Part shown: piece by piece, positions 1 through 64,000 of the stretch
Position numbering within the stretch: position 1 is the stretch's first letter
Layout of the letters: each line of letters begins with the position of its first letter
Assembly: GCA_964436545.1 (NCBI GenBank)
Contig: CAYTCJ010000002.1
Location: forward strand, 110,738 to 174,737
Length of the DNA stretch: 64,000 bases
Reading direction: 5' to 3'
Source of the DNA: an uncultured Candidatus Saccharibacteria bacterium
GTDB lineage: Bacteria > Patescibacteriota > Doudnabacteria > UBA920
Program-made: the position numbers and the translations under genes
Notes under the pieces: model-generated
What the model was told of the DNA's origin: nothing
Databases searched by the model: none
Seen by the model: only the letters and a program-made list of their open reading frames with translations

Positions 1-86
1 GTGGTTTGGCCTTCGGACTGGGCGGACAGAGCACAGCTAAAAGATGGCTGGAAAACTTAGAAGAAGACTTAACAAAGAAAAACTAG
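1..86 (+). CDS. 3' fragment of an upstream gene (frame 3 open from the window edge to TAG at 84-86)
   Basis: Open frame from position 3 to the stop at 84-86. It is followed by an intrinsic terminator at 100-133. No similarity could be judged from 28 residues. Confidence 0.2.
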   Translation, partial: GLAFGLGGQSTAKRWLENLEEDLTKKN

Positions 87-99
87 CCTTATGAAAGAA

Positions 100-133
100 A
101 AACCCTCCCAAATACCTTTGGGAGGGTTTTTCT
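100..133 (+). terminator. Rho-independent terminator (AAACCCTCCCAAA-tacc-TTTGGGAGGGTTT followed by a T-run)
   Basis: Perfect 13-bp GC-containing stem, 4-nt loop, T-tract. Sits between the upstream fragment and mltG. Confidence 0.7.
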
Positions 134-141
134 GATATAAT
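133..141 (+). promoter_or_regulatory. Extended -10 element TGATATAAT 6 nt upstream of the mltG ATG (near-leaderless arrangement)
   Basis: TGnTATAAT consensus at 133-141, ATG at 148. No Shine-Dalgarno sequence. The same 15-nt string CTGATATAATAAAA recurs at 4872-4885. Confidence 0.4.
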
Positions 142-147
142 AAAATT

Positions 148-1029
148 ATGAAAAAACAGTTAATAATTGGTATGGTTTTGTTATTACTGGTTGGATTAAT
201 TGGGGGCGGATTTGTTTATTGGCAAAGAAAAGCTAGGTGGCAAGAGTACAAAAAAAATGTGGAAAACCAAAAAGCCGAAGAAATTACCATTCGCATTATT
301 GAAGGTTGGCCTAACCAAGAAATTGCGGAGTATTTGGAAAAACAGGGGATTGTAACCAAAGAAATTTTTTTAAAAACCGCTTCCAACTTTAATTCTTTAG
401 AATATCAAAGTCGGCTTCCCATGGAAGCGCAAAAAAATCTGCAAGGCTTTTTGTATCCCAATACTTACCGTTTATTTAAATCCATTACCAACCGTGTCAT
501 TACCCCAGATGCCGACGCTGCGCAAATTGTAATTAAAAAACTCTTAAACGAATTTTTTAACAAACTACCCACAGACGCGGAAAGCTTAGCCAAACAACAA
601 GGTTTGAGTTTATACCAAGCCATTACTTTAGCTTCCATTGTAGAAAAAGAAACCGGAAGGAATGCTCTAACCCCCAATGCCAAAAATCTTTTGGAAGAAG
701 AAAGAAAACTTGTGGCGGGAATTTTTTACAATCGCTTAAAAATTAAAATGGCTTTACAAAGCGATGCCACCATCAACTACATTACCGGTAAAAACGACCC
801 GTCGGCTACTTTAGCGGACTTAGAAATAGATTCCCCATATAATACCTACAAATATGCCGGCTTACCGCCCACACCCATTGCCAACCCTTCGCTATCTTCC
901 ATTTTGGCGGTTTTAAACCCTACCAAAACCGACTATTTATACTTTCTACACAAACAACCCACAGGAGAACCGGTATATGCCAAAACCTTTGACGAACATG
1001 TTAAAAATAAGGTAAGATACTTAAAATAA
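148..1029 (+). CDS. mltG: Endolytic murein transglycosylase MltG (YceG family)
   Basis: N-terminal transmembrane helix. YceG-like hallmarks including the GLPPTPI motif and 'YLYF..H' near the C-terminus. 293 aa is typical for the family. Confidence 0.85.
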   Translation: MKKQLIIGMVLLLLVGLIGGGFVYWQRKARWQEYKKNVENQKAEEITIRIIEGWPNQEIAEYLEKQGIVTKEIFLKTASNFNSLEYQSRLPMEAQKNLQGFLYPNTYRLFKSITNRVITPDADAAQIVIKKLLNEFFNKLPTDAESLAKQQGLSLYQAITLASIVEKETGRNALTPNAKNLLEEERKLVAGIFYNRLKIKMALQSDATINYITGKNDPSATLADLEIDSPYNTYKYAGLPPTPIANPSLSSILAVLNPTKTDYLYFLHKQPTGEPVYAKTFDEHVKNKVRYLK

Positions 1030-1042
1030 TAATAATACTAAT

Positions 1043-1480
1043 ATGAGTACATCAAATTCGGAAAACCAATTCTTACGAGAAAGAACAAAAAGAGAAGTTA
1101 GATTTTATATAATGTTCACCAGTCCTGAAGAAAGGAACAAAGCAAAAAATGTTCTAGACGCACTTTTAAAAGAAGATAGGGAACAAGGCATCTACCAAAT
1201 ACCAGCTGGTCCAGATTATCCTCTAACTCAAAAAAATATCCTCAATGCTGAATATAAAGAATCACATGATGATGAAAACCCAGAAAAAACTGATGTTGGT
1301 TTAGAAATTTCCTTTACTCATACACCTGATTATTTTAAAACACCTGAGGCGCTTGAATTATTCTTAATTAACGAATTAAAAAAGAGAAATTTACATATAA
1401 ATAAAAAAGATGGTCATGATGAGGTTTACGAAGTGGTAGGCAATGAACCTCAAGAATTCACACCACCCCAATCAAACTAA
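1043..1480 (+). CDS. Hypothetical acidic protein (145 aa)
   Basis: Clean ORF with no recognisable motif. Its 3' end overlaps convergent fmt by 9 nt. Confidence 0.45.
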   Translation: MSTSNSENQFLRERTKREVRFYIMFTSPEERNKAKNVLDALLKEDREQGIYQIPAGPDYPLTQKNILNAEYKESHDDENPEKTDVGLEISFTHTPDYFKTPEALELFLINELKKRNLHINKKDGHDEVYEVVGNEPQEFTPPQSN

Positions 1481-2401
1481 AACGCTCCCATTAAACTCTT
1501 TGTTTCCATGCAAAAAGTCTGAAATTTTTATGGCTTTTTTTCCCTCCACTTGGAGGGTTTTTATTTGCAGAAAAGTATTTTCCCCACAAGCGACTATCCC
1601 GCCATCTAAAACTTGTCCATATCTGTAGGCATCTGCCCCAAGGCTATGTTCTGTCGTGTGGCAATCTAAAATCTTAATTTTTTTACCATTCCAAGTTGTC
1701 CACACCCCCGGCCACGGGTAAAACGCCCGAAATCGGTTATAAATTTCTCTCGCGGTTTTTTGCCAATTAATTTGACCATCAGTTTTATTAATGTGTTTAG
1801 TAAAAGTCGCTTGAGTATGCTCTTGAGCTTGGGGTATAAGCTTACCTAAAGCATAATCGTTTAAAGTTGTTAAAATTAACTCAGCCGAAGCAAAAGCCAT
1901 CTTCTGGCTTAAGCTTAGGGCATTGTCGTCATTGTCAATCTTTAGGTTTAAATTAGCCAATATCGGCCCATGGTCAACTAATTCATCTAGAATAAATAAA
2001 CTGACGCCCGATTGCGTTTCCCCATTTAATAAGGCCGATTGGATAGGGGAAGGTCCTCGGTATTGGGGTAAAAGCGAAAAATGCACATTGATAGTTTTTA
2101 ATTTGGGTAAATTAATTAACTCTAAAGGTAAAATTTTACCGTATGATACCACCACAAAAACGTCCGCACTAAGCGCTGTAAGCTGATGGATTAACTCCAT
2201 ATTACCTTTAACTTTTTCCGGTTTAAATAAAGGTAAATTCATTTCCTTAGCCAATACCGAAACCGGGCTTTCGGTAAGCGTCTGGCTTCTACCCACTGGA
2301 GCATCGGGCGAAGTAACTACTGCAGAAATCTCAAATTTTCTAGATAAACTCTCTAGTATGGGCAAAGCAACATTCGATGTTCCAAAAAAAACAATTTTCA
2401 T
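1472..2401 (-). CDS. fmt: Methionyl-tRNA formyltransferase
   Basis: MKIVFFGTS start. Formyl_trans_N signature HFSLLPQYRGPSPIQ. About 309 aa. def lies nearby on the same strand. Confidence 0.85.
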   Translation of the reverse strand: MKIVFFGTSNVALPILESLSRKFEISAVVTSPDAPVGRSQTLTESPVSVLAKEMNLPLFKPEKVKGNMELIHQLTALSADVFVVVSYGKILPLELINLPKLKTINVHFSLLPQYRGPSPIQSALLNGETQSGVSLFILDELVDHGPILANLNLKIDNDDNALSLSQKMAFASAELILTTLNDYALGKLIPQAQEHTQATFTKHINKTDGQINWQKTAREIYNRFRAFYPWPGVWTTWNGKKIKILDCHTTEHSLGADAYRYGQVLDGGIVACGENTFLQIKTLQVEGKKAIKISDFLHGNKEFNGSVLV

Positions 2402-2513
2402 AATTTCTTTTCTGTCATCCCGATCCCTCTTCCAAATGGGAAAGGGAAATAACTAATACAAACTCTTTAAACTTTCTCTATAAGATTCTAATTTATCCGA
2501 AAAGCATAAAAAG

Positions 2514-3113
2514 CTATTTTAACATTTGCCTTAACACTTCTGCCTCAATTCTGCAATCGGTGAGCGCATCGTGCCTGGAACCTAAATTTTTAATGTTATA
2601 TTTTTTTACCAAATCTTCCAAACTGAATCCGGTAAATTTCTTTTTATTAGTCAACTGATTTTTACTAGCGAGCACAGCAAAAAAATAAGCCCAGAGATTA
2701 AAAAAATGATAATCAAATTGCCATTTAAGCTTATTCTCTCGGTAAGCCTTCCGTAAAAAATCCATATCCATCGGACCCCCATAATTACACAAAATCACTT
2801 TTTGGGGATTAAATTTTTTATTAAAGGCTTTTAAGACTACGCCTAAAGCCGGGGCATGCTTTACCCATTCGGCTTTAATACCGTTGATGCGCATAGATTC
2901 TCTATTGCGATTCTGCCACCGGACTGACTTGGCAAAAGCATTAAAACACGCTTTTTCTTTTAAAGTCTGCTTGTCTAAAAGCACGCCGGCAATTTGAATA
3001 ATTTCATGCTTATTCACGTCCAAACCAGTCATTTCCAAATCTATAAGTAATAAGTCTTTGTTAAAATGTCCCGCGAAGCGGGATCCCGCTTCGCGGGACA
3101 TATTTTTTTTCAT
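2514..3113 (-). CDS. DEDDh-family 3'-5' exonuclease (DnaQ / Pol III epsilon-like)
   Basis: Exo I motif LLIDLEMTGLD. C-terminal HDALTDCRIEAEVL resembles Exo III (H-x4-D). The listed start at 3155 is probably too far upstream. Likely starts are ATG 3111-3113 or the ATG inside the 36-bp palindrome (3099-3101). Confidence 0.7.
   Translation of the reverse strand: MKKNMSREAGSRFAGHFNKDLLLIDLEMTGLDVNKHEIIQIAGVLLDKQTLKEKACFNAFAKSVRWQNRNRESMRINGIKAEWVKHAPALGVVLKAFNKKFNPQKVILCNYGGPMDMDFLRKAYRENKLKWQFDYHFFNLWAYFFAVLASKNQLTNKKKFTGFSLEDLVKKYNIKNLGSRHDALTDCRIEAEVLRQMLK
3066..3101. repeat. 36-bp perfect GC-rich palindrome ATGTCCCGCGAAGCGGGA|TCCCGCTTCGCGGGACAT, followed by T8
   Basis: Read directly. Each half is itself a hairpin (TCCCGC-GAA-GCGGGA). 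A central GGATCC is present. It sits in frame in the 5' end of the exonuclease ORF and encodes MSREAGSRFAGH. A related stem GTCCCGC-cata-GCGGGAC occurs at 33248-33265. Confidence 0.85.
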
Positions 3114-3219
3114 ATTCCTAAAATTAATAATTTCAATCCTGGTGTCCAAATGCATCCAAATTGTGAACTAAGCGCGGTTTAGTGGCATTCGGATGTTAAT
3201 TCGTAGCATTTGGATCGGA

Positions 3220-3756
3220 TTATACTTGTTTAATAATTTTTCTAAACACTTCAGCTTCCAAACGCACTTTTTCCAAAGCATCGTAAGGATTTTTTTGTTT
3301 AAATTTAAAGTAATCAAAAAAAGTATTGGCCGTAGGCATTTTTTTTAAACCGAAATTTAAAGTAAAAATATAACCCAAAGTCCACAAATCCAAAACATGA
3401 GAATCGTAATCAAAGGCCACCAAAGCTTTTTTAAATGCCATTTTTAAAAATAACAAATTGGTTAAATTGTGGGTGGCCAATAAATACTGCTTGCCAAAAA
3501 CTTTATGAAATTGCTTAATGGCATCGTAAATTTTAGGACTTTTTTTTAAAGTTTCCGGAGGAATCCTTAAAAGTTTACTGTGTTCCCAAATTACATTATC
3601 CAAATAACTTACCCGCACATACGAATTAAAAAAACCTTTTTCCAAAAGATTATCTTTATCTAAAACAATGGCGGATAATTGTAAAATGTTATCCTTATCG
3701 GTATCGTTTCCGGTAGTAATTAATTCAAAAAATAAAATATCTTTAATAAATTTCAT
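3220..3756 (-). CDS. DnaQ-like exonuclease paralog with a degenerate catalytic motif I (FELITTGND instead of D-x-E)
   Basis: Same architecture and same C-terminal motif (YDALEKVRLEAEVF) as the neighbouring exonuclease. The Exo I acidic pair is replaced, so it may be catalytically inactive. Confidence 0.5.
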   Translation of the reverse strand: MKFIKDILFFELITTGNDTDKDNILQLSAIVLDKDNLLEKGFFNSYVRVSYLDNVIWEHSKLLRIPPETLKKSPKIYDAIKQFHKVFGKQYLLATHNLTNLLFLKMAFKKALVAFDYDSHVLDLWTLGYIFTLNFGLKKMPTANTFFDYFKFKQKNPYDALEKVRLEAEVFRKIIKQV

Positions 3757-3843
3757 ATTTCTAATCTACCAATTAAACAAATCTGGGATGTCAACAAATA
3801 AAATTTGTAGAGATTTGTATATTTGTTTCATTCGTATATTTGA

Positions 3844-4341
3844 TTATTTCCACGCCTTAACTTTTTCTTCCCCTTTCGTGTAATTTTTTATTAAATCAAT
3901 AATCAATACTCCATTGGTGTGGTCAATTTCGTGCTGAGCCACTCTGGCTATCCAACCATCATCGGTAATTTGAATTTTTTTCCCTTCTGCATCCTGCGCT
4001 TCAATGACTACTTGAATCGGTCTTTTTACCATACCATACACCCCAGGGATAGATAAACAACCTTCTTCAATTTCTCCCTTTTTCCAACTTTTTTTAACTA
4101 TCTTGGCATTATATAAAGGGAATAAACCTTCACCGCTTTTTTCCAAATTAATAATTATAAGTTTAACCGATTTTCCCACCTGTGGAGCAGCGAGACCAAT
4201 CCCGTCCGCATCGCGGACAGTTTCGATCATATTATTGGTCAGATCTATCAGGGCGGGGGATAACGGAAAAACCACCGGATCAGTCGGTTTTCTTAATATT
4301 TCATTAGGATAGGTTAAGATGGGTAAAATCATAAATTGCAT
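3844..4341 (-). CDS. def: Peptide deformylase
   Basis: Def motifs GLAAPQVG, EGCLSIPG and QHEIDH are all present. 165 aa. Confidence 0.9.
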   Translation of the reverse strand: MQFMILPILTYPNEILRKPTDPVVFPLSPALIDLTNNMIETVRDADGIGLAAPQVGKSVKLIIINLEKSGEGLFPLYNAKIVKKSWKKGEIEEGCLSIPGVYGMVKRPIQVVIEAQDAEGKKIQITDDGWIARVAQHEIDHTNGVLIIDLIKNYTKGEEKVKAWK

Positions 4342-4348
4342 CTTAAAA

Positions 4349-4630
4349 TTAATTTTTTTGCTCCTGATTGCGCTTTTTTACCAAATAAGAAAACAGTTTT
4401 CCCGGAGTTTGAATATTTTTATTTTCCAAAACTTCTCCCATAATTTTTCTTAAATAGTCGTGATGATATCTCGTAGCCATACCCAAATACAAACCAAAAT
4501 GCCGACGATCGTTAAATTTTACCGACAACTCTTCCGCAAGCAAATGCGCAGGGGAATGCAAATGCCGGTTAGGTTTGGTGCGAGTGCTGACTTTGGATAA
4601 TTTTTTTGTAATTTTACCAAGGGCTTCCAT
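4349..4630 (-). CDS. Hypothetical basic protein (93 aa)
   Basis: ORF immediately upstream of def on the same strand. Lys/Arg-rich. No family recognised. Confidence 0.4.
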   Translation of the reverse strand: MEALGKITKKLSKVSTRTKPNRHLHSPAHLLAEELSVKFNDRRHFGLYLGMATRYHHDYLRKIMGEVLENKNIQTPGKLFSYLVKKRNQEQKN

Positions 4631-4637
4631 TTCTCAA

Positions 4638-4880
4638 TTATATCAGGACTTACACACTGAGCCAAGTTCAACAAGAGCTTGATTTGGTCTGAGTTCGGGC
4701 TTAGCCCGAACTTTAAGACCAAATCATCACGATCCAGGCATTTTCTGAGGATTTTTGGAGACGTAGTCTGACTACGGCGACAAAAACCTTGAAGAAAATA
4801 ACGAAGAAATTGGCCGGAGCCACTTTAAGGGTCGGGCTTTGCCCGCCCTATAAAGTGGCGATGCGGAAGTCCTGATATAA
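4638..4880. ncRNA. Candidate structured RNA (riboswitch-like leader) or MITE-like element bounded by a 14-bp perfect inverted repeat
   Basis: TTATATCAGGACTT (4638-4651) is the exact reverse complement of AAGTCCTGATATAA (4867-4880). Three perfect nested hairpins lie inside (4683-4723, about 4762-4776, 4818-4860). GC content is well above the flanks. Only spurious ORFs overlap. It lies between divergent genes. Confidence 0.4.
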
Positions 4881-4921
4881 TAAAACTTCAAAAAAAGCTA
4901 TTAAACAAAGCATTTTTAGGC

Positions 4922-4927
4922 TATAAT
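4922..4927 (+). promoter_or_regulatory. -10 hexamer TATAAT 7 nt upstream of ATG 4935 (leaderless-type promoter)
   Basis: TATAAT at 4922-4927, ATG at 4935-4937, no Shine-Dalgarno sequence. A second extended -10 (TGATATAAT) at 4872-4880 overlaps the right arm of the inverted repeat. Confidence 0.35.
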
Positions 4928-4934
4928 ATAAGTT

Positions 4935-6269
4935 ATGCAACAAATTGACATTGCGGGCTTAAAACTTAATCAACTTAGCAAAACCGATTTGCTAACCAGG
5001 CTATTAAAAGAACTTCGGGCTAATCATTCCATTTGGCTTACCACCGTGTACTCGGAATTTTTATACGCTGGGCTCTGTGACCCAAAAATTATGGGGCTGT
5101 TAAACCAAGCTGATATTGCCATACCCGATGGCATAGCGATGTTTTGGGCAAAACGCTTTTTATACCTCCCGTTTACCGCCAAAACTTATTTGGGTAAAAT
5201 TTTTGAAGCTATTTGGCAAGCCGGCTATTCTTTATTGGCCATTATTTTTTACAAAAAATGGATCCTTTCCGCCTTGCCGGAAAAAATTGTGGGTGCAAAT
5301 TTAATTTGGGATTTAGCCAAACTGGCTAATGACAACCATTTATCCATTTACCTATTGGGTGGATTTGGCGACACTCCAGAACTTGTCAGAAAAAAACTTA
5401 CAACTTACAACTTAAAACTTAAAACTTATACCTCCAATAAACACCCAAGTGATACAACTATAATTAATGACATTAACCAAGCATCGCCCGACATTCTTCT
5501 GGTAGCTTATGGACCAATAAAACAAGAGCAGTGGATTTTAGAAAATCGTAATAAATTACCATCGGTTAAATTGGTGGTAGGGTTGGGTGGAACTTTTGAT
5601 TATCTGGCGGGCCGGCGCCTAAGTCCGCCTGAGTGGATAAGACGCGTAGGCCTAGAATGGCTTTTTCGGCTCATTACTCAACCCCACAGAATAACAAGAA
5701 TTTATAATGCCACGATAGGTTTAGTCAATTTATTAATTCATTATAAAGTTTTTACTTCACTACCCTTAAGACCCAATGTGGCAATTATTATTTTAAACAA
5801 TAAAAATCAAATCTTGCTTTGCGAACGAAATACCCATAACCACGAAGTGGATATTATCAGCACTCGCGAAGCCTTAACGCAAACCAACTATTGGCAATTA
5901 CCCCAAGGGGGGATTGATGCCCACGAAGACCTCGTTGGGGCTGCAAGACGGGAAGCCAGAGAAGAAACTTCACTTACTAATTTACAAGAGCTCTATATTT
6001 CTCCTCATACTCATACTTACTTTTGGAATAATGCTTTAAGAAATTTTAGGAAAAATAATCGCCACAAAAACCGCGGGCAAATTCAGAATCTGGTTTACTT
6101 GAAACATTTAGGACCAGACACGGAAGTTCAAATTGATAATCATGAATTTTCCAATTACCAATGGACGGACATAAATGCTTTAGACAAAACCATCCATCCG
6201 GAGCGAAAAACCCTTACAGCTATTGTGCTAAAAGATTTGAAAGAAATGCAAGAAAAAGGTATAATATAA
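4935..6269 (+). CDS. WecB/TagA/CpsF-family glycosyltransferase fused to a C-terminal NUDIX hydrolase domain
   Basis: The central region (VVGLGGTFDYLAGRRLSPPEWIRRVGLEWLFRL) matches the TagA/WecG fold family. The C-terminal part carries a NUDIX box (GGIDAHEDLVGAARREAREETSL). Confidence 0.7.
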   Translation: MQQIDIAGLKLNQLSKTDLLTRLLKELRANHSIWLTTVYSEFLYAGLCDPKIMGLLNQADIAIPDGIAMFWAKRFLYLPFTAKTYLGKIFEAIWQAGYSLLAIIFYKKWILSALPEKIVGANLIWDLAKLANDNHLSIYLLGGFGDTPELVRKKLTTYNLKLKTYTSNKHPSDTTIINDINQASPDILLVAYGPIKQEQWILENRNKLPSVKLVVGLGGTFDYLAGRRLSPPEWIRRVGLEWLFRLITQPHRITRIYNATIGLVNLLIHYKVFTSLPLRPNVAIIILNNKNQILLCERNTHNHEVDIISTREALTQTNYWQLPQGGIDAHEDLVGAARREAREETSLTNLQELYISPHTHTYFWNNALRNFRKNNRHKNRGQIQNLVYLKHLGPDTEVQIDNHEFSNYQWTDINALDKTIHPERKTLTAIVLKDLKEMQEKGII

Positions 6270-6291
6270 TAGCAAAATTTGCATCGGGTAT

Positions 6292-6465
6292 ATGTTAGGC
6301 CTACAAGCCTTTAAAAATATTTGGATAGTTACGGTAATTTCTGTTACTTCTATATTATTGACTGAACCTATATTAACTTACACAATCACTCACGAGTTTT
6401 CCACCAAGGGGGTCATTGCTGGTTTAATTTTAGGGTTTATAGGTTTAATATTAACTTTGATTTGA
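6292..6465 (+). CDS. Possible 57-aa small membrane protein (below the ORF-track cutoff)
   Basis: ATG at 6292 with a hydrophobic C-terminal half (GVIAGLILGFIGLILTLI). No other support. Confidence 0.2.
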   Translation: MLGLQAFKNIWIVTVISVTSILLTEPILTYTITHEFSTKGVIAGLILGFIGLILTLI

Positions 6466-6480
6466 GATTAAACAATAAAT

Positions 6481-6732
6481 ATGAGTGTTGAATTTTTAGG
6501 ATATATCGCAGGTAGTTTAGTGGCAATTTCAGTTTTACCACAAGTTATAAAATCTTGGAAAACTAAATCCACCAAAGACATTGCTCTTTCTTGGGCAACA
6601 ATAAACCTTGTAGGACAATTTTTATGGATAGTTTTTGGATTTTTAATTCATAGTAACTCTTTAGTCATTATGTCTGGAATTACCTCAATTTTTCAAATTT
6701 CTATGATATATTTAAAACTTAAACATGGATAA
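6481..6732 (+). CDS. SemiSWEET / PQ-loop family sugar transporter (3-TM unit)
   Basis: 83 aa with three predicted helices and the PQ motif (VLPQVIKSWKTKSTKDIAL) typical of MtN3/SemiSWEET proteins. Confidence 0.65.
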   Translation: MSVEFLGYIAGSLVAISVLPQVIKSWKTKSTKDIALSWATINLVGQFLWIVFGFLIHSNSLVIMSGITSIFQISMIYLKLKHG

Positions 6733-6759
6733 TTTCTCTAAATTCATAATTCATAATTC

Positions 6760-8265
6760 ATGATAAGAACTCGCTTTGCTCCCTCACCAACCGGCTTTGT
6801 TCATATTGGCTCCTTAAGAACGGCGCTGTTTTCTTTTTTGTTTGCCCGTCATCACCAAGGCACTTATGCCCTAAGAATTGAAGACACCGACCAAAACCGT
6901 TTTGTGGAAGGTTCGCTGGAAAATATGCTAAAAGTGTTTAGCCAAATGGGCATAAACTTTGATGAAGGCCCTTATCTGGAAAACGGCCACATTAAACAAA
7001 AAGGCGAGTTCGGCCCATATATTCAGTCGGAAAGAAAACACCAAGGTCTGTACCAAAAATATGCTAACGAGCTCCTTACTAACAAAAAAGCCTACTACTG
7101 TTTTTGCACCCCAGAACGTTTAGAGGAAATGCGCAAAGAGCAAACTGCCTTAAAAAAACCGCCTATGTACGACCGGCACTGTCGCCATTTACCCGAAGCT
7201 GAAATCCAACTCAAACTGCAAGAAATTCGCCAAGCAGGCAAAGAACCAGTAATCCGCTTTGCCATGCCCCTTACCGGCCAAACCGTCATTCACGATTTAA
7301 TTTACGGGGACATCACTTACGAAAATAAAATTTTAGATGACCAAGTGATTTTAAAATCCGACGGTTTTCCTACCTATCATTTAGCCGTGGTGGTAGATGA
7401 CCATCATATGCAAATTAGCCATGTTATTCGGGGCGAAGAATGGATCCCTTCCACACCCAAACATTTGCTAATTTATGAAGCATTAGGTTGGAAGCCCACT
7501 CAATTTGCACATTTGCCTTTAATTGTTAATGCCGACAAATCCAAGTTAAGCAAACGGCAAGGTGATGTCGCGGTAGAGGATTATATAAATAAAGGCTACT
7601 TGCCCGAAGCTTTAATTAATTTCATTGTCCTCTTGGGCTGGAATCCAAAAACCGAACAAGAACTCTTTTCCATTCAAGAATTAGTGGAACAATTCGACTT
7701 GGCCAAAATCAACAAATCGGGTGCGGTATTTGATTTAGTCAAACTTGATTGGATAAGCTCGCAATACTTACGTCGTTTAACCGGCCAAGACCTCGCTCAA
7801 AAACTTAAACCTTTCTGGCAACAAGCCGGAGTGGATGTAAGTAAATTTTCCGATGCCTACTTGGAAGCCATTGCCGAATTAGAAAAGGACCGGCTTAAAA
7901 AACTTTCCGAAATAGGGGAGAGGACACAATTTTTCTTTGCCCTACCCGAATACGAAGCCGAATTATTAGTCTGGAAAAAGGCCAATGCCCCCGACGCCAA
8001 AAATAAATTACTTGCCTTATGGGAATTATTTAAGCAAATGGATGAAAAATTATTGCCTACGCCCGCTAACGTTCAAACCGCTTTAGAAACTTTTATTACC
8101 CAAAATAATTTTGACAAGGGGAGTGTGCTATGGCCCTTAAGAGTGGCGTTAACCGGCAAAGAAAAATCTCCGCCACCTTTTGATGTGGCGAGTGTGTTAT
8201 CTTTGGGATTAGGAAAAACGGAAGTTTTAAACAGAATCCAAACAGCCATAAATAAGCTTAAATGA
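6760..8265 (+). CDS. gltX: Glutamyl-tRNA synthetase
   Basis: HIGH motif (APSPTGFVHIGSLRTALF), KLSKRQG (KMSKS), class I catalytic core. 501 aa. Confidence 0.9.
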   Translation: MIRTRFAPSPTGFVHIGSLRTALFSFLFARHHQGTYALRIEDTDQNRFVEGSLENMLKVFSQMGINFDEGPYLENGHIKQKGEFGPYIQSERKHQGLYQKYANELLTNKKAYYCFCTPERLEEMRKEQTALKKPPMYDRHCRHLPEAEIQLKLQEIRQAGKEPVIRFAMPLTGQTVIHDLIYGDITYENKILDDQVILKSDGFPTYHLAVVVDDHHMQISHVIRGEEWIPSTPKHLLIYEALGWKPTQFAHLPLIVNADKSKLSKRQGDVAVEDYINKGYLPEALINFIVLLGWNPKTEQELFSIQELVEQFDLAKINKSGAVFDLVKLDWISSQYLRRLTGQDLAQKLKPFWQQAGVDVSKFSDAYLEAIAELEKDRLKKLSEIGERTQFFFALPEYEAELLVWKKANAPDAKNKLLALWELFKQMDEKLLPTPANVQTALETFITQNNFDKGSVLWPLRVALTGKEKSPPPFDVASVLSLGLGKTEVLNRIQTAINKLK

Positions 8266-8270
8266 TCAAT

Positions 8271-8312
8271 AAAAATTTTACCCGGGAAAACCGGGTAAAA
8301 TTTTTATTTTTT
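8271..8312 (+). terminator. Rho-independent terminator after gltX (AAAATTTTACCCGG-gaaaa-CCGGGTAAAATTTT + T-run)
   Basis: Perfect 14-bp stem, 5-nt loop and a T-tract directly after the gltX stop. Confidence 0.7.
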
Positions 8313-8340
8313 GCCAAATTCTGGTATAATTTATACCATA

Positions 8341-9642
8341 ATGTTAACTTTAATTGAAACAAAAAAATTTAAAATTATTTGGATTACTTTGGTGAGTTTT
8401 TTGTTATGGTTAAGCCCAATTTTAACCTTTTCCCAAACCCCAAGCTCAGTTAACGACTTAACTGCCAGCAAAACAGACAAGCAAAAAAAATTAACCGAGA
8501 TTAACCGGCAAATTCAAAATTTAAGCAAACAAATTTCCGATACCCGTGCAAAGACCAATTCCTTAAAAAATGAACTCTTTATTTTTGACCGCGAAATTGC
8601 TTCCACCGAACTGCAAATTCAAGCGAAACAAACCCAGATTGAAGATACCAATTTACAAATTGAAGAAATAGAAAAACTAATTGAACAACGAATCAACGAC
8701 ATTAATGAAAACAAAAAAATTCTGGGCAGTTTAATTTACGAACTTAACCAATTTGATGATGTATACGGCTTACAAACTACCTTAGGGGCCGGCAACCTTT
8801 CGGATTTTTTGGACCAAATTCAGTATAATAATTCTTTACAAGAAAAAATTTACCAGTTACAGGAAAAAATCAAGGAAATTAAAGCCAAACTGGAAAAGCA
8901 ACAAAACGAACTAAAAATTCAACTGGCAAACTTGGAAGAACTTAAACACCAATTGGAAATTACCAAACAATCCATTACCGAACAAAGAAACCAAAGACAA
9001 ATTTTACTTAATCAAACCCGAGGCCTCGAAAGTAATTTTCAAAAACTACTCGCACAAAGTAAAAAAGAAGAATCGGATTTAGAAAAAGAAATTGACGAGT
9101 TAGATTCCGCCATTAGAGCTAAATTGGGCAACAGGACAATAAAAGTAAGTAAGGGTATTTTAGCTTGGCCCATGGACGGCATTCTTACCCAAAAATACGG
9201 CAATACCGGCTTTACCGCGTTAGGGTATGATTTTCATAACGGTATTGATATTGCTGCTCCGGCCGGACAACCCATTTACGCAGTCTACGATGGCGAAGTC
9301 TTGTATACCGATAATAGCGATGCCTCATATGGCAATTGGGTGGCTATAAAGCATAATTTAAGCATAAAAAACTCGGAAACTAAAATTATTACCCTGTATG
9401 CCCATATGCGCTCGTTTAAAGTTAAAGTGGGTGCCAAAGTTAAACAGGGAGACATAATTGGCTACGAAGGCAACACCGGCAATACCACAAAAAAACTTTA
9501 TGGGCCGGAAAGAGGCTATCATATTCATTTTGGCATTTACGATGCCGAAGGTTTTGGGGTGAAAGATGGTAAATACCAAAATATTTATGGACCTTATAAA
9601 ATTCCTTTTGGCTATACCTATAACCCTTTAGATTTTTTATAA
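8341..9642 (+). CDS. Secreted M23 (LytM) metallopeptidase with a long N-terminal coiled coil (EnvC-like architecture)
   Basis: Signal peptide. Heptad-rich Q/E/K region. C-terminal M23 motifs HNGIDIAAPAGQPIYA, GNWVAIKH, LYAHM. The ORF track starts at TTG 8311. ATG 8341 follows TATAAT at 8325-8330. Confidence 0.8.
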   Translation: MLTLIETKKFKIIWITLVSFLLWLSPILTFSQTPSSVNDLTASKTDKQKKLTEINRQIQNLSKQISDTRAKTNSLKNELFIFDREIASTELQIQAKQTQIEDTNLQIEEIEKLIEQRINDINENKKILGSLIYELNQFDDVYGLQTTLGAGNLSDFLDQIQYNNSLQEKIYQLQEKIKEIKAKLEKQQNELKIQLANLEELKHQLEITKQSITEQRNQRQILLNQTRGLESNFQKLLAQSKKEESDLEKEIDELDSAIRAKLGNRTIKVSKGILAWPMDGILTQKYGNTGFTALGYDFHNGIDIAAPAGQPIYAVYDGEVLYTDNSDASYGNWVAIKHNLSIKNSETKIITLYAHMRSFKVKVGAKVKQGDIIGYEGNTGNTTKKLYGPERGYHIHFGIYDAEGFGVKDGKYQNIYGPYKIPFGYTYNPLDFL

Positions 9643-9645
9643 TCT

Positions 9646-10560
9646 ATGACTCAAACCACATTTAAATTTATCTGCTTGGCGTTGTTATTTTTTTACAGTT
9701 TTACTCCGCCGGTCCTCGCCCAAACCCATGTGGGTAGCACGTATAGTGGCCCCGAAGCTCAAATTAAACAGTTTCTTTGCACCCCTTCGGATGCCAGCAC
9801 TAATGGCGGTAAAGCGAATAATGACTTATACAACTGTATTAATCGCATCTACCGCTTTGCCTTAGTCACAGCTGCTTTTTTTGCTGTCTTTATGATTGTC
9901 TTAGGTGGCTGGGTATATATGTCAGCCGAAGGCAACGAAGAATCGGTAACTAAAGCTAAAGATATTTTAGTTACCAGCATTGCTTCCATTGTAATTCTTT
10001 CCAGTGGCTATGTCCTCTTAAAATTTATCAATCCCGACTTAATTCAATTCCAACCCATTCAACCGCCCAGCGTGGTGGGGGTGGAGAGAGGGTATAGTTT
10101 TGCCAACTTAGTAAGCGGGGGACTAGGTAGCGGAGGTGGCAGTGGGGGTGGAAGTAGTGGTGGCAGGAGCGTTCAAAATTATATTTTAGCTGGTTATAAT
10201 ATTGGTCCATATGCCACCAGTCCTAATCATGAAATTGTCGTTTCTAATATTTATCGTAACTTAGGAAGTTACAATTTTTCCTCTGCCACCATAATCGATC
10301 AATACATGAAAAAAATCAGACCCAATACTCCACTTACTGGTCAAATGATTATAAATTCGGCAAGTAAATACTCCATAGATGCCAAATTATTAGTCGCTTT
10401 AATGCAAGCCGATAGCGCCTTAGGCACAGAGGGTTTAGGTAAAAATACCAATAACCCCGGCAATGTTGGAAATACTGATGACGGTAGTATTAGACGTTTT
10501 CCTGATTGGCAAAGTGGAGTTAACGCGGTGGCCGAATGGCTATCTAGACACCGAGCATAG
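9646..10560 (+). CDS. Secreted two-TM module protein with a Gly/Ser linker and a C-terminal GH73-like (glucosaminidase/lysozyme-like) domain
   Basis: Signal peptide, then a 129-aa module with two hydrophobic helices, then a GGLGSGGGSGGGSSGG linker. The C-terminus (LVALMQADSALGTEGLGKNTNNPGNVGN) resembles GH73/FlgJ-type muramidases. The assignment is by motif only. Confidence 0.55.
   Translation: MTQTTFKFICLALLFFYSFTPPVLAQTHVGSTYSGPEAQIKQFLCTPSDASTNGGKANNDLYNCINRIYRFALVTAAFFAVFMIVLGGWVYMSAEGNEESVTKAKDILVTSIASIVILSSGYVLLKFINPDLIQFQPIQPPSVVGVERGYSFANLVSGGLGSGGGSGGGSSGGRSVQNYILAGYNIGPYATSPNHEIVVSNIYRNLGSYNFSSATIIDQYMKKIRPNTPLTGQMIINSASKYSIDAKLLVALMQADSALGTEGLGKNTNNPGNVGNTDDGSIRRFPDWQSGVNAVAEWLSRHRA
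9710..10097 (+). repeat. Copy 1 of a 388-bp direct repeat, 100% identical to 11068-11455
   Basis: Nucleotide-for-nucleotide identity from GGTCCTCGCCCAAACCC through GGGTATAGTTTTG. It encodes an identical 129-aa module in two adjacent genes. Confidence 0.9.
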
Positions 10561-10599
10561 TTAAATTTTAGTTTGACTCTTCAATTATTTTAACCGCCT

Positions 10600-11010
10600 A
10601 TGAAAAAAATTATTGTGATTATAGTTATCTTACTGGTCTGCTTCCTGGTGGCCTTAGGGATTTTAGTAATTCTTAATCAAAAATCCACATCGCCCAATTC
10701 TAACAAACAAACTCAAAAAAAATCGTCTTATAAAATTTCTTTATACGTCGATAAGGACGGTTTTAAAGATGTCTTTCTAAATGACTCTAAAGTTCCATTA
10801 CCGGCAAAAGATATTGAGCAATATATTTCATTTTTTATCAATGGTCCGGGAGATTTAATTTGGGTAAATTGTAACGAAAATTACAAACTCAAAAGCTATT
10901 ATAGTAATACTGGAGAGAATATTATCTTTGATCCCAGCATTGGGTTAGGTTTAGAACTAGAAAAATATATTTATAAGCACATAAGCCTGAGTTGTGAAAA
11001 ATATGAATAA
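10600..11010 (+). CDS. Small membrane-anchored protein (136 aa) between the two hydrolase genes
   Basis: N-terminal transmembrane helix, Cys-containing C-terminus. Its stop overlaps the next gene's start. Confidence 0.45.
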   Translation: MKKIIVIIVILLVCFLVALGILVILNQKSTSPNSNKQTQKKSSYKISLYVDKDGFKDVFLNDSKVPLPAKDIEQYISFFINGPGDLIWVNCNENYKLKSYYSNTGENIIFDPSIGLGLELEKYIYKHISLSCEKYE

Positions 11011-12121
11011 AAATATTTGGATTTTAGCTCTGTCAATTTTACTCCTATTTAACTTTAACGTTTCATTGGTCCTCGCCCAAACCCATGTGGGTAGCACGTA
11101 TAGTGGCCCCGAAGCTCAAATTAAACAGTTTCTTTGCACCCCTTCGGATGCCAGCACTAATGGCGGTAAAGCGAATAATGACTTATACAACTGTATTAAT
11201 CGCATCTACCGCTTTGCCTTAGTCACAGCTGCTTTTTTTGCTGTCTTTATGATTGTCTTAGGTGGCTGGGTATATATGTCAGCCGAAGGCAACGAAGAAT
11301 CGGTAACTAAAGCTAAAGATATTTTAGTTACCAGCATTGCTTCCATTGTAATTCTTTCCAGTGGCTATGTCCTCTTAAAATTTATCAATCCCGACTTAAT
11401 TCAATTCCAACCCATTCAACCGCCCAGCGTGGTGGGGGTGGAGAGAGGGTATAGTTTTGATAAAATTGATCCAAAAATCTTTGGTGAATTTAAAAATTTA
11501 GATAAAGCAAATTCCACCCCTCAAAGTTTTGCAAAAACTGAAATTACCAATTGTAAATCAACCACAGGTAGAATTAATGGCTTTTATCAATTTTCACAGT
11601 GTAATGGAACTTGGGTAAATGATTTATATCCATCGAAAACTGAAACCTGTAAAGAATCTAATGGCAGTGCCAGCACTATTGGCACATCAGCTTGTGGCCC
11701 AAGTTCTATGGCGACCGTTTTAAAATATTACGAAACCAAGCAACAATTAAAACCAGAAGCTAGGGTAAAAAATATGGAAATTAATCCTCAAACCATTGCT
11801 GGTCTGACTGTCGAGCTTAACGAAAGAACTTGTGGACTTGGTACCAACGCTGGCATGTTCTTAAAAGTTGCTAAGTTATATGGTTTGAATGCAAGTACAA
11901 TTTCAGGGTGGACCAATATTACCAAAGAATTAAATAACGGTCATCCAGTGATTGCAGCTATGGGACCCGGCAAATTCACAAGCGGGGGGCACTTTATAGT
12001 ACTACACAAAATTGAGAATAATATTATTTATATAGCTGATTCAGGTCCAAGAGGGATAGATAAATCAGATATCGCTACTGTTCAAAAAGAATTAAAATAC
12101 GCAATATTAATTTCACCTTAG
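10994..12121 (+). CDS. Secreted two-TM module protein with a C-terminal papain-like (C39-like/CHAP-like) cysteine peptidase domain
   Basis: N-terminal module identical to the previous hydrolase. The C-terminus has a Cys nucleophile context (SACGPSSMATVLKYY) and a downstream GGHFIVLH...D, consistent with a C39-like peptidase. Confidence 0.55.
   Translation: MKNMNKNIWILALSILLLFNFNVSLVLAQTHVGSTYSGPEAQIKQFLCTPSDASTNGGKANNDLYNCINRIYRFALVTAAFFAVFMIVLGGWVYMSAEGNEESVTKAKDILVTSIASIVILSSGYVLLKFINPDLIQFQPIQPPSVVGVERGYSFDKIDPKIFGEFKNLDKANSTPQSFAKTEITNCKSTTGRINGFYQFSQCNGTWVNDLYPSKTETCKESNGSASTIGTSACGPSSMATVLKYYETKQQLKPEARVKNMEINPQTIAGLTVELNERTCGLGTNAGMFLKVAKLYGLNASTISGWTNITKELNNGHPVIAAMGPGKFTSGGHFIVLHKIENNIIYIADSGPRGIDKSDIATVQKELKYAILISP
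11068..11455 (+). repeat. Copy 2 of the 388-bp perfect direct repeat
   Basis: Identical to 9710-10097. Confidence 0.9.
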
Positions 12122-12180
12122 TCGCATAAGATACATTATGCGACGCTATGTGTCTTAAATTATCACTGCTTCCTAATAAA

Positions 12181-12211
12181 TATCCATGTGTATATAAACA
12201 CATGGATATTT
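12181..12211. repeat. Perfect 14-bp-arm palindrome AAATATCCATGTGT-ata-ACACATGGATATTT. A second palindrome, GTCGCATAA-gataca-TTATGCGAC, lies at 12122-12146
   Basis: Read directly in the convergent intergenic region. No T-run follows, so it may be an operator or a hairpin rather than an intrinsic terminator. Confidence 0.6.
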
Positions 12212-12419
12212 ATTTACCTATGAATTCTTCTCCCCTTTTTTTACTAACACCGATTTTAAAATTTGTATAAATGTTTATTTTTTCTTTCTACAAATATAAC
12301 TCCCCCCAACATAGTGTAAAAATTTAAACAAAAGTTAACGTTCGCATTAAATTAAAAGTATATTCTAAAAGTATATTCTGTTTTTACCTTATTAATTAAG
12401 CATAAAAAAACTGGCAGTA

Positions 12420-12765
12420 AAATTAAAAACTGCCAGTGGACTAAAAGAGGTTGGAAAGCAAAAAGCTCTCAGGGCCGGAGGAGACTGGCCCGTTTACAAT
12501 CCTCTTTTAGCCACTGGCAGTTACCAGGCACCAGCCTGGCAAAAAAAATCGATAGCGCAAACTTGGCTGTTTTAGCCAAACACCCACCCCTGAGTGCAAG
12601 ACTTCTATTCAAATAGCCTTTTGAGCTAATTGAAGATTCTTGGGTTTGCGCTAAGGCACTTAACTTTAGGAGCAAAGCGCTCAACTGAAAAGCTAAGCTA
12701 AACTAGACGCAAGGGAGAAGAAGCCTTGCTATTTAGGAAATCCCGCCCTTTGGGATTTTTATTTG
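12420..12765. ncRNA. GC-rich structured non-coding region of about 340 bp (candidate ncRNA, strand uncertain)
   Basis: A 20-bp imperfect long stem (12430-12450 / 12500-12520) is followed on the minus strand by a T-run. A plus-strand terminator lies at 12738-12761. There are many internal hairpins and only a spurious 71-aa antisense ORF. GC content is far above the flanks. Confidence 0.35.
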
Positions 12766-12795
12766 ATGTAATCATGTCAGATTTGGTAAAAAAAG

Positions 12796-13182
12796 TCAAC
12801 GACTGGATTTAGTAAACCCGGCTTGCTTAGCCTCGGTTTCTGTATTAAAACACCTTTCCGGTTTTGTATTTTTATAAAAAGCACCGGTAGGTAGATGGTA
12901 CGTCATTTTGCCGGTAGAGCTAATATTGCCCTTAATTTTGCAGGTTTCTAAGGTATTAGGGGTAGTACTACCCTCCCCTACCTCAGGCGGTGAATTTTGC
13001 TTAAAGGTGGAATTTTTAGTATAATTAATGAGTAATTCATGCCGTTTTTTTTCACTCAGGGTTTCGCTTTTATACTTGCCTAACCCAAACCCCGCCAAAA
13101 ACGTTAAAATAAAACATAAAGCAATTTGTAATTCCTTAGGGTGATCCTTAAACCAATTTTTTATTTCTGTATAATTTACCAT
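12796..13182 (-). CDS. Membrane-anchored protein with a small conserved Cys-containing C-terminal domain (CKIKGN...YHLPTGAFY...CFNTETEAKQAGF)
   Basis: N-terminal transmembrane helix. The C-terminal about 45 aa resemble a small 'C-x-IKGN...YH-P-G..Y...CF.tE.eA...GF' module seen in secreted bacterial proteins. Confidence 0.45.
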   Translation of the reverse strand: MVNYTEIKNWFKDHPKELQIALCFILTFLAGFGLGKYKSETLSEKKRHELLINYTKNSTFKQNSPPEVGEGSTTPNTLETCKIKGNISSTGKMTYHLPTGAFYKNTKPERCFNTETEAKQAGFTKSSR

Positions 13183-13207
13183 ACAAAAATTATACCATAA
13201 GTCTAAT

Positions 13208-14605
13208 TTGAAAGTTTGTACTTCTTATATGCAATACGCTTTTGTTTTAGGCAGAGTCTATACTCTCTCCATTGCGGAAATTTTGGCTGTACTGGAAAAA
13301 ACCGACCCGGCCTGTGGTTTGGTAGATAACCCGGTAAAAATTTTAGAAGCTTCTAAAGAAGTTTTAATTATTGAAACCCCTAAACCCCTCCTCTGCCTAC
13401 CTTTGCAAAAAAAATTAGGCGGGGTAATTAAAATTTTAAAAATTGTGGACGTAGTGGAAAAGCGAAAGCAAGAATCTTTAAATTTTGCTTTAAGAAATTA
13501 TTTTAAACCCAGTCTCCTTAAAAAAGAATTTTTTAAGGAGTATAAAGGCAAGAAACAATTTGGGATTAGTGTTTATGTGCTGGATGAGGAATTAATTACC
13601 AAAACCAACTTTAACCAAACTCCCCACTACCCGGCTCCCAAAAATTTCGCCGATCCATTAGCCAAAAACAAGCCCATTACGCAAACCGTGTGGGGCGAAC
13701 CTAACCGGATTGGCATGATGATTAAAAAAAGTTTAACCGAAAGTGGTTTAAGTGTAAGGGTTGCTTTGCCTGAAAAATTTTCTCTCTCGCTTTCCTCAGT
13801 CGTGGTGAGTAAAAATTTACTTTTGGAAAAAGGAGCGGAAATTTGTTTGGTGGCCGGCAAAGAAAAAGTCTATGTGGCAAAAACTTTAGTAGTGCAAGAT
13901 TTTGAAGATTACGGCCGAAGAGATTACCAAAGACCCATTAGAGACGAAGAACAAGGCATGATCCCCCCAAAAGTCGCTCAGATAATGTTAAATCTATCCG
14001 GGGCCAAACCTAATGAATTTGTGTTAGATCCGTTTTGTGGTATTGGCACTATGGTGCAGGAAGGTTTATTATTGGGTTTTAAAATGTTTGGCAGTGATAT
14101 TAATCCCCTAGCTATAAGAGGTAGCGAACAAAATTTGGAGTGGTTTAGAAACCGTTACCATGTACCGGCTGGAAAATACATTATTAACTGCTCAGATGCC
14201 ACAGCAGTAAGTGACTTAGTCAAACAATCCCCTATTTCCGCCATAGTTACCGAATGCACCTTAGGACCCATTTATGGCAAATTACCCAATCTTCAAGAAA
14301 TCCAAAGCAATTTCCAGACTTTAAGCCAGCTGTACCAGCAATGCTTTACAGATTTTGCCAAATTTTTAAAACCCAAAACCAAAGTGATAATGTGTTTACC
14401 GGCTTACAAAACCGGTAAAGACCAGTATATTATGACTCCGCCTCTTGACTGGGCTAAAAATTTAGGCTATAATATTTTGGAACTTATTCCCAAGAAAATT
14501 GCCAACCAAATGAAGTTTTTAAAACTCACAGATAGGAAAACGGCAATTTACGACCGCAAAGATCAAATTGTGGCTAGGGAAATAGTTATTTTTGAAAAGA
14601 ATTAA
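13208..14605 (+). CDS. SAM-dependent methyltransferase of the Trm11/RlmL (UPF0020) type, likely RNA N2-guanine or N6-adenine methylase
   Basis: Motif I VLDPFCGIGTMVQEG and a downstream DINP (NPPY-like) motif. The long N-terminal region could be a THUMP-like RNA-binding part. Confidence 0.6.
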   Translation: MKVCTSYMQYAFVLGRVYTLSIAEILAVLEKTDPACGLVDNPVKILEASKEVLIIETPKPLLCLPLQKKLGGVIKILKIVDVVEKRKQESLNFALRNYFKPSLLKKEFFKEYKGKKQFGISVYVLDEELITKTNFNQTPHYPAPKNFADPLAKNKPITQTVWGEPNRIGMMIKKSLTESGLSVRVALPEKFSLSLSSVVVSKNLLLEKGAEICLVAGKEKVYVAKTLVVQDFEDYGRRDYQRPIRDEEQGMIPPKVAQIMLNLSGAKPNEFVLDPFCGIGTMVQEGLLLGFKMFGSDINPLAIRGSEQNLEWFRNRYHVPAGKYIINCSDATAVSDLVKQSPISAIVTECTLGPIYGKLPNLQEIQSNFQTLSQLYQQCFTDFAKFLKPKTKVIMCLPAYKTGKDQYIMTPPLDWAKNLGYNILELIPKKIANQMKFLKLTDRKTAIYDRKDQIVAREIVIFEKN

Positions 14606-14695
14606 TTTATCTTATCCACTAATTCACGAATCAACACAAATTTCACTAAACCGATATTCGTGTCATTCGTGCTATTAGTGCATTAGTGGACAATT

Positions 14696-14980
14696 ATGGC
14701 ACATAAAAAAGCTGGTGGCTCAACCGCCTTAGGCCGAGATAGCGTTTCCAAACGACTCGGCGTGAAAATTTTTGGTAACCAACTGGTTAAAACCGGACAA
14801 GTTATTATTAGACAGCATGGGACAAAATTCCATCCTGGAAAAAATGTCCGCATGGGTGGCGACTCCACCTTATATGCCACTGTTAATGGCAAAGTTCATT
14901 TTCAAAAGAAAATGACTGCCAAATTCCACGGCAACCTTAGAAAAACCAGAATTGTTAACGTAGTTTCTGAAACTAAATAG
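14696..14980 (+). CDS. rpmA: Ribosomal protein L27
   Basis: [10 protein letters not shown]...[26 protein letters not shown] matches the L27 signature. It has a short C-terminal extension. Confidence 0.9.
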
Positions 14981-15002
14981 TACTTAAAAGTCAGTCTACT
15001 TT

Positions 15003-15040
15003 TAAAACACCGCTTCAATAAATATTGAAGCGGTGTTTTA
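15003..15040. terminator. Bidirectional intrinsic terminator between convergent rpmA and the 193-aa gene
   Basis: AAAACACCGCTTCAATA-aat-ATTGAAGCGGTGTTTT is a perfect stem with A/T runs on both sides. Confidence 0.7.
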
Positions 15041-15619
15041 CTTAAATGTTATATTAGGATCATTTGCCCATATGGCTTGAATTCTTTCGTCGTGGACAGT
15101 AATTTGAGTGGGGTTTTTTAAATCTAAGGCCAGATTTAATGTACCAGCTATAGTAGGTAAGCATGCACCCTCTAATTCACCCACAGCATCTGTGGCTACA
15201 TGTGAGTCAAAATCAAAGCCTCGCGCATTCACCAAACGCTTTAACTTCTCTACTAGATTGGGGTCTGCGAAAACGTTTTCTTGAAAATTATTTGACAGAA
15301 TAATTAAACGACGACCCAATCGCTCTTTCCATTTTTTTAAATTTATTAAGTATAATTTATTTTCCTCACGCAAACTTTCTTTAATTTCTCCTTTTTCTGC
15401 GTGCGTAATTGCAATTACCAATTCGTCGGGCTTAACCCTATTTAAAAATAAATCTTCTTCTTTGAATTTCATTAAAGCGGATAATTCAGCATCATCTACT
15501 GAGTTAGCCTCCCTTAACATAAACCCCGGGTGAATTAAAAAGTGAATCTTAGACACTTTGGTTAATTCGGTTTTATTTTCCGGCAATGGCTCTTCTCGAT
15601 ATTTTCTCATAAAACCCAA
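15038..15619 (-). CDS. Hypothetical protein (193 aa)
   Basis: Clean ORF. No family recognised. Confidence 0.45.
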   Translation of the reverse strand: MGFMRKYREEPLPENKTELTKVSKIHFLIHPGFMLREANSVDDAELSALMKFKEEDLFLNRVKPDELVIAITHAEKGEIKESLREENKLYLINLKKWKERLGRRLIILSNNFQENVFADPNLVEKLKRLVNARGFDFDSHVATDAVGELEGACLPTIAGTLNLALDLKNPTQITVHDERIQAIWANDPNITFK

Positions 15620-15621
15620 TT

Positions 15622-16344
15622 TTATTTTAATTCAAAACCGGTTCTTACAATGGCGGTGATTTCTTTTTCCACCGAAGATGTATCGTAGTAACCTTCGCCG
15701 GAAAGATCGGTTGAATTGGGTGCGGTAATTTGCATCACGCCCATGCTGGCAGATTTTAATTTGCCTAATTGGGCCTTGGAACTCCTTGCTATCATTTCCG
15801 CTCTAGTTTTGGCATCTTCTGTGGCTTTACCCAACATCTCCACCCTTAACTCAGACAATTTACTGTAATAGTATTCCACTCGGGAATTTGTCATGGTCAC
15901 ACCTTGGTTAATCATCTCCCCTACTAAATCGGAAAGTTGGGGCATTTTGCCTATTTCACTAGAAGTTAAAGTAATATCTCTAGAAAGCGTATAACCGGTC
16001 TGACTACTGCTCCCATCTTTATACGTATAGTCATTGGCAATATTTACCGCGGATAAATCTATACCCTGTTTTTCAAAGCCTAATTTTTTTAAATTATTTA
16101 ATACCACTTCGGTATCGTCCGTAAGGGCCAAATTTGCGGATTTTAAATTATACAAATCGGATTTACGACTAATGGTTGCAGACCACTTAGCCACATCTGA
16201 GGTAATGGTTTTTTTGGCCGAACCGGTCACTGCAATACTGTTATCTTTCTTAAAATTTACCAAACCCCTTCCCAAAATAACCATCCCCAAAAGAAAACCC
16301 ACAACTCCCAAAATTGTAATAGTAATTTGATTTTTATTAAACAT
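15622..16344 (-). CDS. SIMPL-domain protein (DUF541 / 26-kDa periplasmic immunogenic protein family)
   Basis: N-terminal transmembrane helix. About 240 aa. The C-terminal MGVMQITAPNS...EGYYD...VEKEITAIV pattern is typical of SIMPL proteins. Confidence 0.65.
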   Translation of the reverse strand: MFNKNQITITILGVVGFLLGMVILGRGLVNFKKDNSIAVTGSAKKTITSDVAKWSATISRKSDLYNLKSANLALTDDTEVVLNNLKKLGFEKQGIDLSAVNIANDYTYKDGSSSQTGYTLSRDITLTSSEIGKMPQLSDLVGEMINQGVTMTNSRVEYYYSKLSELRVEMLGKATEDAKTRAEMIARSSKAQLGKLKSASMGVMQITAPNSTDLSGEGYYDTSSVEKEITAIVRTGFELK

Positions 16345-16357
16345 AAATTTTGATAAA

Positions 16358-18070
16358 TTATTTCTTTACTTTCACCACGGCTTTCATAAACCCGGCAAAT
16401 AACGGATGCGGACTTAGCGGACGAGATTGGAATTCGGGATGAAACTGTGAGCCAATGAAAAAGGGGTGGTCTTTTAATTCAATAATTTCCACTAGTTTGC
16501 CGTCGGGCGTGGTGCCGGAAATAATTAAACCGGCGTTAACCAACTGTTCTCTAAATTCATTATTGAACTCATAGCGATGACGGTGCCTTTCGTTAATAAT
16601 CGGACTGCCGGTACTCTTTATAATCCCCGCTTCCAAGTAGGCCTTTTCCGTGTGTGTGCCTCTGGCAATTAAACACTCCCACCCACCTAAACGCATAGTC
16701 GCCCCATATTCACGTTTTAACAATTTCTTTTCTTGGTAAGGCATAATATGAATTACCGGAAAAGGAGTTTTGCCATCCACTTCCGTGGTGTTGGCATTTT
16801 TCAGTTTGGCCACATGCCTGGCAAACTCAATGGTAGCCATTTGCATACCATAACATAAACCCAAATAAGGAATGTTGTTTTCTCTGGCGTACTCAATTGT
16901 CTCTATCATACCTTCGGTTCCCCTACTCCCAAAACCACCGGGCACGACAATTCCATCGTAACTGTTTAAAACGGCTTTGGCACCTTTCTTCTCCACATCT
17001 AAACTGGAAATCCAGTGTAAATTGGCTTTTACATTATTTGCCCAAGCTCCATGTTTAATGGCTTCTACAACCGATATATACACATCGGAAAGTTTATAGG
17101 CGCCGGTTTCATAATATTTTCCCACTACGGCAATATTTACCGTATTGGTAGCCTCATTTAATTTAGTAATTTTATTGGCCAAATTTTCCCACTGCTTTAA
17201 ATCACGTTTTTTGGGTTTTAAATTGAATTTGGCTAAAATCTTATCGGTTAAACCTTGCTCGTCAAAACTTAAAGGCACTCGGTAAATACTGTCTACATTT
17301 GGAGCGGCAATAATATTTTCTGCCGGCACATTACAAGTCCAAGCCAAAGTTTCTTTTCGGCGGTCATCGATTTCATTTTCCGCTCGGGCAATTAAAAAAT
17401 CCGGTTGAATTCCGCTCCCAATTAATAGTCGAACCGAGGTTTGAGCCGGCTTGCTCTTCATTTCACCAATTGACGGCGGGGTGGGTAAATAAGCCACATG
17501 GATATGCACCACTTCACGACCGTCTCGGTATTTCATAATCCGGTTGGCTTCCATAAACAAAATATTTTGATACTCGCCCACCGTTCCCCCGATTTCCGCA
17601 ATCACAAAATCAGCTTGTCTTTCTTCCCCCGCCTTCTCCAGCCGAGCAATAATCTCCTCCGGCACATGCAAGGCCACTTCTACATCTTCGCCGTCATATT
17701 CAAAATTTCTTTCTTTCTGAATAATTTTTTGGTAAATTTGTCCATTGGTAACGTAATTAGAAGCGGATAAATCGGTATTCATAAACCGTTCATAATTGCC
17801 CACGTCTTGGTCGGTTTCCATCCCATCTTTGGTCACAAACACTTCCCCGTGTTCTTGGGGACGAATGGTACCGGCATCGACATTTAAGTAAGCGTCCATT
17901 TTTACCGGCGCCACCGTAAAACCGCGGGATTCCAGCAGGGTAGCCAAAGAGGCTGTAGTCACGCCTTTACCCACAGACGAAATTACTCCTCCGGAAATAA
18001 AAATAAATTTGGTGGCTAATTTTTTGGCTTTACGAGGCTGAATATGATAGGACATATAAACAATTTTCAA
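16358..18070 (-). CDS. pyrG: CTP synthase
   Basis: ISGGVISSVGKGVTTASLA P-loop region. Glutamine amidotransferase triad region (GLCYGMQ). The ORF track uses a TTG start. The ATG at 18053-18055 (MSYHIQ...) is more likely. Confidence 0.9.
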   Translation of the reverse strand: MKIVYMSYHIQPRKAKKLATKFIFISGGVISSVGKGVTTASLATLLESRGFTVAPVKMDAYLNVDAGTIRPQEHGEVFVTKDGMETDQDVGNYERFMNTDLSASNYVTNGQIYQKIIQKERNFEYDGEDVEVALHVPEEIIARLEKAGEERQADFVIAEIGGTVGEYQNILFMEANRIMKYRDGREVVHIHVAYLPTPPSIGEMKSKPAQTSVRLLIGSGIQPDFLIARAENEIDDRRKETLAWTCNVPAENIIAAPNVDSIYRVPLSFDEQGLTDKILAKFNLKPKKRDLKQWENLANKITKLNEATNTVNIAVVGKYYETGAYKLSDVYISVVEAIKHGAWANNVKANLHWISSLDVEKKGAKAVLNSYDGIVVPGGFGSRGTEGMIETIEYARENNIPYLGLCYGMQMATIEFARHVAKLKNANTTEVDGKTPFPVIHIMPYQEKKLLKREYGATMRLGGWECLIARGTHTEKAYLEAGIIKSTGSPIINERHRHRYEFNNEFREQLVNAGLIISGTTPDGKLVEIIELKDHPFFIGSQFHPEFQSRPLSPHPLFAGFMKAVVKVKK

Positions 18071-18073
18071 TAA

Positions 18074-18295
18074 TTAATTTTCAATTTTCAATAAATTAGT
18101 TTGAACTTTGTGTTTTTCCGGTAGAATAATTTCTACTTGATTTTCATTCAACTCTCTTTGCTCAGTTTCATAATTGCGAATTTGGACTAATACTGCCAAC
18201 GCTATTCCACTGGCCACCAAAACAAAAATTAAAATTAACAACAAACTTCTAATACGTTGGTTGGCTTGCAAGTAATTATCAAGATCGGTTGGCAT
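18074..18295 (-). CDS. Small single-TM protein (73 aa)
   Basis: One hydrophobic helix (LLLILIFVLVASGIALAVLV). It lies between pyrG and rplI on the same strand. Confidence 0.35.
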   Translation of the reverse strand: MPTDLDNYLQANQRIRSLLLILIFVLVASGIALAVLVQIRNYETEQRELNENQVEIILPEKHKVQTNLLKIEN

Positions 18296-18745
18296 TTATT
18301 CGGCTGGTTTAATTAATAATTTTAAAGTAGCGGTTATTTGCGTTCCAAAATTAACTTTACAACTATACTCACCTAAAGCTTTAATGGGCTGAGAAAAACG
18401 AATTTGAGACTTTTCCACTACCACTCCCAAATCTTTACTTAAACTTTCCGCCACATCTTTTTCTCTTAGACTGCCAAAAATTTGCCCTTTCTCCCCCACC
18501 TTAACTTTTAAAGTTAAGGTGCGCTTTTCCGTTTCAGTTTTTAATTTTTGGAGTAAATGAAGATGTTTTTCTAATTTTTGCTTAGCTTCTTGTTGTTCTT
18601 TTTCCACTTTAGCCATAAGGGGCGCCGTTGCCACCACGGCAAAGCCTTTGGCAATTAAAAAATTTTGTGCGTAACCGTCGGCCACTTCTTTTATTTCCCC
18701 GACTTTTCCGCCTCCGGGTTGATTTTTAACAAATAATACTTTCAT
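18296..18745 (-). CDS. rplI: Ribosomal protein L9
   Basis: [36 protein letters not shown] is the L9 N-domain signature. 149 aa. Confidence 0.85.
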
Positions 18746-18756
18746 AAAAAATAAAA

Positions 18757-18797
18757 AACTCTCTTTCGCTAGTTAGCAGATTAAGAGAGTCCTTTTG
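18757..18797 (-). terminator. Intrinsic terminator downstream of ftsX (minus strand)
   Basis: On the minus strand: AAAAGGACTCTCTT-loop-AAGAGAGTTTTTT. Confidence 0.5.
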
Positions 18798-18903
18798 ACA
18801 TTTAGGCAATTCCTATTTTGGGCTCTTTATTAGTATAGTCTAAAATTTATTTTTGTCAAATATATAACCTGCGCTGTGCGTAAGCCCTAAAATAACAAAT
18901 TCT

Positions 18904-19815
18904 TTAAATAAGTAAATATTTTCTAATAGCTAAAAAGGTGGAAACCACCGATAAAACCAAAGCAATAATAAACAATAAACCTACCAATAGCCAAAAATTA
19001 ATTAAACCCGACTCATTCGCACTTACAGAAATAAAATTCATTAAACCCGACAAGGGCTTAGAATAAATGGGGGCTAATAAACCCGCGGTAAACAGCGTGG
19101 CAGTTAAACTATATAATCCGCTTTCCACAATAAACGGGGTGCGAATATACCAATTGGTAGCTCCTACCAAACGCATAATTTCAACTTCTTCTTTACGGTT
19201 AAAAATCGTCAGACGGATGGTATTAAACATAACCAAAATCGCAATGGAAGAAAAAACCAAAACCAAACCCAAGCCAAAACTCACCACAAATTGCAAAATT
19301 TTGGTTAACCGTTCAATAATTTCTTTATTGTCGTTATAATTAATTTTGTCTATAAAACCCGAAAAACTTCCGGCTTTAATTTTTTCCGCCAAAATGGGAA
19401 AATCGCCCAAATTATTGGCTTTTATTCGCAAAGTAGCTAACAACGGATTTTCGTCCACCTCGCTTAGAGCCGATAAAATTTGCGTATTATTGGCGTGCCT
19501 AGCCTTAAATGTCTCCAAAGCGGTTTGAGCCGAAACATAAGTTACTTCTTTAACCAAAACCTCTTCCTCAATACTTTTTTTTATATCTAAAATTCTCTCC
19601 TCAGCCAATCCCTTTTTTAAATAAACACTAATATCCACCCTTTGCTTAATGGCAGAAACACTCATACTGGCTAAACTAAAAATTAGAATCAATAAAGCGA
19701 AAGTCAGTAAGGTTACCGTCATCACCAAGCTCGCCGAAACCGATAAAATCCAATTCCGAGTAAAATTACTTACTCCACTTTTTAGGATTCTGATTAAAGA
19801 AATTCTGTTTAGCAT
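18904..19815 (-). CDS. ftsX: Cell-division ABC transporter permease FtsX
   Basis: FtsX topology (TM1, large periplasmic loop, three C-terminal TMs). Immediately downstream of ftsE. Confidence 0.8.
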   Translation of the reverse strand: MLNRISLIRILKSGVSNFTRNWILSVSASLVMTVTLLTFALLILIFSLASMSVSAIKQRVDISVYLKKGLAEERILDIKKSIEEEVLVKEVTYVSAQTALETFKARHANNTQILSALSEVDENPLLATLRIKANNLGDFPILAEKIKAGSFSGFIDKINYNDNKEIIERLTKILQFVVSFGLGLVLVFSSIAILVMFNTIRLTIFNRKEEVEIMRLVGATNWYIRTPFIVESGLYSLTATLFTAGLLAPIYSKPLSGLMNFISVSANESGLINFWLLVGLLFIIALVLSVVSTFLAIRKYLLI

Positions 19816-19918
19816 AAAAACAACAGGAGTTAAAAAAAATTAATAAATTACAAAAGTGAATTTTACAAATTTGTCATCTTACCCAATTTACTGATTGCTG
19901 ATTAGCTGATTGCTATTC

Positions 19919-20596
19919 TTACAATTTATACTTTCCCTTTTCTTGCTCCATGGTGATTTTACCATTTTCTAAAGTAATTACCCGTCTCTGAATTTTATTA
20001 ACCAAATCCGCAGCATGAGTGGCTAATAACACGGTAGTGCCTAACCGATTGATTTTTAAAAGTAATTCCAAAATTTCATTCGCATTGACTTCATCTAAAT
20101 TTCCCGTAGGTTCATCGGCCAACAATAACACCGGTCTATGAGCCAAAGCGCGGGCAATGGCCACGCGTTGTTTTTCTCCACCCGACATTTCATTGGGAAA
20201 ATTATTGCGCTTATGCACCAAACCCACCAAATCTAAAATTTTAGGCACATCTTGCTGAATTTTTTCATTCTCATAGCCACACACTTCCATAGCAAAGGCA
20301 ATGTTTTCAAAAGCCGTTCTCCTAGGTAGGAGTTTAATGTCTTGAAACACAAACCCGATTTTCCTGCGTAAAAAAGGAATATCACTTTCTTCCACGGTCT
20401 TTAAATCGATTCCGTCAATTAATATTTTACCTTCATCGGCTTTTTCTTCGCCAATAATTAACTTTAAAAAAGTGGATTTACCCGCCCCCGAAAGCCCAAC
20501 CATGGAAATAAATTCACCTTGGTTAATTTCCATATTTAACTTATCTAAAGCTTTGGTGGGACCGTAGTATTTAGTGACATTAATAAATTTAATCAT
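19919..20596 (-). CDS. ftsE: Cell-division ABC transporter ATPase FtsE
   Basis: Walker A GLSGAGKST, ABC signature LSGGEKQRVAIARAL, Walker B LLLADEPTGNLD. 225 aa. Confidence 0.85.
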   Translation of the reverse strand: MIKFINVTKYYGPTKALDKLNMEINQGEFISMVGLSGAGKSTFLKLIIGEEKADEGKILIDGIDLKTVEESDIPFLRRKIGFVFQDIKLLPRRTAFENIAFAMEVCGYENEKIQQDVPKILDLVGLVHKRNNFPNEMSGGEKQRVAIARALAHRPVLLLADEPTGNLDEVNANEILELLLKINRLGTTVLLATHAADLVNKIQRRVITLENGKITMEQEKGKYKL

Positions 20597-20720
20597 AAAT
20601 CACAGATTCACCGATTAGCACTGATTACACAGATGTAAAACATTAATCTTTAACCAAATAAATTATACCAGATTTAAATACTTAATAACAGAAAAAAGTA
20701 TTTTTTGATAAATATATGTG

Positions 20721-21821
20721 TTATCTGTTTATATTCTGTGAATCTGTGGTCATCTCTAAATATTTTTCCACAAATTCCCCTAACTCACCGTCTAAAACAG
20801 CATCGGGATTGGTAGATTCAAATTCAGTGCGATGATCTTTAACCAACTTATACGGATGAATCACATAACTTCGAATTTGATTGCCCCATTCCGCACTTTT
20901 AAACTCCCCGCGTAATTCTTGTTTTTCTTTTTGCAATTTTTCCTCTTCCAAAGCTTTGAGCTTAGCCATTAAAATTTTCATTGCCACTTGACGATTTTGG
21001 TGTTGACTTCTTTCGTTTTGAATGGAAACCTTAATACCGGTAGGGATATGCGTAATCCGAATGGCACTATAAGTGGTATTTACGCTTTGTCCCCCATGAC
21101 CGCTGGCAGTATTGGCTTCAATTTTTAAATCTTTTTCGTCAATTTTTAATTCTTCCTTTTCTTCTAAAAGGGGGAGTAATTCTAACAGCGCAAAACTGGT
21201 TTCGCGAGTATGCGCCGGATTAAAGGGACTTAAACGCACCAAACGGTGCACTCCGGCTTCGCTTTTAAACAAGCCGTAAGCATACGGGCCTTTTACCTCT
21301 ACCACCGCGGTTTTTACTCCGCCTTGCTCGCCCTTAGCCAATTCCAAAATTTCCGTACTAAAACCTTGTTTTTCCGCATACCTTAAAAACATTCTAAGGA
21401 GCATGCTGGCCCAATCCTGCGCATCCACTCCCCCGGCTCCGCTGTGAATGGAAAATATGGCGTTATGATCATCGTATTTTTTACTCAAGAGTGCCACAAA
21501 CCGATTTTTTTTGTATCTTGCTTCTAATTCATCAATTTGCTGTTTTATGTAATCCAAATCCGTGTGCTCAGATCCGCGTAGCAAATCCGCAACCAGATCC
21601 GCCTCACTCTCAAGCGCGATCCAGAAATCATAAAATTTTTTCAACTGATTATACTCCTGACTCACTTTTTGCGCGTGCTGATTATCTTGCCAAAAATCCG
21701 CCGATTGCATCGCATCTTCCAATTCTAAAAGCCGTTGCTCTTTTTGGGGCAAATTTAAGTGAGATTTCAAATTTAAAATTTCAGATTTAAGCTTGTCTAA
21801 ACGTTTGATTAATTCGTTCAC
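20721..21821 (-). CDS. prfB: Peptide chain release factor 2, encoded in a single frame (no programmed +1 frameshift)
   Basis: SPF motif (RLSPFN) and GGQ motif (GHGGQSVNTT). 366 aa continuous. Confidence 0.85.
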   Translation of the reverse strand: MNELIKRLDKLKSEILNLKSHLNLPQKEQRLLELEDAMQSADFWQDNQHAQKVSQEYNQLKKFYDFWIALESEADLVADLLRGSEHTDLDYIKQQIDELEARYKKNRFVALLSKKYDDHNAIFSIHSGAGGVDAQDWASMLLRMFLRYAEKQGFSTEILELAKGEQGGVKTAVVEVKGPYAYGLFKSEAGVHRLVRLSPFNPAHTRETSFALLELLPLLEEKEELKIDEKDLKIEANTASGHGGQSVNTTYSAIRITHIPTGIKVSIQNERSQHQNRQVAMKILMAKLKALEEEKLQKEKQELRGEFKSAEWGNQIRSYVIHPYKLVKDHRTEFESTNPDAVLDGELGEFVEKYLEMTTDSQNINR

Positions 21822-21989
21822 AAAACAGTGTTAATTGGTCTTAACAATTCTCATTATAGCAAAAATTTAAAAACGGGTATTTTACTACAAAAATAAAAAT
21901 TTGTCAATCCTGCCATTTTTTAAGAGCCTTGTCTTTTTGGTCAGGTATGAAAAAATTATTATAGCAGGGCAAACTATACCCAAACCCTG

Positions 21990-22292
21990 CTACCAGCCCC
22001 AAGGAGGGCAAAATGAAATTTTGGATTTTTTGTATCGGGGTAGAAGTTTTTGGTCTGGCGCTTCGCGCCATGGCCTACGACTTCGGAGCGGAGGGTTGGA
22101 ACACCTTCCGCACCAACGGGGCGGTGGCAAACCACGTGGTTTGCAACTTTTTCCTCGCCCCAGCCGGCCTCTGGGCCGGCGCCATGTTGTGGATGGTCCG
22201 CCGACACTGGCGGTGACCACCACAAACGGCCGAATACAAAAACTCGGCCGTACCTTTAAGCATTATTTCCGCCTGAGAGCGGGTTTTTTATT
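21990..22292 (+). other. GC-rich island of about 300 bp made of consecutive perfect hairpins and ending in an intrinsic terminator (22269-22290)
   Basis: At least seven perfect stems (GGCGC-ttc-GCGCC, GCAAAC-CACGTG-GTTTGC, GCCGGCC-tctg-GGCCGGC, ACGGCCGA-n10-TCGGCCGT and others). All six frames are open. GC content is much higher than the genome. Confidence 0.5.
22013..22216 (+). CDS. Candidate 67-aa two-TM small protein with a strong Shine-Dalgarno sequence (AAGGAGGG, 5-nt spacer). Alternatively part of a structured RNA
   Basis: Strong RBS plus ATG. Two hydrophobic segments. A terminator lies downstream. It sits inside the hairpin-rich GC island. Confidence 0.3.
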   Translation: MKFWIFCIGVEVFGLALRAMAYDFGAEGWNTFRTNGAVANHVVCNFFLAPAGLWAGAMLWMVRRHWR

Positions 22293-22833
22293 TAACTACC
22301 CACAAAGCGCCGGAAAGAAACACATAAATACCTAAAGTATTCAGACAAAAAACTAAAAATAAAAACCGATACTTGGGCATATTACCAATACCCATAAGCC
22401 CAATACCAATTTCATCCGGCAACGGCAAAATAATAAAGATGGCACCTATAATGGGCATTAACCACCGCATCGCCCGAATTTTAAAAATTTTTCCCATTTC
22501 CAATTTAAAAAATTTTCCCGCCAACAACCGCCATTCTGCCCATAATCCGTGCTTTAAAAATCTTAAAATGTAATAATCGCTCACCATGGCCCCCAGCCCG
22601 CCAAAAACACTTAGAGAGAGCAAACTAAACATGTCGGTCATTTCATACAACATAAAAAATCCGGCCGGAGCGGTAAAGAAAGAAGCGGTAAACATACCGG
22701 AGACAAATATCCCCCCTACCCTTAATTCACCCGCCAACCTTGCCAAGGCATGAAAAACACCATAAGCTTCGCCTAAAATGCCCACTCCCAGCAACAGTAA
22801 AAATAATAAAGTATTGGGATAAGTTTTAATCAT
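22288..22833 (-). CDS. Integral membrane protein (181 aa, about 5 TM)
   Basis: Hydrophobic throughout. No family recognised. Overlaps the ATPase gene start by 8 nt. Confidence 0.5.
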   Translation of the reverse strand: MIKTYPNTLLFLLLLGVGILGEAYGVFHALARLAGELRVGGIFVSGMFTASFFTAPAGFFMLYEMTDMFSLLSLSVFGGLGAMVSDYYILRFLKHGLWAEWRLLAGKFFKLEMGKIFKIRAMRWLMPIIGAIFIILPLPDEIGIGLMGIGNMPKYRFLFLVFCLNTLGIYVFLSGALWVVK

Positions 22834-25525
22834 GCAATAATTTTTGGTTTAAGATTTTTTTGGTAATTTCCAAAATGGGAATAATTGTAGAGGAAATTAA
22901 AACCAACCCCATCCAAGTCTGGCCCTCTAAGCGGGTGGTGGAAAAAATCGTCTGAAAACCGCTTAAGTGCGTAAGGCTCCATAAAAACGGCAACTGCACA
23001 AGAATAGACAAGTTTAACCACTGATTATTGAAAACTCCTTGAAAAAATCCCTCTCGGTCATTTTTTAAAGCCAAAGCTTTAAATAGTTGAATAAGAATTA
23101 AAGACACAAACGTGGCTGTGCCCGCATACTCTAAATTGTCGGTAAATTTCCAAAAATATAAAAAGATAAAAATATTTAACACCGTGGTCCACACGGCAGC
23201 AACCAACATATAAACTAAAGCGCGAGTGTTAAAAATGCCGGCCTGAGGATTTCTGGGTTTTTCCGACATAACACTCAAACTGCCCTTTTCCGCAGACAAA
23301 GCCAAAGCCGGCGGACCGTCGGAAGCCAAATTCACAAATAAAATTTGCACCGAAGTTAAAGGTAAAGGCCAACCCAATACCACAGCCAAAGCAATTAACA
23401 CCACTTCACCCACATGGGCGGATAACAAATAAGTTAAATATTTACGAATATTGCCAAAAATTATTCGCCCCTGCTCCACGGCGGAAACAATGGTGGCAAA
23501 ATTGTCATCTAGTAAAGTAATCGCTGCCGATTCTTTAGAGACATCTGTCCCTTTTATGCCCATAGCCACTCCAATATCCGCTTGTTTTAAGGCGGGCGCA
23601 TCATTTACCCCATCGCCGGTCATAGCCACCACTTCTCCCTGTTTTTGCAACACGCTGACAATTTTCAATTTATCTTCCGGTGAAACCCGAGCAAAAATAT
23701 TGGTACGTTTTAAAACCACTTCCAATTCTTTTGCCGGCATATGCATTAATTCTTTACCGCTTACAACCGTGTCGGTTTCTGTAATAATCCCTAATTCCAA
23801 ACCAATGGCTTTGGCAGTTTGCGGATGGTCGCCGGTAATCATAATTACCCGAATACCGGCATTTTTACACACCGCCACCGCTGTCTTGGCTTCGGGTCTT
23901 AAAGTATCCGCCATAGCCACCAAACCTAAAAATTCCAAATTATGGGGCGTGGCTTTTAAATCTTTTAAAGTATGATTTTTAGCCAAAGCAATCACTCGCC
24001 TGCCGGCTTGAGCGGATTTTTCAGTTGCCTGCAAAAATTCTTGTTTGTGCTGATCGGAAAACTTTATTGGTGAGCCCTGACTGTTATAAATATAATCGCA
24101 CATTTCCAAAACCGCCTCTACCGCGCCTTTCACATAGACGGTTTGGCCTTGAGCTGAAGCATGCAAAGTCGCCATATATTTTTTTTCCGAGGTAAAGGGA
24201 ATTTCTTCCAAACGAGGAAATTGACTAACTAAATCTTCCTTACTGATTTTTGCTTTTCGGCCGGCAACAATAATGGCCCCTTCTGTGGCATCCCCCATTA
24301 CCTGCCATTGGTTATCCGCAAAAACCAAATCGGCATCGGCACACAAACAACCAGCCACTAACAATTGGGTTAAATCGTCGGGTAAAATTGTGACAACATT
24401 TTTATGATAAAAAATTTCACCTTCCGGACTAAAGCCGGCTCCGGCAAACACATACTCCCCTTGGGGGGTTATTACACTTTTAACTGTCATTTCGTCTTTG
24501 GTTAGGGTGCCGGTTTTATCGGTGCAAATTACCGAAGTACAACCCAAAGTTTCCACCACAGGCAAACTTTTGGTTAAAGCGTGTTTTTTGGCAATCTTCG
24601 CCGCTCCTAAAGCTAAAGATACGCTCACGACCGCCACCAAAGCCTCGGGTACCACTGCTACGGCCAAAGAGAGCCCAAACAAAAACATTTGCGTTAAAGA
24701 TTGCTCGTGCCAGACACCCAACAACACAATTAGACTTACCACCACCAGAGCCAAAATCCCAAGTTTCTTACCTAAACTGTCTAAATTTTTTTGCAAAGGC
24801 GTTTTTTCCGGATTCACCCTCTTTAGCATACCGGCAATTTTGCCAATTTCCGTATTCATGCCTGTGGCCACCACCAAACCCACCCCCCGACCATATATAG
24901 CCAAAGTCCCGGCAAAAACTAAATTAGTTCTGTCTGCCAAAGGAGTTTCGGGACTATGCACTCTGCCTGCATTTTTTTCTGCCGGCACCGACTCCCCGGT
25001 AAGCATGGCCTCCTCCACCTGCAAATTATAACTTTCTACTAAACGACAATCGGCATTTAACCGATTCCCCGCGGTAATTATCAATAAATCACCCGGAACA
25101 ATTTGGGTAGATAAAATTTCTTCGGTCCTCCCCTCGCGGATCACTAAACTTTTCGGCACAGCAAATTTTTTTAAGCCCGCTAAAGATTTTTCGGCTTTAT
25201 ATTCTTGAATCAAACCTAAAACCGCGGAAGCCAAAACAATCGTCATAATAGCGCCCATTTCCACCCAATGCCCCAACACCCCCGACAAAATACTTGCCAA
25301 AATTAAAATAATCACCAAAATATTTTTAAATTGCTGAAAAAATATTTTAGCCAAGCTTATGGGTTTTTTCGCTTCAATTTCATTGGGTCCCCATTTTAGC
25401 CATCGCTCACAAGCCACGGTCTTACTTAAGCCCGAACTTTTATGGGAAGCCAAAGCTTTTACAGCTTCCTCAACCGATAAATTATGCCAGAATTCATTCT
25501 TCATACTACTGATTATTTTAGCCAT
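22826..25525 (-). CDS. P-type cation-transporting ATPase (type IIA Ca2+/Mg2+-like)
   Basis: DKTGTLT phosphorylation motif, TGDGVNDAPAL hinge, N-terminal cation-ATPase domain. 899 aa with 10 predicted TMs. Confidence 0.9.
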   Translation of the reverse strand: MAKIISSMKNEFWHNLSVEEAVKALASHKSSGLSKTVACERWLKWGPNEIEAKKPISLAKIFFQQFKNILVIILILASILSGVLGHWVEMGAIMTIVLASAVLGLIQEYKAEKSLAGLKKFAVPKSLVIREGRTEEILSTQIVPGDLLIITAGNRLNADCRLVESYNLQVEEAMLTGESVPAEKNAGRVHSPETPLADRTNLVFAGTLAIYGRGVGLVVATGMNTEIGKIAGMLKRVNPEKTPLQKNLDSLGKKLGILALVVVSLIVLLGVWHEQSLTQMFLFGLSLAVAVVPEALVAVVSVSLALGAAKIAKKHALTKSLPVVETLGCTSVICTDKTGTLTKDEMTVKSVITPQGEYVFAGAGFSPEGEIFYHKNVVTILPDDLTQLLVAGCLCADADLVFADNQWQVMGDATEGAIIVAGRKAKISKEDLVSQFPRLEEIPFTSEKKYMATLHASAQGQTVYVKGAVEAVLEMCDYIYNSQGSPIKFSDQHKQEFLQATEKSAQAGRRVIALAKNHTLKDLKATPHNLEFLGLVAMADTLRPEAKTAVAVCKNAGIRVIMITGDHPQTAKAIGLELGIITETDTVVSGKELMHMPAKELEVVLKRTNIFARVSPEDKLKIVSVLQKQGEVVAMTGDGVNDAPALKQADIGVAMGIKGTDVSKESAAITLLDDNFATIVSAVEQGRIIFGNIRKYLTYLLSAHVGEVVLIALAVVLGWPLPLTSVQILFVNLASDGPPALALSAEKGSLSVMSEKPRNPQAGIFNTRALVYMLVAAVWTTVLNIFIFLYFWKFTDNLEYAGTATFVSLILIQLFKALALKNDREGFFQGVFNNQWLNLSILVQLPFLWSLTHLSGFQTIFSTTRLEGQTWMGLVLISSTIIPILEITKKILNQKLLHD

Positions 25526-26259
25526 AAATCTTTAAGCGCAATCCTTCTAACCAATTCCCAAATTTGGTTATGCACCAAATCTACCGGTAAAAGATTTTTA
25601 TCTTCCATACACTCCACAATTTTGGTATTGGGAAAAAGCTCGGCGATTTGCAAATAAACATTTTGGGCTAACCGTAAATGAGTTAAATTTTTTTCGTGAA
25701 CGCTATCTATCCAATTCTCTTCCGATTTACGACTTTGGATTAATTTATGGGCCGACATATAAGGCATATTTAAAATAATATTCAAATCGGGTTTGGGCAT
25801 GCCAAAAATCGTGTATTCCAAATTATCCAACCATTTAAAAAATTTTAAACGCTCGGCTTCCTCGGTAATTTTACAACCTTGGTGTCCGGCATTGGCCGTA
25901 ACATACCTATCGGATAAAACAATTTTTCCTTCCAAAAGCCATTTTTTTATTTGGGCCGAGGCATCAAATCTGTCTACCGCATAAAAAATAGAAGCTGCAT
26001 AAGCATTCACTTCACCATATTTCCCTTTTAAATATTCATCAACCAAAAACGCGGTAGGCTGGCCATGACGAGGAAAATGAATACTTTCGGTTTTAAACCC
26101 ATTCAGTTCCAATTCTTGCTGTAACAATTTCCTTTGAGTAGATTTGCCACTGCCATCGATGCCATCGATGACAATTAACTTACCCAAAGGTTTGGATGGT
26201 TTTTTGCCAAATGGGGATCTTTTTAAGATTGTCATAAAATAAATGCACCAAAATGACAA
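25513..26259 (-). CDS. tmk: Thymidylate kinase
   Basis: P-loop IVIDGIDGSGKSTQ and DRY...AGHQG lid/NMP motifs. The true start is probably downstream of the listed one (the N-terminus is over-extended). Confidence 0.7.
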   Translation of the reverse strand: MSFWCIYFMTILKRSPFGKKPSKPLGKLIVIDGIDGSGKSTQRKLLQQELELNGFKTESIHFPRHGQPTAFLVDEYLKGKYGEVNAYAASIFYAVDRFDASAQIKKWLLEGKIVLSDRYVTANAGHQGCKITEEAERLKFFKWLDNLEYTIFGMPKPDLNIILNMPYMSAHKLIQSRKSEENWIDSVHEKNLTHLRLAQNVYLQIAELFPNTKIVECMEDKNLLPVDLVHNQIWELVRRIALKDLWLK

Positions 26260-26339
26260 AATTAAGCCTAAATGACAAAAACTTTCCCAATTTAATTCTT
26301 GTCATTTATTTAACTTGTGTCAATTAAAAACGAGCCTAC

Positions 26340-26891
26340 TTAAGTTAATGCTTTGAGTAACCTTTCTATTTTTCCATACAGCTCTTCCAAGCTCCCCACA
26401 TTCTCAATTTTATAATCCGCCCTAGCACCCAAAATCGGAATATCCTTTTCCGTTAATTCTTCCTTATCCTGCCGAGCAAAAGCCTCAAAACTCAATTTAC
26501 CATCATCAACTTTTTCATGCCTAGCCAAATATCTTTTATACCTTACTTCCACCGGCGCAGTAATATAAAAAGTTTTGGCTTGTAAATCCGTTACCACTTT
26601 TTCAAACTCATCCATTCTTACTCCATTAATAACAATCAACCGATTATTCAAAGGCTCAATCCGTTGTTTTAACGCATTAAATAATACTTGGTTGCCAAAA
26701 ATATTTCTTAAACCCAAACCTAAATCAATTTCGTTTCTTCGAGTTTTAGGCAAGGCCAAGACGGTTAAAATTTCATCCAACAAGTGACTAAATTTTATGT
26801 GGAAACCTTGGTATTTGTCCACCAAATACTTAGCCACTTCATCTTTCCCCGCTAATTTTTCTCCAATCAAAGCAATTACTAATTTTGTCAT
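26340..26891 (-). CDS. P-loop kinase-like protein (possible (d)NMP/dephospho-CoA-kinase-like) with a degenerate Walker A (GEKLAGKD)
   Basis: N-terminal IALIGEKLAGKDEV resembles a P-loop but is not canonical. 183 aa. Confidence 0.35.
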   Translation of the reverse strand: MTKLVIALIGEKLAGKDEVAKYLVDKYQGFHIKFSHLLDEILTVLALPKTRRNEIDLGLGLRNIFGNQVLFNALKQRIEPLNNRLIVINGVRMDEFEKVVTDLQAKTFYITAPVEVRYKRYLARHEKVDDGKLSFEAFARQDKEELTEKDIPILGARADYKIENVGSLEELYGKIERLLKALT

Positions 26892-27035
26892 ATTTGTCCC
26901 TATAAATAAACCATATCCTTAAACCACATAGAACTCCTTTTTGTCCTTACTATGTCATTGTAATCCAATTATACCATAAATTGACTAACATTAAATATCC
27001 AGTTATGATGAATTTATGAGAATTATCATGAATTT

Positions 27036-27641
27036 ATGAAAAAAAATAGAGACTTGGAATTACTATATGAACTGGGTGCTTTACGGTTTATTCCACGAGC
27101 TTGGAAGCAGTTTTTTAATGCGGATTTTGAAAATTTAGCCGAACATCATTTCCGGGTGGCGTGGCTGGGAATGCTCTTGGCCAAAATGGAAAAACGAGGC
27201 GATGCCGGCAAAATTGTCCAAATGGCTTTAGTTCACGACATTGCGGAAAGTCGCACCGGCGATGCTCATGCCATTTCTCGGCAATACGTTAAACGTAACG
27301 AGCACTTGGGTGCCATGGATATGTTAAAAGACACACTTTTAGAACAAGATATGCTAAACCTGTGGCAAGAATACGAAGATCGCCACACTATTGAAGCCAA
27401 AATTGTTAAAGACGCCGATTGGTTAGATGTCGATTTGGAAATTAAAGAACAGTTAGCCAGAGGCCATGCGTCTTTAAGAGTGTGGATGCCCCAAAGAAAA
27501 TTGGTTTACGACAAATTTAATACCGCCTCAGCCAAAAAGCTCTTTAAGCTTATCCACCAATCCGACCCGTTTGATTGGCTCCTTCATGCCCGTTCGCGCT
27601 TTACCGAAGGCGATATGAAACCAAAACCAAACAAGAATTAA
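27036..27641 (+). CDS. HD-domain phosphohydrolase (YfbR-like 5'-deoxynucleotidase candidate)
   Basis: HD motif region HHFRVAWLGMLLA ... VHDIAESRTGD. 201 aa. Confidence 0.65.
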   Translation: MKKNRDLELLYELGALRFIPRAWKQFFNADFENLAEHHFRVAWLGMLLAKMEKRGDAGKIVQMALVHDIAESRTGDAHAISRQYVKRNEHLGAMDMLKDTLLEQDMLNLWQEYEDRHTIEAKIVKDADWLDVDLEIKEQLARGHASLRVWMPQRKLVYDKFNTASAKKLFKLIHQSDPFDWLLHARSRFTEGDMKPKPNKN

Positions 27642-27669
27642 GAAGTATGAATTAAGCATTAAGATAAAT

Positions 27670-28362
27670 ATGACACATCAATACGAAATTGAAATTAAAT
27701 CTTTACTAGGCTCTAAAGACAATGCCGACGCTTTGGTAGAAAAAATGAAGGCTTCGGATTCTGACTTTAAAATTTTAGGTTCCCATAAGCAACTCAACCA
27801 TTATTTTGTCGGGGGAAACTTAACCTCTTTATCCGATAAACTTCATCACCTGTTAAACGACGAGTTAAAAACTAAATTAACTGACTTGGTAAAACGAGCA
27901 AAAAATTTTTCCGTACGCACTCGCGAAGCCGACGGCCGAGTGATTTTAGTCGTTAAAGCCACAGTCGATGACACCACCAGCGAAAACGGCACCGCGCGTT
28001 TGGAATTTGAAGCAAAACTTGATAACTTAAACTTGGAAGAGCTGGATAACCTTATCCTTAATGCGGGTTTTACCTACCAAGCCAAGTGGTCCAGAGAAAG
28101 ACAAGAATTTTTATTTCACTCCGGTAAAAGAGAACTCGCGGTGAGTATAGACAAAAACGCCGGCTATGGCTTTTTGGCAGAATTGGAAGTAGTGGTTAAT
28201 GATGCCGGTAAAGCCGAAGAAGTTAAAGCTTTTATAAGGGAAACCATGTCAAAACTGGCTATAGAAGAACTCCCACAAGATAGACTCCAAAGAATGTTTG
28301 ATTTTTATAACCAAAATTGGCAAGATTATTACGGCACAGAAAAAGTATTTACAATTAACTGA
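27670..28362 (+). CDS. CYTH-like domain protein (triphosphate tunnel metalloenzyme candidate)
   Basis: N-terminal EIEIK motif (the ExExK hallmark of CYTH) and alternating acidic beta-strand pattern. Weak call. Confidence 0.4.
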   Translation: MTHQYEIEIKSLLGSKDNADALVEKMKASDSDFKILGSHKQLNHYFVGGNLTSLSDKLHHLLNDELKTKLTDLVKRAKNFSVRTREADGRVILVVKATVDDTTSENGTARLEFEAKLDNLNLEELDNLILNAGFTYQAKWSRERQEFLFHSGKRELAVSIDKNAGYGFLAELEVVVNDAGKAEEVKAFIRETMSKLAIEELPQDRLQRMFDFYNQNWQDYYGTEKVFTIN

Positions 28363-28419
28363 TTTTTATTTGTATTATTTGCATCATTCGCATTAATTAG
28401 CATATTAGCATCGAGTATT

Positions 28420-29370
28420 ATGCATCCGGAACATCAATACCTAAATTTATTAAAAGACATTTTGGAAAACGGCGATCGCAAAGTTGACCGTGGCACACAC
28501 GATGCGTCTTTTAGCGTGTTTGGCAGACAAATCCGGTTTGATTTATCTACAGGCGACTTTCCCCTCCTCACCACGAAAAAAGTCTATTGGAAAGGTGTCT
28601 TACACGAGCTTTACTGGTTTTTTTCCGGCCAAAGCAACATTAAATACTTAGTGGATAATGGCGTGCATATTTGGGACGATTACCCCTTAAGAATCTATAA
28701 CGAGGCTGTAAAAGCCGGCCAAATGCCCAAACTTACCAAAGATGACTTTATAAAAAAAATTGCTGAGGATGCGGAATTTGCCAAACAGTGGGGTGAATTA
28801 CCTAAAATTTACGGTGAACTGTGGCGACGTTGGCCAACCAGAAGCCAGAGGACCATTGACCAGCTCCAATGGGTGGTAGACGAACTTTCCGAAGACCCCA
28901 ATGCCCACAACGCCATAGTTAACTCTTGGAATCCGGAATATTTATATACCATGGCCACCAGAGAAGACGCTTCCCGCTTCCCCATTTGTCACAATATGTA
29001 TCAGGTCAATATTATTAAAGACAAAGTTTGCCTACAGCTTTACCAAAGAAGCGCGGATATTTTTTTAGGTGTGCCTTTTAATATTGCTTCTTATGCGCTC
29101 CTAACTTTAGTGCTTGCTAAAATTTTAAACCGTGAGCCCGGAGAGTTTGTTCACACTTTTGGTGATGTGCATATATATGAAAATCATCTGGAGCAAGTCA
29201 AGGAACAACTCAAACGAGAACCCTTGCCGTTTCCCAAAATTATTTTAAACGATGAAATAAAAACTTTAAACGATTTTACTCCCGACAAAGTTCGCTTGGA
29301 AAACTACCAAGCCCACCCTCCGTTAAAAGCCGAACTCTCCGTGTCGGGTGGATTGTTTGAACACAGCTAA
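28420..29370 (+). CDS. thyA: Thymidylate synthase (long, Lactobacillus-type ThyA with an insert)
   Basis: Complete ThyA signature, including the catalytic Cys context PICHNMYQ and the motif EL.WFL.G. 316 aa. Confidence 0.9.
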   Translation: MHPEHQYLNLLKDILENGDRKVDRGTHDASFSVFGRQIRFDLSTGDFPLLTTKKVYWKGVLHELYWFFSGQSNIKYLVDNGVHIWDDYPLRIYNEAVKAGQMPKLTKDDFIKKIAEDAEFAKQWGELPKIYGELWRRWPTRSQRTIDQLQWVVDELSEDPNAHNAIVNSWNPEYLYTMATREDASRFPICHNMYQVNIIKDKVCLQLYQRSADIFLGVPFNIASYALLTLVLAKILNREPGEFVHTFGDVHIYENHLEQVKEQLKREPLPFPKIILNDEIKTLNDFTPDKVRLENYQAHPPLKAELSVSGGLFEHS

Positions 29371-29734
29371 CTTTATGAATATATATTTAAGCCATTCCAA
29401 AAATTTTGACTACCAAAATCAATTTTATTTACCTGTAAAAAATTCACCTATAAGCCAAAATCACCACATCTTATATCCCCACCAAAACAGCCAAAAACCC
29501 TTTCCAGTAAAAAACTTATTGGCCAAACACCAAATCCAATTAATTATTGCCGAAATCACTTACCCTTCCACCGGTCAGGGCATTGAGCTTGGCTGGGCCA
29601 ATGCTTGCCGGATTCCCATTATTGGTATTCACCGTTTTGGCGCTAAAATTTCTTCCTCCCTTAAATTAATTACCCGCAAAATTATCCCTTACCGAAAAAT
29701 TGACTCTATACTACCCAAGCTCATTATAAAATAA
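29348..29734 (+). CDS. Nucleoside 2-deoxyribosyltransferase-like protein (candidate)
   Basis: The GQGIELGWANACRIPIIG motif resembles the Nuc_deoxyrib_tr family active-site region. The start may be at 29378 (MNIYLSH). Confidence 0.35.
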   Translation: MDCLNTANFMNIYLSHSKNFDYQNQFYLPVKNSPISQNHHILYPHQNSQKPFPVKNLLAKHQIQLIIAEITYPSTGQGIELGWANACRIPIIGIHRFGAKISSSLKLITRKIIPYRKIDSILPKLIIK

Positions 29735-29781
29735 GTTTATTAATTTTTCCCTGTCAGTTCCCTTAGTCCCATTCGTCATAT

Positions 29782-30255
29782 ATGATTTCTCTCATCGCAT
29801 GCATAAATAAAAACCGTGGACTCGGATACCAAAATAAACTCCTCTACCAACTCCCCGAGGATATGAAGTTTTTTCGGGAAACCACCAAAAATAGTGTGGT
29901 AATTATGGGCAAAAATACGTTTTTATCCATTGGCCGGCCTTTGCCTAACCGCACTAATATTGTAATCACGCGAGATAAAAATTTTAAAGCCGAGGGGTGT
30001 GAGGTAAAATATAGTGTTGATGATGCTTTAGAGGTAAGGACGACCACTACTCGCCCAATCTTCGTAATCGGCGGAGCGCAAATTTACGAACAAACCATTC
30101 CACAAGCCAACACGCTCTATTTAACCATAGTAAATGATGACAAAACACCAGCCGATACCTTTTTCCCCACATATGATAATTTTAAACATCAAGAATTAAT
30201 TTCTGAAGGCGTTTCCCAAGGATACCAATATCAAATCCTAAAATTTACAAAATAA
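29782..30255 (+). CDS. folA: Dihydrofolate reductase
   Basis: ISLIACINKNRGLG...MGKNTFLSIGRPLPNR...VIGG matches DHFR motifs. 157 aa. Adjacent to thyA. Confidence 0.85.
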   Translation: MISLIACINKNRGLGYQNKLLYQLPEDMKFFRETTKNSVVIMGKNTFLSIGRPLPNRTNIVITRDKNFKAEGCEVKYSVDDALEVRTTTTRPIFVIGGAQIYEQTIPQANTLYLTIVNDDKTPADTFFPTYDNFKHQELISEGVSQGYQYQILKFTK

Positions 30256-30407
30256 AACTATCAATCACAAAGTGTCATTTCCGACGAGTGCATCTAAGAT
30301 CCGGGATCCAGATTTATAACTAAATCCTCAATATTACTTAGAGCATTCATAATTTTCTAATAATCTTTACGACGGTATAACAAATTTTATTTAAAACCAA
30401 CACCAAT

Positions 30408-31322
30408 ATGCCCATCTTAGAAATTGTCCTGCCTATCTTTTTAGTGATTATTGCCGGATTCTTGGCAGGAAAAAATAAACTTATCAATCCCGAGCACTTA
30501 GACGCTCTCAATAATTTTGCTTATTTTATTGCTTTACCCGCTTTAATAATTATCAGCTTTTGGTCAATTAATTTTTCCAGTCCGAGTTTGTTAAAAATTT
30601 TAGGTTTCAATGTATTAGTCTTGGGCTTGTTTGCTTTTCTAATTTTATTTGGTTTAAATTTTACCCCTTTTAAAAACTCCACTAAAGCCGGAATTTTTTT
30701 AAGCGCACTGGTAGGTAATGCCATTTATATTGGTTTTCCCATGGGCAAAGAAGCTTTTGGCTTACATAACTTCACCTACATTGCCGGAATCGGCTCCGTG
30801 CATTTAGTGTTAGGCACTTTTTTAGGCATTATGTCTGCCATTTACTGGAGCAAACAACACCATAACTTAAAGTTGTATTTATGGGAATTCGCCAAAAACC
30901 CCCTAATTCTTTCTATGGGTTTGGGAATCCTCCTTAGCTTTGCACCCCCTTTTGGCACCGCAGAAATTATTTTAAATAAAACTCTTAATCTGCTCGCGGT
31001 TACCGCTTCGCCGATTGCGCTCTTTGCATTAGGCAGTTTTTTATCTCTCCGTCAACATCAACTCTCCACCGGACTCTTAATTCTACCGGTGATTTTAAAA
31101 ATTATGGTTTTTCCCCTCTTTGTCTTTGGGCTATTAACTTTATTTCAGTTACCTTTGGAACAAATAAAAATGTCAGCTTTTTTAAGCACCATGCCAACTG
31201 CCATTACCACCTTTGTTATTGCGGAAAAATTTAAATTAGACGAAACCTTAATTGCCAGCGCTTTGCTAATTACCACCGCGCTATCTGTTATCACCATCTT
31301 TTTGTATTTAAGTTTAATTTAA
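30408..31322 (+). CDS. AEC-family (auxin efflux carrier-like) transporter
   Basis: MPILEIVLPIFLVIIAGF start. 10 predicted TMs. 304 aa, typical of the AEC family. Confidence 0.7.
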   Translation: MPILEIVLPIFLVIIAGFLAGKNKLINPEHLDALNNFAYFIALPALIIISFWSINFSSPSLLKILGFNVLVLGLFAFLILFGLNFTPFKNSTKAGIFLSALVGNAIYIGFPMGKEAFGLHNFTYIAGIGSVHLVLGTFLGIMSAIYWSKQHHNLKLYLWEFAKNPLILSMGLGILLSFAPPFGTAEIILNKTLNLLAVTASPIALFALGSFLSLRQHQLSTGLLILPVILKIMVFPLFVFGLLTLFQLPLEQIKMSAFLSTMPTAITTFVIAEKFKLDETLIASALLITTALSVITIFLYLSLI

Positions 31323-31353
31323 AAAACTCCCAATTTTAAGCGGGAGTTTTTTT
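31321..31353. terminator. Bidirectional intrinsic terminator between the AEC transporter and dcd
   Basis: AAAAACTCCC-aattttaagc-GGGAGTTTTTTT. Confidence 0.7.
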
Positions 31354-31366
31354 ATTTTTCTAATAT

Positions 31367-31945
31367 CTATTTCTTTCTAACTTCGTTGGTAAGTTTAGAA
31401 GCCAAAGGCGACTGCTGGCCTGCATACTTATTGCCCAGTTTTTTTCTGTAAGGCACTTCTACCGGAGAGGAAACTTCCTCAAACGTAAACGCACAAATGC
31501 GCATACCGGGGTAAAGGGCCACGGGCATTACGCCTAAGTTCCCCAGTTCCATAGTGGGCTTACCCACCCACCCGGGATCAAAAATACTGGCAGTGCCGTG
31601 CACAATAATACCTAAACGGCCGAGCGATGAACGACCTTCAATTCGGCCCAATAAATCGTCAGCCAATTCCAAATTTTCCACAGTGGTAACTAAAGCAAAA
31701 TCTCCCGGTTGCATTACAAACGCTTCCCCCTTTTTTACCACAATTTCCTTCATTAGTTTGTCGGTATCCACCTTACCTTTTAAATCTATATAAGGATGGC
31801 TGGAATGTTTAAACACCCGAAAATTATTGCCTAAATGCAAATCTATAGAACACGAACCCAGTTGCTCCTTAAAATTCGGCTTAGGCGTAATTTTTATTCT
31901 ACCCTCTAACAGGGCTTTTTTTATATGCGTATCAGATAATATCAT
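31367..31945 (-). CDS. dcd: dCTP deaminase
   Basis: MILSDTHIKKALLEGRIKITP ... GSCSIDLHLG is the Dcd/dUTPase-fold signature. 192 aa. Confidence 0.85.
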   Translation of the reverse strand: MILSDTHIKKALLEGRIKITPKPNFKEQLGSCSIDLHLGNNFRVFKHSSHPYIDLKGKVDTDKLMKEIVVKKGEAFVMQPGDFALVTTVENLELADDLLGRIEGRSSLGRLGIIVHGTASIFDPGWVGKPTMELGNLGVMPVALYPGMRICAFTFEEVSSPVEVPYRKKLGNKYAGQQSPLASKLTNEVRKK

Positions 31946-32168
31946 AATTTTTTAATCCCCCCTCTTAGGGTAAGAGGGGGCTAGGGGGTGATATTGTTTA
32001 ATTCCAACCCTAAAATAATACACGAAAAAACCTTTCTTGACAAAATTTTCTCTGTGGATTAAAATAACCTAAATTATGAAATTCCAAAACCTTTCCAGCA
32101 TTATTAGCATTATTATTCCTCGCTTCAGGCAGTGGAAGAGTTTTTAATGCTTTAAATTAAATTCTCTG

Positions 32169-32200
32169 AAATCCCTGCCGTTAGGCAGGGATTTTTATTT
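32169..32200 (+). terminator. Intrinsic terminator (AAATCCCTGCC-gtta-GGCAGGGATTTTTATTT)
   Basis: Perfect stem plus T-tract inside a 1.7-kb region with no coding sequence. Confidence 0.6.
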
Positions 32201-32289
32201 TTATGGCTATATCATAAAAAAACAATCCATTAGTCCTATTGGTCATATAAATCTTATAAGACCTATATGACTTATATGACACAAACAAC

Positions 32290-32811
32290 CTTTAGACCGC
32301 CACCCCTTGCCCCCGAAGACTCGGGCGCAGAGAACATCGGCCTAAAAGGCCACTAAAAGGAGGATTTATGTTGGTGTTTCTGAAGATGGATGGGTACGTG
32401 AGTACCCAGGCGGGCCTCAATGCCCTCCAGGCCCAAGGGCTCCGGCCTGCGGGTCGCCAAGAAATCAGCGTCGCCCTAGACATGGGCGACAATGAAAAAA
32501 ACACTTATATGGTTTTTGCCAGACAGAAGGACTGGCAAACATCCTGCCCAGAGGCGTCAATCCGCCAATGGGAACCTACGCCGATCACAACGTGCCCGGT
32601 ATTGTACCGGGTTTGGATGGGAAATCCAGAGCCCCGAGAAATCCGGGAAATGTCGGTGGTGGGCGTGTGGCACGACCCCATATTTGTTGGGGTCAAGGAT
32701 GACTAACCGCGCGGGGAGGGGTGCAGAAAGATTTTGTATTTATAGGCCTTAAAACAGCCAACTAAAGCAAATTCTCTCTGCCCCCTCCCCGCAGAAAATT
32801 CTTTTTTTATC
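32290..32811 (+). other. GC-rich island of about 520 bp. Candidate structured RNA and/or foreign small gene
   Basis: GC content far above the flanks. Three or more frames are open on both strands. Multiple perfect hairpins. A 15-bp long-range stem GCGGGGAGGGGTGCAG / CTGCCCCCTCCCCGC (32710-32793) is followed by a T-run. Confidence 0.4.
32368..32706 (+). CDS. Candidate 112-aa ORF with a strong Shine-Dalgarno sequence (AAAGGAGGA, 4-nt spacer). May be spurious within a structured RNA
   Basis: Strong RBS plus ATG. GC-rich codons unlike the host genome. No recognisable domain. Confidence 0.25.
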   Translation: MLVFLKMDGYVSTQAGLNALQAQGLRPAGRQEISVALDMGDNEKNTYMVFARQKDWQTSCPEASIRQWEPTPITTCPVLYRVWMGNPEPREIREMSVVGVWHDPIFVGVKDD

Positions 32812-33012
32812 TTCTACCTTTTGACTCTAATTTTGCAGATATTATCCAACTATGGTATGGTATGAATACCTTAAACTTAGCATTCGGATTTGATTATTAC
32901 TTTTACTAATTAAATCCGAGTGCTAAGGGACCTAGCACTATTCAGCGAAGCCACAGGGTTTCCGGTTAGCCACTCTCCTCCAGCTAACCTGCTTAATAGC
33001 CCCCTGTGTGCC

Positions 33013-33042
33013 AAAAAAAATGGGGCGCTTACCGGTGCCCCA
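33013..33042 (-). terminator. Minus-strand intrinsic terminator (TGGGGCACCGGTAAGCGCCCCA + T8)
   Basis: Stem TGGGGC/GCCCCA with a 10-nt loop, followed on the minus strand by TTTTTTTT. Confidence 0.5.
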
Positions 33043-33184
33043 CTCTCAACTTTTGACAAAATTATTAAAATCCTATAAACTTTTTCTATGAAGCGATTAC
33101 AAACCAACTTAAGCCTTAACCTCCTTACCCTTACATACTTAAGGCGTAATTTGGTTTAGTTTTCAGTTAATACTTCTCTTTACC

Positions 33185-33216
33185 AAACCCCCGCCTTAAG
33201 GCGGGGGTTTTTTTAT
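33185..33216 (+). terminator. Plus-strand intrinsic terminator (AAACCCCCGCCTTAAGGCGGGGGTTTTTTT)
   Basis: Perfect 8-bp GC stem plus T7. The upstream ACUUAAGGCG (33139-33148) can pair with the 5' arm, giving an antiterminator-like alternative. Confidence 0.65.
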
Positions 33217-33425
33217 TTTACTGTAAACAGTAAAATAACCCTTCGTAGTCCCGCCATAGCGGGACGAAGTAGGGTAAATGATTTACCAAAGGAGGAAAAG
33301 TTAGTTGGTGGTCAGATTTTAGATTTTTAATTAAAAATGTTGGCTTTAAAATCAAATTTTAGGTTCTCCACAGAGTCGAACACTAAAATGATAAAAGTCT
33401 AAAATATGACCACCCAACAACAACC

Positions 33426-33460
33426 CAAAAAAATTTCTTCGGGCTTTAAGCCCGAAGACG
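33426..33460 (-). terminator. Minus-strand intrinsic terminator (CTTCGGGCTTAAAGCCCGAAG + T7)
   Basis: Perfect 8-bp stem followed on the minus strand by AAATTTTTTT. A second terminator about 115 nt downstream of the rplA terminator, delimiting a short GC-rich transcript candidate. Confidence 0.5.
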
Positions 33461-33521
33461 TATACATTCCCCGACAGGGGGATCCAGGTGTCCCCTGGCC
33501 AACCCTGTGGAACCGCCCTGT

Positions 33522-33547
33522 CCGGCGAGCCCCCGCTCGCCGGTTTT
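33522..33547 (+). terminator. Plus-strand hairpin plus T-run (CCGGCGAGC-cccc-GCTCGCCGG-TTTTT)
   Basis: Perfect 9-bp stem plus T5. Confidence 0.5.
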
Positions 33548-33573
33548 TCTTTTTATTAAAATGCCAAAAACAT

Positions 33574-33612
33574 GAAGACGGACTTCTGGGATTTTCCCAG
33601 AGGTCCGTCTTC
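33574..33612 (-). terminator. Terminator hairpin immediately downstream of rplA
   Basis: GAAGACGGACCTCTGGG-aaaat-CCCAGAAGTCCGTCTTC on the minus strand, followed by a U-rich tract. Confidence 0.55.
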
Positions 33613-33620
33613 AGATGGAC

Positions 33621-34325
33621 TTAGTAGATTTTCACTTTTATCCCCGGGCCCATAGAAGCATTCATGCTCATAGATACAATATATTGTCCTTTTAAAGATG
33701 CCGGCTTGGCCGATACAATCGCTTCGTGTAAGACTTTAAAATTTTCTTCCAAAGCCTTAGCTTTAAAATTGGTTTTGCCAATAATTTGGTGAATATTACC
33801 GCTATCATCATTTTTAAAATTTACCTTACCGCCGGCAATAGCCTTCACCATTTCCCCAATATTGGGTCCCACGGTACCGGTTTTGGGGTTAGGCATTACT
33901 CCTTTTGGCCCTAAAATTTTGGCAATCAGGGCTAATTTGGGCATTAAAGCCGGTTCAGCAATGGCAATATCAAACTCCACTTTCTCGGTTTCTTTAATTT
34001 TTTTAATTAAATCTTCCCCGCCTACCAAAACCGCACCAGCGTCTTTGGCTTCTTTTTCCTTACTTTCCGTAACAAAAGCCACCACGCGTTTTAATTTACC
34101 GGTGCCATGGGGTAAACTGGCCGTTCCGCGCACCGCTTGGTCTGTCTGCTTGGGGTCAATCCCCACTCTTACATGCACTTCCACCGAACCAACAAACTTG
34201 GTGTTTGCAGTTTGCTTGGCTAAGGCGACTGCTTCACTTAACGAATAAACTTTATTACTATCTACCAAACTGTTGTTGGCTTTGACTCTTTTGGCTAACT
34301 TAGACATTGTTTCCTTCCTCATCAC
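33621..34325 (-). CDS. rplA: Ribosomal protein L1
   Basis: L1 signature throughout. The likely true start is ATG 34305-34307 (MSKLAKR), preceded by GAGGAAGGAAACA, one of the few clear Shine-Dalgarno sequences in the window. Confidence 0.9.
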   Translation of the reverse strand: MMRKETMSKLAKRVKANNSLVDSNKVYSLSEAVALAKQTANTKFVGSVEVHVRVGIDPKQTDQAVRGTASLPHGTGKLKRVVAFVTESKEKEAKDAGAVLVGGEDLIKKIKETEKVEFDIAIAEPALMPKLALIAKILGPKGVMPNPKTGTVGPNIGEMVKAIAGGKVNFKNDDSGNIHQIIGKTNFKAKALEENFKVLHEAIVSAKPASLKGQYIVSMSMNASMGPGIKVKIY

Positions 34326-34475
34326 CCACTTGTCATTCCGGACTTGATCCGGAATCTATTTTATGGACTCTGAAATAAATTCAGAGTGACAAAGGAGACT
34401 TAGTGGTTTACGATCTTAATGATCTCCCACAAATTAATTAATAAAATTTTAAACTAAAAAAATTTACAAACTCTT

Positions 34476-34850
34476 TTAGACTTCCTTTTTAGCCATACGC
34501 CAGTGGAAAAACCAAACCGGTGTAGCAACAATTAACATAGACAAAGCTGTTGGCAAATCTCTTAATTCATATCCGCCGTGATTAAAATCTGTTAATATTA
34601 AAGACTTTAACCCAAAATTCAATAAGATAATAGAACCAATCACCGCAATAACCAAAGCAACAAAAGAAACCAAATATAAATAAACTTTTTTCAAATTCAT
34701 AGGTAAGTTATTTTCTTTGGCTTCCTTGCTTGAGGCAAATAAGAAAACCAAACTAATTATTAACAATGGGATAAACCCAACTCCAAAAATAGAAAATATA
34801 ATCATATTTTTTAAACTTCCTTTTTGGCCAGACGCCAGTGACCCCACCAA
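34476..34850 (-). CDS. Small 2-TM membrane protein, paralog A (C-terminal PVWFFHWRMAKKEV)
   Basis: Two hydrophobic helices. The C-terminal motif is shared with the upstream paralog. The true start is probably internal (MNLKKVYLYLVS). Confidence 0.45.
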   Translation of the reverse strand: MVGSLASGQKGSLKNMIIFSIFGVGFIPLLIISLVFLFASSKEAKENNLPMNLKKVYLYLVSFVALVIAVIGSIILLNFGLKSLILTDFNHGGYELRDLPTALSMLIVATPVWFFHWRMAKKEV

Positions 34851-35200
34851 ACCGGACCGGCAACCAATAGCATAGCCAAGGCTTGCGAGGCATCGCGTTG
34901 TTTTTGAGCAGTCCGATTGTCTTCATTTTGCTTTTTTTGCAACGCTTCTTCTTCGGGAGAACACTTGGGCATTTCTCCGTTTGGCAAAGCTGGTTTAGAT
35001 GAATAACAGACTGACATATAATAATCTCTATCGGCTTTGGTAAACACCCAGGTTTTAAGGGCTAAATTTAAAAGCATAATCGCCCCCACTACCACAATAA
35101 TTAGCGAAATAACCGAAACCAAATAAAGATAGGCCTTTTTTAAACTCATAGAATTATTGAGCAAAATTGACAAAAACGACGAAAATGACAAAATTATCAC
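34811..35200 (-). CDS. Small 2-TM membrane protein, paralog B (C-terminal PVWWGHWRLAKKEV)
   Basis: Same architecture and motif as paralog A. The pair is inserted between rplK and rplA. Confidence 0.45.
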   Translation of the reverse strand: MIILSFSSFLSILLNNSMSLKKAYLYLVSVISLIIVVVGAIMLLNLALKTWVFTKADRDYYMSVCYSSKPALPNGEMPKCSPEEEALQKKQNEDNRTAQKQRDASQALAMLLVAGPVWWGHWRLAKKEV

Positions 35201-35247
35201 TGCATTTCATTTTTGTCATTCTTGTTCATTTTTTTGATTTTTGTCAT

Positions 35248-35670
35248 TTAATTAACTACCTCTACTCCCATACTTCTGGCGGTACCCGCCACAATTCTTT
35301 CCGCAGCCGAAATATCATTGGCGTTTAAATCAGGCATTTTCTTTTCGGCAATTTCCGTAATTTGCTTTTTGGTAATCTTGCCCACTTTATTGGCTAAAGG
35401 GTTAGCGCTCCCTTTGGGTATGCCAATAGCCTTCATAATTAAATTCGCCACTGGCGGAGTTTTTAAAATAAAACTAAAAGACCTGTCTTCGTAAATGGTC
35501 ATTTCCACCGGAGTAAGCATATCCCCGCCTTGAGTCTTATCGTTAAATTCCTTAACAAATTGTGCAATGTTCACACCGTGGGGCCCAAGGGCGGTACCCA
35601 CTGGTGGGGCTGGAGTTGCTTTACCGGCCGGAAGCTGTAATTTTAATACTGTCTTAATTTTCTTTGCCAT
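35248..35670 (-). CDS. rplK: Ribosomal protein L11
   Basis: [35 protein letters not shown] is the L11 signature. 140 aa. Confidence 0.9.
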
Positions 35671-35869
35671 AAATTTCCTTAAATTCGAAATTCTAAACCC
35701 GAAATTCGAAACAATACTAATAATTAAAATCTAAATTTCATAATTTTAGAAGCGAAATTATGAAATTAACTTACACTAATCACTAATTGGCACTAATACA
35801 CAGATTATCTTACTCAGTTGGGTGTTAAGAAAATCATCTGTGTATTGGTGGTATCTGTGTTCTGTGAAA
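35671..35869 (-). promoter_or_regulatory. rplK 5' leader region containing CACAGAT/ATCTGTG inverted heptamers and GAAATTCGAAA tandem units
   Basis: On the gene strand: CACAGAACACAGATACCACCAATACACAGAT...ATCTGTGTATTAGTGCCAATTAGTGATTAGTG...AATTTCGGGTTTAGAATTTCGAATTT. A possible L1/L11 autoregulatory leader. Function not established. Confidence 0.35.
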
Positions 35870-36415
35870 TTAAACTTTCTTTACTTGCAAAAAATCCAAT
35901 TCTACCGGAGTTTCTCTACCAAAAATGGTCACCATAACTTTTACCTTACCGTGAGTTTCATCCACTTCACCGATTTTACCTTCGTAATCTTTAAACGGAC
36001 CATCGGTAATTTTGACCAAATCTTCCACTTTAAATTCCACTTTAAACTTAGGTTCATCGGCGCCCATTCGCTTTTGCAAAAACTGCCATTCCTCGGTGGA
36101 AACCGGCGTGGGCACAGTCCCACTGCCCACAAAACCGGTAACATTGGGGGTATTCCGAACCACATACCAAGAGTCATCGGTTACTATCATATCTACCAAA
36201 ACATACCCTGGAAAAATTTTTTCTTCTACCGTGGTTCTTTTGCCTTCTTTAATTTTAATTTTCTTTTCTTTAGGCACTATGGCGTCAAAAATTTTATCTT
36301 GCATACCCATAGATTCAATTCTCTGCTTCACGTTTAAAGCCACGCTATCTTCGTAGCCTGAATAAGTATGCAAAACATACCACTGCCTTTGACCGGTAAC
36401 TTGTTGTCTGGACAT
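35870..36415 (-). CDS. nusG: Transcription antitermination factor NusG
   Basis: NGN domain (WYVLHTYSGYE) and C-terminal KOW (VKITDGPFKDYEGKIGEVD). 181 aa. Confidence 0.85.
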   Translation of the reverse strand: MSRQQVTGQRQWYVLHTYSGYEDSVALNVKQRIESMGMQDKIFDAIVPKEKKIKIKEGKRTTVEEKIFPGYVLVDMIVTDDSWYVVRNTPNVTGFVGSGTVPTPVSTEEWQFLQKRMGADEPKFKVEFKVEDLVKITDGPFKDYEGKIGEVDETHGKVKVMVTIFGRETPVELDFLQVKKV

Positions 36416-36424
36416 AAAATAAAA

Positions 36425-36607
36425 TTATTTGGTTACTACCTTTTCAAAAAAAGTTAAAATGCCTAAATCGGCCAAACCTAGCAATAAAGATACCACAACG
36501 CTAAAAATTATTACGGTTAAAGTATACCGTAAGGTTTCTTGTTTGGTAGGCCAAACCACTTTGGAGAGTTCGGTTTTAACCTCAACTAAAAAATTGAAAA
36601 TATTCAT
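36425..36607 (-). CDS. secE: Preprotein translocase subunit SecE
   Basis: 60 aa with a single TM. The KVVWPTKQET motif is typical of SecE. Sits in the canonical secE-nusG-rplK order. Confidence 0.75.
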   Translation of the reverse strand: MNIFNFLVEVKTELSKVVWPTKQETLRYTLTVIIFSVVVSLLLGLADLGILTFFEKVVTK

Positions 36608-36766
36608 ACTTTTTTAAAAGGCCTTCTTTTGGGCCTTTATACCCCATATAATAATGGATTTATTAATGTTTGTCAATATTGTCAGCTATACCCATTTAGA
36701 ATCCCCGTACCCAAGCGGAAAAACTACAGCCCTAGTCATGGGAAGTTAAATATACCGTCCCCAATC

Positions 36767-37147
36767 TTACTCTAACAACTTTTTTACTTTGCTAAAAACT
36801 TCTTCCATATCGGTTTGAGCTTTAACAAAATACTCGTCAATTTTTAAACTTTTTACCCTTAAAATATCTTTATCTGTCCATAAATTACTTAGCACCATTA
36901 CCCGAGTATTGGCAATTTCCGCATCGGGATATTCTCGAATTTTCTGTAACACTGTAAAACCATCCACTTTCGGAATCAGTAAATCCAACAAAACCAAATT
37001 AGGCTTTTTGTCTAAAATTAAATCTATGGCTTCCTGACCGTCTTCAGCCTGGTACACATCGTACCCTAAAGTCTTTAGCTTGTCCGACATAACTTTACGC
37101 AATAAGCCGTCATCTTCCACCACAATAATTTTTTTGGGATTCGTCAT
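36767..37147 (-). CDS. Stand-alone response-regulator receiver domain (CheY-like)
   Basis: KKIIVVEDD ... LLDLLIPKVDGF ... K: phospho-acceptor Asp and conserved Lys are present. 126 aa, no output domain. Confidence 0.75.
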   Translation of the reverse strand: MTNPKKIIVVEDDGLLRKVMSDKLKTLGYDVYQAEDGQEAIDLILDKKPNLVLLDLLIPKVDGFTVLQKIREYPDAEIANTRVMVLSNLWTDKDILRVKSLKIDEYFVKAQTDMEEVFSKVKKLLE

Positions 37148-37161
37148 AATATAATTATACC

Positions 37162-38091
37162 CTATAAACCTTGAATTTCAAAATTGGCGGTTAATACTCC
37201 GCTTTTTCCAATTCTTACCGGCATCGCTCCAATCAAATTACCCTTATCCACATCAAAAGCTTGTAAAAGATACTTCCCCGGATTGGCCCGCAAAAAATAT
37301 TTTCCTTCTTCCTGAGTTACCGCCATGCCAAAACGAATGTTCGGAAAGGTCGGACGGGTTAACAACAAACTAATCCGAGATATGGGTAAAGAAGTTTTAG
37401 CCTGAACCACTCTGCCCCAAAGTCGACTTTCCGGAACTAAACTGGCCCCCACAAATACCAACATATAAACTAAAGCCCAAGGAATAACCCACCAGGAATT
37501 AAACTGATGTTTATAAGCATAAATGACTAACCCTAACAAACCTAACCAAAAAATCATGGAGACTATAAAATTCAACAACCATTGTTTGTAATAAGGCTTT
37601 TTTATGATTTTTTGTTTCGCAATTTGATTCCAATCTTCTTTGACAGGATCCATGGGAATATTGGGAGCGATTACATCCGATTCACCTTTAATTTCAAAAA
37701 ATTCGCCCCGATAAATATTGTAATAAATTAAATCATTGCTACGATTCACAATTTTCGATGGAAAAGCATAGTTGCTTTTTTGAGGAAAAATCTTAAACTT
37801 TCCAGGTCTGGCTAGAAAACCATATCTCCCTCCCAAATCTGTTATGCACTCGCCTTCCACCTTACCGGTATCTTCGTAAACCAAAATTACCTTCACCGGA
37901 TCCAAAGGTTGTTTGGAAATACTATCGTAAATTATTCCCCAAAATTCTTTGGGTCTTTTTAATTGGATAAAAACCAAAAACCGATTAAACAGACTAATAA
38001 ACTTTAATACCAAATTACTCAACACCGGCTTAGTAAAAATGATTTTTTTCTCAATTTTCATAAATTTTTGTTTGCGCCACTTGTAATACAT
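37162..38091 (-). CDS. Membrane protein with carboxypeptidase-regulatory-like (prealbumin-fold) domains flanking two TM helices
   Basis: GKVEGECITDLGGRYGF and GKYLLQAFDVDKGNLIGAMPV resemble CarboxypepD_reg-like beta-sandwich repeats. There is a central double TM. The listed start overlaps the folD stop, so the true start is probably MKIEKK. Confidence 0.45.
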   Translation of the reverse strand: MYYKWRKQKFMKIEKKIIFTKPVLSNLVLKFISLFNRFLVFIQLKRPKEFWGIIYDSISKQPLDPVKVILVYEDTGKVEGECITDLGGRYGFLARPGKFKIFPQKSNYAFPSKIVNRSNDLIYYNIYRGEFFEIKGESDVIAPNIPMDPVKEDWNQIAKQKIIKKPYYKQWLLNFIVSMIFWLGLLGLVIYAYKHQFNSWWVIPWALVYMLVFVGASLVPESRLWGRVVQAKTSLPISRISLLLTRPTFPNIRFGMAVTQEEGKYFLRANPGKYLLQAFDVDKGNLIGAMPVRIGKSGVLTANFEIQGL

Positions 38092-38887
38092 TACCTAATA
38101 ATTTGGCCACCGTAACCGGACCCACTCCCCCCGGTACCGGTGAAACAGCTTTGGCAATTTTAACCACTTCCGCGAAATTTACATCGCCCACTATGGTACC
38201 ATAATCCTCGGAAGTTCCGGCATCAATAATTATGGCATTCGGCTTAATGGCTTCCGCGGTAATTAAGTTGGGTTTACCTACCGCGGAAATTATCACCTCG
38301 GCTTGTTTTAATAATTCCGCAGTATTTGTGGTTTCCCGATTAGCCGTATTTACCCTTATACCTTGTCGGTTTAATAAATAAGTTAAAGGTTTTCCAACTA
38401 ATTTACCTTGACCCAAAACCAACACATTACAACTTTTCAAATCGACTTTTAATGTTTGTAAAATTTCCAAAATCGCTCCGGCTGTGGGTGGAATCATGCT
38501 TATATCTCCGGCGTAAAACCGATTGATGCGTTGCTTACTTAAACCTTCCACATCTACATTATAACTCACTTCGTCTAAAACCTGCTGAGTATCAATATGC
38601 GCCGGCAAAGGTAATTGTAAAATCAAACCGCATAAATTCTTGGTGGTGTTTAAGTTTCGGATGGCTTGCATTAAAGCTTCGGTTGTGATGGTCGAGGGGA
38701 AATCGGCTCTTAAAAATTTCATCCCGCACTCTTCGGCTTTCTTGGCTTTCATTTCCACATATTGTCTGGAGGCCAAATCTTCTCCCACTAACACATCACA
38801 AAAAACCGGCTGGAAACTTAAACCCGCCACGGCTTGTTTAATTTCGGCTAACAATTTATTCGCAATAATTTTTCCATCAATTATCAT
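38051..38887 (-). CDS. folD: Bifunctional methylenetetrahydrofolate dehydrogenase/cyclohydrolase
   Basis: FolD signatures: GKPNLIT, PVPGGVGPVTVAKLLGN, NADP-binding GxGxxVG. 278 aa. Confidence 0.85.
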   Translation of the reverse strand: MIIDGKIIANKLLAEIKQAVAGLSFQPVFCDVLVGEDLASRQYVEMKAKKAEECGMKFLRADFPSTITTEALMQAIRNLNTTKNLCGLILQLPLPAHIDTQQVLDEVSYNVDVEGLSKQRINRFYAGDISMIPPTAGAILEILQTLKVDLKSCNVLVLGQGKLVGKPLTYLLNRQGIRVNTANRETTNTAELLKQAEVIISAVGKPNLITAEAIKPNAIIIDAGTSEDYGTIVGDVNFAEVVKIAKAVSPVPGGVGPVTVAKLLGNVLQVAQTKIYEN

Positions 38888-38926
38888 TAAAATACTACTT
38901 TATCCGCTTAATATTTTTTAGATGAT

Positions 38927-40876
38927 TTATCGATTTTTTGCCCACCAATTCAAAACCTCTTTAACAATGGGCACGGAAACACTGGAACCTTCCCCCCCGG
39001 CTTCCACTAACACCGTAATGGCAATTTGCGGATCTTCATACGGGGCATAGGCTGTAAACCAAGCATGAGTTTTTTTAGGATCACTGCCGTCAAATTGTGA
39101 TGTTCCGGTCTTGCCCGCAGAAGTAATGGGTAAAGTATTCAATAACCTACCCGATCCGCTGAGTACAGTTTCCCGCATACCTTCCTGAACCAGCTTAAGA
39201 TGTTTATAGTCCACAAATTTAGAAATTTTTACTTTGGGGGTTTGTTCAAAAATTATTTGTTGTTGCTCCTCATCTATTATACTCTTTAATACCTGTGGTT
39301 GCATACCCACCCCTCGATTAGCTATCGTGGCAGTCCATAGCAAAACTTGAAGTGGCGTGGTTAATAAATCACCCTGACCAATCCCCACATGGTAGGTATC
39401 ACCCAAATACCATTTACTTAAAATGGGGTCATGTTTAAAATATTCCGCTTTCCATTGCACATCAGGCACCAAACCCGGTTTTTCACCGGGCAAATCCACG
39501 CCTGTCATTTGACCTAAACCGAATTTTCTATAATAAGCCGACAATTTATCTATCCCAAGTCCGGGCAAATTAGCTTTAGGATAACCCCCGGCAACAATAT
39601 AAAAAAAGATATCGGAACTTTTAGCAATGGCCAATTTTACATCCACCATACCCAACCCGTCTCGTTTCCAACCATAAAAATTATAATTAATCATAGGATT
39701 GTATTGATTGGGAATCACCAACACGCCATTATCTTTGTACTCGGTCTTTTCTGAAATTACCCCTTCTTCCAAAGCCATTAAAGCCACCATTGGCTTAACC
39801 GTGGAACCCGGCGGATAAGTGCCTTGAATTACCCGATTAAACAAAGGCAGCCTTTTGTCGGCAAGAATATTTTGATATTCGGTTTGCGTCAAACCCTTGG
39901 CAAACCTAGAGCCATCCAGACCCGGAAGACTCAATAAACTCAAGACTTCTCCGGTTTCTGGTTTCATGGCCACCACTGCCACTTTCCCGCTGGGCAGAAG
40001 ACGTTTAACAATCTTATAAATTTCTTCTTGGAGTTGTTTGTCAATATTTAAATTTAATGTCAGTCCGCCCCGAGGCTCTTTAGTGCCTAATTTGGAAAGC
40101 AAATTACCCTTGGCGTCAACTTCAATTTGCGTATAACCGTTTTCACCTTTTAAATATTTTTCATAATTTTGCTCGATTCCCGATTTTCCAATAAAATCCA
40201 AATTGTCATACCCTTCGGCCTTCAAACCCTTTAATTCCTGAGCATTAATAAACCCGGGGTAGCCCAATAAATGAAAATACACTTCCGGAAAATCGTATTC
40301 GCGCACCGGAATTTTTTGTAAAGAAAAACCTACAAATTGACTGGATTGAGTATCAAACAGGATACTTTCCTGCTCAGAGATATTCTGGGCAATTAATATG
40401 GGGTCTAAGGAACTTTGTCCCGCGGAAATAATTTTATTTTGCGCCACCTTAACCTCAAATTTCACAATTTTTGATAAGGCTTCCAAATAAGGTAACAAAT
40501 CGTTTTTGGGCAAATCAAAAGGCACGGCAACTAAATTAAAGCTGGCGGTATTTTTGGCTAAAACTTTGCCAAACCGGTCTTTAATGATGCCTCGGGGCGC
40601 CAAAATAACTTGTCGTCTAAGACGATTTTGATCGGCAAAATTATTATAATAGTGTCCTTTTAAAACTTGTAAATAAAATAACCTGAACGTCACTCCTAAA
40701 AACACTGCGAATAAAGCCAAGGTTAAATAAAAAAAGTGATTTTTTACCGTTCTTTCCGAAAAACCTTCTACCGAACTTAAGCCATCAATAGCTGATTCTT
40801 CCCAATCTAAAGGCTTTAAGAGCCTCGACTGTCTCCTGTCATCAGAAAAATCTAAATTAAACGGATTTCTTTTCAT
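38927..40876 (-). CDS. mrdA: Penicillin-binding protein 2 (elongasome transpeptidase)
   Basis: N-terminal TM plus dimerisation domain. Transpeptidase motifs STVKP (SxxK), SSD(SxN)-like, KTGT. Immediately downstream of mreBCD. Confidence 0.85.
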   Translation of the reverse strand: MKRNPFNLDFSDDRRQSRLLKPLDWEESAIDGLSSVEGFSERTVKNHFFYLTLALFAVFLGVTFRLFYLQVLKGHYYNNFADQNRLRRQVILAPRGIIKDRFGKVLAKNTASFNLVAVPFDLPKNDLLPYLEALSKIVKFEVKVAQNKIISAGQSSLDPILIAQNISEQESILFDTQSSQFVGFSLQKIPVREYDFPEVYFHLLGYPGFINAQELKGLKAEGYDNLDFIGKSGIEQNYEKYLKGENGYTQIEVDAKGNLLSKLGTKEPRGGLTLNLNIDKQLQEEIYKIVKRLLPSGKVAVVAMKPETGEVLSLLSLPGLDGSRFAKGLTQTEYQNILADKRLPLFNRVIQGTYPPGSTVKPMVALMALEEGVISEKTEYKDNGVLVIPNQYNPMINYNFYGWKRDGLGMVDVKLAIAKSSDIFFYIVAGGYPKANLPGLGIDKLSAYYRKFGLGQMTGVDLPGEKPGLVPDVQWKAEYFKHDPILSKWYLGDTYHVGIGQGDLLTTPLQVLLWTATIANRGVGMQPQVLKSIIDEEQQQIIFEQTPKVKISKFVDYKHLKLVQEGMRETVLSGSGRLLNTLPITSAGKTGTSQFDGSDPKKTHAWFTAYAPYEDPQIAITVLVEAGGEGSSVSVPIVKEVLNWWAKNR

Positions 40877-40880
40877 ACCT

Positions 40881-41411
40881 TTAGCTTATGGCTTGAATAT
40901 CCAACTTTTTAACCACCCAAGTCACTTTTTGCCACAAAAAATACATGGGTATGGAGAATAATAAATAGACCAGTACTCCAATTAACTGATACACCAAAAT
41001 ATAAACTAAGCCCAAATTATTATGATATATCCCGTTATTAAAATTAAAGAGCATGCCACACACCCACAAAAGTCCCTCACTTAAAACATAAGAAAAGCAC
41101 AATAAAAGAATAGAAACTTTAATATTGATTTCGTAGACTAAAAAATTTCTTACTACCCAATTTACTATCCACACCACCAATAAAAAACTGAAACTAAAAC
41201 TCCCAAAACTTTGGGGACTATAAATATCCAAAATCAATCCGGAAGCCATGGCAAAAAATAAAAAATCATAATGCCTTTTTTCCATTGCCGACAAGGTACA
41301 CAGAATTAACAACAAATTAACATGAAAAAACGCTTCCGCAAATAATCCCGTTATTTCTAAGTTGACAGCCAAAGTAAATAAAATTAATCCGGTATATAAA
41401 AAATATTTCAT
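40881..41411 (-). CDS. mreD: Rod shape-determining protein MreD (candidate)
   Basis: 176-aa polytopic membrane protein in the mreB-mreC-X-mrdA position. Confidence 0.55.
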   Translation of the reverse strand: MKYFLYTGLILFTLAVNLEITGLFAEAFFHVNLLLILCTLSAMEKRHYDFLFFAMASGLILDIYSPQSFGSFSFSFLLVVWIVNWVVRNFLVYEINIKVSILLLCFSYVLSEGLLWVCGMLFNFNNGIYHNNLGLVYILVYQLIGVLVYLLFSIPMYFLWQKVTWVVKKLDIQAIS

Positions 41412-41415
41412 ACGC

Positions 41416-42213
41416 TTACTTCACCACAAACACAAAATTTAAAGCTCCAAAATCCACCGGACTGATTAAAGTGGCTTTTTTAAATAATTCATTTTGTCCG
41501 GTAATTACCTCCCCCACTTCCCCAATGGCTAAATTTTTTGGAATTTTTTCATTTACTCCGGCGGTGATAATTAATTGACCTTTGCTCAGTTCCTCTTGCT
41601 GAGAAATTTGGTCAATTATCAATCCGGAGTTAAAAGAACCCCTAACTACTCCCAAATGACCGGTTTGACTCACCTTGGCATCGGTGGAAAAATTAGTGTT
41701 GGTAATTAATTGTACTGCGGAAAAACCCTCGTTGACATAGGTAATTCTACCCACTAAAAAACCCAACGCCGACACAGCTAAACCCGCCTCGGCTCCCTCT
41801 TGGGTGCCACAATCAATCACTACCGAATCAATTATGCCGGTAGGGTTTTTACCAATTACCGAGCATGGAATCAGTTCGTGCTTTTCAGTCTTTACAAACT
41901 TCAATTCTTTTTTTAGTTGTTCATTCTCCAGTTTTAGCTGATCAAAATTCACTTGCTGATTTTGCAGGGTATAAATTTTCTGTTTTAAAGTCTGATTTTC
42001 TTTGACAATTTGCCTTAAGTCATAAATGGTGTAAAAAAACTTTTTGACAGGACTTACGGTTTTGTTTACGACAAAATTTATGGGTCTGGGAATGTAAATA
42101 ATCGCCCGTTCTAGAATCCCCAGCCAGCCATAATAATGAGAAACGGTCATTATGGCGACCACGCATAAACTAATAAAAAAAATTGCGAAACCTTTTGAAT
42201 AAATAAACCTCAT
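41416..42213 (-). CDS. mreC: Rod shape-determining protein MreC
   Basis: N-terminal TM, coiled coil (LKLENEQLKKELKF), C-terminal beta-rich domain. 265 aa. Confidence 0.75.
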   Translation of the reverse strand: MRFIYSKGFAIFFISLCVVAIMTVSHYYGWLGILERAIIYIPRPINFVVNKTVSPVKKFFYTIYDLRQIVKENQTLKQKIYTLQNQQVNFDQLKLENEQLKKELKFVKTEKHELIPCSVIGKNPTGIIDSVVIDCGTQEGAEAGLAVSALGFLVGRITYVNEGFSAVQLITNTNFSTDAKVSQTGHLGVVRGSFNSGLIIDQISQQEELSKGQLIITAGVNEKIPKNLAIGEVGEVITGQNELFKKATLISPVDFGALNFVFVVK

Positions 42214-42272
42214 AGACTTATTCGCTAAGGACTGAGAGCTTCAATCAAGATGAGACAAAAGTCCTACCTCTA

Positions 42273-43334
42273 TTAATTTTGACGAGGAATCCGGCCAAAA
42301 TCCAACGGAATCAAAATATCCTTTAAATTTTCCAAGTCTTCCACCACCACCCCTGCGCCTCTGGCCACGGAAGTTAAAGGATCTTCGGCAATAATTACCG
42401 GCATGGCTGTGGCTTCAGAAACTAAAGTATCTATACCTCTTAGCAAACTCCCCCCACCGGCAAAAACAATTCCCCGTTTTAACACGTCAGAGGTTAATTC
42501 CGGTGGAATTTCTTCCACTACCGCTTTCACTCCATTAACAATGGCCCTTAAGGCCGGTAAAAGCGCATTGCGAATATCAGTATCGGAAACCGTAATTTCT
42601 TTCGGCAAGCCGGTTAATAAATCTCTGCCTCGAATTTGTGTATACAGTGGCTCCTTAAGCCCATAAGCTGAACCAATTTGAATTTTAGCTTCTTCGGCAC
42701 TTCTTTCTCCAATCAGTAAATTAAAATTTTCTCTCACATACTGCATAATATTCTCGTTCATTTCATCGCCTGCCACGCGCAAAGATTTAGACAAAACAAT
42801 GCCCCCTAAAGAAATTAAGGCGATTTCCGTAGTACCACCCCCAATATCTACCACCATAGAGCCGGTTGGATCTTGCACGGGCAAACGCGCTCCAATGGCT
42901 GCCGCCATAGGTTCCTCAATTAAAAACGCCTTGGTGGCGCCGGCATTAATTGCCGCGTCCACCACAGCTCGTTTTTCCACTTCGGTTACTCCGGAAGGGA
43001 TTCCAATCACCACTCTCGGTCTGCGCAAAAAACTTAAAGTCTGACTGTGAACTTTATCTATAAAATACCGAAGCATCGCTTCGGTTACCTCAAAATCGGA
43101 AATCACGCCATCTACCAACGGCCTCGTGGCCACAATATGCTGAGGCGTTCTGCCCACCATTTTTTTTGCCTCCACCCCAATCGCCAAAATTTGCTTGGTC
43201 CGCTGATTAATAGCCACCACGCTGGGCTCATTAATAACAATCCCTTTACCTTTCACATATACTAAAGTATTGGCCGTGCCCAAATCGATCCCAATATCTT
43301 TGCTGAATTTTTGATAGATTTTATCAAATAGCAT
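42273..43334 (-). CDS. mreB: Rod shape-determining protein MreB (actin homolog)
   Basis: DIGIDLGTANTLVYV phosphate-1, DIGGGTTEIA phosphate-2, adenosine motif GIVFAGGGSLL. 353 aa. Confidence 0.9.
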   Translation of the reverse strand: MLFDKIYQKFSKDIGIDLGTANTLVYVKGKGIVINEPSVVAINQRTKQILAIGVEAKKMVGRTPQHIVATRPLVDGVISDFEVTEAMLRYFIDKVHSQTLSFLRRPRVVIGIPSGVTEVEKRAVVDAAINAGATKAFLIEEPMAAAIGARLPVQDPTGSMVVDIGGGTTEIALISLGGIVLSKSLRVAGDEMNENIMQYVRENFNLLIGERSAEEAKIQIGSAYGLKEPLYTQIRGRDLLTGLPKEITVSDTDIRNALLPALRAIVNGVKAVVEEIPPELTSDVLKRGIVFAGGGSLLRGIDTLVSEATAMPVIIAEDPLTSVARGAGVVVEDLENLKDILIPLDFGRIPRQN

Positions 43335-43451
43335 TTAAGAAAAATTAAAATGTAAAACTCAAAGTATAAACTGACAAATAAAAATTCAAAATGATTATTG
43401 CAATTTTTACTTTTGCAGTGTCATTTTGATTTTTGATTTTTAAATTTTGAT

Positions 43452-45134
43452 TTATTGAAGAAAACTTATTAACTCATTTATTTTTATAAGTTGAGTTTCA
43501 CTTAATGCTCTTTTCTTTACCTCCACACTCTCCTTCTCTAAGGTTTTTGAGCTTACCACGATTCTGTAAGGAATACCAATTAAATCACTGTCGGCAAATT
43601 TTACTCCGGCGCTTAATTCCCGGTCATCATATAATACCTCAATTCCGTCTCTAAGCAAAGTCTCATACAAATTTTCCGCCACCTGTTCTGTGCCTTTTAA
43701 GGCAATTAAATGCACGGTAAACGGCGCAACCGCCGGTGGCCAAATTATCCCTTTGGCATCGTGAAATTTTTCCACCACCGCTGCCATAGTCCTACCCACG
43801 CCAATGCCATAACAACCCATATAAAAGGGCTTAGCTTCGCCATCTTCGTCTCTAAAATTTGCCCCTTTCATTAATTGGGTATAATGGTAGCCAAGTTGAA
43901 AAATATTCCCTACCTCAATCCCGCGCTTTTCTTCCAAAGGTTTATTATTAACCGAAATAAACCCCGCTTTCACTAAAGCAATATCGCCAATTATATCCGG
44001 CTCATAATCTCTGTGAAGATTAACATTTAACAAATCACAATGTTGTTTATTGGCCCCGCCATACATATTTTTAACAGTTGCCAAAGAATCATCAGCCACA
44101 ATAATTAAATCTGGATGCTTAATTTTTACGGGTGATAAGAATCCGGGCTCAGAGTTTAAGTTTTGCCTGATTTCTTCATCTGTGGCATGTCTTAACTCAA
44201 CAGATTTTATTAGACTTTTTAACTTTACTTCATTAACCTCAAAATCCCCCCGAATAATTGCCAAAATAAACCGTTTTTTTTCATCTACATACAAAACATC
44301 TTTAATTTGTCGCCACAAAGGCAACTTATGAAACTTAACGCCGTCCTCCATAGTCTTACCTCTTACTGCCTCCACTTCCACCAATGCTTGTTCGGGTTCA
44401 TTTAAATTCATATCGGCTTTTATAAATTTTGCCACGTCTTCGTGAGCGCTGTAAACACCGTCGGTAAAAAATTTGGTTTCGCCAATGGGCGATTCCACTA
44501 CAAACTCATGACAATATTCCCCGCCAATATAACCATTATCGCTTTCCACCACTAAAGTCTCCAAGCCCAAGCGCTGAAAAATTCGAGTATAAACCTGTTT
44601 AAGTTTTTCGTATTCCAGTTTAAAATCCTCTTCGTTTTTATGAAAAGAATAACCATCTTTCATAATAAACTCCCTTACCCTTAAAAGTCCGCCTCTGGCC
44701 CGAAGTTCGTCTCTAAATTTAGTGGAGAATTGATACAAATGAAAAGGCAAATCTTTATAACTGAGTTGATATTTACGCACTAAATCCACAAACATTTCTT
44801 CCGCTGTCCCGCCTAAGGCAAACTCACTCTCCCTGCGGTCTTTAACTTTCATTAACTCAAAACCCGTAGTGCTGGTCCGGTTGGTTTCTTGCCACAATTC
44901 CAAAGGATGCAAAATTGGGGCCGACATTTCTTGGGCTCCGGCCCTATCCATTTCTTCCTTAATAATTGCCATAATTTTTTGCTGAACTCTATAGCCGACA
45001 GGTAAAAAATAATACCTGCCCGCTACCGACTCGGCAATGAACCCCGCCTGCTTTAAAAGCTTGGAAGAAATAATTTTTAAATCTTCCTCGGAAAAGGTTT
45101 TACTGGTTTTCAAAAAATATTTACTTTGTCTCAT
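43452..45134 (-). CDS. proS: Prolyl-tRNA synthetase (class II)
   Basis: Class II motifs and ProRS anticodon-binding C-terminal region. 560 aa. Confidence 0.85.
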   Translation of the reverse strand: MRQSKYFLKTSKTFSEEDLKIISSKLLKQAGFIAESVAGRYYFLPVGYRVQQKIMAIIKEEMDRAGAQEMSAPILHPLELWQETNRTSTTGFELMKVKDRRESEFALGGTAEEMFVDLVRKYQLSYKDLPFHLYQFSTKFRDELRARGGLLRVREFIMKDGYSFHKNEEDFKLEYEKLKQVYTRIFQRLGLETLVVESDNGYIGGEYCHEFVVESPIGETKFFTDGVYSAHEDVAKFIKADMNLNEPEQALVEVEAVRGKTMEDGVKFHKLPLWRQIKDVLYVDEKKRFILAIIRGDFEVNEVKLKSLIKSVELRHATDEEIRQNLNSEPGFLSPVKIKHPDLIIVADDSLATVKNMYGGANKQHCDLLNVNLHRDYEPDIIGDIALVKAGFISVNNKPLEEKRGIEVGNIFQLGYHYTQLMKGANFRDEDGEAKPFYMGCYGIGVGRTMAAVVEKFHDAKGIIWPPAVAPFTVHLIALKGTEQVAENLYETLLRDGIEVLYDDRELSAGVKFADSDLIGIPYRIVVSSKTLEKESVEVKKRALSETQLIKINELISFLQ

Positions 45135-45208
45135 AAATCACAGATTAATGCACTGATTACGCAGATAACACAGACATATTATTGATAATCCTTTTAATTA
45201 AAACTTTT

Positions 45209-45538
45209 TTACTTTGTCTCAAACCGGTCTAAAATTGTATAAATTTCTGAAAGTTTTTGATTTAACACTCTACTTATTTCTGAGTTTGGTATAAAATCTT
45301 GCTCAAGTATATCACCCGCTTGTTTTTTATAAGCATCTATAGACGTAGCCTTCTCGATTTTACTTTTACCACCGGCAATTTTCATCATCCCCTTAAAATC
45401 TTCCACAGATACTTTTAACTGTTCCAAAATTGCGATATTTCTGGCACCTGCGAATCCTGCATGATAAGTCCTAGGCCGAAACGCTCTTAATTGAGCTAAT
45501 CTCGCTCCCTCACTTAATTCACCGGTTTCTAATGACAT
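45209..45538 (-). CDS. Hypothetical protein (109 aa)
   Basis: Clean ORF. No family recognised. Confidence 0.4.
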   Translation of the reverse strand: MSLETGELSEGARLAQLRAFRPRTYHAGFAGARNIAILEQLKVSVEDFKGMMKIAGGKSKIEKATSIDAYKKQAGDILEQDFIPNSEISRVLNQKLSEIYTILDRFETK

Positions 45539-45600
45539 AAAAAATCTTTAAATAATAAATTATTATTATTGCTATCTGCACTCATCTGTGTATCTGTGAA

Positions 45601-46752
45601 TCAAAATCCTTTCACATCTTTAATTGTCACCAAGACCATCAATAAGAGTAAAAAAGCAAAACCAAAAGCATTAAAGGCTTGCTCCCATTTTTGATTATTT
45701 CTTTTACCTCTAATTTTTTCAATTAATAAAAAGAAAACTCTTCCGCCATCTAAAGCCGGAAAAGGCAAAATATTTAACACGGCCAAATTTAAAGACAAAA
45801 AAGCGGTAAATTGTAATAAATAAATCATACCCTTATCTGCCACTTGTCCGGTAATCTGCGCAATCTTTACCGGTCCGCCTAAAGCACCTAAACCGATTTT
45901 AGCGCTTATTAAGCCATACAACCCGACTACAATATTATGCAGTTGGCCATACGTGGCATTGGCCCCTTGCCACCAAGCAGTCAAAAAAGTAAATCGCAAA
46001 TTACCCACATTGGCTAAAGCAATGCCGGTAGGACCCTCCCCGGACTTAAAAATCTGTTGGGAATTGACTGCTAAATTTAAAACTTGTTGGTTACGATGAA
46101 CTGTAAAACTTAAAGTTTGTCCGGAGTTTTGTAAAATAAATTCCCTAATTTCCTCAATGCTAACAAAATTTTTCCCGTTAATGGCAACAATATTATCTCC
46201 GGCTTTTAAACCGGCCATTTCAGCCGGGCTGTTAGGCAACACTTCCACAATAGCCAATTGTTGATGGGTAAATTGCGCCTTTGGGGGCAAATCTGAAAGT
46301 TGGTTTACCGCTGTAGGCATCCCCACCATAAAACCGACACTCAGCAAACCCCAAGCTAAGATTACATTCATTATTACCCCAGCCACAAGCGTTAACAACC
46401 TTGCCCAAAAGGGCCGGTTAATAAAAGACTGCGGATCGTGCTCGTGTTCATTATTTTCTCCTAAAATTCTCACGAACCCACCTAAAGGAATTAAATTAAT
46501 GGAATAAATAGTAGACTCATCCGGGGTTGAATCTTTTTGGTCTAATGGTTGATTTGATTGCTTTCTCGGATGCCCTAAAATGACTTTCCAACCACTTAAG
46601 GTTTTTTGAAAGCCGACTAAACGAGGCGGGAAACCAAACCCAAATTCCAAAACCCGCATTCCGCTTTTTTTAGCAACAATAAAATGCCCAAACTCGTGCA
46701 CAAACACGAGCAAGCCAAGGATGATGATAAAAATAATGATTGTGGTCAACAT
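45601..46752 (-). CDS. rseP: RIP metalloprotease RseP (site-2 protease, M50) with a PDZ domain
   Basis: HEFGHFIVAKK (HExxH) in TM1, a central PDZ (GLKAGDNIVAINGKN), and the C-terminal LDGG motif. 383 aa. Confidence 0.8.
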   Translation of the reverse strand: MLTTIIIFIIILGLLVFVHEFGHFIVAKKSGMRVLEFGFGFPPRLVGFQKTLSGWKVILGHPRKQSNQPLDQKDSTPDESTIYSINLIPLGGFVRILGENNEHEHDPQSFINRPFWARLLTLVAGVIMNVILAWGLLSVGFMVGMPTAVNQLSDLPPKAQFTHQQLAIVEVLPNSPAEMAGLKAGDNIVAINGKNFVSIEEIREFILQNSGQTLSFTVHRNQQVLNLAVNSQQIFKSGEGPTGIALANVGNLRFTFLTAWWQGANATYGQLHNIVVGLYGLISAKIGLGALGGPVKIAQITGQVADKGMIYLLQFTAFLSLNLAVLNILPFPALDGGRVFFLLIEKIRGKRNNQKWEQAFNAFGFAFLLLLMVLVTIKDVKGF

Positions 46753-46831
46753 AAATTTAACAAATACTCACTCTTGCAAATTCCTAATTACTAATTAGTC
46801 TAATTTCTAAACAATACCCAAATCCTAATTC

Positions 46832-47188
46832 TTAATTTTTTGACTTTTTATATATTGCATTAAAAATAAGATTTAATGCTTTTGCTTCCAACCACAGTTT
46901 TCTAGCCTTGTCTGCCATTTCCGTGACAGCAATAGCTGACATTCTCAAAAAGTGCTTACATTCCCTAGATTCTTTTTTACAAATACCAATTTTGTGGTAA
47001 AAATCTTTTCTACTTTCAGCATCATCGGCTTCGCAATAATTTGCCCCAACACTTGTGCCACATTTTATTAATTGATTAATAATTGGTCTCGTTATTTCAT
47101 TTTTAGGCAAATCTTTACAAAATTTTATTATCTCCTCGCCAAATTTAGCTGTTCTTTCTTCCAAATCAAATTTTAAGTCTTTCGGCAT
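46832..47188 (-). CDS. Four-helix-bundle protein of the 23S rRNA intervening-sequence (IVS) protein family, free-standing
   Basis: 118 aa. INQLIKCGTSVGANYCEA and CKHFLRMSAIAVTEM match the S23-IVS/four-helix-bundle family pattern. Motif-level call. Confidence 0.5.
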   Translation of the reverse strand: MPKDLKFDLEERTAKFGEEIIKFCKDLPKNEITRPIINQLIKCGTSVGANYCEADDAESRKDFYHKIGICKKESRECKHFLRMSAIAVTEMADKARKLWLEAKALNLIFNAIYKKSKN

Positions 47189-47234
47189 TAGAACTTATTT
47201 AGGTCAATTAGAAATTAAAATAATTAGGTCAATT

Positions 47235-47792
47235 CTAAACCGTCATTACTTCTTTTTCTTTGCTTTCCGCGTGTTGTTTAATTTCTGCATTATACTTATC
47301 TACAATTTCTTGAAGTTGTTTTTGGCCGGCGGTTAAATCATCTTTGGAAATTTTTCCTTCACTTTCCGCATTCTTCATGGCCTTAATCACGCTTTCCCTA
47401 ACATTCCGTATGCTAATTTTACCCTTTTCCGATATTTGGCCGATTAACTTAACCATTTCTTTTCTTCTCTCTTCACTTAGAGCCGGTAAAGAAATTCTAA
47501 TTACTACGCCATCGTTAGACGGATTAAAACCCAAATTCGCCATTTGAATCCCTTTTTCAATTGCCTGTAATTGACCTTTATCCCAAGGACTAATTACCAA
47601 GGTTTTGGCATCACTTACACTTACCGAAGCCACGTGTTCCAAAGGCATTTTACTGCCATAACTTTCCACCACTACAGTATTCAGCAAAGCCGGATTAGCC
47701 CGACCGGTTCTCACACTGGCTAATTCGTGTAAATAATGCTCAATGGCTTTTTCAAATTCCGGTTTATGTTGATTTAAGATTTGATTTACCAT
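47235..47792 (-). CDS. frr: Ribosome recycling factor
   Basis: VRTGRANPALLNTVVVESYGSKMPL and the C-terminal coiled coil are typical of RRF. 185 aa. Confidence 0.9.
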   Translation of the reverse strand: MVNQILNQHKPEFEKAIEHYLHELASVRTGRANPALLNTVVVESYGSKMPLEHVASVSVSDAKTLVISPWDKGQLQAIEKGIQMANLGFNPSNDGVVIRISLPALSEERRKEMVKLIGQISEKGKISIRNVRESVIKAMKNAESEGKISKDDLTAGQKQLQEIVDKYNAEIKQHAESKEKEVMTV

Positions 47793-47945
47793 AACAATAT
47801 GATACTAATCTACAAATTATTACTAATAATGCAAATAATACTAATTTTGATCTTTTAAAATTCTCTATGCAGACCAATAAGCTCTTGTTTCGCGAGGTAT
47901 TCGTATAATTTGCATCATTCGCATGCATTAGTATATTAGTATCGC

Positions 47946-49001
47946 TTATTGATTTACATAATTCCCCGCATAGACTATTTGAGGCAATTGAGGATCAATC
48001 AATAAATAATTTACAAATCCCGAAGTGTTTACTTCTTGCGTTTGCCAAGTTTTTGCCCCATCGGTGGATTTATACACCACTTTACCTACACTTAACATTA
48101 CAATATTGCTCGTGGTTTTGGCCACGGTAACGGCTCTAGCCGGCAATTCCGAACTTTGTTTGCCGGGCAAGCTCAGCTTTTCCCAAGTTTTACCCTCATT
48201 GGTGGTTTTAAACACCCCCTTGCCTGCAGTTAAATATATCAGAAGCGGGCTGGTTTTGTCTATATAAACCTGATTAAAAGTCTGCTCGTTTAAACCGGAA
48301 AAATTTTCCAAAAATCCGCTTTGGTTAGTTAAATTTGCGGTCAAGTTTTCAAACTCGCCTTTTTCCAAATTGGTTAACTTATAAAGTCCCTTGGTTTTCA
48401 GTAATACATACATCGATTGATTTTGCCACAAGATTTTATTTATCCGATCATCAAAATTTTTAATTAATTTCCAATTTCTGCCTCCATCGGCGCTATAGAT
48501 TAAACTACCGGCACTATTGCCCAGAACAACTTGGTTGGGCGCTTGCGGATTTAAAGCCACCGTCCTTACCGAAACCACGCTTACGGCTTCACTATATATT
48601 TCTTCCCAACTTTTACCTCCGTCTTCAGTTTTTACCACTCTGCCCTTGTCCGCAAAATATCCACCGGCGTAAAGGATTTGAGTGTTAAACGGATGAATGG
48701 CAAAATCATAAGTAAAAATTTTACTTAAAATTCTTGTCCAAGTGGCCCCACTATCCTCAGATTTATACAACCCATCGTTAAAGCCGGACACATAAACAAT
48801 TTCTCGATTTTTGGGATCCAAGTCCATTTTGGCAACATTCAATCCGGCTAAAGTAGCACTGTTATCTTTAACCACATTGATGCCGGCCCAGTCCACTCCG
48901 CCATTGGTAGTTTTAGCCACCCCGGCAACCACCGGTGTCTTAAAAGGATTACATGATGCCGATATCAATAACAAGCCAATTACAAGTATTTTGTTTTTCA
49001 T
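47946..49001 (-). CDS. Secreted lipoprotein with BNR/Asp-box repeats (beta-propeller, Ycf48/sortilin-like)
   Basis: Lipobox LLISASC. Five or more S-x-D-x-G-x-T-W repeats (SEDSGATW, TEDGGKSW, SADGGRNW, TNEGKTW, STDGAKTW). Confidence 0.65.
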   Translation of the reverse strand: MKNKILVIGLLLISASCNPFKTPVVAGVAKTTNGGVDWAGINVVKDNSATLAGLNVAKMDLDPKNREIVYVSGFNDGLYKSEDSGATWTRILSKIFTYDFAIHPFNTQILYAGGYFADKGRVVKTEDGGKSWEEIYSEAVSVVSVRTVALNPQAPNQVVLGNSAGSLIYSADGGRNWKLIKNFDDRINKILWQNQSMYVLLKTKGLYKLTNLEKGEFENLTANLTNQSGFLENFSGLNEQTFNQVYIDKTSPLLIYLTAGKGVFKTTNEGKTWEKLSLPGKQSSELPARAVTVAKTTSNIVMLSVGKVVYKSTDGAKTWQTQEVNTSGFVNYLLIDPQLPQIVYAGNYVNQ

Positions 49002-49085
49002 AAATTTTCAATTTTCGAATAAAACAAATCTACAAAATTTTTTATTCGTTGTTATTTGTAAATTCGTTCCATGGGTTGATTTAAA

Positions 49086-49832
49086 TTAAATTTTTAGCAT
49101 TACTCCCTGCATAATAAATTTTTTATTTTTATTGGTATTAAACTCTTCCAAAGCTTTCAGCCCCACTCCCAACAATCCATACTGTTCGGGCAATTGCGCC
49201 AACCTTTCCGACACCAGATATACAAAATTTTCTAACGTTAATAAAAATTCGTTATCCTCCAACTCGGCAAACACATTAACAGCGTTAAGTCTTTCCGCTA
49301 AACTTTTGCCCAAAAAACTCATTACCGATGGCAGACGAGTGGTCGTGTCTGCCGGATAAACGGATTTAGGCGAATTAAAATTAAAAATCTGGCATCGGGA
49401 CATAATAGTTGGCAAAAGCTTTCGGGTATGCGCAGTTAAAAAAATACACGTATCCGGCGCGGGTTCTTCCACCACTTTAAGCAAAGCGTTTGAGCTGTAC
49501 CAATTCAATTGGTCCAAATGGGGTATAAAAACAATCTTACTTTTGGCCACCATTGGTTTTAAAAACATTTTTTCTGTAAACTGCCTAATCTGCTGTGCCT
49601 CTTTCTCATTTTCAGGATCTACTTTAAACTCTAAAAAATCCGGGTGGGTGAAGGGTGTATGAGCGGTATCTGTCCGGCTCTTCAGGGATAAAATATTTTT
49701 TGCAAATTCATACACCACGTTTTCCATATTGGCACCTTTGGGGCCTAAAAATAAATAGGCGTGCGCCAACCGATGATTTTGGGCTTGAATTAACAAAATC
49801 TCTAAAATTTTTTGAGCTGAGGGCAAGAGCAT
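49086..49832 (-). CDS. holB: DNA polymerase III delta-prime subunit
   Basis: AHAYLFLGPKG degenerate P-loop, SRC region, HPDFLEF. 248 aa. Confidence 0.6.
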   Translation of the reverse strand: MLLPSAQKILEILLIQAQNHRLAHAYLFLGPKGANMENVVYEFAKNILSLKSRTDTAHTPFTHPDFLEFKVDPENEKEAQQIRQFTEKMFLKPMVAKSKIVFIPHLDQLNWYSSNALLKVVEEPAPDTCIFLTAHTRKLLPTIMSRCQIFNFNSPKSVYPADTTTRLPSVMSFLGKSLAERLNAVNVFAELEDNEFLLTLENFVYLVSERLAQLPEQYGLLGVGLKALEEFNTNKNKKFIMQGVMLKI

Positions 49833-49863
49833 AAAAATAATTGAACTACAAATTACTGAGAAT

Positions 49864-50400
49864 CTATTTGACTATAATTACCCCTTGCATCTGAGAATTT
49901 AAATGATTATGATACGGCCATTCTCCGGATTTTTTAAATTCAAATTGCCATTTACCCCCAGCCTGTATGGCTTGTTTAGGGTCAAACTCCGAATAAAGAC
50001 TGTGGGTAGGGTGCGGGTTGCTCGCCGGCCACATGGGCGATTTGGAATTATTTTTAAAAATTACAAAATCCCCGACTTTTAAATTTACAGTGGCGGGGGA
50101 AAATTTTTCTCCGTCAAAATCCACTTGCACTACTAAAATATCGGGAGCTAAAGGCTCAGCCTCGGCTCCTTCAGAAAGCTTCTTTTCCGGCAAAGCCGGA
50201 GCCACAGCCGGAGTATCTTTTATACTGTTTTGGGGGTTAGTTGGGGTTTGGGTAGTGGGCTTTACACCCAGAGCCAAGTCGCTCTTTAAAGTAGTTTGAT
50301 CTTCTGCTGAATTTGGGACTGTGGGTTGCCGGTTAATTAAATAATTAAACAGCCCGGCCACTGCTAACATAAAAATAATAAAATATAAAAATTTACGCAT
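49864..50400 (-). CDS. Secreted protein with a Pro/Thr-rich linker and a cupredoxin-like C-terminal beta domain (no Cys ligand)
   Basis: Signal peptide. The PTTQTPTNPQ linker. The C-terminal HPTHSLYSEFD...YHNHLNSQMQGVIIV resembles EfeO/cupredoxin-like folds. Low-confidence call. Confidence 0.35.
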   Translation of the reverse strand: MRKFLYFIIFMLAVAGLFNYLINRQPTVPNSAEDQTTLKSDLALGVKPTTQTPTNPQNSIKDTPAVAPALPEKKLSEGAEAEPLAPDILVVQVDFDGEKFSPATVNLKVGDFVIFKNNSKSPMWPASNPHPTHSLYSEFDPKQAIQAGGKWQFEFKKSGEWPYHNHLNSQMQGVIIVK

Positions 50401-50636
50401 AAATTTTAAAACTTTATGTTATATCCTCCTTTGCTGTATTAATTCCCAGCTACGGAGGATGATTCTGAATTTATTTAATAATTTGTTATAATTATAACAT
50501 AATTTAAAAAATATGAGAAAAAAAATTTTAGATGACTTTATTAGCAAAGCCAAAAAGCGAGAAATTAAAAAACGACCTCGAATGAAAGTTTATGGCAAGG
50601 GCTTAATCCTTAGCCAAACCCACGCAGGTAAAAAAC

Positions 50637-51647
50637 TTGCCAAACATTAACTCTCACGCCATGCTTAACCACCCGCCAAAAATTTTGGTACTTGTAGGGC
50701 CGACTTCGTCCGGAAAATCGGCATTGGCGGTTAAATTGGCAAAAAAATTTAAGGGTGAAATTATCTCCTGCGATAGCCGACAGATATATAAAAAAATGGA
50801 TTTAGGCACTGGTAAAGTGACTGGCCACTGGCAAACTGTGCCAGTGACCAGTCATCTTAAACGAGGTGGGAAATCTAAACGCAAATTTAAAAAAGTCTAT
50901 TTTTATAAATCCATTCCTCATCACTTGATTGATTTTCAAAATCCCAAAAAACAATATTCAGTGGTTCATTTTCAAAAGTCGGCCCAAAAACTCATTGCAC
51001 AAATTACTCACAAACAAAAACTCCCAATCTTATGCGGAGGCACCGGTCATTGGATAGATGCGGTAGTCTTTAACCAAAGCCTGCCTCAAGTTAAACCCAA
51101 CCTCAAACTCCGAAAAAATTTAGAAAAACTTGAAGCCAACGAACTATTTGCAAAATTGAAAAACTTAGACCCCCAGCGCGCTCAAACCATTGACAGATTT
51201 AACAAACGTCGCCTTATTCGGGCTTTGGAAATTATTTTCACCACCGGCCAACCTGTCCCGGTTTTATCTAAAAACTATAAACAACTCTCAAAAAACCATA
51301 GTGCATTATGGCTGGGTTTAAAACTGCCCAAAAATCTTTTGTATAAAAAAATTAAAACTCGCTTACAGCAAAGACTTAAAGCCGGTATGATTAAAGAAGT
51401 CCAGCGACTAAAAAAACAAGGCCTGTCGTGGCAAAAACTGGAATCCTTTGGTTTGGAATACCGGTATATAAGCCGATATTTAAGAGGTAAGATAAACTAT
51501 GAGGAAATGTTTAACCAGCTGTTATTGGCCATTCAGCACTATGCCAAACGGCAACTTACTTGGTGGAAAAAAAATCCTGCCATTCATTGGTTAAAACCCC
51601 CTACTCCCAACACTGACAAACTTATTTTAAAATTTTTAAAATCTTAA
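50637..51647 (+). CDS. miaA: tRNA dimethylallyltransferase
   Basis: P-loop GPTSSGKSALAV, SCDSRQIYKKMDLGTGK. 336 aa. The true start is possibly ATG 50661 (MLNHPP). Confidence 0.85.
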   Translation: MPNINSHAMLNHPPKILVLVGPTSSGKSALAVKLAKKFKGEIISCDSRQIYKKMDLGTGKVTGHWQTVPVTSHLKRGGKSKRKFKKVYFYKSIPHHLIDFQNPKKQYSVVHFQKSAQKLIAQITHKQKLPILCGGTGHWIDAVVFNQSLPQVKPNLKLRKNLEKLEANELFAKLKNLDPQRAQTIDRFNKRRLIRALEIIFTTGQPVPVLSKNYKQLSKNHSALWLGLKLPKNLLYKKIKTRLQQRLKAGMIKEVQRLKKQGLSWQKLESFGLEYRYISRYLRGKINYEEMFNQLLLAIQHYAKRQLTWWKKNPAIHWLKPPTPNTDKLILKFLKS

Positions 51648-51655
51648 TTTAATAA

Positions 51656-52501
51656 TTAAGCCAAAGCTTTAACAATCAAATTTTTATTTAATTTTAAAGC
51701 TTGGTTAGTGTCATAATGTACCATATTAACCCCTACGGTATTTAACCTCGAAATAACCGTATGTATCAATCGGTGACGCATTTCACCATAAATACCCTCG
51801 CCATTCGCTAAGCAAGCTTCGTTATAATCAAACACCTCTTTATACATATGCCTAACATTTTCCAATTCGGCACCAAACCTTTTAATAAATTGCTTTTCCA
51901 AACTTTCCACTGTATTATCGCCTTTCGCTTGCGCCCTGAGTAGTTCACTCATAGCTTGAACAAACGGGTGTTGCATATTAATATTAAAAAGCCATATACC
52001 CGAATTATCTACTACTCCGTGCACCAACGCCTCGTGAGAAACCCCTTGCACTTGCAATTGAACTCTCTGTAAAACTGAATAAGCAATATCACCTCGTTGT
52101 CCATGTATGGTAAACGCATTCTCATTAGGGGGTGAAATGAGCTTAGGTCTTTTAGGATAATGAGAAAGCTTATGCAATTTCTTTAAGGTTTTTACCGGAT
52201 GAATGTGAACATCTGCCACCCAAAACCCTTGAGCTAATTTACCTTCTAAATACCTAATCTGCCCTGTCATATTTACGCCATTGGCAGTGCCTATTTTTAG
52301 ATTATCTAAAGACGATTCACCGGTTGATGAATGCAAAAATACTTCGGCGATTTCTTGATTATTCTCTTGAGCTGATCTTAACCACTTAGCCACTCCAGCT
52401 TGCCAAACCGGATCTGGTTCTTTTTCTTTTTCTGCTTTCTTTTTCGCCTCTAAAGTTAAACCGGCGACAAGACCTAAAAATTCACGTCTGGGTAAGTTCA
52501 T
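51656..52501 (-). CDS. Hypothetical protein with a twin-arginine-like N-terminus (RREFLGLVAGL)
   Basis: 281 aa. The N-terminus resembles a Tat signal. No enzymatic motif recognised. Confidence 0.4.
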   Translation of the reverse strand: MNLPRREFLGLVAGLTLEAKKKAEKEKEPDPVWQAGVAKWLRSAQENNQEIAEVFLHSSTGESSLDNLKIGTANGVNMTGQIRYLEGKLAQGFWVADVHIHPVKTLKKLHKLSHYPKRPKLISPPNENAFTIHGQRGDIAYSVLQRVQLQVQGVSHEALVHGVVDNSGIWLFNINMQHPFVQAMSELLRAQAKGDNTVESLEKQFIKRFGAELENVRHMYKEVFDYNEACLANGEGIYGEMRHRLIHTVISRLNTVGVNMVHYDTNQALKLNKNLIVKALA

Positions 52502-52594
52502 ACCTTTATGGTATTTTTTTTAACGATAATTCATTCATTTCTTTTCAAACAACATTTTAAATACTGTGTAGTATTGAAATGTTGTAAAAAATCT

Positions 52595-54133
52595 TTAGGC
52601 TAATTTTTGTTTCAACAGTTCATTAATTTTCTGCGGATTCCCCTTCCCTTTCAGCTCCTTCATAGTTTGTCCCACCAAAAACCCAAAACTTTTTTGCTCT
52701 CCGCCTTTATAATCCGAAACGGCTTTTGGATTATCTGTCATTACCTTATCAATTGCCAATGCAATCACTGCATCATCACTTACTTGTTTTAAACCCAAAT
52801 CCTCCACAATGTTGGAAGGATCGCCACCTTTTTCAAACATTACTTTAAACACTTGTTTGCCGGCAGAACCGGAGATTTCACCGGTTTGAATCATTTTTAA
52901 AAGTTCGGCAAAATTTTCCGCATCCACTCGTGAATCCGCCGGGTTTAAAAGCTGTTGATTTAACAAAGCGCTAAATTCCCCCAAACACCAATTCACGGCT
53001 TGTTTGATAATTGCCTGTCTGCCTGTAGGGGAAGCCATTGGCTTCCCGTTTTCTGGGCGGGCAATGCCCGCCCCTACATCTACATTCATCCATTCATCAA
53101 CCTCACTCACTACATTTTCAAAAAAAGTTGCCATTTCTTTCCAAGCAATTAAATTTTCCACATCGGCCTTAGGCAAACCGTATTCATTTAAAAATCTCTG
53201 TCTTTTTTGTGCGGGCAACTCCGGCATTTTACTTTTAAGCTCGCCTAAATACTCTTGAGTAAAATGTAAAATCGGCAAGTCAGGATCCGGAAAATACCGG
53301 TAGTCATTTGCCTCTTCTTTGGTTCTTTGTTCTACGGTACAACCTTGTTTTTCATCCCACCCCATAGTTACTTGCTTAGGCATGCCACCGGACTTTAAAA
53401 TTTCTATTTGGCGGGCAATTTCGTAATCGATGGCATTTTGCGCAAACCGAAAAGAATTAATATTTTTTACTTCCACTTTATATTTAGGCAAAGTGGTTTC
53501 TCCGGGTTTTCTCACGGAAATACTGGGTTCACAGCGCATAATGCCTTTTTCCATATCACAAGACGAGGCACCTAAATACTTTACAATATTTTTTATTTCC
53601 GATAAAAACGCGTAAGCTTCCTCTCCACTACTTATTTCCGGCTCCGTAACAATTTCGAGTAGCGGAGTGCCGGCACGATTATAATCTACCAAAGAATACG
53701 GCAAACCTTCGGGGTGAATATTCTTTCCCGCATCTTCTTCCAAATGAGCACGGGTAATATTTACTCTTTTTACTTTCCCGTTGACTTCAATATCTAAAAA
53801 ACCACTCCTAGCAATTGGTTTATCAAATTGGGAAATTTGGTAGCCTTTAGGAAGGTCGGGATAAAAATAGTGCTTACGGTCAAACTTGCTCCACTCGTCT
53901 ATTTGGCAATTTAAAGCCAACCCCACCATAGCGCTAAGCCTGATGGCCTCTTTATTAGCCACAGGCAAAGTACCAGGCTGACCTGTGTTGACCTCGTCAA
54001 TATCTACATTCGGATCTGCTTGGTCCGGATTATTTGGCGCTATGCCAAACATCTTAGATTTTGTCGCAAGCTGAATGTGGATTTCAAAGCCAATAACTGG
54101 CTCATACTCGGTTGATGCTGGATATGTTTTCAT
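52595..54133 (-). CDS. gatB: Glu-tRNA(Gln)/Asp-tRNA(Asn) amidotransferase subunit B
   Basis: GatB N-terminal catalytic region (PVIGFEIHIQL) and C-terminal YqeY-like tail. 512 aa. Confidence 0.9.
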   Translation of the reverse strand: MKTYPASTEYEPVIGFEIHIQLATKSKMFGIAPNNPDQADPNVDIDEVNTGQPGTLPVANKEAIRLSAMVGLALNCQIDEWSKFDRKHYFYPDLPKGYQISQFDKPIARSGFLDIEVNGKVKRVNITRAHLEEDAGKNIHPEGLPYSLVDYNRAGTPLLEIVTEPEISSGEEAYAFLSEIKNIVKYLGASSCDMEKGIMRCEPSISVRKPGETTLPKYKVEVKNINSFRFAQNAIDYEIARQIEILKSGGMPKQVTMGWDEKQGCTVEQRTKEEANDYRYFPDPDLPILHFTQEYLGELKSKMPELPAQKRQRFLNEYGLPKADVENLIAWKEMATFFENVVSEVDEWMNVDVGAGIARPENGKPMASPTGRQAIIKQAVNWCLGEFSALLNQQLLNPADSRVDAENFAELLKMIQTGEISGSAGKQVFKVMFEKGGDPSNIVEDLGLKQVSDDAVIALAIDKVMTDNPKAVSDYKGGEQKSFGFLVGQTMKELKGKGNPQKINELLKQKLA

Positions 54134-54152
54134 AATTCATTATTCATACTTC

Positions 54153-55634
54153 TTAATTCATCTCCGGATGCTTTTTATGCCACGCGGTGACTTGCTGGTA
54201 AGCATAACCTAAATTAAATATGGTTTGCTCGCCCCACTGGGGGCCAATAATTTGGAGACCCACGGGCAATTCTATTTCTGCGCCATCGCTAGGTTTACCC
54301 ATTCCGCAAGGCACGGACACAGCCGGAAGTCCGGCTAAAGAAGAAGGAATATTTAATTGATCGGCAATATACCCAAACAAAGGATTATTTTTAGCATTCC
54401 CAATTTTTACCGCAACATTTGGACTAGCGGGACATACCAAAGCATCAACCTGTTTAAAGACTTCTGCAAATTCATTTACAATTAAGCGTCGCACTTTTTG
54501 TGCCCGTTTATAATACGCATCATAATAACCCGCGGACAATACGTACGTACCGGTAAGAATTCGGCGTTTAGCTTCGTCCCCAAAACCTTCGGCACGGCTT
54601 TTGGCATAAACTTCATAAAGATTTTTGGCTTCACGAGAGGAATGCCCATAACGAATCCCATCGTACCGCATTAAATTAGAAGAAACTTCACTGGGACAAA
54701 TTATGGCATAAACCAAAGAACCGTATTTCGTGTTAGGCAAACTCACTTCTGAAACTTTAGCGCCTAATTTTTCTAATTCCTTAACCGCGGTTAAGACTGC
54801 ATTTTTTACCCCCGGCTCCATACCTTCCACAAAATATTCTTTGGGAATTCCTAGTCTCAAACCTTGAATATCTGCTGTTAAATTTTGAGTATAAGTTGGC
54901 ACCGGCACATCACCGGTAGTAGAATCGTGAGTATCTTTGCCGGAAATAATTTCAGCTAATTTTGCCAAATCTTCCACCGAATAAGCCACAGCGCCCGGAC
55001 AATCCAAAGAACTACCCATGGCAATAATGCCGTTTCTGGACACCCGACCATAGGTAGGCTTCCAGCCACTAATCCCACAAAGTGAAGAAGGTTGCCTAAT
55101 GCTTCCACCGGTTTCGGTAGCGGTTGCCCAAGGTGCCAAACCTCCTGCCACAGCCGATGTAGAACCACCACTACTACCACCCGGAATTCTGCTAATATCC
55201 CACGGATTTTTGGAAGCTCCAAAAGCGGAAGTTTCCGTACTGCTCCCATGAGCAAATTCATCTAAATTGGTTTTACCCAATAACACGGCTTTTTGCTCTC
55301 TTATTTTTTTTGTAACTTGACCTTCATAAGGAGGTAAATAATTTTCTAAAATTTTACTGGCAGCTGTGGTTTTTACTCCTTTGGTTAAAAACAAATCTTT
55401 GGAAGCATAAGGGATTCCGCACAAAAAAGGGTTTTCTCCCCCGCTGGCCATATATTCATCGGCTTCTGTAGCCTGTTTTAAAGCTTCTGCTTCACAAACC
55501 GTAATAAAGGAATTCAACTCGGTATCGTATTTTCTCACGCGCGCTAAAAAATACTTCGTCAATTCCACAGAAGAAACTTTTTTCTCATCTAATAACTTTC
55601 GCAGTTCAGTGAGTGATAAATATTCAAAATTCAT
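54153..55634 (-). CDS. gatA: Glu-tRNA(Gln) amidotransferase subunit A (amidase signature)
   Basis: Amidase signature GGSSGGSTSAVAGG and Ser-cisSer-Lys triad context. 493 aa. Confidence 0.9.
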   Translation of the reverse strand: MNFEYLSLTELRKLLDEKKVSSVELTKYFLARVRKYDTELNSFITVCEAEALKQATEADEYMASGGENPFLCGIPYASKDLFLTKGVKTTAASKILENYLPPYEGQVTKKIREQKAVLLGKTNLDEFAHGSSTETSAFGASKNPWDISRIPGGSSGGSTSAVAGGLAPWATATETGGSIRQPSSLCGISGWKPTYGRVSRNGIIAMGSSLDCPGAVAYSVEDLAKLAEIISGKDTHDSTTGDVPVPTYTQNLTADIQGLRLGIPKEYFVEGMEPGVKNAVLTAVKELEKLGAKVSEVSLPNTKYGSLVYAIICPSEVSSNLMRYDGIRYGHSSREAKNLYEVYAKSRAEGFGDEAKRRILTGTYVLSAGYYDAYYKRAQKVRRLIVNEFAEVFKQVDALVCPASPNVAVKIGNAKNNPLFGYIADQLNIPSSLAGLPAVSVPCGMGKPSDGAEIELPVGLQIIGPQWGEQTIFNLGYAYQQVTAWHKKHPEMN

Positions 55635-55697
55635 AATTAGCGTTTAGCGTTTAGCGTTTAGCGTTTAGGCTAAATCCTAATCGCTACCGACTAAAAG

Positions 55698-55979
55698 CTA
55701 GAGTATTGTTTTAACCTTAAAGTATCTGTCTTTCATTTCCGGCGCTTGGGAAAAAATATCTTGATGAATATCCGATACAACCGGCACATCTGCTCTTTGC
55801 ACGTTCACGAGACCCGTAACCTGCGACACCTCTTCCAAACCCTCCACATTCACCGCTTTAAGCTCTTCCACATATTCCAAAACCTTAGACAAGTCTTTTT
55901 GGAACTTGTCCACCTGAGCGTCAGTAAGTTCAATTCTGGCTAAAAATGCAATTTTTCTTACTTCTTCAATAGTTAACAT
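55698..55979 (-). CDS. gatC: Glu-tRNA(Gln) amidotransferase subunit C
   Basis: 93 aa. LTIEEVRKIAFLARIELTDAQ is typical of GatC. Located upstream of gatA-gatB. Confidence 0.8.
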   Translation of the reverse strand: MLTIEEVRKIAFLARIELTDAQVDKFQKDLSKVLEYVEELKAVNVEGLEEVSQVTGLVNVQRADVPVVSDIHQDIFSQAPEMKDRYFKVKTIL

Positions 55980-56021
55980 AAAAAAATTATACTCAAATCA
56001 AGCCCTGCGGTCAAACCCGTT

Positions 56022-58427
56022 TTAACTCTTGGGATTTTGATTAATCCGGGCAAACACCGTGCGTAAAAATTGACGCTGGATTTCCACGCCCATATGCTCA
56101 AATAATTTTCGACTTTCCAAAATATAGTCAATTAACGGATCTTCGGAAGCATAAGAAAATAGTCCGGCTTCTTCTTTTAAAATATCCATTAATTCCAAAT
56201 GCCCGCTCCAATTCTGGTCTATAATTTGCAAAACCAAATTTTGACAAGCCGAATAAACTTCCGGATTGGTTTTTAACCTTTCCATTTGGCCGGTTAATTC
56301 CCGAACAATCCCATTCACCGCTGTCTGAAACCGAAACGGCCTTTGGGAAACAAACACCGGATTAAACCATTCGTTTAAATTCTCCCCCCAAGTTTTTTTA
56401 GCATTTAATTCGGCTAAACCACTTCCGGTAATTTTTAACCCAAAAATCGCATTTAATTCTTGAGTGATTAACTCGGGGACTTGAAGCGCTAAAATATGCT
56501 CTACGGTTTCCGTAATGGCATTTTGCACAAAAGCTTCAAAACCTGTGGGGTTTTCTAACAAGCTGTCTCTTAATTTATAAACCTCAAACCGTTGATAGTT
56601 AGTTACGCTATCATACTTATATAAATAGATGCGACCATCAAAATTCTTACTTTCCACAAAATCTTGCGCTTTTTTAAAAGCCAAATCCAAACTCGGCGCG
56701 CTAATGTATTCATCTTCCGGAATATCAAACTCTTCCATGGCGTCAATAATGCTTTCACTGCCAAACAACCGCATAATTTCATCTTCCATGGAAATTAAAA
56801 ATTGCGATTCTCCCGCATCACCTTGCCTGCCACTTCTCCCAACTAATTGATTATCGATCCGGCGTGACTCGTGCCGTTCTGTGCCCAGCACAAACAGACC
56901 ACCCACATCGGCCACCCCTTGGCCCAATAAAATATCTGTGCCTCTCCCGGCCATATTCGTAGCCACGGTAATCATGCCTCTTTGTCCGGCTTTGGCGATT
57001 TTTTCACTTTCCGCCTTGTGGTCTTTAGCGGTCAAGAGTTGATAGGGTAAATTTTGTTCATCTAAAATTTCCGAAATTAAATGAGCGATCTCCACATTTC
57101 TGGCGCCAATTAAAATGGGCTGACCTTTACTATTAATATGCTTAATTTTTTTTATTAATCCGGCAAATTTGCCTTTTTCAGTTTTAAAAAACAAATCATT
57201 ATGGTCAATTCTGGCTAACGGCCGATTGGTGGGGATTTGCACTACATCTAACTTATAGACTCGGTTAAATTCCTCCCTTGCAGACATCACCGTGCCACTC
57301 ATGCCCGAAAGTTTTTCGTACATGGGAAAAAAATTCTGAAAAGTAATACTGGCAGCGGTCCGGTCGGCTTCTTTCACTTTAACCTTTTCTTTGGCCTCAA
57401 TGGCTTGGTGCACGCCATCGGTAAACCTTCTCCCCGGCAATACCCGGCCGGTAAACTCATCTACAATTTCTACACCTTCCGGTGAAATAATGTAATCCCT
57501 ATCTCGCTCAAATAACACTCTGGCTCTTAAGCACACGTCTAAATAAAAAGCGAACATGGGTTTGTCTTTGGAAAAAATCGTTTCCCCCAATAATTTTTCC
57601 ACTCGATTCAAACCACTATCTGTCATGCTCACGGCCTTATTTTTATAATCCACTTTAAAATCTTCCTCTTCCACCAGCCTCGCACATAGCTCGGTGAATT
57701 GAGTATAATAATTTCTTTCTTCCTTCAAAGGCTCGGCAATAATTAATGGCGTGCGAGATTCATCTATTAAAATCGAATCAATTTCATCTACAATGCCAAA
57801 ATGCAACGGATGCTTGAGCCTTAACACTCGGTCGGATTTTGCATACACCAAATTATCCCGTAAATAATCAAAACCCACTTCTTGATTGGTTACGTAAGTT
57901 ACATCACTCAAGTAAGCTTTGCGCCTTTGCTCGCTTTTCATGGTAGAAGTCACATAACCTACGCTCATTCCCAAAGCTTCATACAGCTTACCGTTTAATT
58001 TAGCGTCTCGTTCTGCCAAATAATCATTGGTGGTAATAATGTGCACACCTTGTCCGGTAAGCGCATTTAAATATACCGGCATGGTTTCGGTTAAAGTTTT
58101 ACCTTCGCCCGCTTTCATTTCCGCCACTCGGCCTTGGTGAATAACCATACCCGCTAAAATTTGCACATCAAAAGGCACCCGATTTAATACCCGCCGTGCT
58201 GTCTCGCCCACCACTGCGAAAGCGGGAATTAACAGCCTGTCTAAAGCTTTGCCTTTTTGCAAATCGTCTTTAAACGCCGAACCCGCGAGCTTTAATTCCT
58301 TATCGCTCCAGGTTTTTAACTCCTCTCTTTCCTTAACAATTAACTTAACCTTATCTTCCAAACGGCTAATATAATTTCTGTCCAAAAAGTCGTTAAATTT
58401 TTGTTTTAGATTTTGTGTAAATTGCAT
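56022..58427 (-). CDS. secA: Preprotein translocase ATPase SecA
   Basis: DEAD-like motor (MKAGEGKTLT Walker A, the VDEIDSILIDESRTPLII Walker B (DEID)/helicase motif II region), PPXD, HSD. 801 aa, lacking the C-terminal Zn finger. Confidence 0.9.
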   Translation of the reverse strand: MQFTQNLKQKFNDFLDRNYISRLEDKVKLIVKEREELKTWSDKELKLAGSAFKDDLQKGKALDRLLIPAFAVVGETARRVLNRVPFDVQILAGMVIHQGRVAEMKAGEGKTLTETMPVYLNALTGQGVHIITTNDYLAERDAKLNGKLYEALGMSVGYVTSTMKSEQRRKAYLSDVTYVTNQEVGFDYLRDNLVYAKSDRVLRLKHPLHFGIVDEIDSILIDESRTPLIIAEPLKEERNYYTQFTELCARLVEEEDFKVDYKNKAVSMTDSGLNRVEKLLGETIFSKDKPMFAFYLDVCLRARVLFERDRDYIISPEGVEIVDEFTGRVLPGRRFTDGVHQAIEAKEKVKVKEADRTAASITFQNFFPMYEKLSGMSGTVMSAREEFNRVYKLDVVQIPTNRPLARIDHNDLFFKTEKGKFAGLIKKIKHINSKGQPILIGARNVEIAHLISEILDEQNLPYQLLTAKDHKAESEKIAKAGQRGMITVATNMAGRGTDILLGQGVADVGGLFVLGTERHESRRIDNQLVGRSGRQGDAGESQFLISMEDEIMRLFGSESIIDAMEEFDIPEDEYISAPSLDLAFKKAQDFVESKNFDGRIYLYKYDSVTNYQRFEVYKLRDSLLENPTGFEAFVQNAITETVEHILALQVPELITQELNAIFGLKITGSGLAELNAKKTWGENLNEWFNPVFVSQRPFRFQTAVNGIVRELTGQMERLKTNPEVYSACQNLVLQIIDQNWSGHLELMDILKEEAGLFSYASEDPLIDYILESRKLFEHMGVEIQRQFLRTVFARINQNPKS

Positions 58428-58455
58428 TTTTTCCGATTAGGACATGAACCTTAAT

Positions 58456-59180
58456 TCTTTTTTTTTGAGGAGGAGGGCTAGAGCTTGCCCCGTACTTGAT
58501 ACGGGGGGTGAGCTATCTATCTTTTCCCCTCTTTTCCAAAGAGGGGTTAGGGGAGTTAATTACTTCTAGCATTCTCTGATAAACTCCTTCTATATTTTTT
58601 ATCACATCAATATTCTGAAACCTAATAACTTTAATACCAATCAATTTCAAATATTCAGTTCTTTGTTTATCGGCTTTAATCAGACTTTCCTCAAAATGAT
58701 GTCCTCCATCTAACTCCACAGCTAACTTTTTTTCTGGACAATAAAAATCTAAAATATAATTGCCTATACCAAACTGCCTAAAAAATTTACAACCTTTAAT
58801 TTGTCTATTCCTTACAATATTCCAAATTTTCCGTTCTGGTTCTGTTAAATTTTTCCGCAACTTTCTTCTTAAATCTTTATTTTTAGCAATATTACTTATC
58901 AACATAACTCCCTCCAAATAACTCCCTCCAACTCCCTCTTTGGAAAAGAGGGAGGGTAAGACAATGTATTTTGTAGATCCTCTCTTTTCCAAAGAAGGTG
59001 GTTAGGAGATTCCTGTTCCCTCTCTTTTCCAAAGAGAGGGTTAGGGTGAGTTAGCTGTCTTCTTCCCCACTTTTCCAAAGCATGCCCTGAGCTTGCCGAA
59101 CGGGAGAGGGCTAAAGCTTAACCTGTACCTGATGCGGTTTGCATTCCATACCTAGTGGGCTTGCCCTGAGATAATTGATT
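58456..59180. repeat. Hairpin-repeat array surrounding the DUF559 gene, with five or more copies of an about 30-bp unit CCCTCT(C)TTTCCAAAGAG(A)GGGTTAGGG(G)GAG in both orientations, plus GAGCTTGCC x3
   Basis: Copies at about 58529-58562, 58933-58972 (inverted), 58976-59008, 59015-59050 and 59063-59085. About 35-bp direct repeats GTGAG(C/T)TA(T/G)CT...TTCCCC(T/A)CTTTTCCAAAG lie at 58500-58545 and 59046-59082. GC content is elevated. Confidence 0.75.
58513..58992 (-). CDS. DUF559 endonuclease-domain protein (Vsr/restriction-endonuclease-like fold). Both ORF ends are encoded by flanking hairpin repeats
   Basis: The core (LDFYCPEKKLAVELDGGHHF...D...VIRF) matches DUF559. The N-terminal MEKRGS...LFSKEGVGG and the C-terminal EKRGKDR are translations of CCAAAGAGGGG repeat units. 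The likely real start is MLISNIAK. Confidence 0.65.
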   Translation of the reverse strand: MEKRGSTKYIVLPSLFSKEGVGGSYLEGVMLISNIAKNKDLRRKLRKNLTEPERKIWNIVRNRQIKGCKFFRQFGIGNYILDFYCPEKKLAVELDGGHHFEESLIKADKQRTEYLKLIGIKVIRFQNIDVIKNIEGVYQRMLEVINSPNPSLEKRGKDR

Positions 59181-59286
59181 TTGTTTCAAATTTCCTTATT
59201 TGCATTAAAATTATACCATAAAAAGTTAAACCGGCGAAACGCAGTAATGCGCTCCGCCGGTTGTTGCGTTTTCCTTCCTCCCCTTC

Positions 59287-59691
59287 CTAATGATCCTCCC
59301 TCTGCCACCAGTCCTGCATTTCTTCACTGCAAAGCTCGCAACGCAAAGTTACTTCAGTAACCCCGTACTGCTTGAGCTGTGTATCATCGATGTTAATGAC
59401 TCTCCACTGATGATCGCATTTGATCTTCTTGGGGAAATACGGAATGATAGTTTCATCTGGATGCACATGAGCGTACATACTTTCCTCTTTCTGATTGAAT
59501 TTTATTTTTTTGGCAACCCCGACGACCTTAGTGCCGGAGTAAAAACAAAAAACCCTTCCTCGCAAGGAAGGGGCTAAATTCATCTGCATCCTAAACTTGT
59601 TTACCCCGTAGCGAACCAAAGGTTCTGCTATTGGAGTTTCAGGATTTATTTTAGATGCTGAAATTAATTCAGCATGACAAGAAAAAATCAA
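59287..59691 (-). CDS. Hypothetical 134-aa protein with Cys pairs (CDHQW...CELCSEE), possible zinc ribbon
   Basis: Overlaps the upstream YerC-like gene by 4 nt (ATGA), implying co-translation. No family recognised. Confidence 0.4.
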   Translation of the reverse strand: MIFSCHAELISASKINPETPIAEPLVRYGVNKFRMQMNLAPSLRGRVFCFYSGTKVVGVAKKIKFNQKEESMYAHVHPDETIIPYFPKKIKCDHQWRVINIDDTQLKQYGVTEVTLRCELCSEEMQDWWQREDH

Positions 59692-60005
59692 AGTAACCCT
59701 TTCCCAACGAAGGAAAGGTTATGGTGCACGCCATTTCTTTTTAACATCAACTTATACCCACCCTTGCCATTCTTAAGCCACTTGGAAATCCGAGCAATGG
59801 TCCGGCTGGAAAGCCGAGTCTGTTTTTGAATAAGGTTATATGACACTTTGGCATTCAGCATTTGCACGGCGAGCCAACGGTTGCCGAATTCGTCCAGTTC
59901 ATCTGGGGTAAGCAAATCGCGAAAAAAAGCCTTAGCTTCTTTTATATTCTTTAAAGCCAAGATTGCTTGGAGCAACTGTTCAGTTTTAAGATTATCCCAT
60001 TTCAT
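59688..60005 (-). CDS. YerC/YecD-like TrpR-family DNA-binding protein
   Basis: 105 aa. LLTPDELDEFGNRWLAVQML...QTRLSSRTIARISKWLKNGKGGYK matches the TrpR-related YerC/YecD pattern. Confidence 0.55.
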   Translation of the reverse strand: MKWDNLKTEQLLQAILALKNIKEAKAFFRDLLTPDELDEFGNRWLAVQMLNAKVSYNLIQKQTRLSSRTIARISKWLKNGKGGYKLMLKRNGVHHNLSFVGKGLL

Positions 60006-60201
60006 ATCAATTCAATATTAGAAATTAGAAATTCTGAATATCACTTTACTTAAGTAAAGTATATCATATCCCCAAAATCTGTCAAGAAACTTTCACTAAA
60101 ATGTGCTATAATGTAAATAATGTGGTTAATTAATTATTAATTGTCATAGACAATACTTATTGCATCAGTGTAATCTGTGTTATCTGTGTATCTGTGAATA
60201 T

Positions 60202-60753
60202 ATGATGATATTTTGGATAATTTTAGGAGTTTTGGTATTAGGAGCCATAGGTATTTACAATGGGCTTATTCGTTCTAAAAACCGCGTAGACGAAGCTTGG
60301 AGCGACATTGAAGTCCAGTTAAAAAGAAGGTATGACCTTGTCCCTAATTTGGTGGAAACCGTGAAAGGTTTTGCCAAACAAGAAGCCGGTGTGTTAGAAA
60401 ATGTTACCAAGGCCAGAAATTTGGCCATGGGCGCCGGAGCGGATATGAAAGAAAAACTTAAAGACGAAAATCTGCTTTCCGGAGCTTTAAAGTCACTCTT
60501 TGCGGTGAGCGAAGCTTACCCTGACTTAAAAAGCAACACTAACTTTTTGCAAATGCAAAAAGACTTAGCCGATACTGAAGATAAAATTCAAGCAGCCAGA
60601 AGATTCTACAATGGCAATGTTCGAGACTTTAACACTAAATTGGAAGTCTTCCCTTCTAACCTGTTTGCTTCTATGTTTGGCTTTACCAAACGAGAATTTT
60701 TTGACATCGACGAAAAAGGTGTTGAAGGCCAACCAGTGAAAGTTAGCTTTTAG
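60202..60753 (+). CDS. lemA: LemA-family membrane protein
   Basis: N-terminal TM. YNGLIRSKNRVDEAWSDIEVQLKRRYDLVPNLVETVKG is the LemA signature. The ORF-track start (60160) lies inside the ATCTGTG repeat leader, so ATG 60202 is more likely. Confidence 0.8.
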   Translation: MMIFWIILGVLVLGAIGIYNGLIRSKNRVDEAWSDIEVQLKRRYDLVPNLVETVKGFAKQEAGVLENVTKARNLAMGAGADMKEKLKDENLLSGALKSLFAVSEAYPDLKSNTNFLQMQKDLADTEDKIQAARRFYNGNVRDFNTKLEVFPSNLFASMFGFTKREFFDIDEKGVEGQPVKVSF

Positions 60754-60810
60754 TTAGTAGTGGGTAGCATTTAGCTAAACGCTAATCGCTAAACCCTAAA
60801 CGCTTTTACC

Positions 60811-61722
60811 ATGCTCACCTACGATCATATAAATAAAAATAAAAGGGAAAGCTGGATACTCATATTCAGCTTTTTGGTAATTATCTCCGTATTAGGTTTT
60901 GTGTTTAGCCAAGCATACAACGCGCCGGAAATTTTATTTTTTGCAGTGGGTTTTTCGATTTTTTCTTCGCTAATTTCGTATTATTTTTCCGACTCCATCA
61001 CTCTTGCCCTCTCGCACGCACAAGCAGTGGACAAACAATCCAACCCGGAGCTGTATCGCCTTGTAGAAAACCTCTGTATAACCGCCGGCCTGCCTACCCC
61101 TAAAATTTATATAATTGACGATACGGCGCCTAACGCTTTTGCCACAGGCAGAGACCCTAAGCATGCAGTGGTGTGTTTTACCACCGGGATTTTAGCCAAA
61201 TTAGAAAAAACCGAATTGGAAGGCGTAGTAGCGCACGAACTTTCCCACATTGGCAATTATGATATTCGCGTAATGACTTTGGTAGTTGTTTTAGTCGGCA
61301 CAGTCACACTACTTGCTGACTGGATGCTAAGAGCTTCCATTTTTGGCGGACGCAAAAAATCCAACAGCGAAGGCGGTGGACAACTCCAAGCTATTCTAAT
61401 TATTGTGGGTTTAATTTTAGCCATCCTCTCCCCCATAATTGCCACGCTCATAAAATTAGCCGTTTCCCGCAAAAGAGAATTTCTAGCCGATGCCAGCGGT
61501 GCCCTGCTTACCCGCTACCCGGAAGGCTTAGCTAGGGCTTTGGAAAAAATTAGTGCTGATACTGAACCTCTGGAAGTAGCCAACAAAGCTACCGCCCATA
61601 TGTATATTGTGAATCCTTTAAAAGCAGACGAGCAAGGGAAAGTCGGATGGTTAGCTTCGCTTTTTAACACCCACCCGCCAATAGAAGAAAGAATTGCCAA
61701 ACTTAGAAATATGAACTTATGA
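60811..61722 (+). CDS. htpX: Zinc metalloprotease HtpX (M48)
   Basis: HELSHIGNYD (HExxH) between TM helices. 303 aa. The canonical lemA-htpX pair. Confidence 0.85.
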   Translation: MLTYDHINKNKRESWILIFSFLVIISVLGFVFSQAYNAPEILFFAVGFSIFSSLISYYFSDSITLALSHAQAVDKQSNPELYRLVENLCITAGLPTPKIYIIDDTAPNAFATGRDPKHAVVCFTTGILAKLEKTELEGVVAHELSHIGNYDIRVMTLVVVLVGTVTLLADWMLRASIFGGRKKSNSEGGGQLQAILIIVGLILAILSPIIATLIKLAVSRKREFLADASGALLTRYPEGLARALEKISADTEPLEVANKATAHMYIVNPLKADEQGKVGWLASLFNTHPPIEERIAKLRNMNL

Positions 61723-61803
61723 AGAAAAATTATTTATCCGCTGTAGCTTTAGCGAAGGCGTAAGAGAAATGAACCTATAAAATTTAAAGCTAAAAAATCA
61801 AAA

Positions 61804-62319
61804 TTAAAAAACCAATCTTGCCACAACTTCTCCCCGAAAACCTTTAGTTTTTAACTTTTGTGCGATTTTTTGCTTAACCTGATTTTCCACCTCGTTAAAA
61901 TTACTATAATGAGGTTCTAAATTTGTTTCGGATTTCACAACTATCCCGACTTTTTTTAAAAACTTTTTGGCAATTTTTATTTCCTCTGCCAAGGTAAGTC
62001 CTTCCGCTAAAACTTTCTCAATGATTTTTGGGGGCAATTTTTTTTCCATCAATTTTTTCTTAATGCCATAATACCCAAAATTTTTATACTGCTTTAAATT
62101 TTCCACATAAACTTCCGCAAACTTTTGATCATCCAAATAGTTTTGAGCCGTAAGTCTTTGAATTACAGCATCGGCAATACTTAAGTCGTAATGCCTGATT
62201 TTCAGCTTTTCCCTTATTTCGCCTTCGGTGCGCAACCGCAAAGTTAACAAAAACATCGCGTACTCGTAAGCTTGTTCCGCATTCCTCGGCTCTTGGGTTT
62301 TAGTTGGTTTTTTATACAT
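61804..62319 (-). CDS. recX: RecX-family regulatory protein
   Basis: Three-helix repeats. AEQAYEYAMFLLTLRLRTEGEIREKL...YLDDQKFAEVY is typical of RecX. 171 aa. Confidence 0.6.
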   Translation of the reverse strand: MYKKPTKTQEPRNAEQAYEYAMFLLTLRLRTEGEIREKLKIRHYDLSIADAVIQRLTAQNYLDDQKFAEVYVENLKQYKNFGYYGIKKKLMEKKLPPKIIEKVLAEGLTLAEEIKIAKKFLKKVGIVVKSETNLEPHYSNFNEVENQVKQKIAQKLKTKGFRGEVVARLVF

Positions 62320-62528
62320 AAAAAGTCAAATCAACAAATTGGACAAATCTACCAATGTCTACAAATATGTTTATAATTATTTGCGGATTCGTTTGTTTGT
62401 AAATTTAAATTTATTAGCAGTCTATTGACTAGAGTGATAATTTGGTTATAATATAGTTATCTGACATAATTAAGTTTAGCAGATTATCTTATCTGTGTAA
62501 TCTGCATTAATCTGTGCATCTGTGAACT

Positions 62529-64000
62529 ATGAACAGCAATAACTTCTCTTACATTTTAGAACGACTCTCTTCCAGAGCTAAAAATGCGCTCATTGCCGCC
62601 CAAATGGCCAGTGAGGAACTTAAACATGACCATATTGGCACCGAGCATTTACTGTTTGGCATAATTTCCGAAAAATCCAGTTTTGCTTCGGAAATTTTAA
62701 ATAAAACCAAACTCAGTCCGGAAATAGTTAAACAAGAAGTAATGCTGGTTAACAGCAATAACCAAGTCGCCAGTTGGAAACCCGTATTGTCGGAAAATTT
62801 AAAATCCGCCATAGAAAAATCCGCCATTATGGCGAGCCAATTTGGTTACCAATTCATTGGCACCGAACATTTTTTGTATGGCCTATTGGCTATGCAACAA
62901 AACAAAGCCCGAGTAATTCTCTCCAAACTGGGCGTGGATTTATACGAACTGGAACAAAACTTGTTAAACGTATTTGAAAACATTTCTAAATTTCCGGAAA
63001 TTCCCGAAAACGATAACAAAGCGCAATCCCCCCAAAATCCCCTTAACCAAAATCAGAAAAAACCCTCTGCGCTGGATTACTTTACTACCGATTTAGGCAA
63101 AAAGGCGTCCCAAGGCTTAGTGGATCCGGTGGTAGGCAGAAAGACGGAAATTGAAAGAGTGATTTCCATACTCAATCGCCGAACCAAAAATAATCCTTTA
63201 CTCATTGGGGAAGCCGGAGTGGGCAAAACCGCCATTGTGGAAGGTTTGGCTTTAGCCATTGCCAAAAAAGAAGTGCCCGATTCCCTTTTGGACAAAAAAA
63301 TTCTCTCTTTGGATTTAGCTTTAATTGTGGCTGGCAGTATGTTTAGGGGTGAATTTGAAAATCGCTTAAAACAAATTATTGAGGAAGTAAAAAATAACCC
63401 GAATATTATTTTATTTATAGATGAACTGCATACCATGGTGGGGGCAGGTGCCACAAGTGGCAGTTTAGATGCGGCCAATATTTTAAAACCCGCTCTCGCA
63501 CGAGGCGAACTACGGGCCATTGGCGCCACCACTTTAGCCGAATACAAAAAACATATCGAACCCGACTCCGCTTTGGAAAGAAGATTCCAATCGGTGTTAG
63601 TGGAAGAGCCCACTAAAGAAGAAGCGGTGAATATTTTAACCGGTTTGAAGCCTAATTATGAAAAGCACCATAATGTAATTATTACCGACGATGCCATTAA
63701 ATCTGCAGTGGAACTTTCGGCTCGCTACATTAATGACCGCTATTTACCCGACAAGGCCGTAGACTTAATCGACGAAACCGCCGCTTTTTTAAGAAGCATA
63801 ACTTCCCCCAGCAAGCTTTTTCGGCTTACCAAAAAATTAGAAAACGATTTACAAAGTTTGGAAGCGGAAAAAACCAAAGCCGTTTTAGCTCAAGATTTTA
63901 CCACCGCCTTGCATTTAAGAACTCAGGAAGAAAAACTACTCAAACAAAAAGCCGAGCTGAGTAAAACCTTACTCAGCGAGAACCAAACCCCAAAACACAC
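62529..64000 (+). CDS. clpC: ClpC/ClpB-family AAA+ chaperone ATPase, 5' partial (runs off the window)
   Basis: Two Clp_N repeats, then the Walker A region GEAGVGKTAIVEGLA. Absent from the ORF track because there is no stop in the window. The antisense ORFs 62549-62827 and 63077-63613 are spurious. Confidence 0.8.
   Translation, partial: MNSNNFSYILERLSSRAKNALIAAQMASEELKHDHIGTEHLLFGIISEKSSFASEILNKTKLSPEIVKQEVMLVNSNNQVASWKPVLSENLKSAIEKSAIMASQFGYQFIGTEHFLYGLLAMQQNKARVILSKLGVDLYELEQNLLNVFENISKFPEIPENDNKAQSPQNPLNQNQKKPSALDYFTTDLGKKASQGLVDPVVGRKTEIERVISILNRRTKNNPLLIGEAGVGKTAIVEGLALAIAKKEVPDSLLDKKILSLDLALIVAGSMFRGEFENRLKQIIEEVKNNPNIILFIDELHTMVGAGATSGSLDAANILKPALARGELRAIGATTLAEYKKHIEPDSALERRFQSVLVEEPTKEEAVNILTGLKPNYEKHHNVIITDDAIKSAVELSARYINDRYLPDKAVDLIDETAAFLRSITSPSKLFRLTKKLENDLQSLEAEKTKAVLAQDFTTALHLRTQEEKLLKQKAELSKTLLSENQTPKH

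What the first reader, a model, noticed from the sequence alone, without database searches (positions are those of the whole stretch)
31946..33620. 1.7-kb protein-free region downstream of rplA carrying six intrinsic terminators in both orientations and at least two short GC-rich transcript candidates
Six intrinsic terminators lie in a region with no convincing ORF. Three are on the plus strand (32169-32200, 33185-33216, 33522-33547) and three on the minus strand (33013-33042, 33426-33460, 33574-33612). This implies several independent short transcription units. Two stand out. The first is a plus-strand unit of about 350 nt (about 32860-33216) whose terminator 5' arm (CGCCUUAAGG) can alternatively pair with an upstream ACUUAAGGCG, giving classic terminator/antiterminator geometry with no downstream gene. 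The second is a minus-strand unit of about 125 nt (33550 to 33426) made of GC hairpins between the rplA terminator and a second terminator. These are plausible homes for housekeeping sRNAs such as SRP RNA, 6S or tmRNA fragments. Alternatively the region could be a decayed mobile-element scar.
Basis: seen in the sequence. Interest (0 to 1): 0.5.

Follow-up and report, generated by a model that had tools for sequence, protein, structure and literature searches.

The report
Two leader-peptide attenuators beside rplA
The supposedly empty 1.7-kb gap after the ribosomal protein L1 gene of this tiny-genome (CPR, Doudnabacteria-like) bacterium holds two classic-style switches, in which translating a tiny isoleucine-rich or leucine-rich peptide decides whether transcription stops, each placed in front of a small protein of unknown function.

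Summary
The gap (31946-33620, between dcd and rplA) and its six hairpin+U terminators are real, but it is not protein-free and holds no housekeeping sRNA: Rfam and tRNA scans find nothing. Two look-alike plus-strand units dominate. Each has a TTGACA-17-TAnnnT promoter, an ATG 6-10 nt after the -10 box with no Shine-Dalgarno, a 23-codon ORF and an intrinsic terminator. Unit A encodes MKFQNLSSIISIIIPRFRQWKSF (Ile run). Unit B encodes MKRLQTNLSLNLLTLTYLRRNLV (Leu run). Both recur in about 15-25 related CPR loci, always antiparallel to rplA. Only the Ile or Leu run is conserved in the peptides, with synonymous codon changes. A segment at the 3' end of each ORF mimics the terminator's 3' arm and co-varies with the 5' arm, forming an antiterminator. 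These are ribosome-mediated transcription attenuators. Unit A precedes a real 112-aa gene (32368-32706; dN/dS 0.34). A 35%-identical homologue sits behind the same leader on a distant contig. Unit B's cargo, a small protein family ending W-x-x-x-RCC, is decayed here. In some relatives ilvA lies immediately upstream of the Leu unit, where this window has the 112-aa gene. A 180-nt structured element (32871-33052, 98% conserved) remains unexplained. This is a known mechanism in a new lineage with unknown cargo.

The parts
31958..31980 (-). Hairpin in the dcd 5' UTR (CCCCCUCUUA-CCC-UAAGAGGGGG on the minus strand). Its 3' arm contains the SD-like GAGGGGG just upstream of the dcd ATG at 31945.
   Evidence: Read from the sequence. 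Not conserved in L001 (65% identity). Not part of the attenuators.
32015..32043 (-). Sigma-70-like promoter for dcd (TTGTCA-17-TATTAT), back to back with promoter A.
   Evidence: 10 of 12 positions match.
32037..32065 (+). Promoter A: TTGACA-17-TAAAAT.
   Evidence: 11 of 12. 32037-32084 is 100% identical in L001. The same promoter type sits in front of every unit A homologue.
32076..32147 (+). Leader ORF A, 23 codons: MKFQNLSSIISIIIPRFRQWKSF*. The Ile-codon run is at 32100-32117. There is no SD, and the ATG lies 10 nt after the -10 box.
   Evidence: All nine BLAST-detected homologues keep the ATG, the reading frame and the Ile run. Codon changes are synonymous (ATT/ATA/ATC, AGG>CGG, TAA>TAG). 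N-terminal indels are in frame (23, 41 and 37 aa). 22 loci were found by architecture scan and 25 by covariance model.
32128..32136 (+). Segment 2 of unit A (GGCAGUGGA). It mimics the terminator's 3' arm and pairs with 32172-32179 to form the antiterminator.
   Evidence: Fold without segment 4: -20.1 kcal/mol. Own-versus-cross duplex test p about 1e-4. Column test 68.2% paired against 62.0 +/- 1.8, covariation 0.22 against 0.14, 0 of 500 shuffles.
32168..32203 (+). Terminator A: 12-bp stem, GUUA loop, U-rich tail. Segment 3 is 32172-32179 and segment 4 is 32184-32191.
   Evidence: -20.8 kcal/mol. 95% of cells paired and 9 of 11 pairs compensatory across 31 sequences.
32233..32280 (.). Palindrome / repeated heptamers (GTCnTAT, GACnTAT) between terminator A and the ORF X ribosome-binding site. 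Function unknown.
   Evidence: I4, I13. L001 has four GTCYTAT copies at the same place.
32357..32706 (+). SD (AAGGAGGA, 32357-32364) and ORF X (32368-32706, 112 aa). This is the GC-rich (58%) small protein gene downstream of unit A.
   Evidence: GC island. 78% aa identity to P0002. dN/dS 0.34 with a 3-nt in-frame indel. Remote homologue P0123 (35% identity) sits behind an Ile leader on L166. No Pfam, NCBIfam or PADLOC match.
32712..32813 (+). Long interrupted hairpin (CGGGGAGGGGUGCAGAAAG ... CUCUCUGCCCCCUCCCCG) followed by a U run. Probable terminator of ORF X.
   Evidence: Read from the sequence. Self-complementarity seen. 92.5% identical in L001. An equivalent hairpin follows the ORF X homologue on L166 (-37.5 kcal/mol).
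32871..33052 (+). Conserved structured element of unknown function. It has three hairpins: 32876-32927; 32950-33012, with a CACUCUCCUCCA loop; and 33020-33045, which is preceded by A8. Read on the minus strand, the third hairpin is the '33013-33042 terminator'.
   Evidence: 97.8-98% identical in L001, L003 and L005, against 91-92% for the flanking genes and dS of about 0.4. Plus-strand fold z -6.6 against -3.8 for the minus strand. No homologue in 76 other loci, in the rest of the window, or in metagenome and viral scans. Absent from L166.
33053..33081 (+). Promoter B: TTGACA-17-TAAACT.
   Evidence: 10 of 12. Conserved in front of all unit B homologues.
33088..33159 (+). Leader ORF B, 23 codons: MKRLQTNLSLNLLTLTYLRRNLV* (8 Leu). 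The ATG lies 6 nt after the -10 box, so the mRNA is probably leaderless. Segment 1 is 33101-33119 and segment 2 is 33139-33157.
   Evidence: 17 loci carry ..QNL(N/S/L)L(L/S)LS/TL.. peptides. The 1:2 hairpin is seen (I6). A compensatory A-U>G-C change and a U-A>U-G change occur against L001.
33185..33216 (+). Terminator B: 11-bp GC-rich palindromic stem plus U7.
   Evidence: -21.8 kcal/mol. With segment 1 masked, segment 2 pairs with CGCCUUAA of the 5' arm (-16.9 kcal/mol). Own-versus-cross test p about 1e-4.
33238..33275 (+). 17-bp hairpin without a U tail, resembling a REP element.
   Evidence: I18. It occurs after both terminator A and terminator B in L001, with a compensatory U-A>C-G change.
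33290..33421 (+). SD (AAAGGAGG) plus a 5-codon mini-ORF, followed by a long hairpin (30-nt arms) whose 3' arm buries the ATG at 33406.
   Evidence: I2; z -4.1. The arms are conserved and the loop is replaced in L001. The same layout is seen in L163/L164.
33406..33521 (+). Decayed copy of the post-Leu cargo gene. In relatives this is a 46-92 aa protein ending W-x-x-x-R-C-C. The window copy has lost its SD and, through a 31-nt deletion, its C-terminus. The 72-codon reading frame that starts here (33406-33624) runs on past 33521, through terminator T3, to 33624.
   Evidence: 55% identity to L001.
33522..33553 (+). Terminator T3, which ends the cargo gene of unit B.
   Evidence: 100% identical in L001, where it starts 2 nt after the cargo stop codon. 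A similar terminator is present on L166.
33556..33613 (-). rplA terminator: 19-bp-arm hairpin at 33573-33613, then CAUGUUUUUGGCAUUUU.
   Evidence: (I5).

Best explanation
The gap is a compact, lineage-conserved regulatory locus. Its core is two ribosome-mediated (leader-peptide) transcription attenuators, transcribed away from dcd and towards rplA.

Unit A (32037-32203):
- A strong promoter makes an mRNA with little or no 5' leader. A ribosome translates a 23-codon ORF containing the Ile run I-I-S-I-I-I.
- If Ile-tRNA is plentiful, the ribosome reaches the stop codon (32145-32147) and covers segment 2 (32128-32136). The terminator (32168-32203) then forms and transcription stops.
- If the ribosome stalls in the Ile run (32100-32117), segment 2 stays free. 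It pairs with the terminator's 5' arm (32172-32179) around a small hairpin, and RNA polymerase reads through into ORF X (112 aa, function unknown).

Unit B (33053-33216):
- This is the four-segment version, like the trp attenuator. Leu codons lie in segment 1.
- Stalling there breaks the 1:2 hairpin and frees segment 2 (UUAAGGCG) to pair with CGCCUUAA of the terminator.
- Its cargo gene, the RCC-ending family, is intact in relatives but degraded in this genome.

Shown: the architecture, conservation of the ORFs and of the Ile/Leu runs, the terminators, co-variation of the antiterminator, and the coding status of ORF X.

Inferred: transcription starts, translation of the leaders, the amino-acid response, and what the cargo proteins do.
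For: 1. Same architecture twice in the window, and nowhere else in 64 kb.
2. Nine of nine BLAST-detected unit A homologues keep the ATG, the frame and the Ile run. N- and C-termini vary in length and even in frame relative to the conserved GGAAGAGUUUU. Ile codons vary synonymously.
3. A covariance model finds unit A in 25 loci at E<1e-5. Leu-type units occur in 17 loci. All lie on the strand opposite rplA, in the order rplA-Leu-Ile.
4. The gap from the -10 box to the ATG is 5-13 nt in all units, with no SD.
5. Terminator: 95% of cells paired and 9 of 11 pairs compensatory.
6. Antiterminator:
- Segment 2 tracks the terminator arm. Examples are GCGAAGG with GCGAAGG in L028 and L047, GAGGCUGAGG with AGAGGCGGGG in L020, and GGCAGAGG with GGCGGAGGG in L058.
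- Own-versus-cross duplex energies are -10.8 against -8.7 kcal/mol for unit A and -11.3 against -9.2 kcal/mol for unit B. Permutation p is about 1e-4 for each.
- On an alignment not fitted to the antiterminator, covariation is 0.22 against 0.14 +/- 0.02 (0 of 500 shuffles), with the peak at register 0.
7. Window energetics (kcal/mol): unit A antiterminator -20.1 against terminator -20.8. Unit B 1:2 hairpin -18.6, antiterminator -16.9 and terminator -21.8.
8. Segment 2 ends 2-22 nt before the end of the stop codon, so a terminating ribosome would cover it.
9. Each unit is followed by an SD and an ORF in the same direction. ORF X has dN/dS 0.34. A 35%-identical homologue sits behind an Ile leader on the diverged contig L166, which repeats the whole layout.
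10. Link to isoleucine metabolism:
- In L006, L163 and L164, a threonine dehydratase gene (ilvA; PF00585, E 3.6e-27) lies immediately upstream of the Leu unit. That is where the window has ORF X and the conserved element.
- An unrelated contig, L157, has the Ile-run leader MISIIIIQLSGGGFICV plus a terminator upstream of ilvA.
11. Ile/Leu-rich attenuator peptides are an established mechanism elsewhere (PMC5794164, PMC11857589).
Against: - There are no expression data of any kind. Transcription starts, termination and translation are all inferred.
- The regulated genes in this window have no detectable link to Ile or Leu metabolism. ORF X has no family or fold match, and unit B's cargo is degraded.
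[quoted passage not shown] The usual rationale for such attenuators therefore does not obviously apply.
- The column-based antiterminator signal is modest (68% paired), and the small P2 hairpin shows no significant covariation.
- Unit A in the window has no clear segment 1. An untranslated transcript would therefore read through.
- The 10-nt gap from the -10 box to the ATG in unit A implies a 3-4 nt leader without an SD, which needs leaderless-type initiation.
- The peptides match no known leader family. Rfam Leu_leader and Phe_leader scores are far below threshold.
Confidence: 0.75

Rival explanations
1. Independent trans-acting small RNAs. The promoter-to-terminator units of about 130 nt, and the GC-rich hairpin stretch at 33426-33552, are non-coding sRNA genes, and the short ORFs are incidental.
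For: Each unit has its own promoter and terminator and folds well (z -4.6 and -5.5). The stretch 33426-33552 folds with z -5.35 on the minus strand. The RNA-level motif GGAAGAGUUUU is conserved in different reading frames. Terminated attenuator RNAs can act in trans in other bacteria (PMC6614838), so a dual role is possible, especially for unit B, whose cargo is dead here.
Against: The ATG, the reading frame through the Ile or Leu run and a stop codon are kept in every homologue, with synonymous changes and in-frame indels. No Rfam family matches. The stretch 33426-33552 is 55% identical to L001 and overlies a coding gene in relatives.
Confidence: 0.08
2. The 23-codon ORFs encode functional micropeptides, such as hydrophobic type I toxins or membrane peptides. 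The hairpins are simply their gene terminators.
For: The ORFs are conserved, have strong promoters and encode hydrophobic cores (SIISIII, LLLSLL). Leader peptides with functions in trans are known (PMC7298713).
Against: Only the homo-amino-acid run is conserved, while termini vary in length, sequence and frame. The hydrophobic stretch (7-9 residues) is too short to span a membrane. A third unit type in relatives is Thr/Lys-rich, not hydrophobic. Co-variation of the ORF's 3' end with the terminator arm has no reason to exist for a plain terminator. A downstream SD and ORF always follow.
Confidence: 0.07
3. Decaying remnant. The locus is a scar of lost amino-acid biosynthesis operons (ilv, leu) or of a mobile element, no longer functional, and the small ORFs downstream are junk.
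For: ilvA lies immediately upstream of the Leu unit, where the window has ORF X, in a few relatives but is absent from the window and the other 79 loci. The post-Leu gene is degraded in the window. Cargo differs between lineages. The stretch next to rplA is highly variable.
Against: Promoters, leader ORFs, terminators and antiterminator pairing are maintained across lineages whose rplA is only 60-80% identical. Between the window and L001, dS is about 0.4, yet promoter A plus the ATG is 100% identical and unit B is 90-94% identical. ORF X is under purifying selection and is conserved at 35% identity behind the same leader on L166. No similarity of ORF X or the element to ilvA was found. No transposase or repeat copies were found.
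Confidence: 0.06

Closest known systems
E. coli ilvGMEDA attenuator (ilvL leader peptide) and other branched-chain amino-acid leader-peptide attenuators, e.g. S. aureus ilv-leu (PMC5794164) and C. glutamicum ilvBNC (PMC11857589)
   Same: A short ORF with a run of Ile/Leu(/Val) codons, followed by an intrinsic terminator with a competing antiterminator. Ribosome position decides termination. From my memory, ilvL ends ..VVVIIIPPCGAALGRGKA, which resembles ..SIISIIIPSPLGKGRVLV in L013. In L006, L163 and L164 an ilvA gene lies immediately upstream of the Leu unit, where the window has ORF X.
   Different: There is no SD and the mRNA is leaderless or nearly so. The gene behind the leader in this window is a 112-aa orphan protein, not a biosynthetic operon. 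The host is a reduced-genome CPR bacterium. No sequence-level match to curated leader families. Unit A in the window lacks a clear segment 1.
E. coli trp / leu operon attenuators (four-segment 1:2, 2:3, 3:4 model)
   Same: Unit B has all four segments. Regulatory (Leu) codons lie in segment 1, the stop codon lies just after segment 2, and the antiterminator and terminator are mutually exclusive.
   Different: Rfam Leu_leader scores 23.3 bits against a gathering threshold of 50. The cargo is a 46-92 aa protein family ending W-x-x-x-RCC in relatives, and is degraded here.
Attenuator-derived trans-acting products (rnTrpL sRNA and peTrpL peptide of Sinorhizobium; PMC6614838, PMC7298713)
   Same: These are precedents for a terminated leader RNA or leader peptide having its own function. 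That could explain why unit B stays conserved although its cargo is dead in this genome.
   Different: There is no evidence here for any trans target. This is only an analogy.

Membership tests
Ribosome-mediated (leader-peptide) transcription attenuator | A short ORF with its own start codon at the 5' end of the transcript, directly downstream of a promoter | tested here: met
   Promoters scoring 11/12 and 10/12. The ATG lies 10 and 6 nt after the -10 box, and 5-13 nt in 48 units of relatives. The ORF is kept in all homologues.
Ribosome-mediated (leader-peptide) transcription attenuator | A cluster of codons for one amino acid (or a few) that is the conserved feature of the peptide | tested here: met
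   Unit A has 5 Ile among 6 consecutive codons, and 5-13 Ile in homologues. Unit B has 8 Leu in 23 codons. The rest of each peptide varies, and the codons vary synonymously.
Ribosome-mediated (leader-peptide) transcription attenuator | An intrinsic terminator shortly after the leader's stop codon | tested here: met
   The terminator starts 12-35 nt after the stop codon. 95% of cells paired and 9 of 11 pairs compensatory.
Ribosome-mediated (leader-peptide) transcription attenuator | A mutually exclusive antiterminator using the terminator's 5' arm, placed so that a ribosome at the stop codon blocks it and a ribosome stalled at the regulatory codons does not | tested here: met
   p about 1e-4 for each unit; the partner ends 2-22 nt before the end of the stop codon; energies; covariation 0.22 against 0.14, 0 of 500 shuffles. 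The signal is modest in the column-based test.
Ribosome-mediated (leader-peptide) transcription attenuator | A downstream gene in the same orientation that is functionally tied to the sensed amino acid | tested here: inconclusive
   Downstream SD and ORF are present. ORF X has no known function and unit B's cargo is decayed. ilvA lies directly upstream of the Leu unit, where the window has ORF X, only in L006, L163 and L164, and its 5' flank could not be recovered.
Ribosome-mediated (leader-peptide) transcription attenuator | Read-through that responds to charged-tRNA supply | not testable with these tools
   This needs reporter assays or transcriptomics under Ile or Leu limitation.
Curated leader families (Rfam Leu_leader RF00512, Phe_leader RF01859, Trp_leader RF00513; NCBIfam leader peptides) | A score at or above the family's curated threshold | tested here: not met
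   Leu_leader scores 23.3 bits against 50, Phe_leader 23.3 against 55, Trp_leader 20.4 against 41. There are no NCBIfam hits for either peptide.
Housekeeping sRNAs (SRP RNA, 6S RNA, tmRNA, RNase P RNA) | A match to the Rfam covariance model, or ARAGORN detection of tmRNA | tested here: not met
   0 gathering hits in the whole window. None of these families appears even at E<=10 in the gap. No tmRNA or tRNA.
Mobile-element scar / MITE | Terminal inverted repeats, target-site duplication, multiple copies, or transposase remnants | tested here: not met
   No other copy in the window, in 76 related loci, or in metagenome and viral pattern scans. There is no transposase ORF. An 8-nt repeat, CTTTTGAC, at 32830 and 33048 is within chance expectation (read from the sequence).

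The most novel reading that the evidence does not exclude
Doudnabacteria-like CPR bacteria keep a conserved array of leaderless leader-peptide attenuators next to rplA. The array holds Leu and Ile units, and in many relatives also a Thr/Lys/Met type and perhaps an aromatic type. Each unit gates a tiny, fast-evolving orphan protein rather than a biosynthetic operon. On this reading the array is an amino-acid-by-amino-acid starvation sensor, and its outputs are unknown effectors through which a nutritionally dependent episymbiont responds to what its host supplies.
Probability: 0.35. Interest if true: 0.75.

Novelty: new variant of a known kind. Interest (0 to 1): 0.6.

Why it matters
- Leader-peptide attenuation is a textbook mechanism tied to amino-acid biosynthesis operons. 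Here it appears in a candidate-phyla-radiation lineage with a reduced genome, in leaderless form, and as a conserved array beside a ribosomal protein operon.
- The genes it gates are small orphan proteins, or ilvA in a few relatives. That raises a concrete, testable question: what does an organism presumed to depend on others for amino acids switch on when Ile or Leu charging drops?
- It is also a practical warning. Gene callers, Rfam and a careful human reader all saw an 'empty' spacer where there are at least four translated ORFs. I found no paper on leader-peptide attenuation in CPR in the held library.

Tried and rejected
- **Rfam and tRNA scans.** Rfam at gathering and permissive thresholds gave nothing but terminator-driven sub-threshold hits. 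The tRNA/tmRNA scan found none.
- **The 180-nt element.** A covariance model of the 180-nt element against 80 related loci found only itself and L005. The weak L025 hit is just an A-run plus a terminator hairpin. A pattern scan for the element in metagenome and viral collections gave 0 hits.
- **ORF X and relatives' cargo proteins.** There were no Pfam, NCBIfam or PADLOC matches. The word-indexed homologue search for the RCC protein found nothing.
- **Structure of ORF X.** AlphaFold gave pLDDT 43.6 with 2 sequences and 53.5 with 3. Foldseek against the PDB gave no hit below E 0.35 and only weak C-type-lectin-like topology, so I did not use it.
- **Is ORF X or the element a remnant of ilvA?** I found no blastn or tblastx similarity.
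- **Are cargo proteins depleted in the cognate amino acid?** Ile is 4.8% against 7.2% background after Ile leaders, and Leu 6.8% against 9.4% after Leu leaders. Both groups are generally poor in AT-rich-codon residues, so this is not specific.
- **P2 hairpin covariation.** Not significant: 25 of 500 shuffles reached it.
- **Thr/Lys-type units.** The automated own-versus-cross test gave p 0.27. By eye the segments CCUCCCAAA / UUUGGGA / CCUCCCAAAC / GGGAGG fit a four-segment model.
- **A third unit in the window?** The architecture hit at 56093 is the C-terminus of secA, so it is a false positive.
- **Metagenome scan with a unit A pattern.** It returned 72 loci. Only 6 have a promoter, an Ile ORF and a terminator, and all 6 are again in the rplA/dcd context. 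No new genomic context was found.


Full report
**What is at the coordinates.**
- The gap 31946-33620 lies between the start of dcd (31367-31945, minus strand) and the stop of rplA (33621-34325, minus strand). Pfam confirms both genes.
- Relatives of the rplA protein carry record titles naming mostly Candidatus Doudnabacteria or other Patescibacteria/CPR MAGs, so the organism is a CPR bacterium.
- Rfam finds nothing at gathering thresholds anywhere in the 64-kb window. ARAGORN finds no tRNA or tmRNA.
- A permissive Rfam scan of the gap gives only sub-threshold hits, and all of them sit on the two strong plus-strand terminators. Examples are rnk leader, Leu, Phe and Trp leaders, PyrR and various sRNAs.

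**Checking the observation.**
- All six hairpin-plus-U sites are present.
  - Four are picked up by the consensus scan.
  - The minus site at 33042-33013 shows in the minus-strand fold as a hairpin followed by U8.
  - The rplA terminator is a 19-nt-arm inverted repeat.
- The raw count is only about 2 sd above shuffles. The main sites are nevertheless conserved in relatives.
- The claim that the region is protein-free fails.
  - A GC-rich island (58% against about 37% background) carries ORF 32368-32706 behind AAGGAGGA.
  - The close relative L001 (flanking genes 91-92% identical) keeps the SD, start, stop and frame, with one 3-nt indel.
  - For this ORF, dN/dS is 0.34 with dS 0.41. The neighbouring dcd gene has dN/dS 0.07.

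**The two look-alike units.**
- Unit A: TTGACA-17-TAAAAT (32037-32065), ATG at 32076, MKFQNLSSIISIIIPRFRQWKSF*, terminator at 32168-32203.
- Unit B: TTGACA-17-TAAACT (33053-33081), ATG at 33088, MKRLQTNLSLNLLTLTYLRRNLV*, terminator at 33185-33216.
- BLAST of the gap against 80 rplA-anchored loci from other genomes found the 3' half of unit A in nine loci. All nine lie on the strand opposite rplA.
- In all nine there is a TTGACA promoter, an ATG a few nucleotides after the -10 box, an intact short ORF running through the Ile codons, and a terminator.
- Substitutions are typical of coding sequence: ATT/ATA/ATC, CCT>CCC, AGG>CGG, TAA>TAG. N-terminal length differences are in frame (23, 41 and 37 aa).
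- The nucleotide motif GGAAGAGUUUU near the 3' end is read in different frames in different loci. It is therefore conserved as RNA, not as peptide.
- Architecture scans and a covariance model extend unit A to 22-25 loci and unit B to 17 loci.
- The covariance model also detects unit B copies weakly, which suggests that the two units are related.
- The gap from the -10 box to the ATG is 5-13 nt everywhere, with no SD. The leader mRNAs are therefore leaderless or nearly so.

**Terminator and antiterminator.**
- The terminator helix is 95% paired over 31 distinct sequences, with compensatory changes at 9 of 11 pairs. The alignment was fitted to this helix.
- In every locus a segment inside the 3' end of the leader ORF resembles the terminator's 3' arm and can pair with the 5' arm. 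It changes when the terminator changes.
  - GCGAAGG with GCGAAGG in L028 and L047.
  - GAGGCUGAGG with AGAGGCGGGG in L020.
  - GGCAGAGG with GGCGGAGGG in L058.
- A register-free test compared each locus's own upstream region with the terminator arms of other loci.
  - Unit A: own -10.8 against cross -8.7 kcal/mol, permutation p about 1e-4.
  - Unit B: own -11.3 against cross -9.2 kcal/mol, permutation p about 1e-4.
- On the model-built alignment, which was not fitted to this pairing, the antiterminator columns are 68.2% paired against 62.0 +/- 1.8. Covariation is 0.22 against 0.14 +/- 0.02 (0 of 500 shuffles), and the maximum is at register 0.
- Window folding energies (kcal/mol) fit the model.
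  - Unit A forms the antiterminator (-20.1) if segment 4 is not yet made. The terminator is -20.8.
- Unit B forms a 1:2 hairpin (-18.6). Its terminator is -21.8.
- Segment 2 ends 2-22 nt before the end of the stop codon. That is where a terminating ribosome would cover it.

**What lies downstream.**
- Every unit is followed, in the same direction, by an SD and a small ORF.
- After Leu units the ORFs form one family of 46-92 aa, with the motif ..EVFLSPxEWRE.. and the ending W-x-x-x-R-C-C.
- The window copy shares the first three codons (MTT) but has lost its SD and, through a 31-nt deletion, its C-terminus. It reads through terminator T3.
- After Ile units the cargo differs between lineages.
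- An exhaustive HMMER search with ORF X found one remote homologue (E 2.4e-6; 35% identity). Its 1.7-kb contig, L166, repeats the entire layout:
  - Ile leader (MKMFFSQNNIIISIIITSPRLGSGKV), then terminator, then SD and the ORF X homologue;
  - a long hairpin, then Leu leader (MSQAFTNNQNLLLSLLIPVRGLALRW), then terminator, then SD and a small ORF;
  - a T3-like terminator, then convergent rplA.
- ORF X has no Pfam, NCBIfam or PADLOC match and no usable structure model.

**Link to isoleucine.**
- In L006 (rplA 82% identical to the window) the gene ending about 10 nt before promoter B is a threonine dehydratase (C-terminal regulatory domain PF00585, E 3.6e-27).
- Two contigs from other samples, L163 and L164, show ilvA, then a Leu leader (MTHDKHLTQNLLLMLPRGVC), then a terminator, then the same SD-plus-hairpin layout.
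- ilvA therefore lies immediately upstream of the Leu unit in these relatives, where the window has ORF X and the conserved element. Its 5' flank lies beyond the contig ends.
- An unrelated contig, L157, has an Ile-run leader plus a terminator about 180 nt upstream of ilvA. This shows the same logic elsewhere.
- A metagenome-wide scan with a unit A pattern returned 72 loci. Only six have the full architecture, and all six are again in the rplA/dcd context.

**Mechanism and comparison.**
- The best reading is two ribosome-mediated attenuators, as described under Best explanation.
- They meet four of the structural criteria that define the class. The cargo criterion is unresolved and the physiological response cannot be tested here.
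- They are not members of any curated leader family.
- Comparable Ile/Leu-rich attenuator peptides are documented upstream of ilv-leu in S. aureus (PMC5794164) and of ilvBNC in C. glutamicum (PMC11857589).
- I found no paper in the held library on such attenuators in CPR bacteria.

**Unexplained remainder.**
- The stretch 32871-33052 is 98% identical among the window, L001, L003 and L005. Synonymous sites have diverged by about 0.4 and the flanking genes are 91-92% identical.
- It folds much better on the plus strand (z -6.6, with several G-U pairs) than on the minus strand (z -3.8).
- It carries a CACUCUCCUCCA (anti-SD-like) loop. It ends in an A8-plus-hairpin that doubles as the minus-strand '33013-33042 terminator'.
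- It is absent from L166 and from all other loci, so it is a lineage-specific insertion between the ORF X terminator and promoter B.
- Either strong constraint or recent transfer could explain its conservation. Its function is unknown.

**Verdict.**
- The interpretation as housekeeping sRNAs is not supported, although the terminator/antiterminator insight was right.
- The mechanism is a known kind. The lineage, the leaderless form, the array organisation and the orphan cargo make it a new variant worth experimental follow-up.

Noticed in passing
L013 10857, L016 10337, L019 10742, L021 6122, L023 4299, L025 6315, L027 4047, L029 10151, L036 10515, L058 10771, L008 9709 (all minus strand of the locus): A third unit type lies beyond the Ile unit in many relatives: promoter, then a Thr/Lys/Met-rich short ORF (e.g. 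MNNILSLTTKTTKMTKKSSGFGFGTKNMV), then a terminator, then SD and a small ORF. Its segments CCUCCCAAA / UUUGGGA / CCUCCCAAAC / GGGAGG look like a four-segment attenuator. The usual order is rplA - Leu - Ile - Thr/Lys. It is absent from the window.
   Followed up: partly
L014 10133 (minus): An aromatic-rich short ORF with the same architecture (MYKSTQNFWFYFTPAVETGSFELNS). It may be a Phe/Trp/Tyr-type unit.
   Followed up: no
L001 4669-4818, L005, L006 2220-2040, L023, L036, L037, L035: The family of small proteins after the Leu leader ends in W-x-x-x-R-C-C followed by the stop codon (e.g. MTTKRLRLVFKQDGEKIEVFLSPQEWREMLEAQRLTEPPAIRWASARCC). It has no match in Pfam or NCBIfam and is not called in the protein database.
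   Followed up: partly
L006 2934-2662; L163 3-1039; L164 1-1034: A threonine dehydratase gene (ilvA) lies immediately upstream of the Leu unit in a few relatives of a lineage usually thought to lack amino-acid biosynthesis. The gene's 5' flank is off the contigs.
   Followed up: partly
L157 4724-4860 and L162 about 1065-1200: On unrelated contigs, BCAA-type leaders ending ..SGGGF(I/A)C(V/L)* (MKANSFHQPNMISIIIIQLSGGGFICV; MSSKQINKGLLLIVLLTHSGGGFACL) are each followed by a terminator. On L157 the leader lies upstream of ilvA.
   Followed up: partly
window 32871-33052: A 180-nt element that is more conserved than the neighbouring protein genes. It is predicted to form three hairpins on the plus strand, with an anti-SD-like loop CACUCUCCUCCA. 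It is restricted to the closest relatives.
   Followed up: yes
window 33290-33421; L001 4575-4690; L163 1200-1290: An SD plus a 5-codon mini-ORF is immediately followed by a long hairpin whose 3' arm buries the cargo gene's ATG. The arms are conserved and the loop is variable. It looks like translational coupling or masking of the post-Leu gene.
   Followed up: partly
window 33436-33458; L001 about 4683-4706; L006 about 2201-2174: A hairpin lies at the same position inside the 5' part of the post-Leu ORF in three lineages, with three different sequences. The structure is kept and the sequence is not.
   Followed up: no
window 33238-33275; L001 3432-3464 and 4531-4568: A 17-bp hairpin without a U tail follows the attenuator terminators. 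It occurs twice in L001 and shows a compensatory change. It resembles a REP element.
   Followed up: partly
window 32233-32280: Repeated GTCnTAT/GACnTAT heptamers form a palindrome between terminator A and ORF X. There are four direct copies in L001. This may be a protein-binding site.
   Followed up: no
window 34476-35200: Two DUF5671 membrane-protein genes are inserted between rplK and rplA. rplA is followed by this locus and dcd rather than by rplJ-rplL. Several relatives have one or two response-regulator genes between rplA and the leader units.
   Followed up: partly
window 31958-31980: A hairpin in the dcd 5' UTR has a 3' arm containing the SD-like GAGGGGG. It is not conserved in L001.
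   Followed up: no
window 1-64000: There is no tRNA gene and no Rfam family at gathering threshold in 64 kb.
   Followed up: yes

What the first reader, a model, noticed from the sequence alone, without database searches (positions are those of the whole stretch)
32290..32811. Second GC-rich island with a strong Shine-Dalgarno sequence and a 112-aa orphan ORF inside a 1.7-kb gene desert
This is the same phenomenon as at 21990-22292. There is a sharp GC jump, multi-frame openness on both strands and perfect hairpins. A 15-bp long-range stem GCGGGGAGGGGTGCAG/CTGCCCCCTCCCCGC encloses an AT-rich loop and precedes a T-run. An AAAGGAGGA-4nt-ATG opens a 112-aa ORF with no recognisable domain. Two such islands within about 10 kb of each other, each with a canonical RBS rare elsewhere in the window, suggest a shared origin. 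They could be a foreign gene class, a family of structured RNAs or an inserted element.
Basis: seen in the sequence. Interest (0 to 1): 0.55.

Follow-up and report, generated by a model that had tools for sequence, protein, structure and literature searches.

The report
Hairpin-rich orphan small-protein gene
The GC-rich island is a real but uncharacterised 112-amino-acid protein gene, found in only a few related uncultured bacteria. Unusually for this genome, it has a strong ribosome-binding site and a messenger RNA packed with selected hairpins.

Summary
Region 32290-32811 is one of the two most GC-rich spots in the 64-kb window (0.57 against 0.386).

It carries AAGGAGG, then ATG, then a 112-aa ORF (32368-32706). 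After that come an 82-nt hairpin (32711-32792) and a T-run.

The ORF is a genuine gene. It has syntenic orthologues at 78% and 35% identity. Only its own frame shows purifying selection (dN/dS 0.34). All indels are in frame.

The mRNA is abnormally structured even with the protein and codon usage held fixed (z -6.6; six perfect hairpins against 1.3 expected). None of 51 long genes in the window has a Shine-Dalgarno motif.

The island at 22013-22216 (a 67-aa ORF) shares all these properties but is not homologous. The two are therefore the same kind of unit, not a shared origin.

One relative (L008) carries a different small ORF between the same conserved flanks. Those non-coding flanks are more conserved than the neighbouring genes.

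Function remains unknown.

The parts
32037..32200 (+). Upstream conserved module ('unit A'). It has a TTGACA-17-TAAAAT promoter and an RNA of about 125 nt. That RNA contains ATTATTAGCATTATTATT (codons IISIII of a 23-aa ORF) and an invariant AGGCAGTGGAA. It ends in an intrinsic terminator at 32168-32195 plus a T-run. It may be a leader or attenuator for what follows. Its link to ORF112 is inferred only from conserved adjacency.
   Evidence: The promoter and terminator come from the scan. The blocks are invariant in 5 copies across 4 genomes. In L007 the reading frame of AGGCAGTGGAA is shifted, so that block is constrained at the RNA level (read).
32242..32280 (.). Array of 9-nt units (GTCATATAA / ATCTTATAA / GACCTATAT / GACTTATAT) that also reads as inverted half-sites. 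It forms the conserved left flank of the variable slot. It is probably part of a promoter or operator.
   Evidence: TRF finds a period of 9 with 2.9 copies. A pattern search finds 6 overlapping matches here, against 0.8 expected in the window. The array is conserved in L002 and partly conserved in L008 and L007.
32283..32367 (+). Conserved 5' UTR. It holds a 26-nt block (CAAACAACCTTTAGACCGCCACCCCT) identical in L002, hairpin 32309-32326, and hairpin GGCC-TAAAA-GGCC at 32339-32351. Predicted folds pair the upstream pyrimidine block with the SD.
   Evidence: Alignments are. The consensus fold is and the individual folds. In L007 the second hairpin is AGCC/GGCU, so the pair is kept despite a change. 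Start-region MFE is -12.4 kcal/mol, against -5.8 +/- 3.4 for 51 ordinary genes.
32357..32363 (+). Shine-Dalgarno sequence AAGGAGG, 4 nt before the ATG.
   Evidence: It is one of only three AAGGAGG-plus-start sites in 64 kb. None of 51 long ORFs has an SD core.
32368..32706 (+). ORF112, a protein-coding gene of an uncharacterised family with three clusters (P0001, P0002, P0006). GC1/2/3 is 0.59/0.42/0.65. It contains six perfect local hairpins.
   Evidence: Orthologues. dN/dS is 0.34 (Fisher p 0.0004), and only frame +1 has pN/pS below 0.6. Indels are in frame. mRNA structure z is -6.4 to -6.6. No family hits.
32711..32792 (+). Long conserved hairpin in the 3' UTR. The outer clamp is GCGGGGAGGGG/CCCCTCCCCGC, the inner stem is GCAGAAAGA/TCTCTCTGC, and the apical region is AT-rich and conserved. 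It forms the right flank of the variable slot. It acts as a terminator-like element or a 3' stabiliser.
   Evidence: The fold gives z -6.5. It is about 95% identical in L002 and L008, although L008 has a different ORF upstream. The inner stem is conserved in L007, with one pair covarying: G-C in L007, A-U in L002 and L008, and A.C in the window (read).
32802..32808 (+). Run of seven T, 9 nt after the long hairpin.
   Evidence: The terminator scan did not call it, because the loop exceeds 8 nt and the run is offset from the stem.

Best explanation
Region 32290-32811 is a self-contained small gene. It consists of a structured 5' UTR, a strong Shine-Dalgarno site, a 112-aa coding sequence and a long conserved 3' hairpin.

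Shown:
- The ORF encodes a real protein under purifying selection. The family is known from only three sequence clusters, all from related uncultured bacteria and all at the same place between dcd and rplA.
- Its mRNA carries far more stable hairpins than its protein sequence and codon usage require. The high GC, including GC3, is largely a selected RNA-structure property rather than a leftover of foreign origin.
- The surrounding genome initiates translation without SD sequences, from AU-rich, weakly folded start regions.

Inferred:
- Because this mRNA is tightly folded, including around its start, it needs a strong SD to recruit ribosomes. The 5' UTR, which can pair with the SD, makes translation conditional.
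- The hairpins and the 3' stem make the transcript long-lived.
- The protein is a small cytoplasmic alpha/beta binding module, possibly with a compact C-type-lectin/Link-like fold. Its ligand is unknown.
- The gene sits in a replaceable slot between conserved non-coding modules.
For: Coding status:
- P0002 is 78% identical and P0006 is 35% identical over the full length. BLASTP gives 1e-13, and the profile gives E 2.4e-6 against 1.8 billion representatives.
- All copies are syntenic next to the 3' end of rplA.
- dN/dS is 0.34 (p 0.0004), while the other five frames give 0.6-1.16.
- Indels are multiples of 3.
- GC1>GC2<GC3.
- dS is 0.41, close to dcd at 0.36 and rplA at 0.44.

Structured mRNA:
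- z is -6.4 against dinucleotide shuffles and -6.6 against synonymous-codon shuffles. For L002 the values are -4.7 and -5.0.
- 37 control gene segments give a mean of -0.70, sd 1.14 and minimum -2.9.
- There are 6-8 perfect hairpins against 1.3 expected.
- Substitutions between the window and L002 are depleted in predicted stems. The odds ratio is 0.38 (p 0.001), and the effect also holds at codon position 3. It is absent from dcd, rplA and Mem_trans.

SD-poor genome: 0 of 51 long ORFs have an SD core. Start-region MFE is -12.4 against -5.8 +/- 3.4.

Slot: L008 keeps both flanks but has an unrelated small ORF between them.
Against: - There are no expression or proteomic data.
- Only three sequence clusters are known. 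One close relative (L008) lacks the gene, so it is dispensable.
- Of 22 predicted pairs that changed between the window and L002, 17 are broken and only 1 is compensatory. Structure conservation therefore rests on retained local hairpins and substitution depletion, not on covariation.
- The distant orthologue L007 has only weak excess structure (z -1.7 to -1.8). Heavy folding is thus a trait of the window/L002 clade, not of the family.
- The AF2 model is low-confidence, and no sequence profile supports a lectin-like fold.
- The canonical cysteines of C-type-lectin-like domains are absent.
- SD sequestration by the 5' UTR is only a prediction, with z -2.7, -3.4 and -1.0.
- The T-run is offset 9 nt from the stem, so termination there is not assured.
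Confidence: 0.7

Rival explanations
1. The island is a dual-function RNA. Besides encoding the protein, the hairpin-dense transcript or its conserved 3' hairpin acts in trans as a regulatory RNA or as a protein-binding scaffold. Selection on structure would reflect that second job rather than mRNA stability or translation control.
For: Structure is in excess beyond coding needs. Substitutions are depleted in stems. The 3' hairpin, including its apical sequence, is about 95% conserved even where the ORF is replaced. The island sits among other sRNA-like units.
Against: No target or partner is identifiable, and there is no Rfam family. Long-range pairs are not conserved and there is almost no covariation. 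L007 lacks the excess structure.
Confidence: 0.12
2. The island is a horizontally acquired or mobile cassette. It would be a foreign gene that arrived with its own SD and GC-rich composition, inserted between conserved modules that act as a recombination or expression platform.
For: GC and GC3 are far above the genome's values, and the SD is atypical for this genome. In L008 the homologous slot (32259-32710) holds a different SD-led small ORF. L008 also has a 230-aa ORF inserted between duplicated halves of unit A.
Against: No relatives were found in 5.8 billion proteins outside this lineage, nor in phages, plasmids, viral contigs or GTDB genomes. dS equals that of the neighbours. The outgroup L007 has the orthologue in the same place, still GC-rich. 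That argues for long vertical residence with GC maintained by selection. No integrase or attC-like R'/R'' motifs were seen in the spacer.
Confidence: 0.12
3. The island is a non-coding structured RNA and the 112-codon ORF is a by-product of high GC content.
For: Folding z-scores are very negative on both strands. Stops are few in several frames. No protein family matches.
Against: Purifying selection is specific to one frame. All indels are in frame, and a 35%-identical full-length protein orthologue exists whose nucleotide hairpins are not conserved. The SD and ATG are conserved in all three lineages.
Confidence: 0.04
4. ORF112 is a target (variable protein) of a diversity-generating retroelement with a C-type-lectin fold.
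Against: There is no template-repeat-like copy of any part of the island in the 64 kb. Differences from L002 are spread along the ORF, and the C-terminal 25 residues are nearly invariant. There is no Asn-codon-rich variable region.
Confidence: 0.02

Closest known systems
Lineage-restricted 'hypothetical' small proteins of uncultured (CPR-type) bacteria
   Same: It is short, matches no Pfam or NCBIfam family, is confined to a few related metagenome genomes, and evolves several times faster than its neighbours (dN/dS 0.34 against 0.04-0.10).
   Different: It combines a strong SD in an otherwise SD-less genome with GC3 25 points above background. Its excess of mRNA hairpins survives synonymous-shuffle controls.
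Compact C-type-lectin-like / Link-module fold (for example the Bdellovibrio Bd2740 C-terminal domain, PDB 8oks, and the TSG-6 Link module, PDB 1o7b)
   Different: No sequence-profile match was found. The conserved disulfide cysteines and the WIGL-type motif are absent. There is no signal peptide, and the protein stands alone rather than forming the tip of a larger adhesin. The model confidence is low (pLDDT 53.5).
Rare SD-led genes in genomes that generally lack SD sequences (for example rpsU in Bacteroidia; from my own knowledge, not tested here)
   Same: A handful of genes keep a perfect SD while the rest of the genome initiates translation without one. That implies special translational control.
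   Different: The gene is not a ribosomal protein, and no link to the anti-SD sequence or to bS21 has been shown. The status of the anti-SD in this organism's 16S rRNA is unknown, because the window contains no rRNA.
Dual-function or highly structured mRNAs (RNAIII/hld, SgrS/SgrT, type I toxin mRNAs; from my own knowledge)
   Same: A small ORF is embedded in an unusually stable, hairpin-rich transcript. The SD region can be sequestered by the 5' UTR.
   Different: ORF112 is not hydrophobic or toxin-like. No antisense or base-pairing partner was identified. The structure is spread through the coding sequence itself.
Intrinsic terminators and 3' stabiliser hairpins
   Same: A GC-rich stem is followed by a T-run at the 3' end of the gene.
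   Different: The hairpin is 82 nt long and has a conserved apical region of about 35-50 nt. The T-run is offset by 9 nt. The element is more conserved than the neighbouring protein genes and is retained when the upstream ORF is swapped.

Membership tests
Bona fide protein-coding gene | ORF retained in orthologous loci of diverged genomes | tested here: met
   P0002 (78% identical; loci L002, L003, L004) and P0006 (35% identical; locus L007) sit at the syntenic site. The ORF is absent from L008.
Bona fide protein-coding gene | Purifying selection specific to the annotated frame, with in-frame indels | tested here: met
   dN/dS is 0.34 (p 0.0004). Other frames give pN/pS of 0.6-1.16. There is a 3-nt indel against L002, and indels of +3, -6, -6 and -1 codons against L007.
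Bona fide protein-coding gene | Evidence of translation | not testable with these tools
   No Ribo-seq or proteomic data are available.
Known protein family (Pfam / NCBIfam / PHROG / PADLOC / PDB sequence) | Significant profile match | tested here: not met
   No hits at E up to 1 for all three family members. The best PDB sequence match has E 2.5.
C-type-lectin-like / Link-module fold | Significant structural match to fold members | tested here: inconclusive
C-type-lectin-like / Link-module fold | Conserved disulfide-forming cysteine pairs and hydrophobic-core motifs (WIGL-type) | tested here: not met
   Only one cysteine (C76, in CPVLY) is invariant among the three sequences, and there is no WIGL-like motif.
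Curated structured RNA family (Rfam 15) | Covariance-model hit at the gathering score | tested here: not met
   There are no hits in the window or in L002, L007 and L008. Sub-threshold hits in 31900-33700 fall on terminators outside the island.
Structured functional RNA (generic) | Thermodynamic stability beyond composition and coding constraints | tested here: met
   z is -6.4 against dinucleotide shuffles and -6.6 against synonymous shuffles, while control genes give -0.7 +/- 1.1.
Structured functional RNA (generic) | Compensatory base-pair changes across homologues | tested here: not met
   Within the CDS there is 1 compensatory change, 4 one-sided changes that keep the pair, and 17 broken pairs among 22 changed pairs. 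Covariation is seen only in the 3' hairpin's inner stem and in 5' UTR hairpin 2.
Canonical intrinsic terminator (for 32711-32808) | GC-rich stem with a short loop, immediately followed by a U-tract | tested here: inconclusive
   The stem is strong. However, the apical region is about 40-50 nt and the T7 run starts 9 nt after the stem. The scan did not call it.
Diversity-generating retroelement target | A template repeat near-identical to a variable region, with adenine-specific differences | tested here: not met
   No second copy of any part of 32200-32830 exists in the window. The variation pattern is not VR-like. The presence of a reverse transcriptase was not tested.
Recently transferred foreign gene | Relatives in other taxa or mobile elements, and divergence out of step with neighbours | tested here: not met
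   No relatives exist outside the lineage. dS of 0.41 matches the neighbours at 0.36-0.44. The atypical GC and SD are the only supporting features.
Same family as the island at 21990-22292 | Detectable sequence similarity (nucleotide, protein or six-frame) | tested here: not met
   The best blastn hit is 10 nt with E 0.16. blastp gives E 0.065 over 24 aa. tblastx gives nothing significant.

The most novel reading that the evidence does not exclude
In this SD-independent genome, a small set of genes (ORF112, ORF67 and perhaps others) may form a distinct expression class. Their mRNAs would be GC-rich and deliberately hairpin-dense, and translated only through a rare perfect SD that the 5' UTR can mask. 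They would sit in swappable slots between ultra-conserved non-coding modules (leader unit A, the long 3' hairpin and neighbouring sRNA-like units). Together these would amount to a previously undescribed 'structured-mRNA cassette' system for conditional or long-lived expression of accessory small proteins.
Probability: 0.2. Interest if true: 0.65.

Novelty: new member of a known kind. Interest (0 to 1): 0.38.

Why it matters
This resolves a suspicious GC island into a real, previously unclassified small-protein family.

It also documents a clean natural contrast inside one genome. About 50 SD-less genes have unfolded, AU-rich start regions. Two SD-led genes have mRNAs selected, at synonymous sites, to be densely folded.

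That makes the locus a compact test case for two questions. One is how translation initiation mode and mRNA structure co-evolve in reduced genomes of uncultured bacteria. The other is how small accessory genes are exchanged between conserved regulatory modules.

The surrounding spacer also holds several candidate new RNAs. They are more conserved than the ribosomal protein gene next to them.

Tried and rejected
Searches that found nothing:
- Rfam at the gathering score on the window and on three related loci, and a permissive E-value scan of 31900-33700. The permissive scan gave only terminator look-alikes outside the island.
- tRNA and tmRNA scan.
- Pfam, PHROGs, NCBIfam and PADLOC on all family members.
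- PDB sequence profile.
- tblastn against phages, which gave only E of at least 0.2 to terminases and was judged chance, and against plasmids, which gave nothing.
- Viral contigs by protein pattern.
- GTDB genome contigs by protein pattern and by a unit A DNA pattern.
- Metagenome contigs by protein pattern.
- BFVD fold search.
- Accession search in the literature for the source samples. The taxon was therefore not established.

Leads followed and dropped:
- A 17-base pattern from the long hairpin hit four viral contigs. On inspection these were unrelated coding sequence with no matching 3' arm, so they were rejected as chance.
- The first AF2 model, built from 2 sequences, had pLDDT 43.6 and was not used.
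- The afdb50 fold library was unavailable.
- Homology between islands A and B was rejected.
- The DGR idea was rejected because there is no repeat.
- An integron attC idea for the long hairpin was dropped. There is no GTTRRRY or RYYYAAC pair and no integrase in the spacer. This was by inspection only.
- An anti-SD sRNA idea for unit B (loop CCUCCU) was weakened, because L002 and L007 have CCUUCU.
- The other GC-elevated, low-z window at 42750-43150 is simply the mreB-like gene, not a third island.
- A 300-nt z-score scan of the whole window timed out. It was repeated with 200-nt windows.

Full report
**1. The observation**

The island is real. GC in 300-nt windows rises from 0.31-0.35 to 0.567 at 32300-32599. 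The whole window is 0.386 GC. Only this island and the one at 21901-22350 exceed 0.52.

The sequence shows AAGGAGG at 32357-32363, ATG at 32368 and a 112-codon ORF ending at 32706.

A long hairpin spans 32711-32792. Its outer arms are GCGGGGAGGGG(T)GCAG and CTGC-CCCCTCCCCGC. It has one bulged T, an energy of -47.3 kcal/mol and z -6.5. A T7 run follows, but 9 nt after the stem.

The dcd-rplA spacer (31946-33620) is 1,675 nt with no other long ORF.

'Multi-frame openness' is modest. The other frames carry 2-5 stops, against 4.65 expected for this composition.

An independent assembly (L001) is 100% identical over 31968-33586, so the island is not a chimera.

**2. It is a protein-coding gene**

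A search of 5.8 billion proteins found one close relative, P0002 (113 aa, 78% identical). A profile search of 1.8 billion representatives added P0006 (102 aa, E 2.4e-6, full length). Pairwise BLASTP of P0006 against the window protein gives 35% identity and E 1e-13.

All three lie at the same place.
- L002 has thyA, folA, Mem_trans, dcd, the ORF and then rplA, as in the window.
- The short contig L007 has the ORF facing the 3' end of rplA.

Selection between the window and L002:
- dN/dS is 0.34 (Fisher p 0.0004).
- dS is 0.41, similar to dcd (0.36) and rplA (0.44).
- As a control, the same nucleotides read in the other five frames give pN/pS of 0.60-1.16.

All indels are in frame. GC by codon position is 0.59/0.42/0.65.

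No Pfam, PHROG, NCBIfam, PADLOC or PDB-sequence match exists for any member. There is no Rfam hit in the window or in the related loci and no tRNA. No relatives were found in phages, plasmids, viral contigs or GTDB genomes.

**3. The mRNA is abnormally structured, and this is selected**

The CDS folds with z -6.4 against dinucleotide shuffles, and L002 gives -4.7. Thirty-seven 339-nt segments of ordinary genes in the window give a mean of -0.70, sd 1.14 and minimum -2.9.

I then held the protein sequence and codon usage fixed by permuting synonymous codons. The native sequence is still far more stable: z -6.6 for the window and -5.0 for L002. It has 6-8 perfect hairpins against about 1.3 expected, and 0 of 200 shuffles reach that number. 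dcd and rplA give z -1.4 and -0.6.

Substitutions between the window and L002 are depleted in predicted paired positions.
- The counts are 26 of 223 paired against 30 of 116 unpaired positions (odds ratio 0.38, p 0.001).
- The effect also holds at third codon positions (p 0.03).
- No such effect appears in dcd, rplA or Mem_trans.

Caveats:
- Among 22 pairs that changed, 17 are broken and only one is compensatory. What is conserved is the set of local hairpins, whose loops vary freely. A global fold is not conserved.
- The distant orthologue L007 shows only weak excess structure (z -1.7 to -1.8).
- L007's GC is still elevated: 0.50-0.535 against 0.31-0.37 in its flanks, with GC3 of 0.49.

**4. 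Why the strong SD**

None of 51 ORFs of at least 150 aa in the window has GGAGG, AGGAG or GAGGA in positions -20 to -1. Their upstream regions are AT-rich, and many have a TATAAT-like box a few bases before the ATG.

AAGGAGG followed by a start codon occurs only at 22001, 32357 and 33289.

Start regions (-30 to +33) of the 51 genes fold at -5.8 +/- 3.4 kcal/mol. ORF112 folds at -12.4 and ORF67 at -16.0.

My inference rests on established knowledge that SD-less initiation depends on unstructured start regions. On that basis, these folded mRNAs need a strong SD.

Predicted folds in all three lineages pair the SD with an upstream pyrimidine block around two small hairpins. One of those hairpins (GGCC/GGCC) becomes AGCC/GGCU in L007. 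The statistical support is modest.

**5. The protein**

AF2 with the three sequences gives pLDDT 53.5 and the element order beta-alpha-beta-alpha-beta, a long loop, then three beta strands.

The Foldseek hits are the same fold but not significant. Indels between orthologues fall in the predicted long loop. The canonical cysteines and motifs are absent, and there is no signal peptide.

I treat 'small binding module with a compact lectin-like fold' as a lead, not a result. There is no DGR-type repeat in the window.

**6. Context: a modular spacer and a replaceable slot**

Identity between the window and L002:

| Stretch | Identity |
|---|---|
| ORF (32346-32695) | 83% |
| Non-coding 32696-33295 | 93% (557 of 600) |
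| 32846-33045 | 97% (194 of 200) |

For comparison, rplA is 92.6% identical, and synonymous sites of neighbouring genes differ at about 30%.

A third relative, L008, was found through the unit A motif. It has no ORF112 but keeps both flanks: the 9-mer array on the left and the long hairpin on the right, the latter about 95% identical. About 268 nt carrying a different, very basic SD-led small ORF lie between them.

L008 also has a 230-aa ORF between a full unit A and a promoterless copy of unit A's 3' half.

L007 is the outgroup, judged from rplA similarity by inspection. Because L007 has ORF112, the gene is old in the lineage and was replaced in L008.

The inner stem of the long hairpin (GCAGARAGA/TCTYTCTGC) is conserved in L007. 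One pair covaries: G-C in L007, A-U in L002 and L008, and A.C in the window.

**7. The other island**

ORF67 (22013-22216) also has syntenic orthologues at 75% identity, one with an in-frame deletion.
- dN/dS is 0.26-0.35.
- GC3 is 0.72.
- Synonymous-shuffle z is -3.4, -5.1 and -2.6.
- It has the most folded start region of all genes tested.

It shares no sequence similarity with island B. The two islands are therefore two non-homologous members of one expression style.

**8. Verdict**

This is a real, uncharacterised small-protein gene with an unusually structured, SD-dependent mRNA. It sits in a variable slot of a highly conserved non-coding spacer.

It is not a known ncRNA, not phage-derived, and not homologous to the first island. 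Its function is unknown.

Interest is moderate. The accompanying features, listed under things noticed in passing, may deserve their own follow-up.

Noticed in passing
window 32037-32200 (also L002 3187-3330, L007 188-358, L008 2925-2765 and 2004-1900 on the minus strand): 'Unit A' comprises a consensus promoter, an RNA of about 125 nt and an intrinsic terminator. ATTATTAGCATTATTATT (Ile-Ile-Ser-Ile-Ile-Ile in a short ORF) and AGGCAGTGGAA are invariant in five copies from four genomes. In L007 a 1-nt indel shifts the frame of the second block, so that block is constrained at the RNA level. AGGCAGTGGA can pair with the 5' arm of the terminator. In L008 the unit directly precedes a 230-aa ORF. 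It is a possible Ile leader-peptide attenuator or a new cis-regulatory leader.
   Followed up: partly
window 32872-33050: This block of about 180 nt is 97% identical to L002, which is more than rplA. It contains four hairpins. L008 keeps them through compensatory and register-shifting changes. One loop, CUCUCCUCC, is invariant. A -10-like box lies just upstream (32858-32868). On the minus strand there is a terminator-like hairpin plus T8 (33041-33012). There is no Rfam match. It is a candidate new small RNA.
   Followed up: partly
window 33053-33215: 'Unit B' comprises a TTGACA-17-TAAACT promoter, a long imperfect hairpin (33100-33160) and a terminator (33185-33210). The 23-codon ORF inside it is broken after 4 codons in L008 while the nucleotides are conserved. 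L002 shows an A-U to G-C compensatory pair. It is therefore an sRNA rather than a peptide gene. The loop carries CCUCCU (anti-SD-like) in the window and L008, but CCUUCU in L002 and L007.
   Followed up: partly
window 33238-33278; L002 3392-3447: This is a REP-like hairpin, CCCTTCGTAGnCCCGCnnnAGCGGGnCGAAGTAGGGTAA, in which the bases either side of the inner CCCGC/GCGGG stem covary (T..A in the window, C..G in L002). It is single-copy in the window. L002 has an extra copy between unit A and the ORF, and L008 lacks it.
   Followed up: partly
window 33286-33321: AAAGGAGG is followed by a 5-codon mini-ORF (TTG GTG GTC AGA TTT TAG). It is conserved in L002 and L008 and is the third of only three SD-plus-start sites in the window. 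Its purpose is unknown.
   Followed up: no
window 33349-33389; L008 about 3012-3052: A 41-nt element, AAATTTTAGGTTCTCCACAGAGTCGAACACTAAAA, lies near slot 3 in the window. In L008 it lies inverted at the other end of the spacer, between dcd and unit A, at 92.7% identity. This hints at rearrangement or a small mobile element.
   Followed up: no
window 33406-33555: This is a third variable slot. The start context GTCTAAAATATGACCAMC and the terminator CCGGCGAG...CTCGCCGG+T are conserved in all four genomes. The ORF body between them differs completely: 72, 49, 42 and 58 aa. Only L002 and L008 share a C-terminal W(A/V)(S/G)ARC. Relative to L002, the window has a 31-nt deletion that removes the stop codon.
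   Followed up: partly
window-wide, e.g. 6741-6761, 27003-27039, 27633-27664, 54129-54161, 55637-55668, 60164-60196, 60774-60804, 18061-18092, 47802-47845: Many genes are preceded, right up to the start codon, by 3-5 tandem copies of a 7-9-nt unit. The unit differs from gene to gene (AATTCAT, AAGAATT, TTCATAA, TTAGCGT, GCTAAAC, ATCTGTG, CAATTTT...). At least 10 of 51 long ORFs show this. Combined with the complete lack of SD motifs, it may be a lineage-specific initiation or promoter signal.
   Followed up: partly
window 22013-22216: ORF67 of the first island is a conserved 67-aa hydrophobic protein, probably with two membrane helices. Its dS against L005 and L006 (0.44-0.48) is more than twice that of the adjacent 181-aa gene (0.19). 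It therefore evolves faster even at synonymous sites.
   Followed up: partly
L008 2049-2741 (minus strand): A 230-aa ORF has a PRPP-binding-like motif (LLITEYIETGRTM) but no Pfam or PADLOC hit. It is inserted between a complete unit A and a duplicated 3' half of unit A. The window and L002 lack it.
   Followed up: partly

Follow-up and report, generated by a model that had tools for sequence, protein, structure and literature searches.

The window, by which we mean the whole stretch of 64,000 nucleotides analyzed here (G+C content ∼38%), derives from Candidatus Doudnabacteria, a clade of the Patescibacteria/CPR, where it was placed by its GatA homologues. On its minus strand, gatC (55698–55979), the first gene of its unit, is followed by gatA (54153–55634, ATG at 55634–55632), which encodes a 493-residue protein of the Amidase family. 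A sigma-70-type promoter found in a promoter scan (TTGACC-17-TATAAT, 11 of 12 matches; 55986–56014, minus strand) precedes gatC, with the ATG of the gene 7 nt past the TATAAT box. Between gatC and gatA, which share a strand, the scan revealed no promoter-like or terminator-like site, and no intrinsic terminator (a short GC-rich stem followed by a U-tract) was detected within 55550–56100; terminators of the canonical type are present elsewhere, for example at 8266–8310 and in convergent spacers. A Shine-Dalgarno site, in the sense of a purine-rich anti-SD complement 5–10 nt ahead of the start codon, is absent upstream of gatA. Rfam searches at the gathering threshold and at E ≤ 0.5 gave no relevant match, and neither tRNA nor tmRNA genes were found in the window. 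The gene names gatA, gltX, pyrG, HD hydrolase, mreB, rseP, tmk, and htpX were confirmed by Pfam.

The gatC-gatA spacer, counted from the gatC stop codon through the gatA ATG, extends over 55700–55632 (minus strand) and reads TAG CTTT TAG TCGG TAG CGAT TAG GATT TAG CC in its first part and TAAACGC TAAACGC TAAACGC TAAACGC TAATT ATG in its second. The CTAAACG repeat that had been reported against the gatA start is an exact tandem array of 4.6 copies at 55637–55668 on the minus strand (period 7, 100% match, TRF score 64), with 2 nt separating it from the ATG; on the gene strand the leader consists of four CTAAACG units followed by CTAA, TT, and ATG. The array has a tandem score of 25, where none of 2160 dinucleotide-shuffled upstream windows reached 12. 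There is an in-frame stop codon at −12 and the alignment of GatA homologues begins at residue 1; consequently, the CTAAACG tract is non-coding. The possibility that the array serves gatA as a sigma-70 promoter was rejected, as positions −12 to −7 read TAAACG, with no leaderless-type −10 box, and the scan returned no promoter site.

In the predicted fold of the spacer, the CTAAACG array makes up the 3′ arm of a hairpin, on the side nearest the ATG; the 5′ arm and the loop are supplied by a degenerate inverted partner array (55669–55700, minus strand) whose TTAG-type units are the complement of CTAA. The gatC stop codon, which is the first TAG (55700–55698), is paired within the stem, with the stem starting at −3 from the end of the stop codon, and the last ∼10 nt before the gatA ATG (55644–55635) are unpaired in the minimum free energy fold. 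The hairpin has a predicted energy of −22.7 kcal/mol, with a z-score against dinucleotide shuffles of −3.2 to −4.3 depending on the stretch folded.

Immediately downstream, the gatA-gatB junction carries another heptad array (ATGAATx ×4.7, 54129–54161, minus strand, TRF), which covers both the gatA stop codon and the gatB ATG and differs by a 7-nt indel from that of the relative L001. The lemA-htpX spacer (60754–60810, plus strand; TRF and folds) is built from TTAG-type units followed by CTAAACG/CTAATCG/CTAAACC/CTAAACG and is a member of the family to which the gatA spacer belongs; the leaders of gatA and htpX are homologous, with a 30-nt core that is 93% identical and a likeness by eye over about 65 nt. 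The spacer between the BNR gene and frr (47793–47945, minus strand) folds over its whole length (z = −3.7), with arms made of ACTAAT/ACGAAT-type and ATTAGT/ATTTG-type inverted arrays. Ahead of rpmA (L27), CACTAAT/CACGAAT units are predicted to pair with ATTCGTG/ATTAGTG units (14606–14695, plus strand, z = −4.5), ahead of rplK there are CACAGAT / ATCTGTG inverted arrays with further hairpins (35671–35869, minus strand, z = −4.8), and tmk is preceded by AAATGACAA / TTTGTCATTT inverted units (26260–26339, minus strand, z = −4.7 from the folds). Additional hairpins lie in the proS-mreB spacer (43335–43451, minus strand, z = −2.3), with an ATCAAAA-type 5′ array (TRF, 43424–43458) and TTTTGA-type 3′ units; before an RNase T-like gene (3757–3843, minus strand, z = −2.2), where the stem of ACAAAT / ATTTGT inverted arrays runs from the stop codon up to 3 nt before the ATG; and between holB and the BNR gene (49002–49085, minus strand, z = −2.6 from the folds), where L001 has a 14-nt (two-unit) insertion. 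A z-score below −2 was obtained for 14 of the 41 leader-oriented spacers of the window, and the arms of those inspected, such as the spacers before rpmA, frr, rplK, tmk, and mreB, are inverted arrays. The genes that bear arrays are housekeeping genes (gatA, gatB, gltX, frr, rpmA, rplK, proS, thyA, pyrG, and mreB).

Arrays of other kinds were also observed. The gltX gene has an exact direct array (AATTCAT ×3, 6741–6761, plus strand, TRF) with its ATG (6760) in the last unit, and the HD-hydrolase gene has a duplicated TAT(G/C)ATGAATTTATG module (27003–27039, plus strand, period ∼11, ×3.5, TRF) that gives rise to mini-ORFs with a TGA overlapping the genuine ATG; the latter array belongs to a divergent spacer and is preceded by a promoter, TTGACT-17-TATGAT, identified by eye. 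For an ABC ATPase gene, an ATCTGTG/ATCAGTG/ATCGGTG array stops 4 nt short of the ATG (20601–20634, minus strand), and further members of this ATCTGTG family are found at 45139–45180, 45584–45598, 60173–60196, 62491–62524, and 35799–35859. ATCTGTG occurs 20 times in all, as compared with 2.8 expected, and clusters at six intergenic sites in both orientations. In addition, the thyA leader is 87% identical over 47 nt to the far end of the frr spacer.

The original prediction had placed tandem repeats directly against many start codons, with different units at different genes. Beyond gatA, its examples at gltX (AATTCAT ×3), htpX, the HD-hydrolase gene (27003–27039), and pyrG hold. The mreB array, on the other hand, lies 90–117 nt upstream of the ATG, where it adjoins the proS stop codon as a 5′ hairpin arm, and the rseP array lies 27–58 nt upstream of its ATG; the two AATTGACCTAA copies listed as a tandem are 25 nt apart, start to start, and hence not tandem, and the units given as tandem at tmk and the TM gene are interspersed and partly inverted. 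Many different units do exist, but their locus specificity is incomplete, given the six ATCTGTG sites and the likeness of the gatA and htpX leaders.

Start-proximal enrichment of tandem repeats was nevertheless evident, with 50-nt segments upstream of starts having higher tandem scores than coding segments (Mann-Whitney p = 3 × 10−11) and shuffles (p = 1 × 10−6). In the self-identity of intergenic sequence, lag 7 stands out (+2.3%, about 6 SE), followed by a harmonic at lag 14, and the lag-7 signal is maximal between −30 and −10 from the ATG; the peak is absent in 60 control loci, mostly of unrelated bacteria and obtained by a GatA search of genome contigs, and in other CPR loci. TRF arrays of period 6–14 comprise 6–11% of intergenic bases in the clade loci, against 1.3–2.3% of coding bases and, averaged over 63 loci of unrelated bacteria, 2.6% of intergenic bases.

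When the spacers of 14 clade loci were divided by class, lag-7 identity was 0.357 ± 0.005 in same-strand spacers (n = 106, expected 0.300), 0.293 in divergent spacers (n = 19, expected 0.303), and 0.294 in convergent spacers (n = 11, expected 0.280), which contain ordinary terminators (mean z = −4.6). Same-strand spacers with a start-adjacent, leaderless-type −10 box had a lag-7 identity of 0.281 (n = 16), as compared with 0.374 in those without such a box (n = 83). Taken together, periodicity by spacer class and by promoter status indicates that the heptad arrays mark promoter-less same-strand junctions, in presumed operons, and not gene starts generally. Thus, the claim of repeats beside many starts stands with respect to coding sequence and shuffles, and falls for divergent and promoter-bearing junctions, which have no such periodicity. 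Hairpins that bridge the junction from stop to start, defined as beginning ≤5 nt from the stop codon and ending ≤15 nt from the start codon, were found in 14 of 32 structured spacers and in 4 of 28 in low-GC control bacteria.

Two other candidate features of the leaders were considered and rejected. A stop codon in each of the three frames was seen in 12.9% of leaders, where 11.6% were expected (z = 0.5), which gives no indication of selection; CTAAACG and TAG units provide one stop per 7 nt, whereas the CTACAAG ×12 array of L090 contains none in any frame. Depletion of ATG in spacers (z = −4.7) was rejected as evidence of scanning, as CAT (z = −4.1) and the controls are depleted too.

Shine-Dalgarno-like pairing was found for 14% of genes against 12% in shuffles; in the control loci from Firmicutes, the corresponding figures are 63% and 34%. 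The reported absence of Shine-Dalgarno sequences at the repeat-bearing genes is therefore correct, but it is a genome-wide property and not special to them; these data support initiation that is independent of Shine-Dalgarno sites, and the non-canonical initiation originally suggested is in agreement with a signal at shuffle level. The leaderless-style promoters were likewise borne out: TATAAT-N6-7-ATG occurs seven times, where 2.2 are expected, with six of these at ORF starts including that of gatC, and a −10 box at leaderless-type spacing, 5–8 nt ahead of the ATG, is found at gatC and five other genes. Base −1 is T at 63% of starts, and positions −12 to −1 are poor in G and C. There is a clean partition, with start-adjacent promoters at some junctions and heptad arrays or hairpins at the rest.

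To follow one junction through the clade, 17 gatC-gatA junctions of Doudnabacteria were compared. In 11 of the 17 the spacer folds with z ≤ −2.8 against shuffles, and each of the 14 folds tabulated has a stem that begins between −3 and +4 nt from the stop codon and ends between −3 and 26 nt before the ATG (mode about 10). In a relative with GatA 92% identical (four assemblies, L001–L004) the CTAAACG unit is present in 6.6 copies instead of 4.6; at the L001 junction the left arm has diverged and the loop is larger (z about −4.0). Elsewhere in the clade the unit is a different one: at least eight unrelated repeat units occupy this junction, including, besides CTAAACG in the window and L001, CTACAAG ×12 (L090), TACGAA/TTCGTA and TTCGTAA (L088, L108), ATCAAGA/TCTTGAT (L087), AAAAC/GTTTT (L094, L099), CGAAA/TTTCG (L098), GGGTAGA/CCCTAAA (L103), and GGTTCAA/TTGAACC (L109). 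The architecture of the gatC-gatA hairpin thus persists across lineages while its sequence gets replaced. Direct arrays only are present in L091 and L106, and short spacers without arrays in L092, L097, L107, and the more distant L005–L007; the L107 spacer is 2 nt long and in L097 gatC and gatA overlap. As the element is missing in these sister lineages, it must be dispensable for gatCA expression.

From this geometry and distribution we infer that gatC and gatA are co-transcribed and that the element acts at the RNA level to couple their translation. The arrays would be an intercistronic mRNA element, built by slippage and kept by selection, that couples translation of the downstream gene to that of the upstream gene; we give this reading a probability of roughly 0.4. 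Replication slippage, to which units of seven nt are the most prone in bacteria, would keep creating and resizing tandem units of ∼7 nt before the starts of operon-internal genes, and a degenerate inverted copy of the array, starting at or inside the upstream stop codon, would pair with the ATG-proximal array. The whole spacer could then fold as one long imperfect hairpin that tolerates register shifts and brings stop and start together. A ribosome at the gatC stop codon would have to open the base of the stem, and the melted base would free the A/U-rich stretch by the gatA AUG and leave the terminating ribosome beside it, from where gatA would be translated by hand-over or unmasking, without a Shine-Dalgarno site. 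The first genes of transcription units would instead rely on a promoter 6–7 nt before the ATG, which yields a leaderless mRNA. Since periodic arms can shift in register, the hairpin would be robust to 7-nt indels, and register shifting also offers an explanation for unequal arms, such as the 12 units facing about 4 in L090.

Some observations limit this model. The AUG and about 10 nt upstream of it are already unpaired in the fold of the window spacer, and masking can consequently be only partial. Opening of positions −20 to +10 costs 4.1 kcal/mol in local and 7.9 kcal/mol in whole-spacer context for array leaders, against 5.1 and 7.6 kcal/mol for other leaders, a difference that is not significant, and the masking energy of array leaders is not significantly larger than that of other leaders. 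Direct-only arrays (gltX, L106, and L091) count against a coupling hairpin. It is doubtful whether the element represents, more broadly, an undescribed general mode of initiation in this Shine-Dalgarno-less CPR clade, in which heptad hairpins would hand ribosomes from stop to AUG in a manner resembling shunting.

The arrays could instead be a mutational by-product, in which slippage and template switching in quasi-palindromes make and homogenize functionless arrays wherever spacers tolerate them, an explanation we regard as unlikely. The prediction of slippage-prone tracts was upheld by the 4.6 versus 6.6 copies in relatives with 92% identical GatA and by the 7- and 14-nt indels that distinguish other leaders of the window and L001; copy number rises to 12 in L090, and the ATG-proximal arrays are perfect, as if recent. 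According to PMC4679880, which cites Mrazek 2007, no long simple repeats are commoner in bacteria than heptamers, and polymerase slippage is their probable source; this known bias favors a by-product, as does the absence of the element in sister lineages. However, between the window and L001, in which four-fold degenerate sites are only 49% identical (683/1384) and third codon positions 61%, the htpX leader and spacer match at 71 of 73 nt and the BNR-gene/frr spacer is 94% identical. Such conservation (94–97%) speaks against functionless sequence, and by this comparison some array leaders are under strong purifying selection; the rseP and miaA spacers are unconserved. The lack of periodicity in divergent spacers, which are the longest, and in convergent and promoter-bearing ones, together with the maintenance of a hairpin at one junction despite replacement of its sequence, also argues against a by-product.

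Strand comparisons bear on the same question. Over 68 spacers the sense strand folded better than the antisense strand in 36 and worse in 29 (p = 0.27), with no sense advantage, whereas in control bacteria the sense strand does fold better. The gatC-gatA hairpins are mostly strand-symmetric, in line with a by-product, and only in the L094/L099 lineage does sense beat antisense, by 14–23 kcal/mol, via 5–8 G-U pairs. Without an overall sense-strand advantage, selection at the RNA level is no more than putative, and a palindrome that acts at the DNA level or is purely mutational would be possible. Covariation was rejected as evidence for RNA pairing. In the comparison of the window with L001, and likewise in that of L094 with L099, every stem substitution preserves pairing, but this is equally so in the antisense control, which makes the absence of broken pairs in RNAalifold a circular result.

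Somewhat less likely is that the arrays serve as serial docking sites where an RNA-binding protein, be it S1, a cold-shock protein, or a factor like CsrA, recruits or blocks ribosomes. The position of the arrays directly before start codons that have no Shine-Dalgarno site and recurrent cores such as ATTNG and ATCTGTG would suit this role, for which there is a published precedent in that an RNA-binding protein was proposed for the TAACTGA repeats of Beggiatoaceae (PMC4679880). Against it, at least eight unrelated units at one orthologous junction make a sequence-specific binder unlikely, and the arrays are largely base-paired. A common motif was also sought and rejected; ATTAG and ATTTG are only about 2-fold enriched, and the arrays are not explained by a single core.

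The hairpin might alternatively act in RNA processing or stability, either by being cut by RNase III or some other endonuclease or by acting as an exonuclease barrier, thereby separating the cistrons or stabilizing their flanks. Correia and ERIC elements and the T7 intercistronic RNase III sites act in processing and stability, and long imperfect intercistronic stems without a U-tract, confined to same-strand junctions, would be compatible with such a function. Yet the stems are weak, AT-rich, and interrupted about every 5 bp, differential stability has no obvious purpose where GatC and GatA are needed in equal amounts, and the direct-only arrays are left unexplained, all of which renders this account improbable.

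Dispersal of palindromic REP/REPIN- or MITE-like elements between intergenic sites is very improbable. Although there are families within the genome (the gatA and htpX leaders, the thyA leader and frr spacer, and ATCTGTG at six sites) and presence varies among lineages, the families found in the window are small and most loci have their own unit, convergent spacers contain none, and REP and MITE elements have no heptad periodicity. No gene for a Y1 (RAYT) transposase is present in the window, where the ORF next to htpX (61804–62319) encodes RecX; L001 does have a Y1 gene, but the GC-rich hairpin beside it is unrelated.

Finally, the original readings of the arrays as unstructured 30S standby sites or as contingency (phase-variable) tracts have very little left in their favor: A/U-rich leaders without Shine-Dalgarno sites, the inability of a direct array by itself to self-pair, and copy-number differences between species are outweighed by an array that is paired in the predicted fold as the 3′ hairpin arm, by accessibility no better than in other leaders, by direct-only leaders that fold like their own shuffles (z about 0), and, for contingency, by the housekeeping nature of the genes, the strong conservation of some leaders, and a tract that is identical in four independent assemblies of one strain, although these assemblies carry no SNPs at all.

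The translational coupling element favored here would address the problem of how operon-internal genes are started without Shine-Dalgarno pairing, given that leaderless initiation covers first genes only, and the arrays and hairpins offer a concrete candidate, open to testing, for the mechanism that is missing in this large radiation of uncultivated bacteria. Should the hand-over reading be true, slippage would rebuild the element such that structure is conserved and sequence is not. An element that keeps its architecture while slippage swaps its sequence will be missed by homology-based RNA searches; gene callers that use ribosome-binding motifs will mis-set starts in such genomes, and at the arrays both assembly errors and length differences between strains are likely.

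A search of the literature found no description of such elements in CPR bacteria or Doudnabacteria. The contingency loci of Haemophilus, Neisseria, and Moraxella also have slippage-prone short tandem repeats between promoter and start, but these belong to surface, virulence, and restriction-modification genes and vary within populations, unlike the partly constrained leaders of housekeeping genes found here. REP/BIME, ERIC, and Correia elements resemble the spacers in being imperfect intergenic palindromes, with some families within a genome, that are co-transcribed with genes and can affect mRNA stability and translation; they are, however, high-copy and sequence-conserved, often lie at 3′ ends or in convergent sites, and have no heptad periodicity, whereas the units here are mostly local and absent from convergent spacers.

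With respect to mechanism, ribosome shunting, or termination-reinitiation across a stem, is known from the CaMV 35S leader and is a eukaryotic 40S mechanism. The likeness is one of analogy only, in that one foot of the hairpin is where an upstream ORF terminates and initiation occurs past the other foot, and to our knowledge there is no established bacterial example. Closer is classical translational coupling, exemplified by the MS2 coat-replicase junction and several E. coli operons. In such coupling, an upstream ribosome unmasks a sequestered initiation region (reviewed in PMC12548453). Both arrangements involve a same-strand junction, a pre-start region paired with sequence that the upstream ribosome opens, and a stop codon in the base of the stem. 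Classical coupling structures are single and sequence-specific and mask a Shine-Dalgarno site, whereas the coupling we infer would involve no Shine-Dalgarno site, a stem of periodic repeats that loops out 60–180 nt, and recurrence at many junctions.

Heptamer repeats as such have a related precedent in the STRR of cyanobacteria. The nearest precedent is the TAACTGA heptamer, found as direct repeats upstream of starts in marine Beggiatoaceae, certain Cyanobacteria, and a small number of Bacteroidetes (MacGregor 2015, PMC4679880). As in the window, its 7-nt units occur in tandem (2–6 or more copies) and end a few nt from the start, the preceding gene's stop codon is overlapped by some sets, 7-nt indels distinguish strains, recognizable ribosome-binding sites are rare, and the genes are housekeeping genes, including those of ribosomal proteins; its function is likewise a hypothesis. 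Throughout the genome, the TAACTGA system uses a single unit in one orientation; no structure is predicted for it, and just one set is inverted. The Doudnabacteria arrays, in a different phylum (Patescibacteria/CPR), comprise many units (CTAAACG, AATTCAT, ATCTGTG, ATTAGTx, and others) in both orientations and mostly in degenerate form, are restricted to promoter-less same-strand junctions, and include inverted arrays that give rise to predicted stop-to-start hairpins, with the unit itself replaced between lineages at the same junction.

Two of the repeat arrays, at 27003-27039 and 54129-54161, duplicate the start-codon context and thereby create mini-ORFs (MRIIMNL-stop, MNNEL-stop). In both, the TGA of the mini-ORF overlaps the real ATG as ATGA, a possible termination-reinitiation arrangement. 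For pyrG, tmk, and lemA, the longest ORF (16358-18070, 25513-26259, and 60160-60753, respectively) opens with a TTG codon located within or upstream of repeat arrays. Because the Pfam domains of these proteins start 20-30 residues into the longest ORFs, the true starts are probably ATGs further downstream. Wrong start calls by automatic callers are likely in this genome.

Between rseP and proS, a conserved, probably non-coding stretch of ∼460 nt (45135-45600) is bordered by two sets of arrays in inverted orientation, CACAGAT at one edge and ATCTGTG at the other. It includes a 109-residue ORF on the minus strand (45209-45538), for which a Pfam search returned no match. Identity between this ORF and its counterpart in L001, a relative locus, is flat by codon position (0.81/0.87/0.83), which argues that it is probably non-coding. 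The same rseP-proS position in other lineages is occupied by an NYN-domain gene or a different ORF.

The leader of the Trp-repressor-like gene (59688-60005, minus strand) carries a perfect 18-nt palindrome, ACTTTACTTAAGTAAAGT, at ∼60043-60060, which is retained in L001 despite divergence of the surrounding spacer. The palindrome resembles an operator, perhaps one through which the gene is autoregulated.

Between frr and rseP lies a gene whose product belongs to the "23S rRNA-intervening sequence protein" family (PF05635; 46832-47188, minus strand). This gene is missing from the corresponding position in both L001 and L085, another compared locus, and is therefore a lineage-specific insertion. 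Its leader contains two copies of AATTGACCTAA, and a similar sequence, TTTCTAATTGACCTAA, is found upstream of gatC and rseP in L085.

The ∼1.7-kb region at 31946-33620 contains few ORFs and includes a G+C-rich island (48-55% at 32200-32800 versus 38% overall). A 112-residue ORF at 32368-32706 has a perfectly canonical Shine-Dalgarno site, AAGGAGG, an atypical feature in this genome. Pfam, Rfam, and tRNA searches of the region were all negative. The region may have a foreign origin, or it may contain an RNA gene that has escaped recognition.

In L001, an IS200/Y1-transposase-family gene (L001 92-608) adjoins htpX, where the window has recX, and a GC-rich hairpin, GTAGTGCAGGCCAGTGGCCTGC, is present once within this gene and once, inverted, directly after it. 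This hairpin is REP-like and has no relation to the heptad arrays, the ∼7-nt tandem units of the spacers. A second recurrent hairpin type has CCCTC...GAGGG stems (e.g. CCCTCCCAAATACCTTTGGGAGGG, followed by a T-run) and is found at 96-135, 2402-2460, 31946-31990, 58993-59060, and 59692-59740, and upstream of secA in L001; GAGGG is over-represented in leaders (8 versus 2.4 expected). These hairpins look like canonical intrinsic terminators with a common stem motif.
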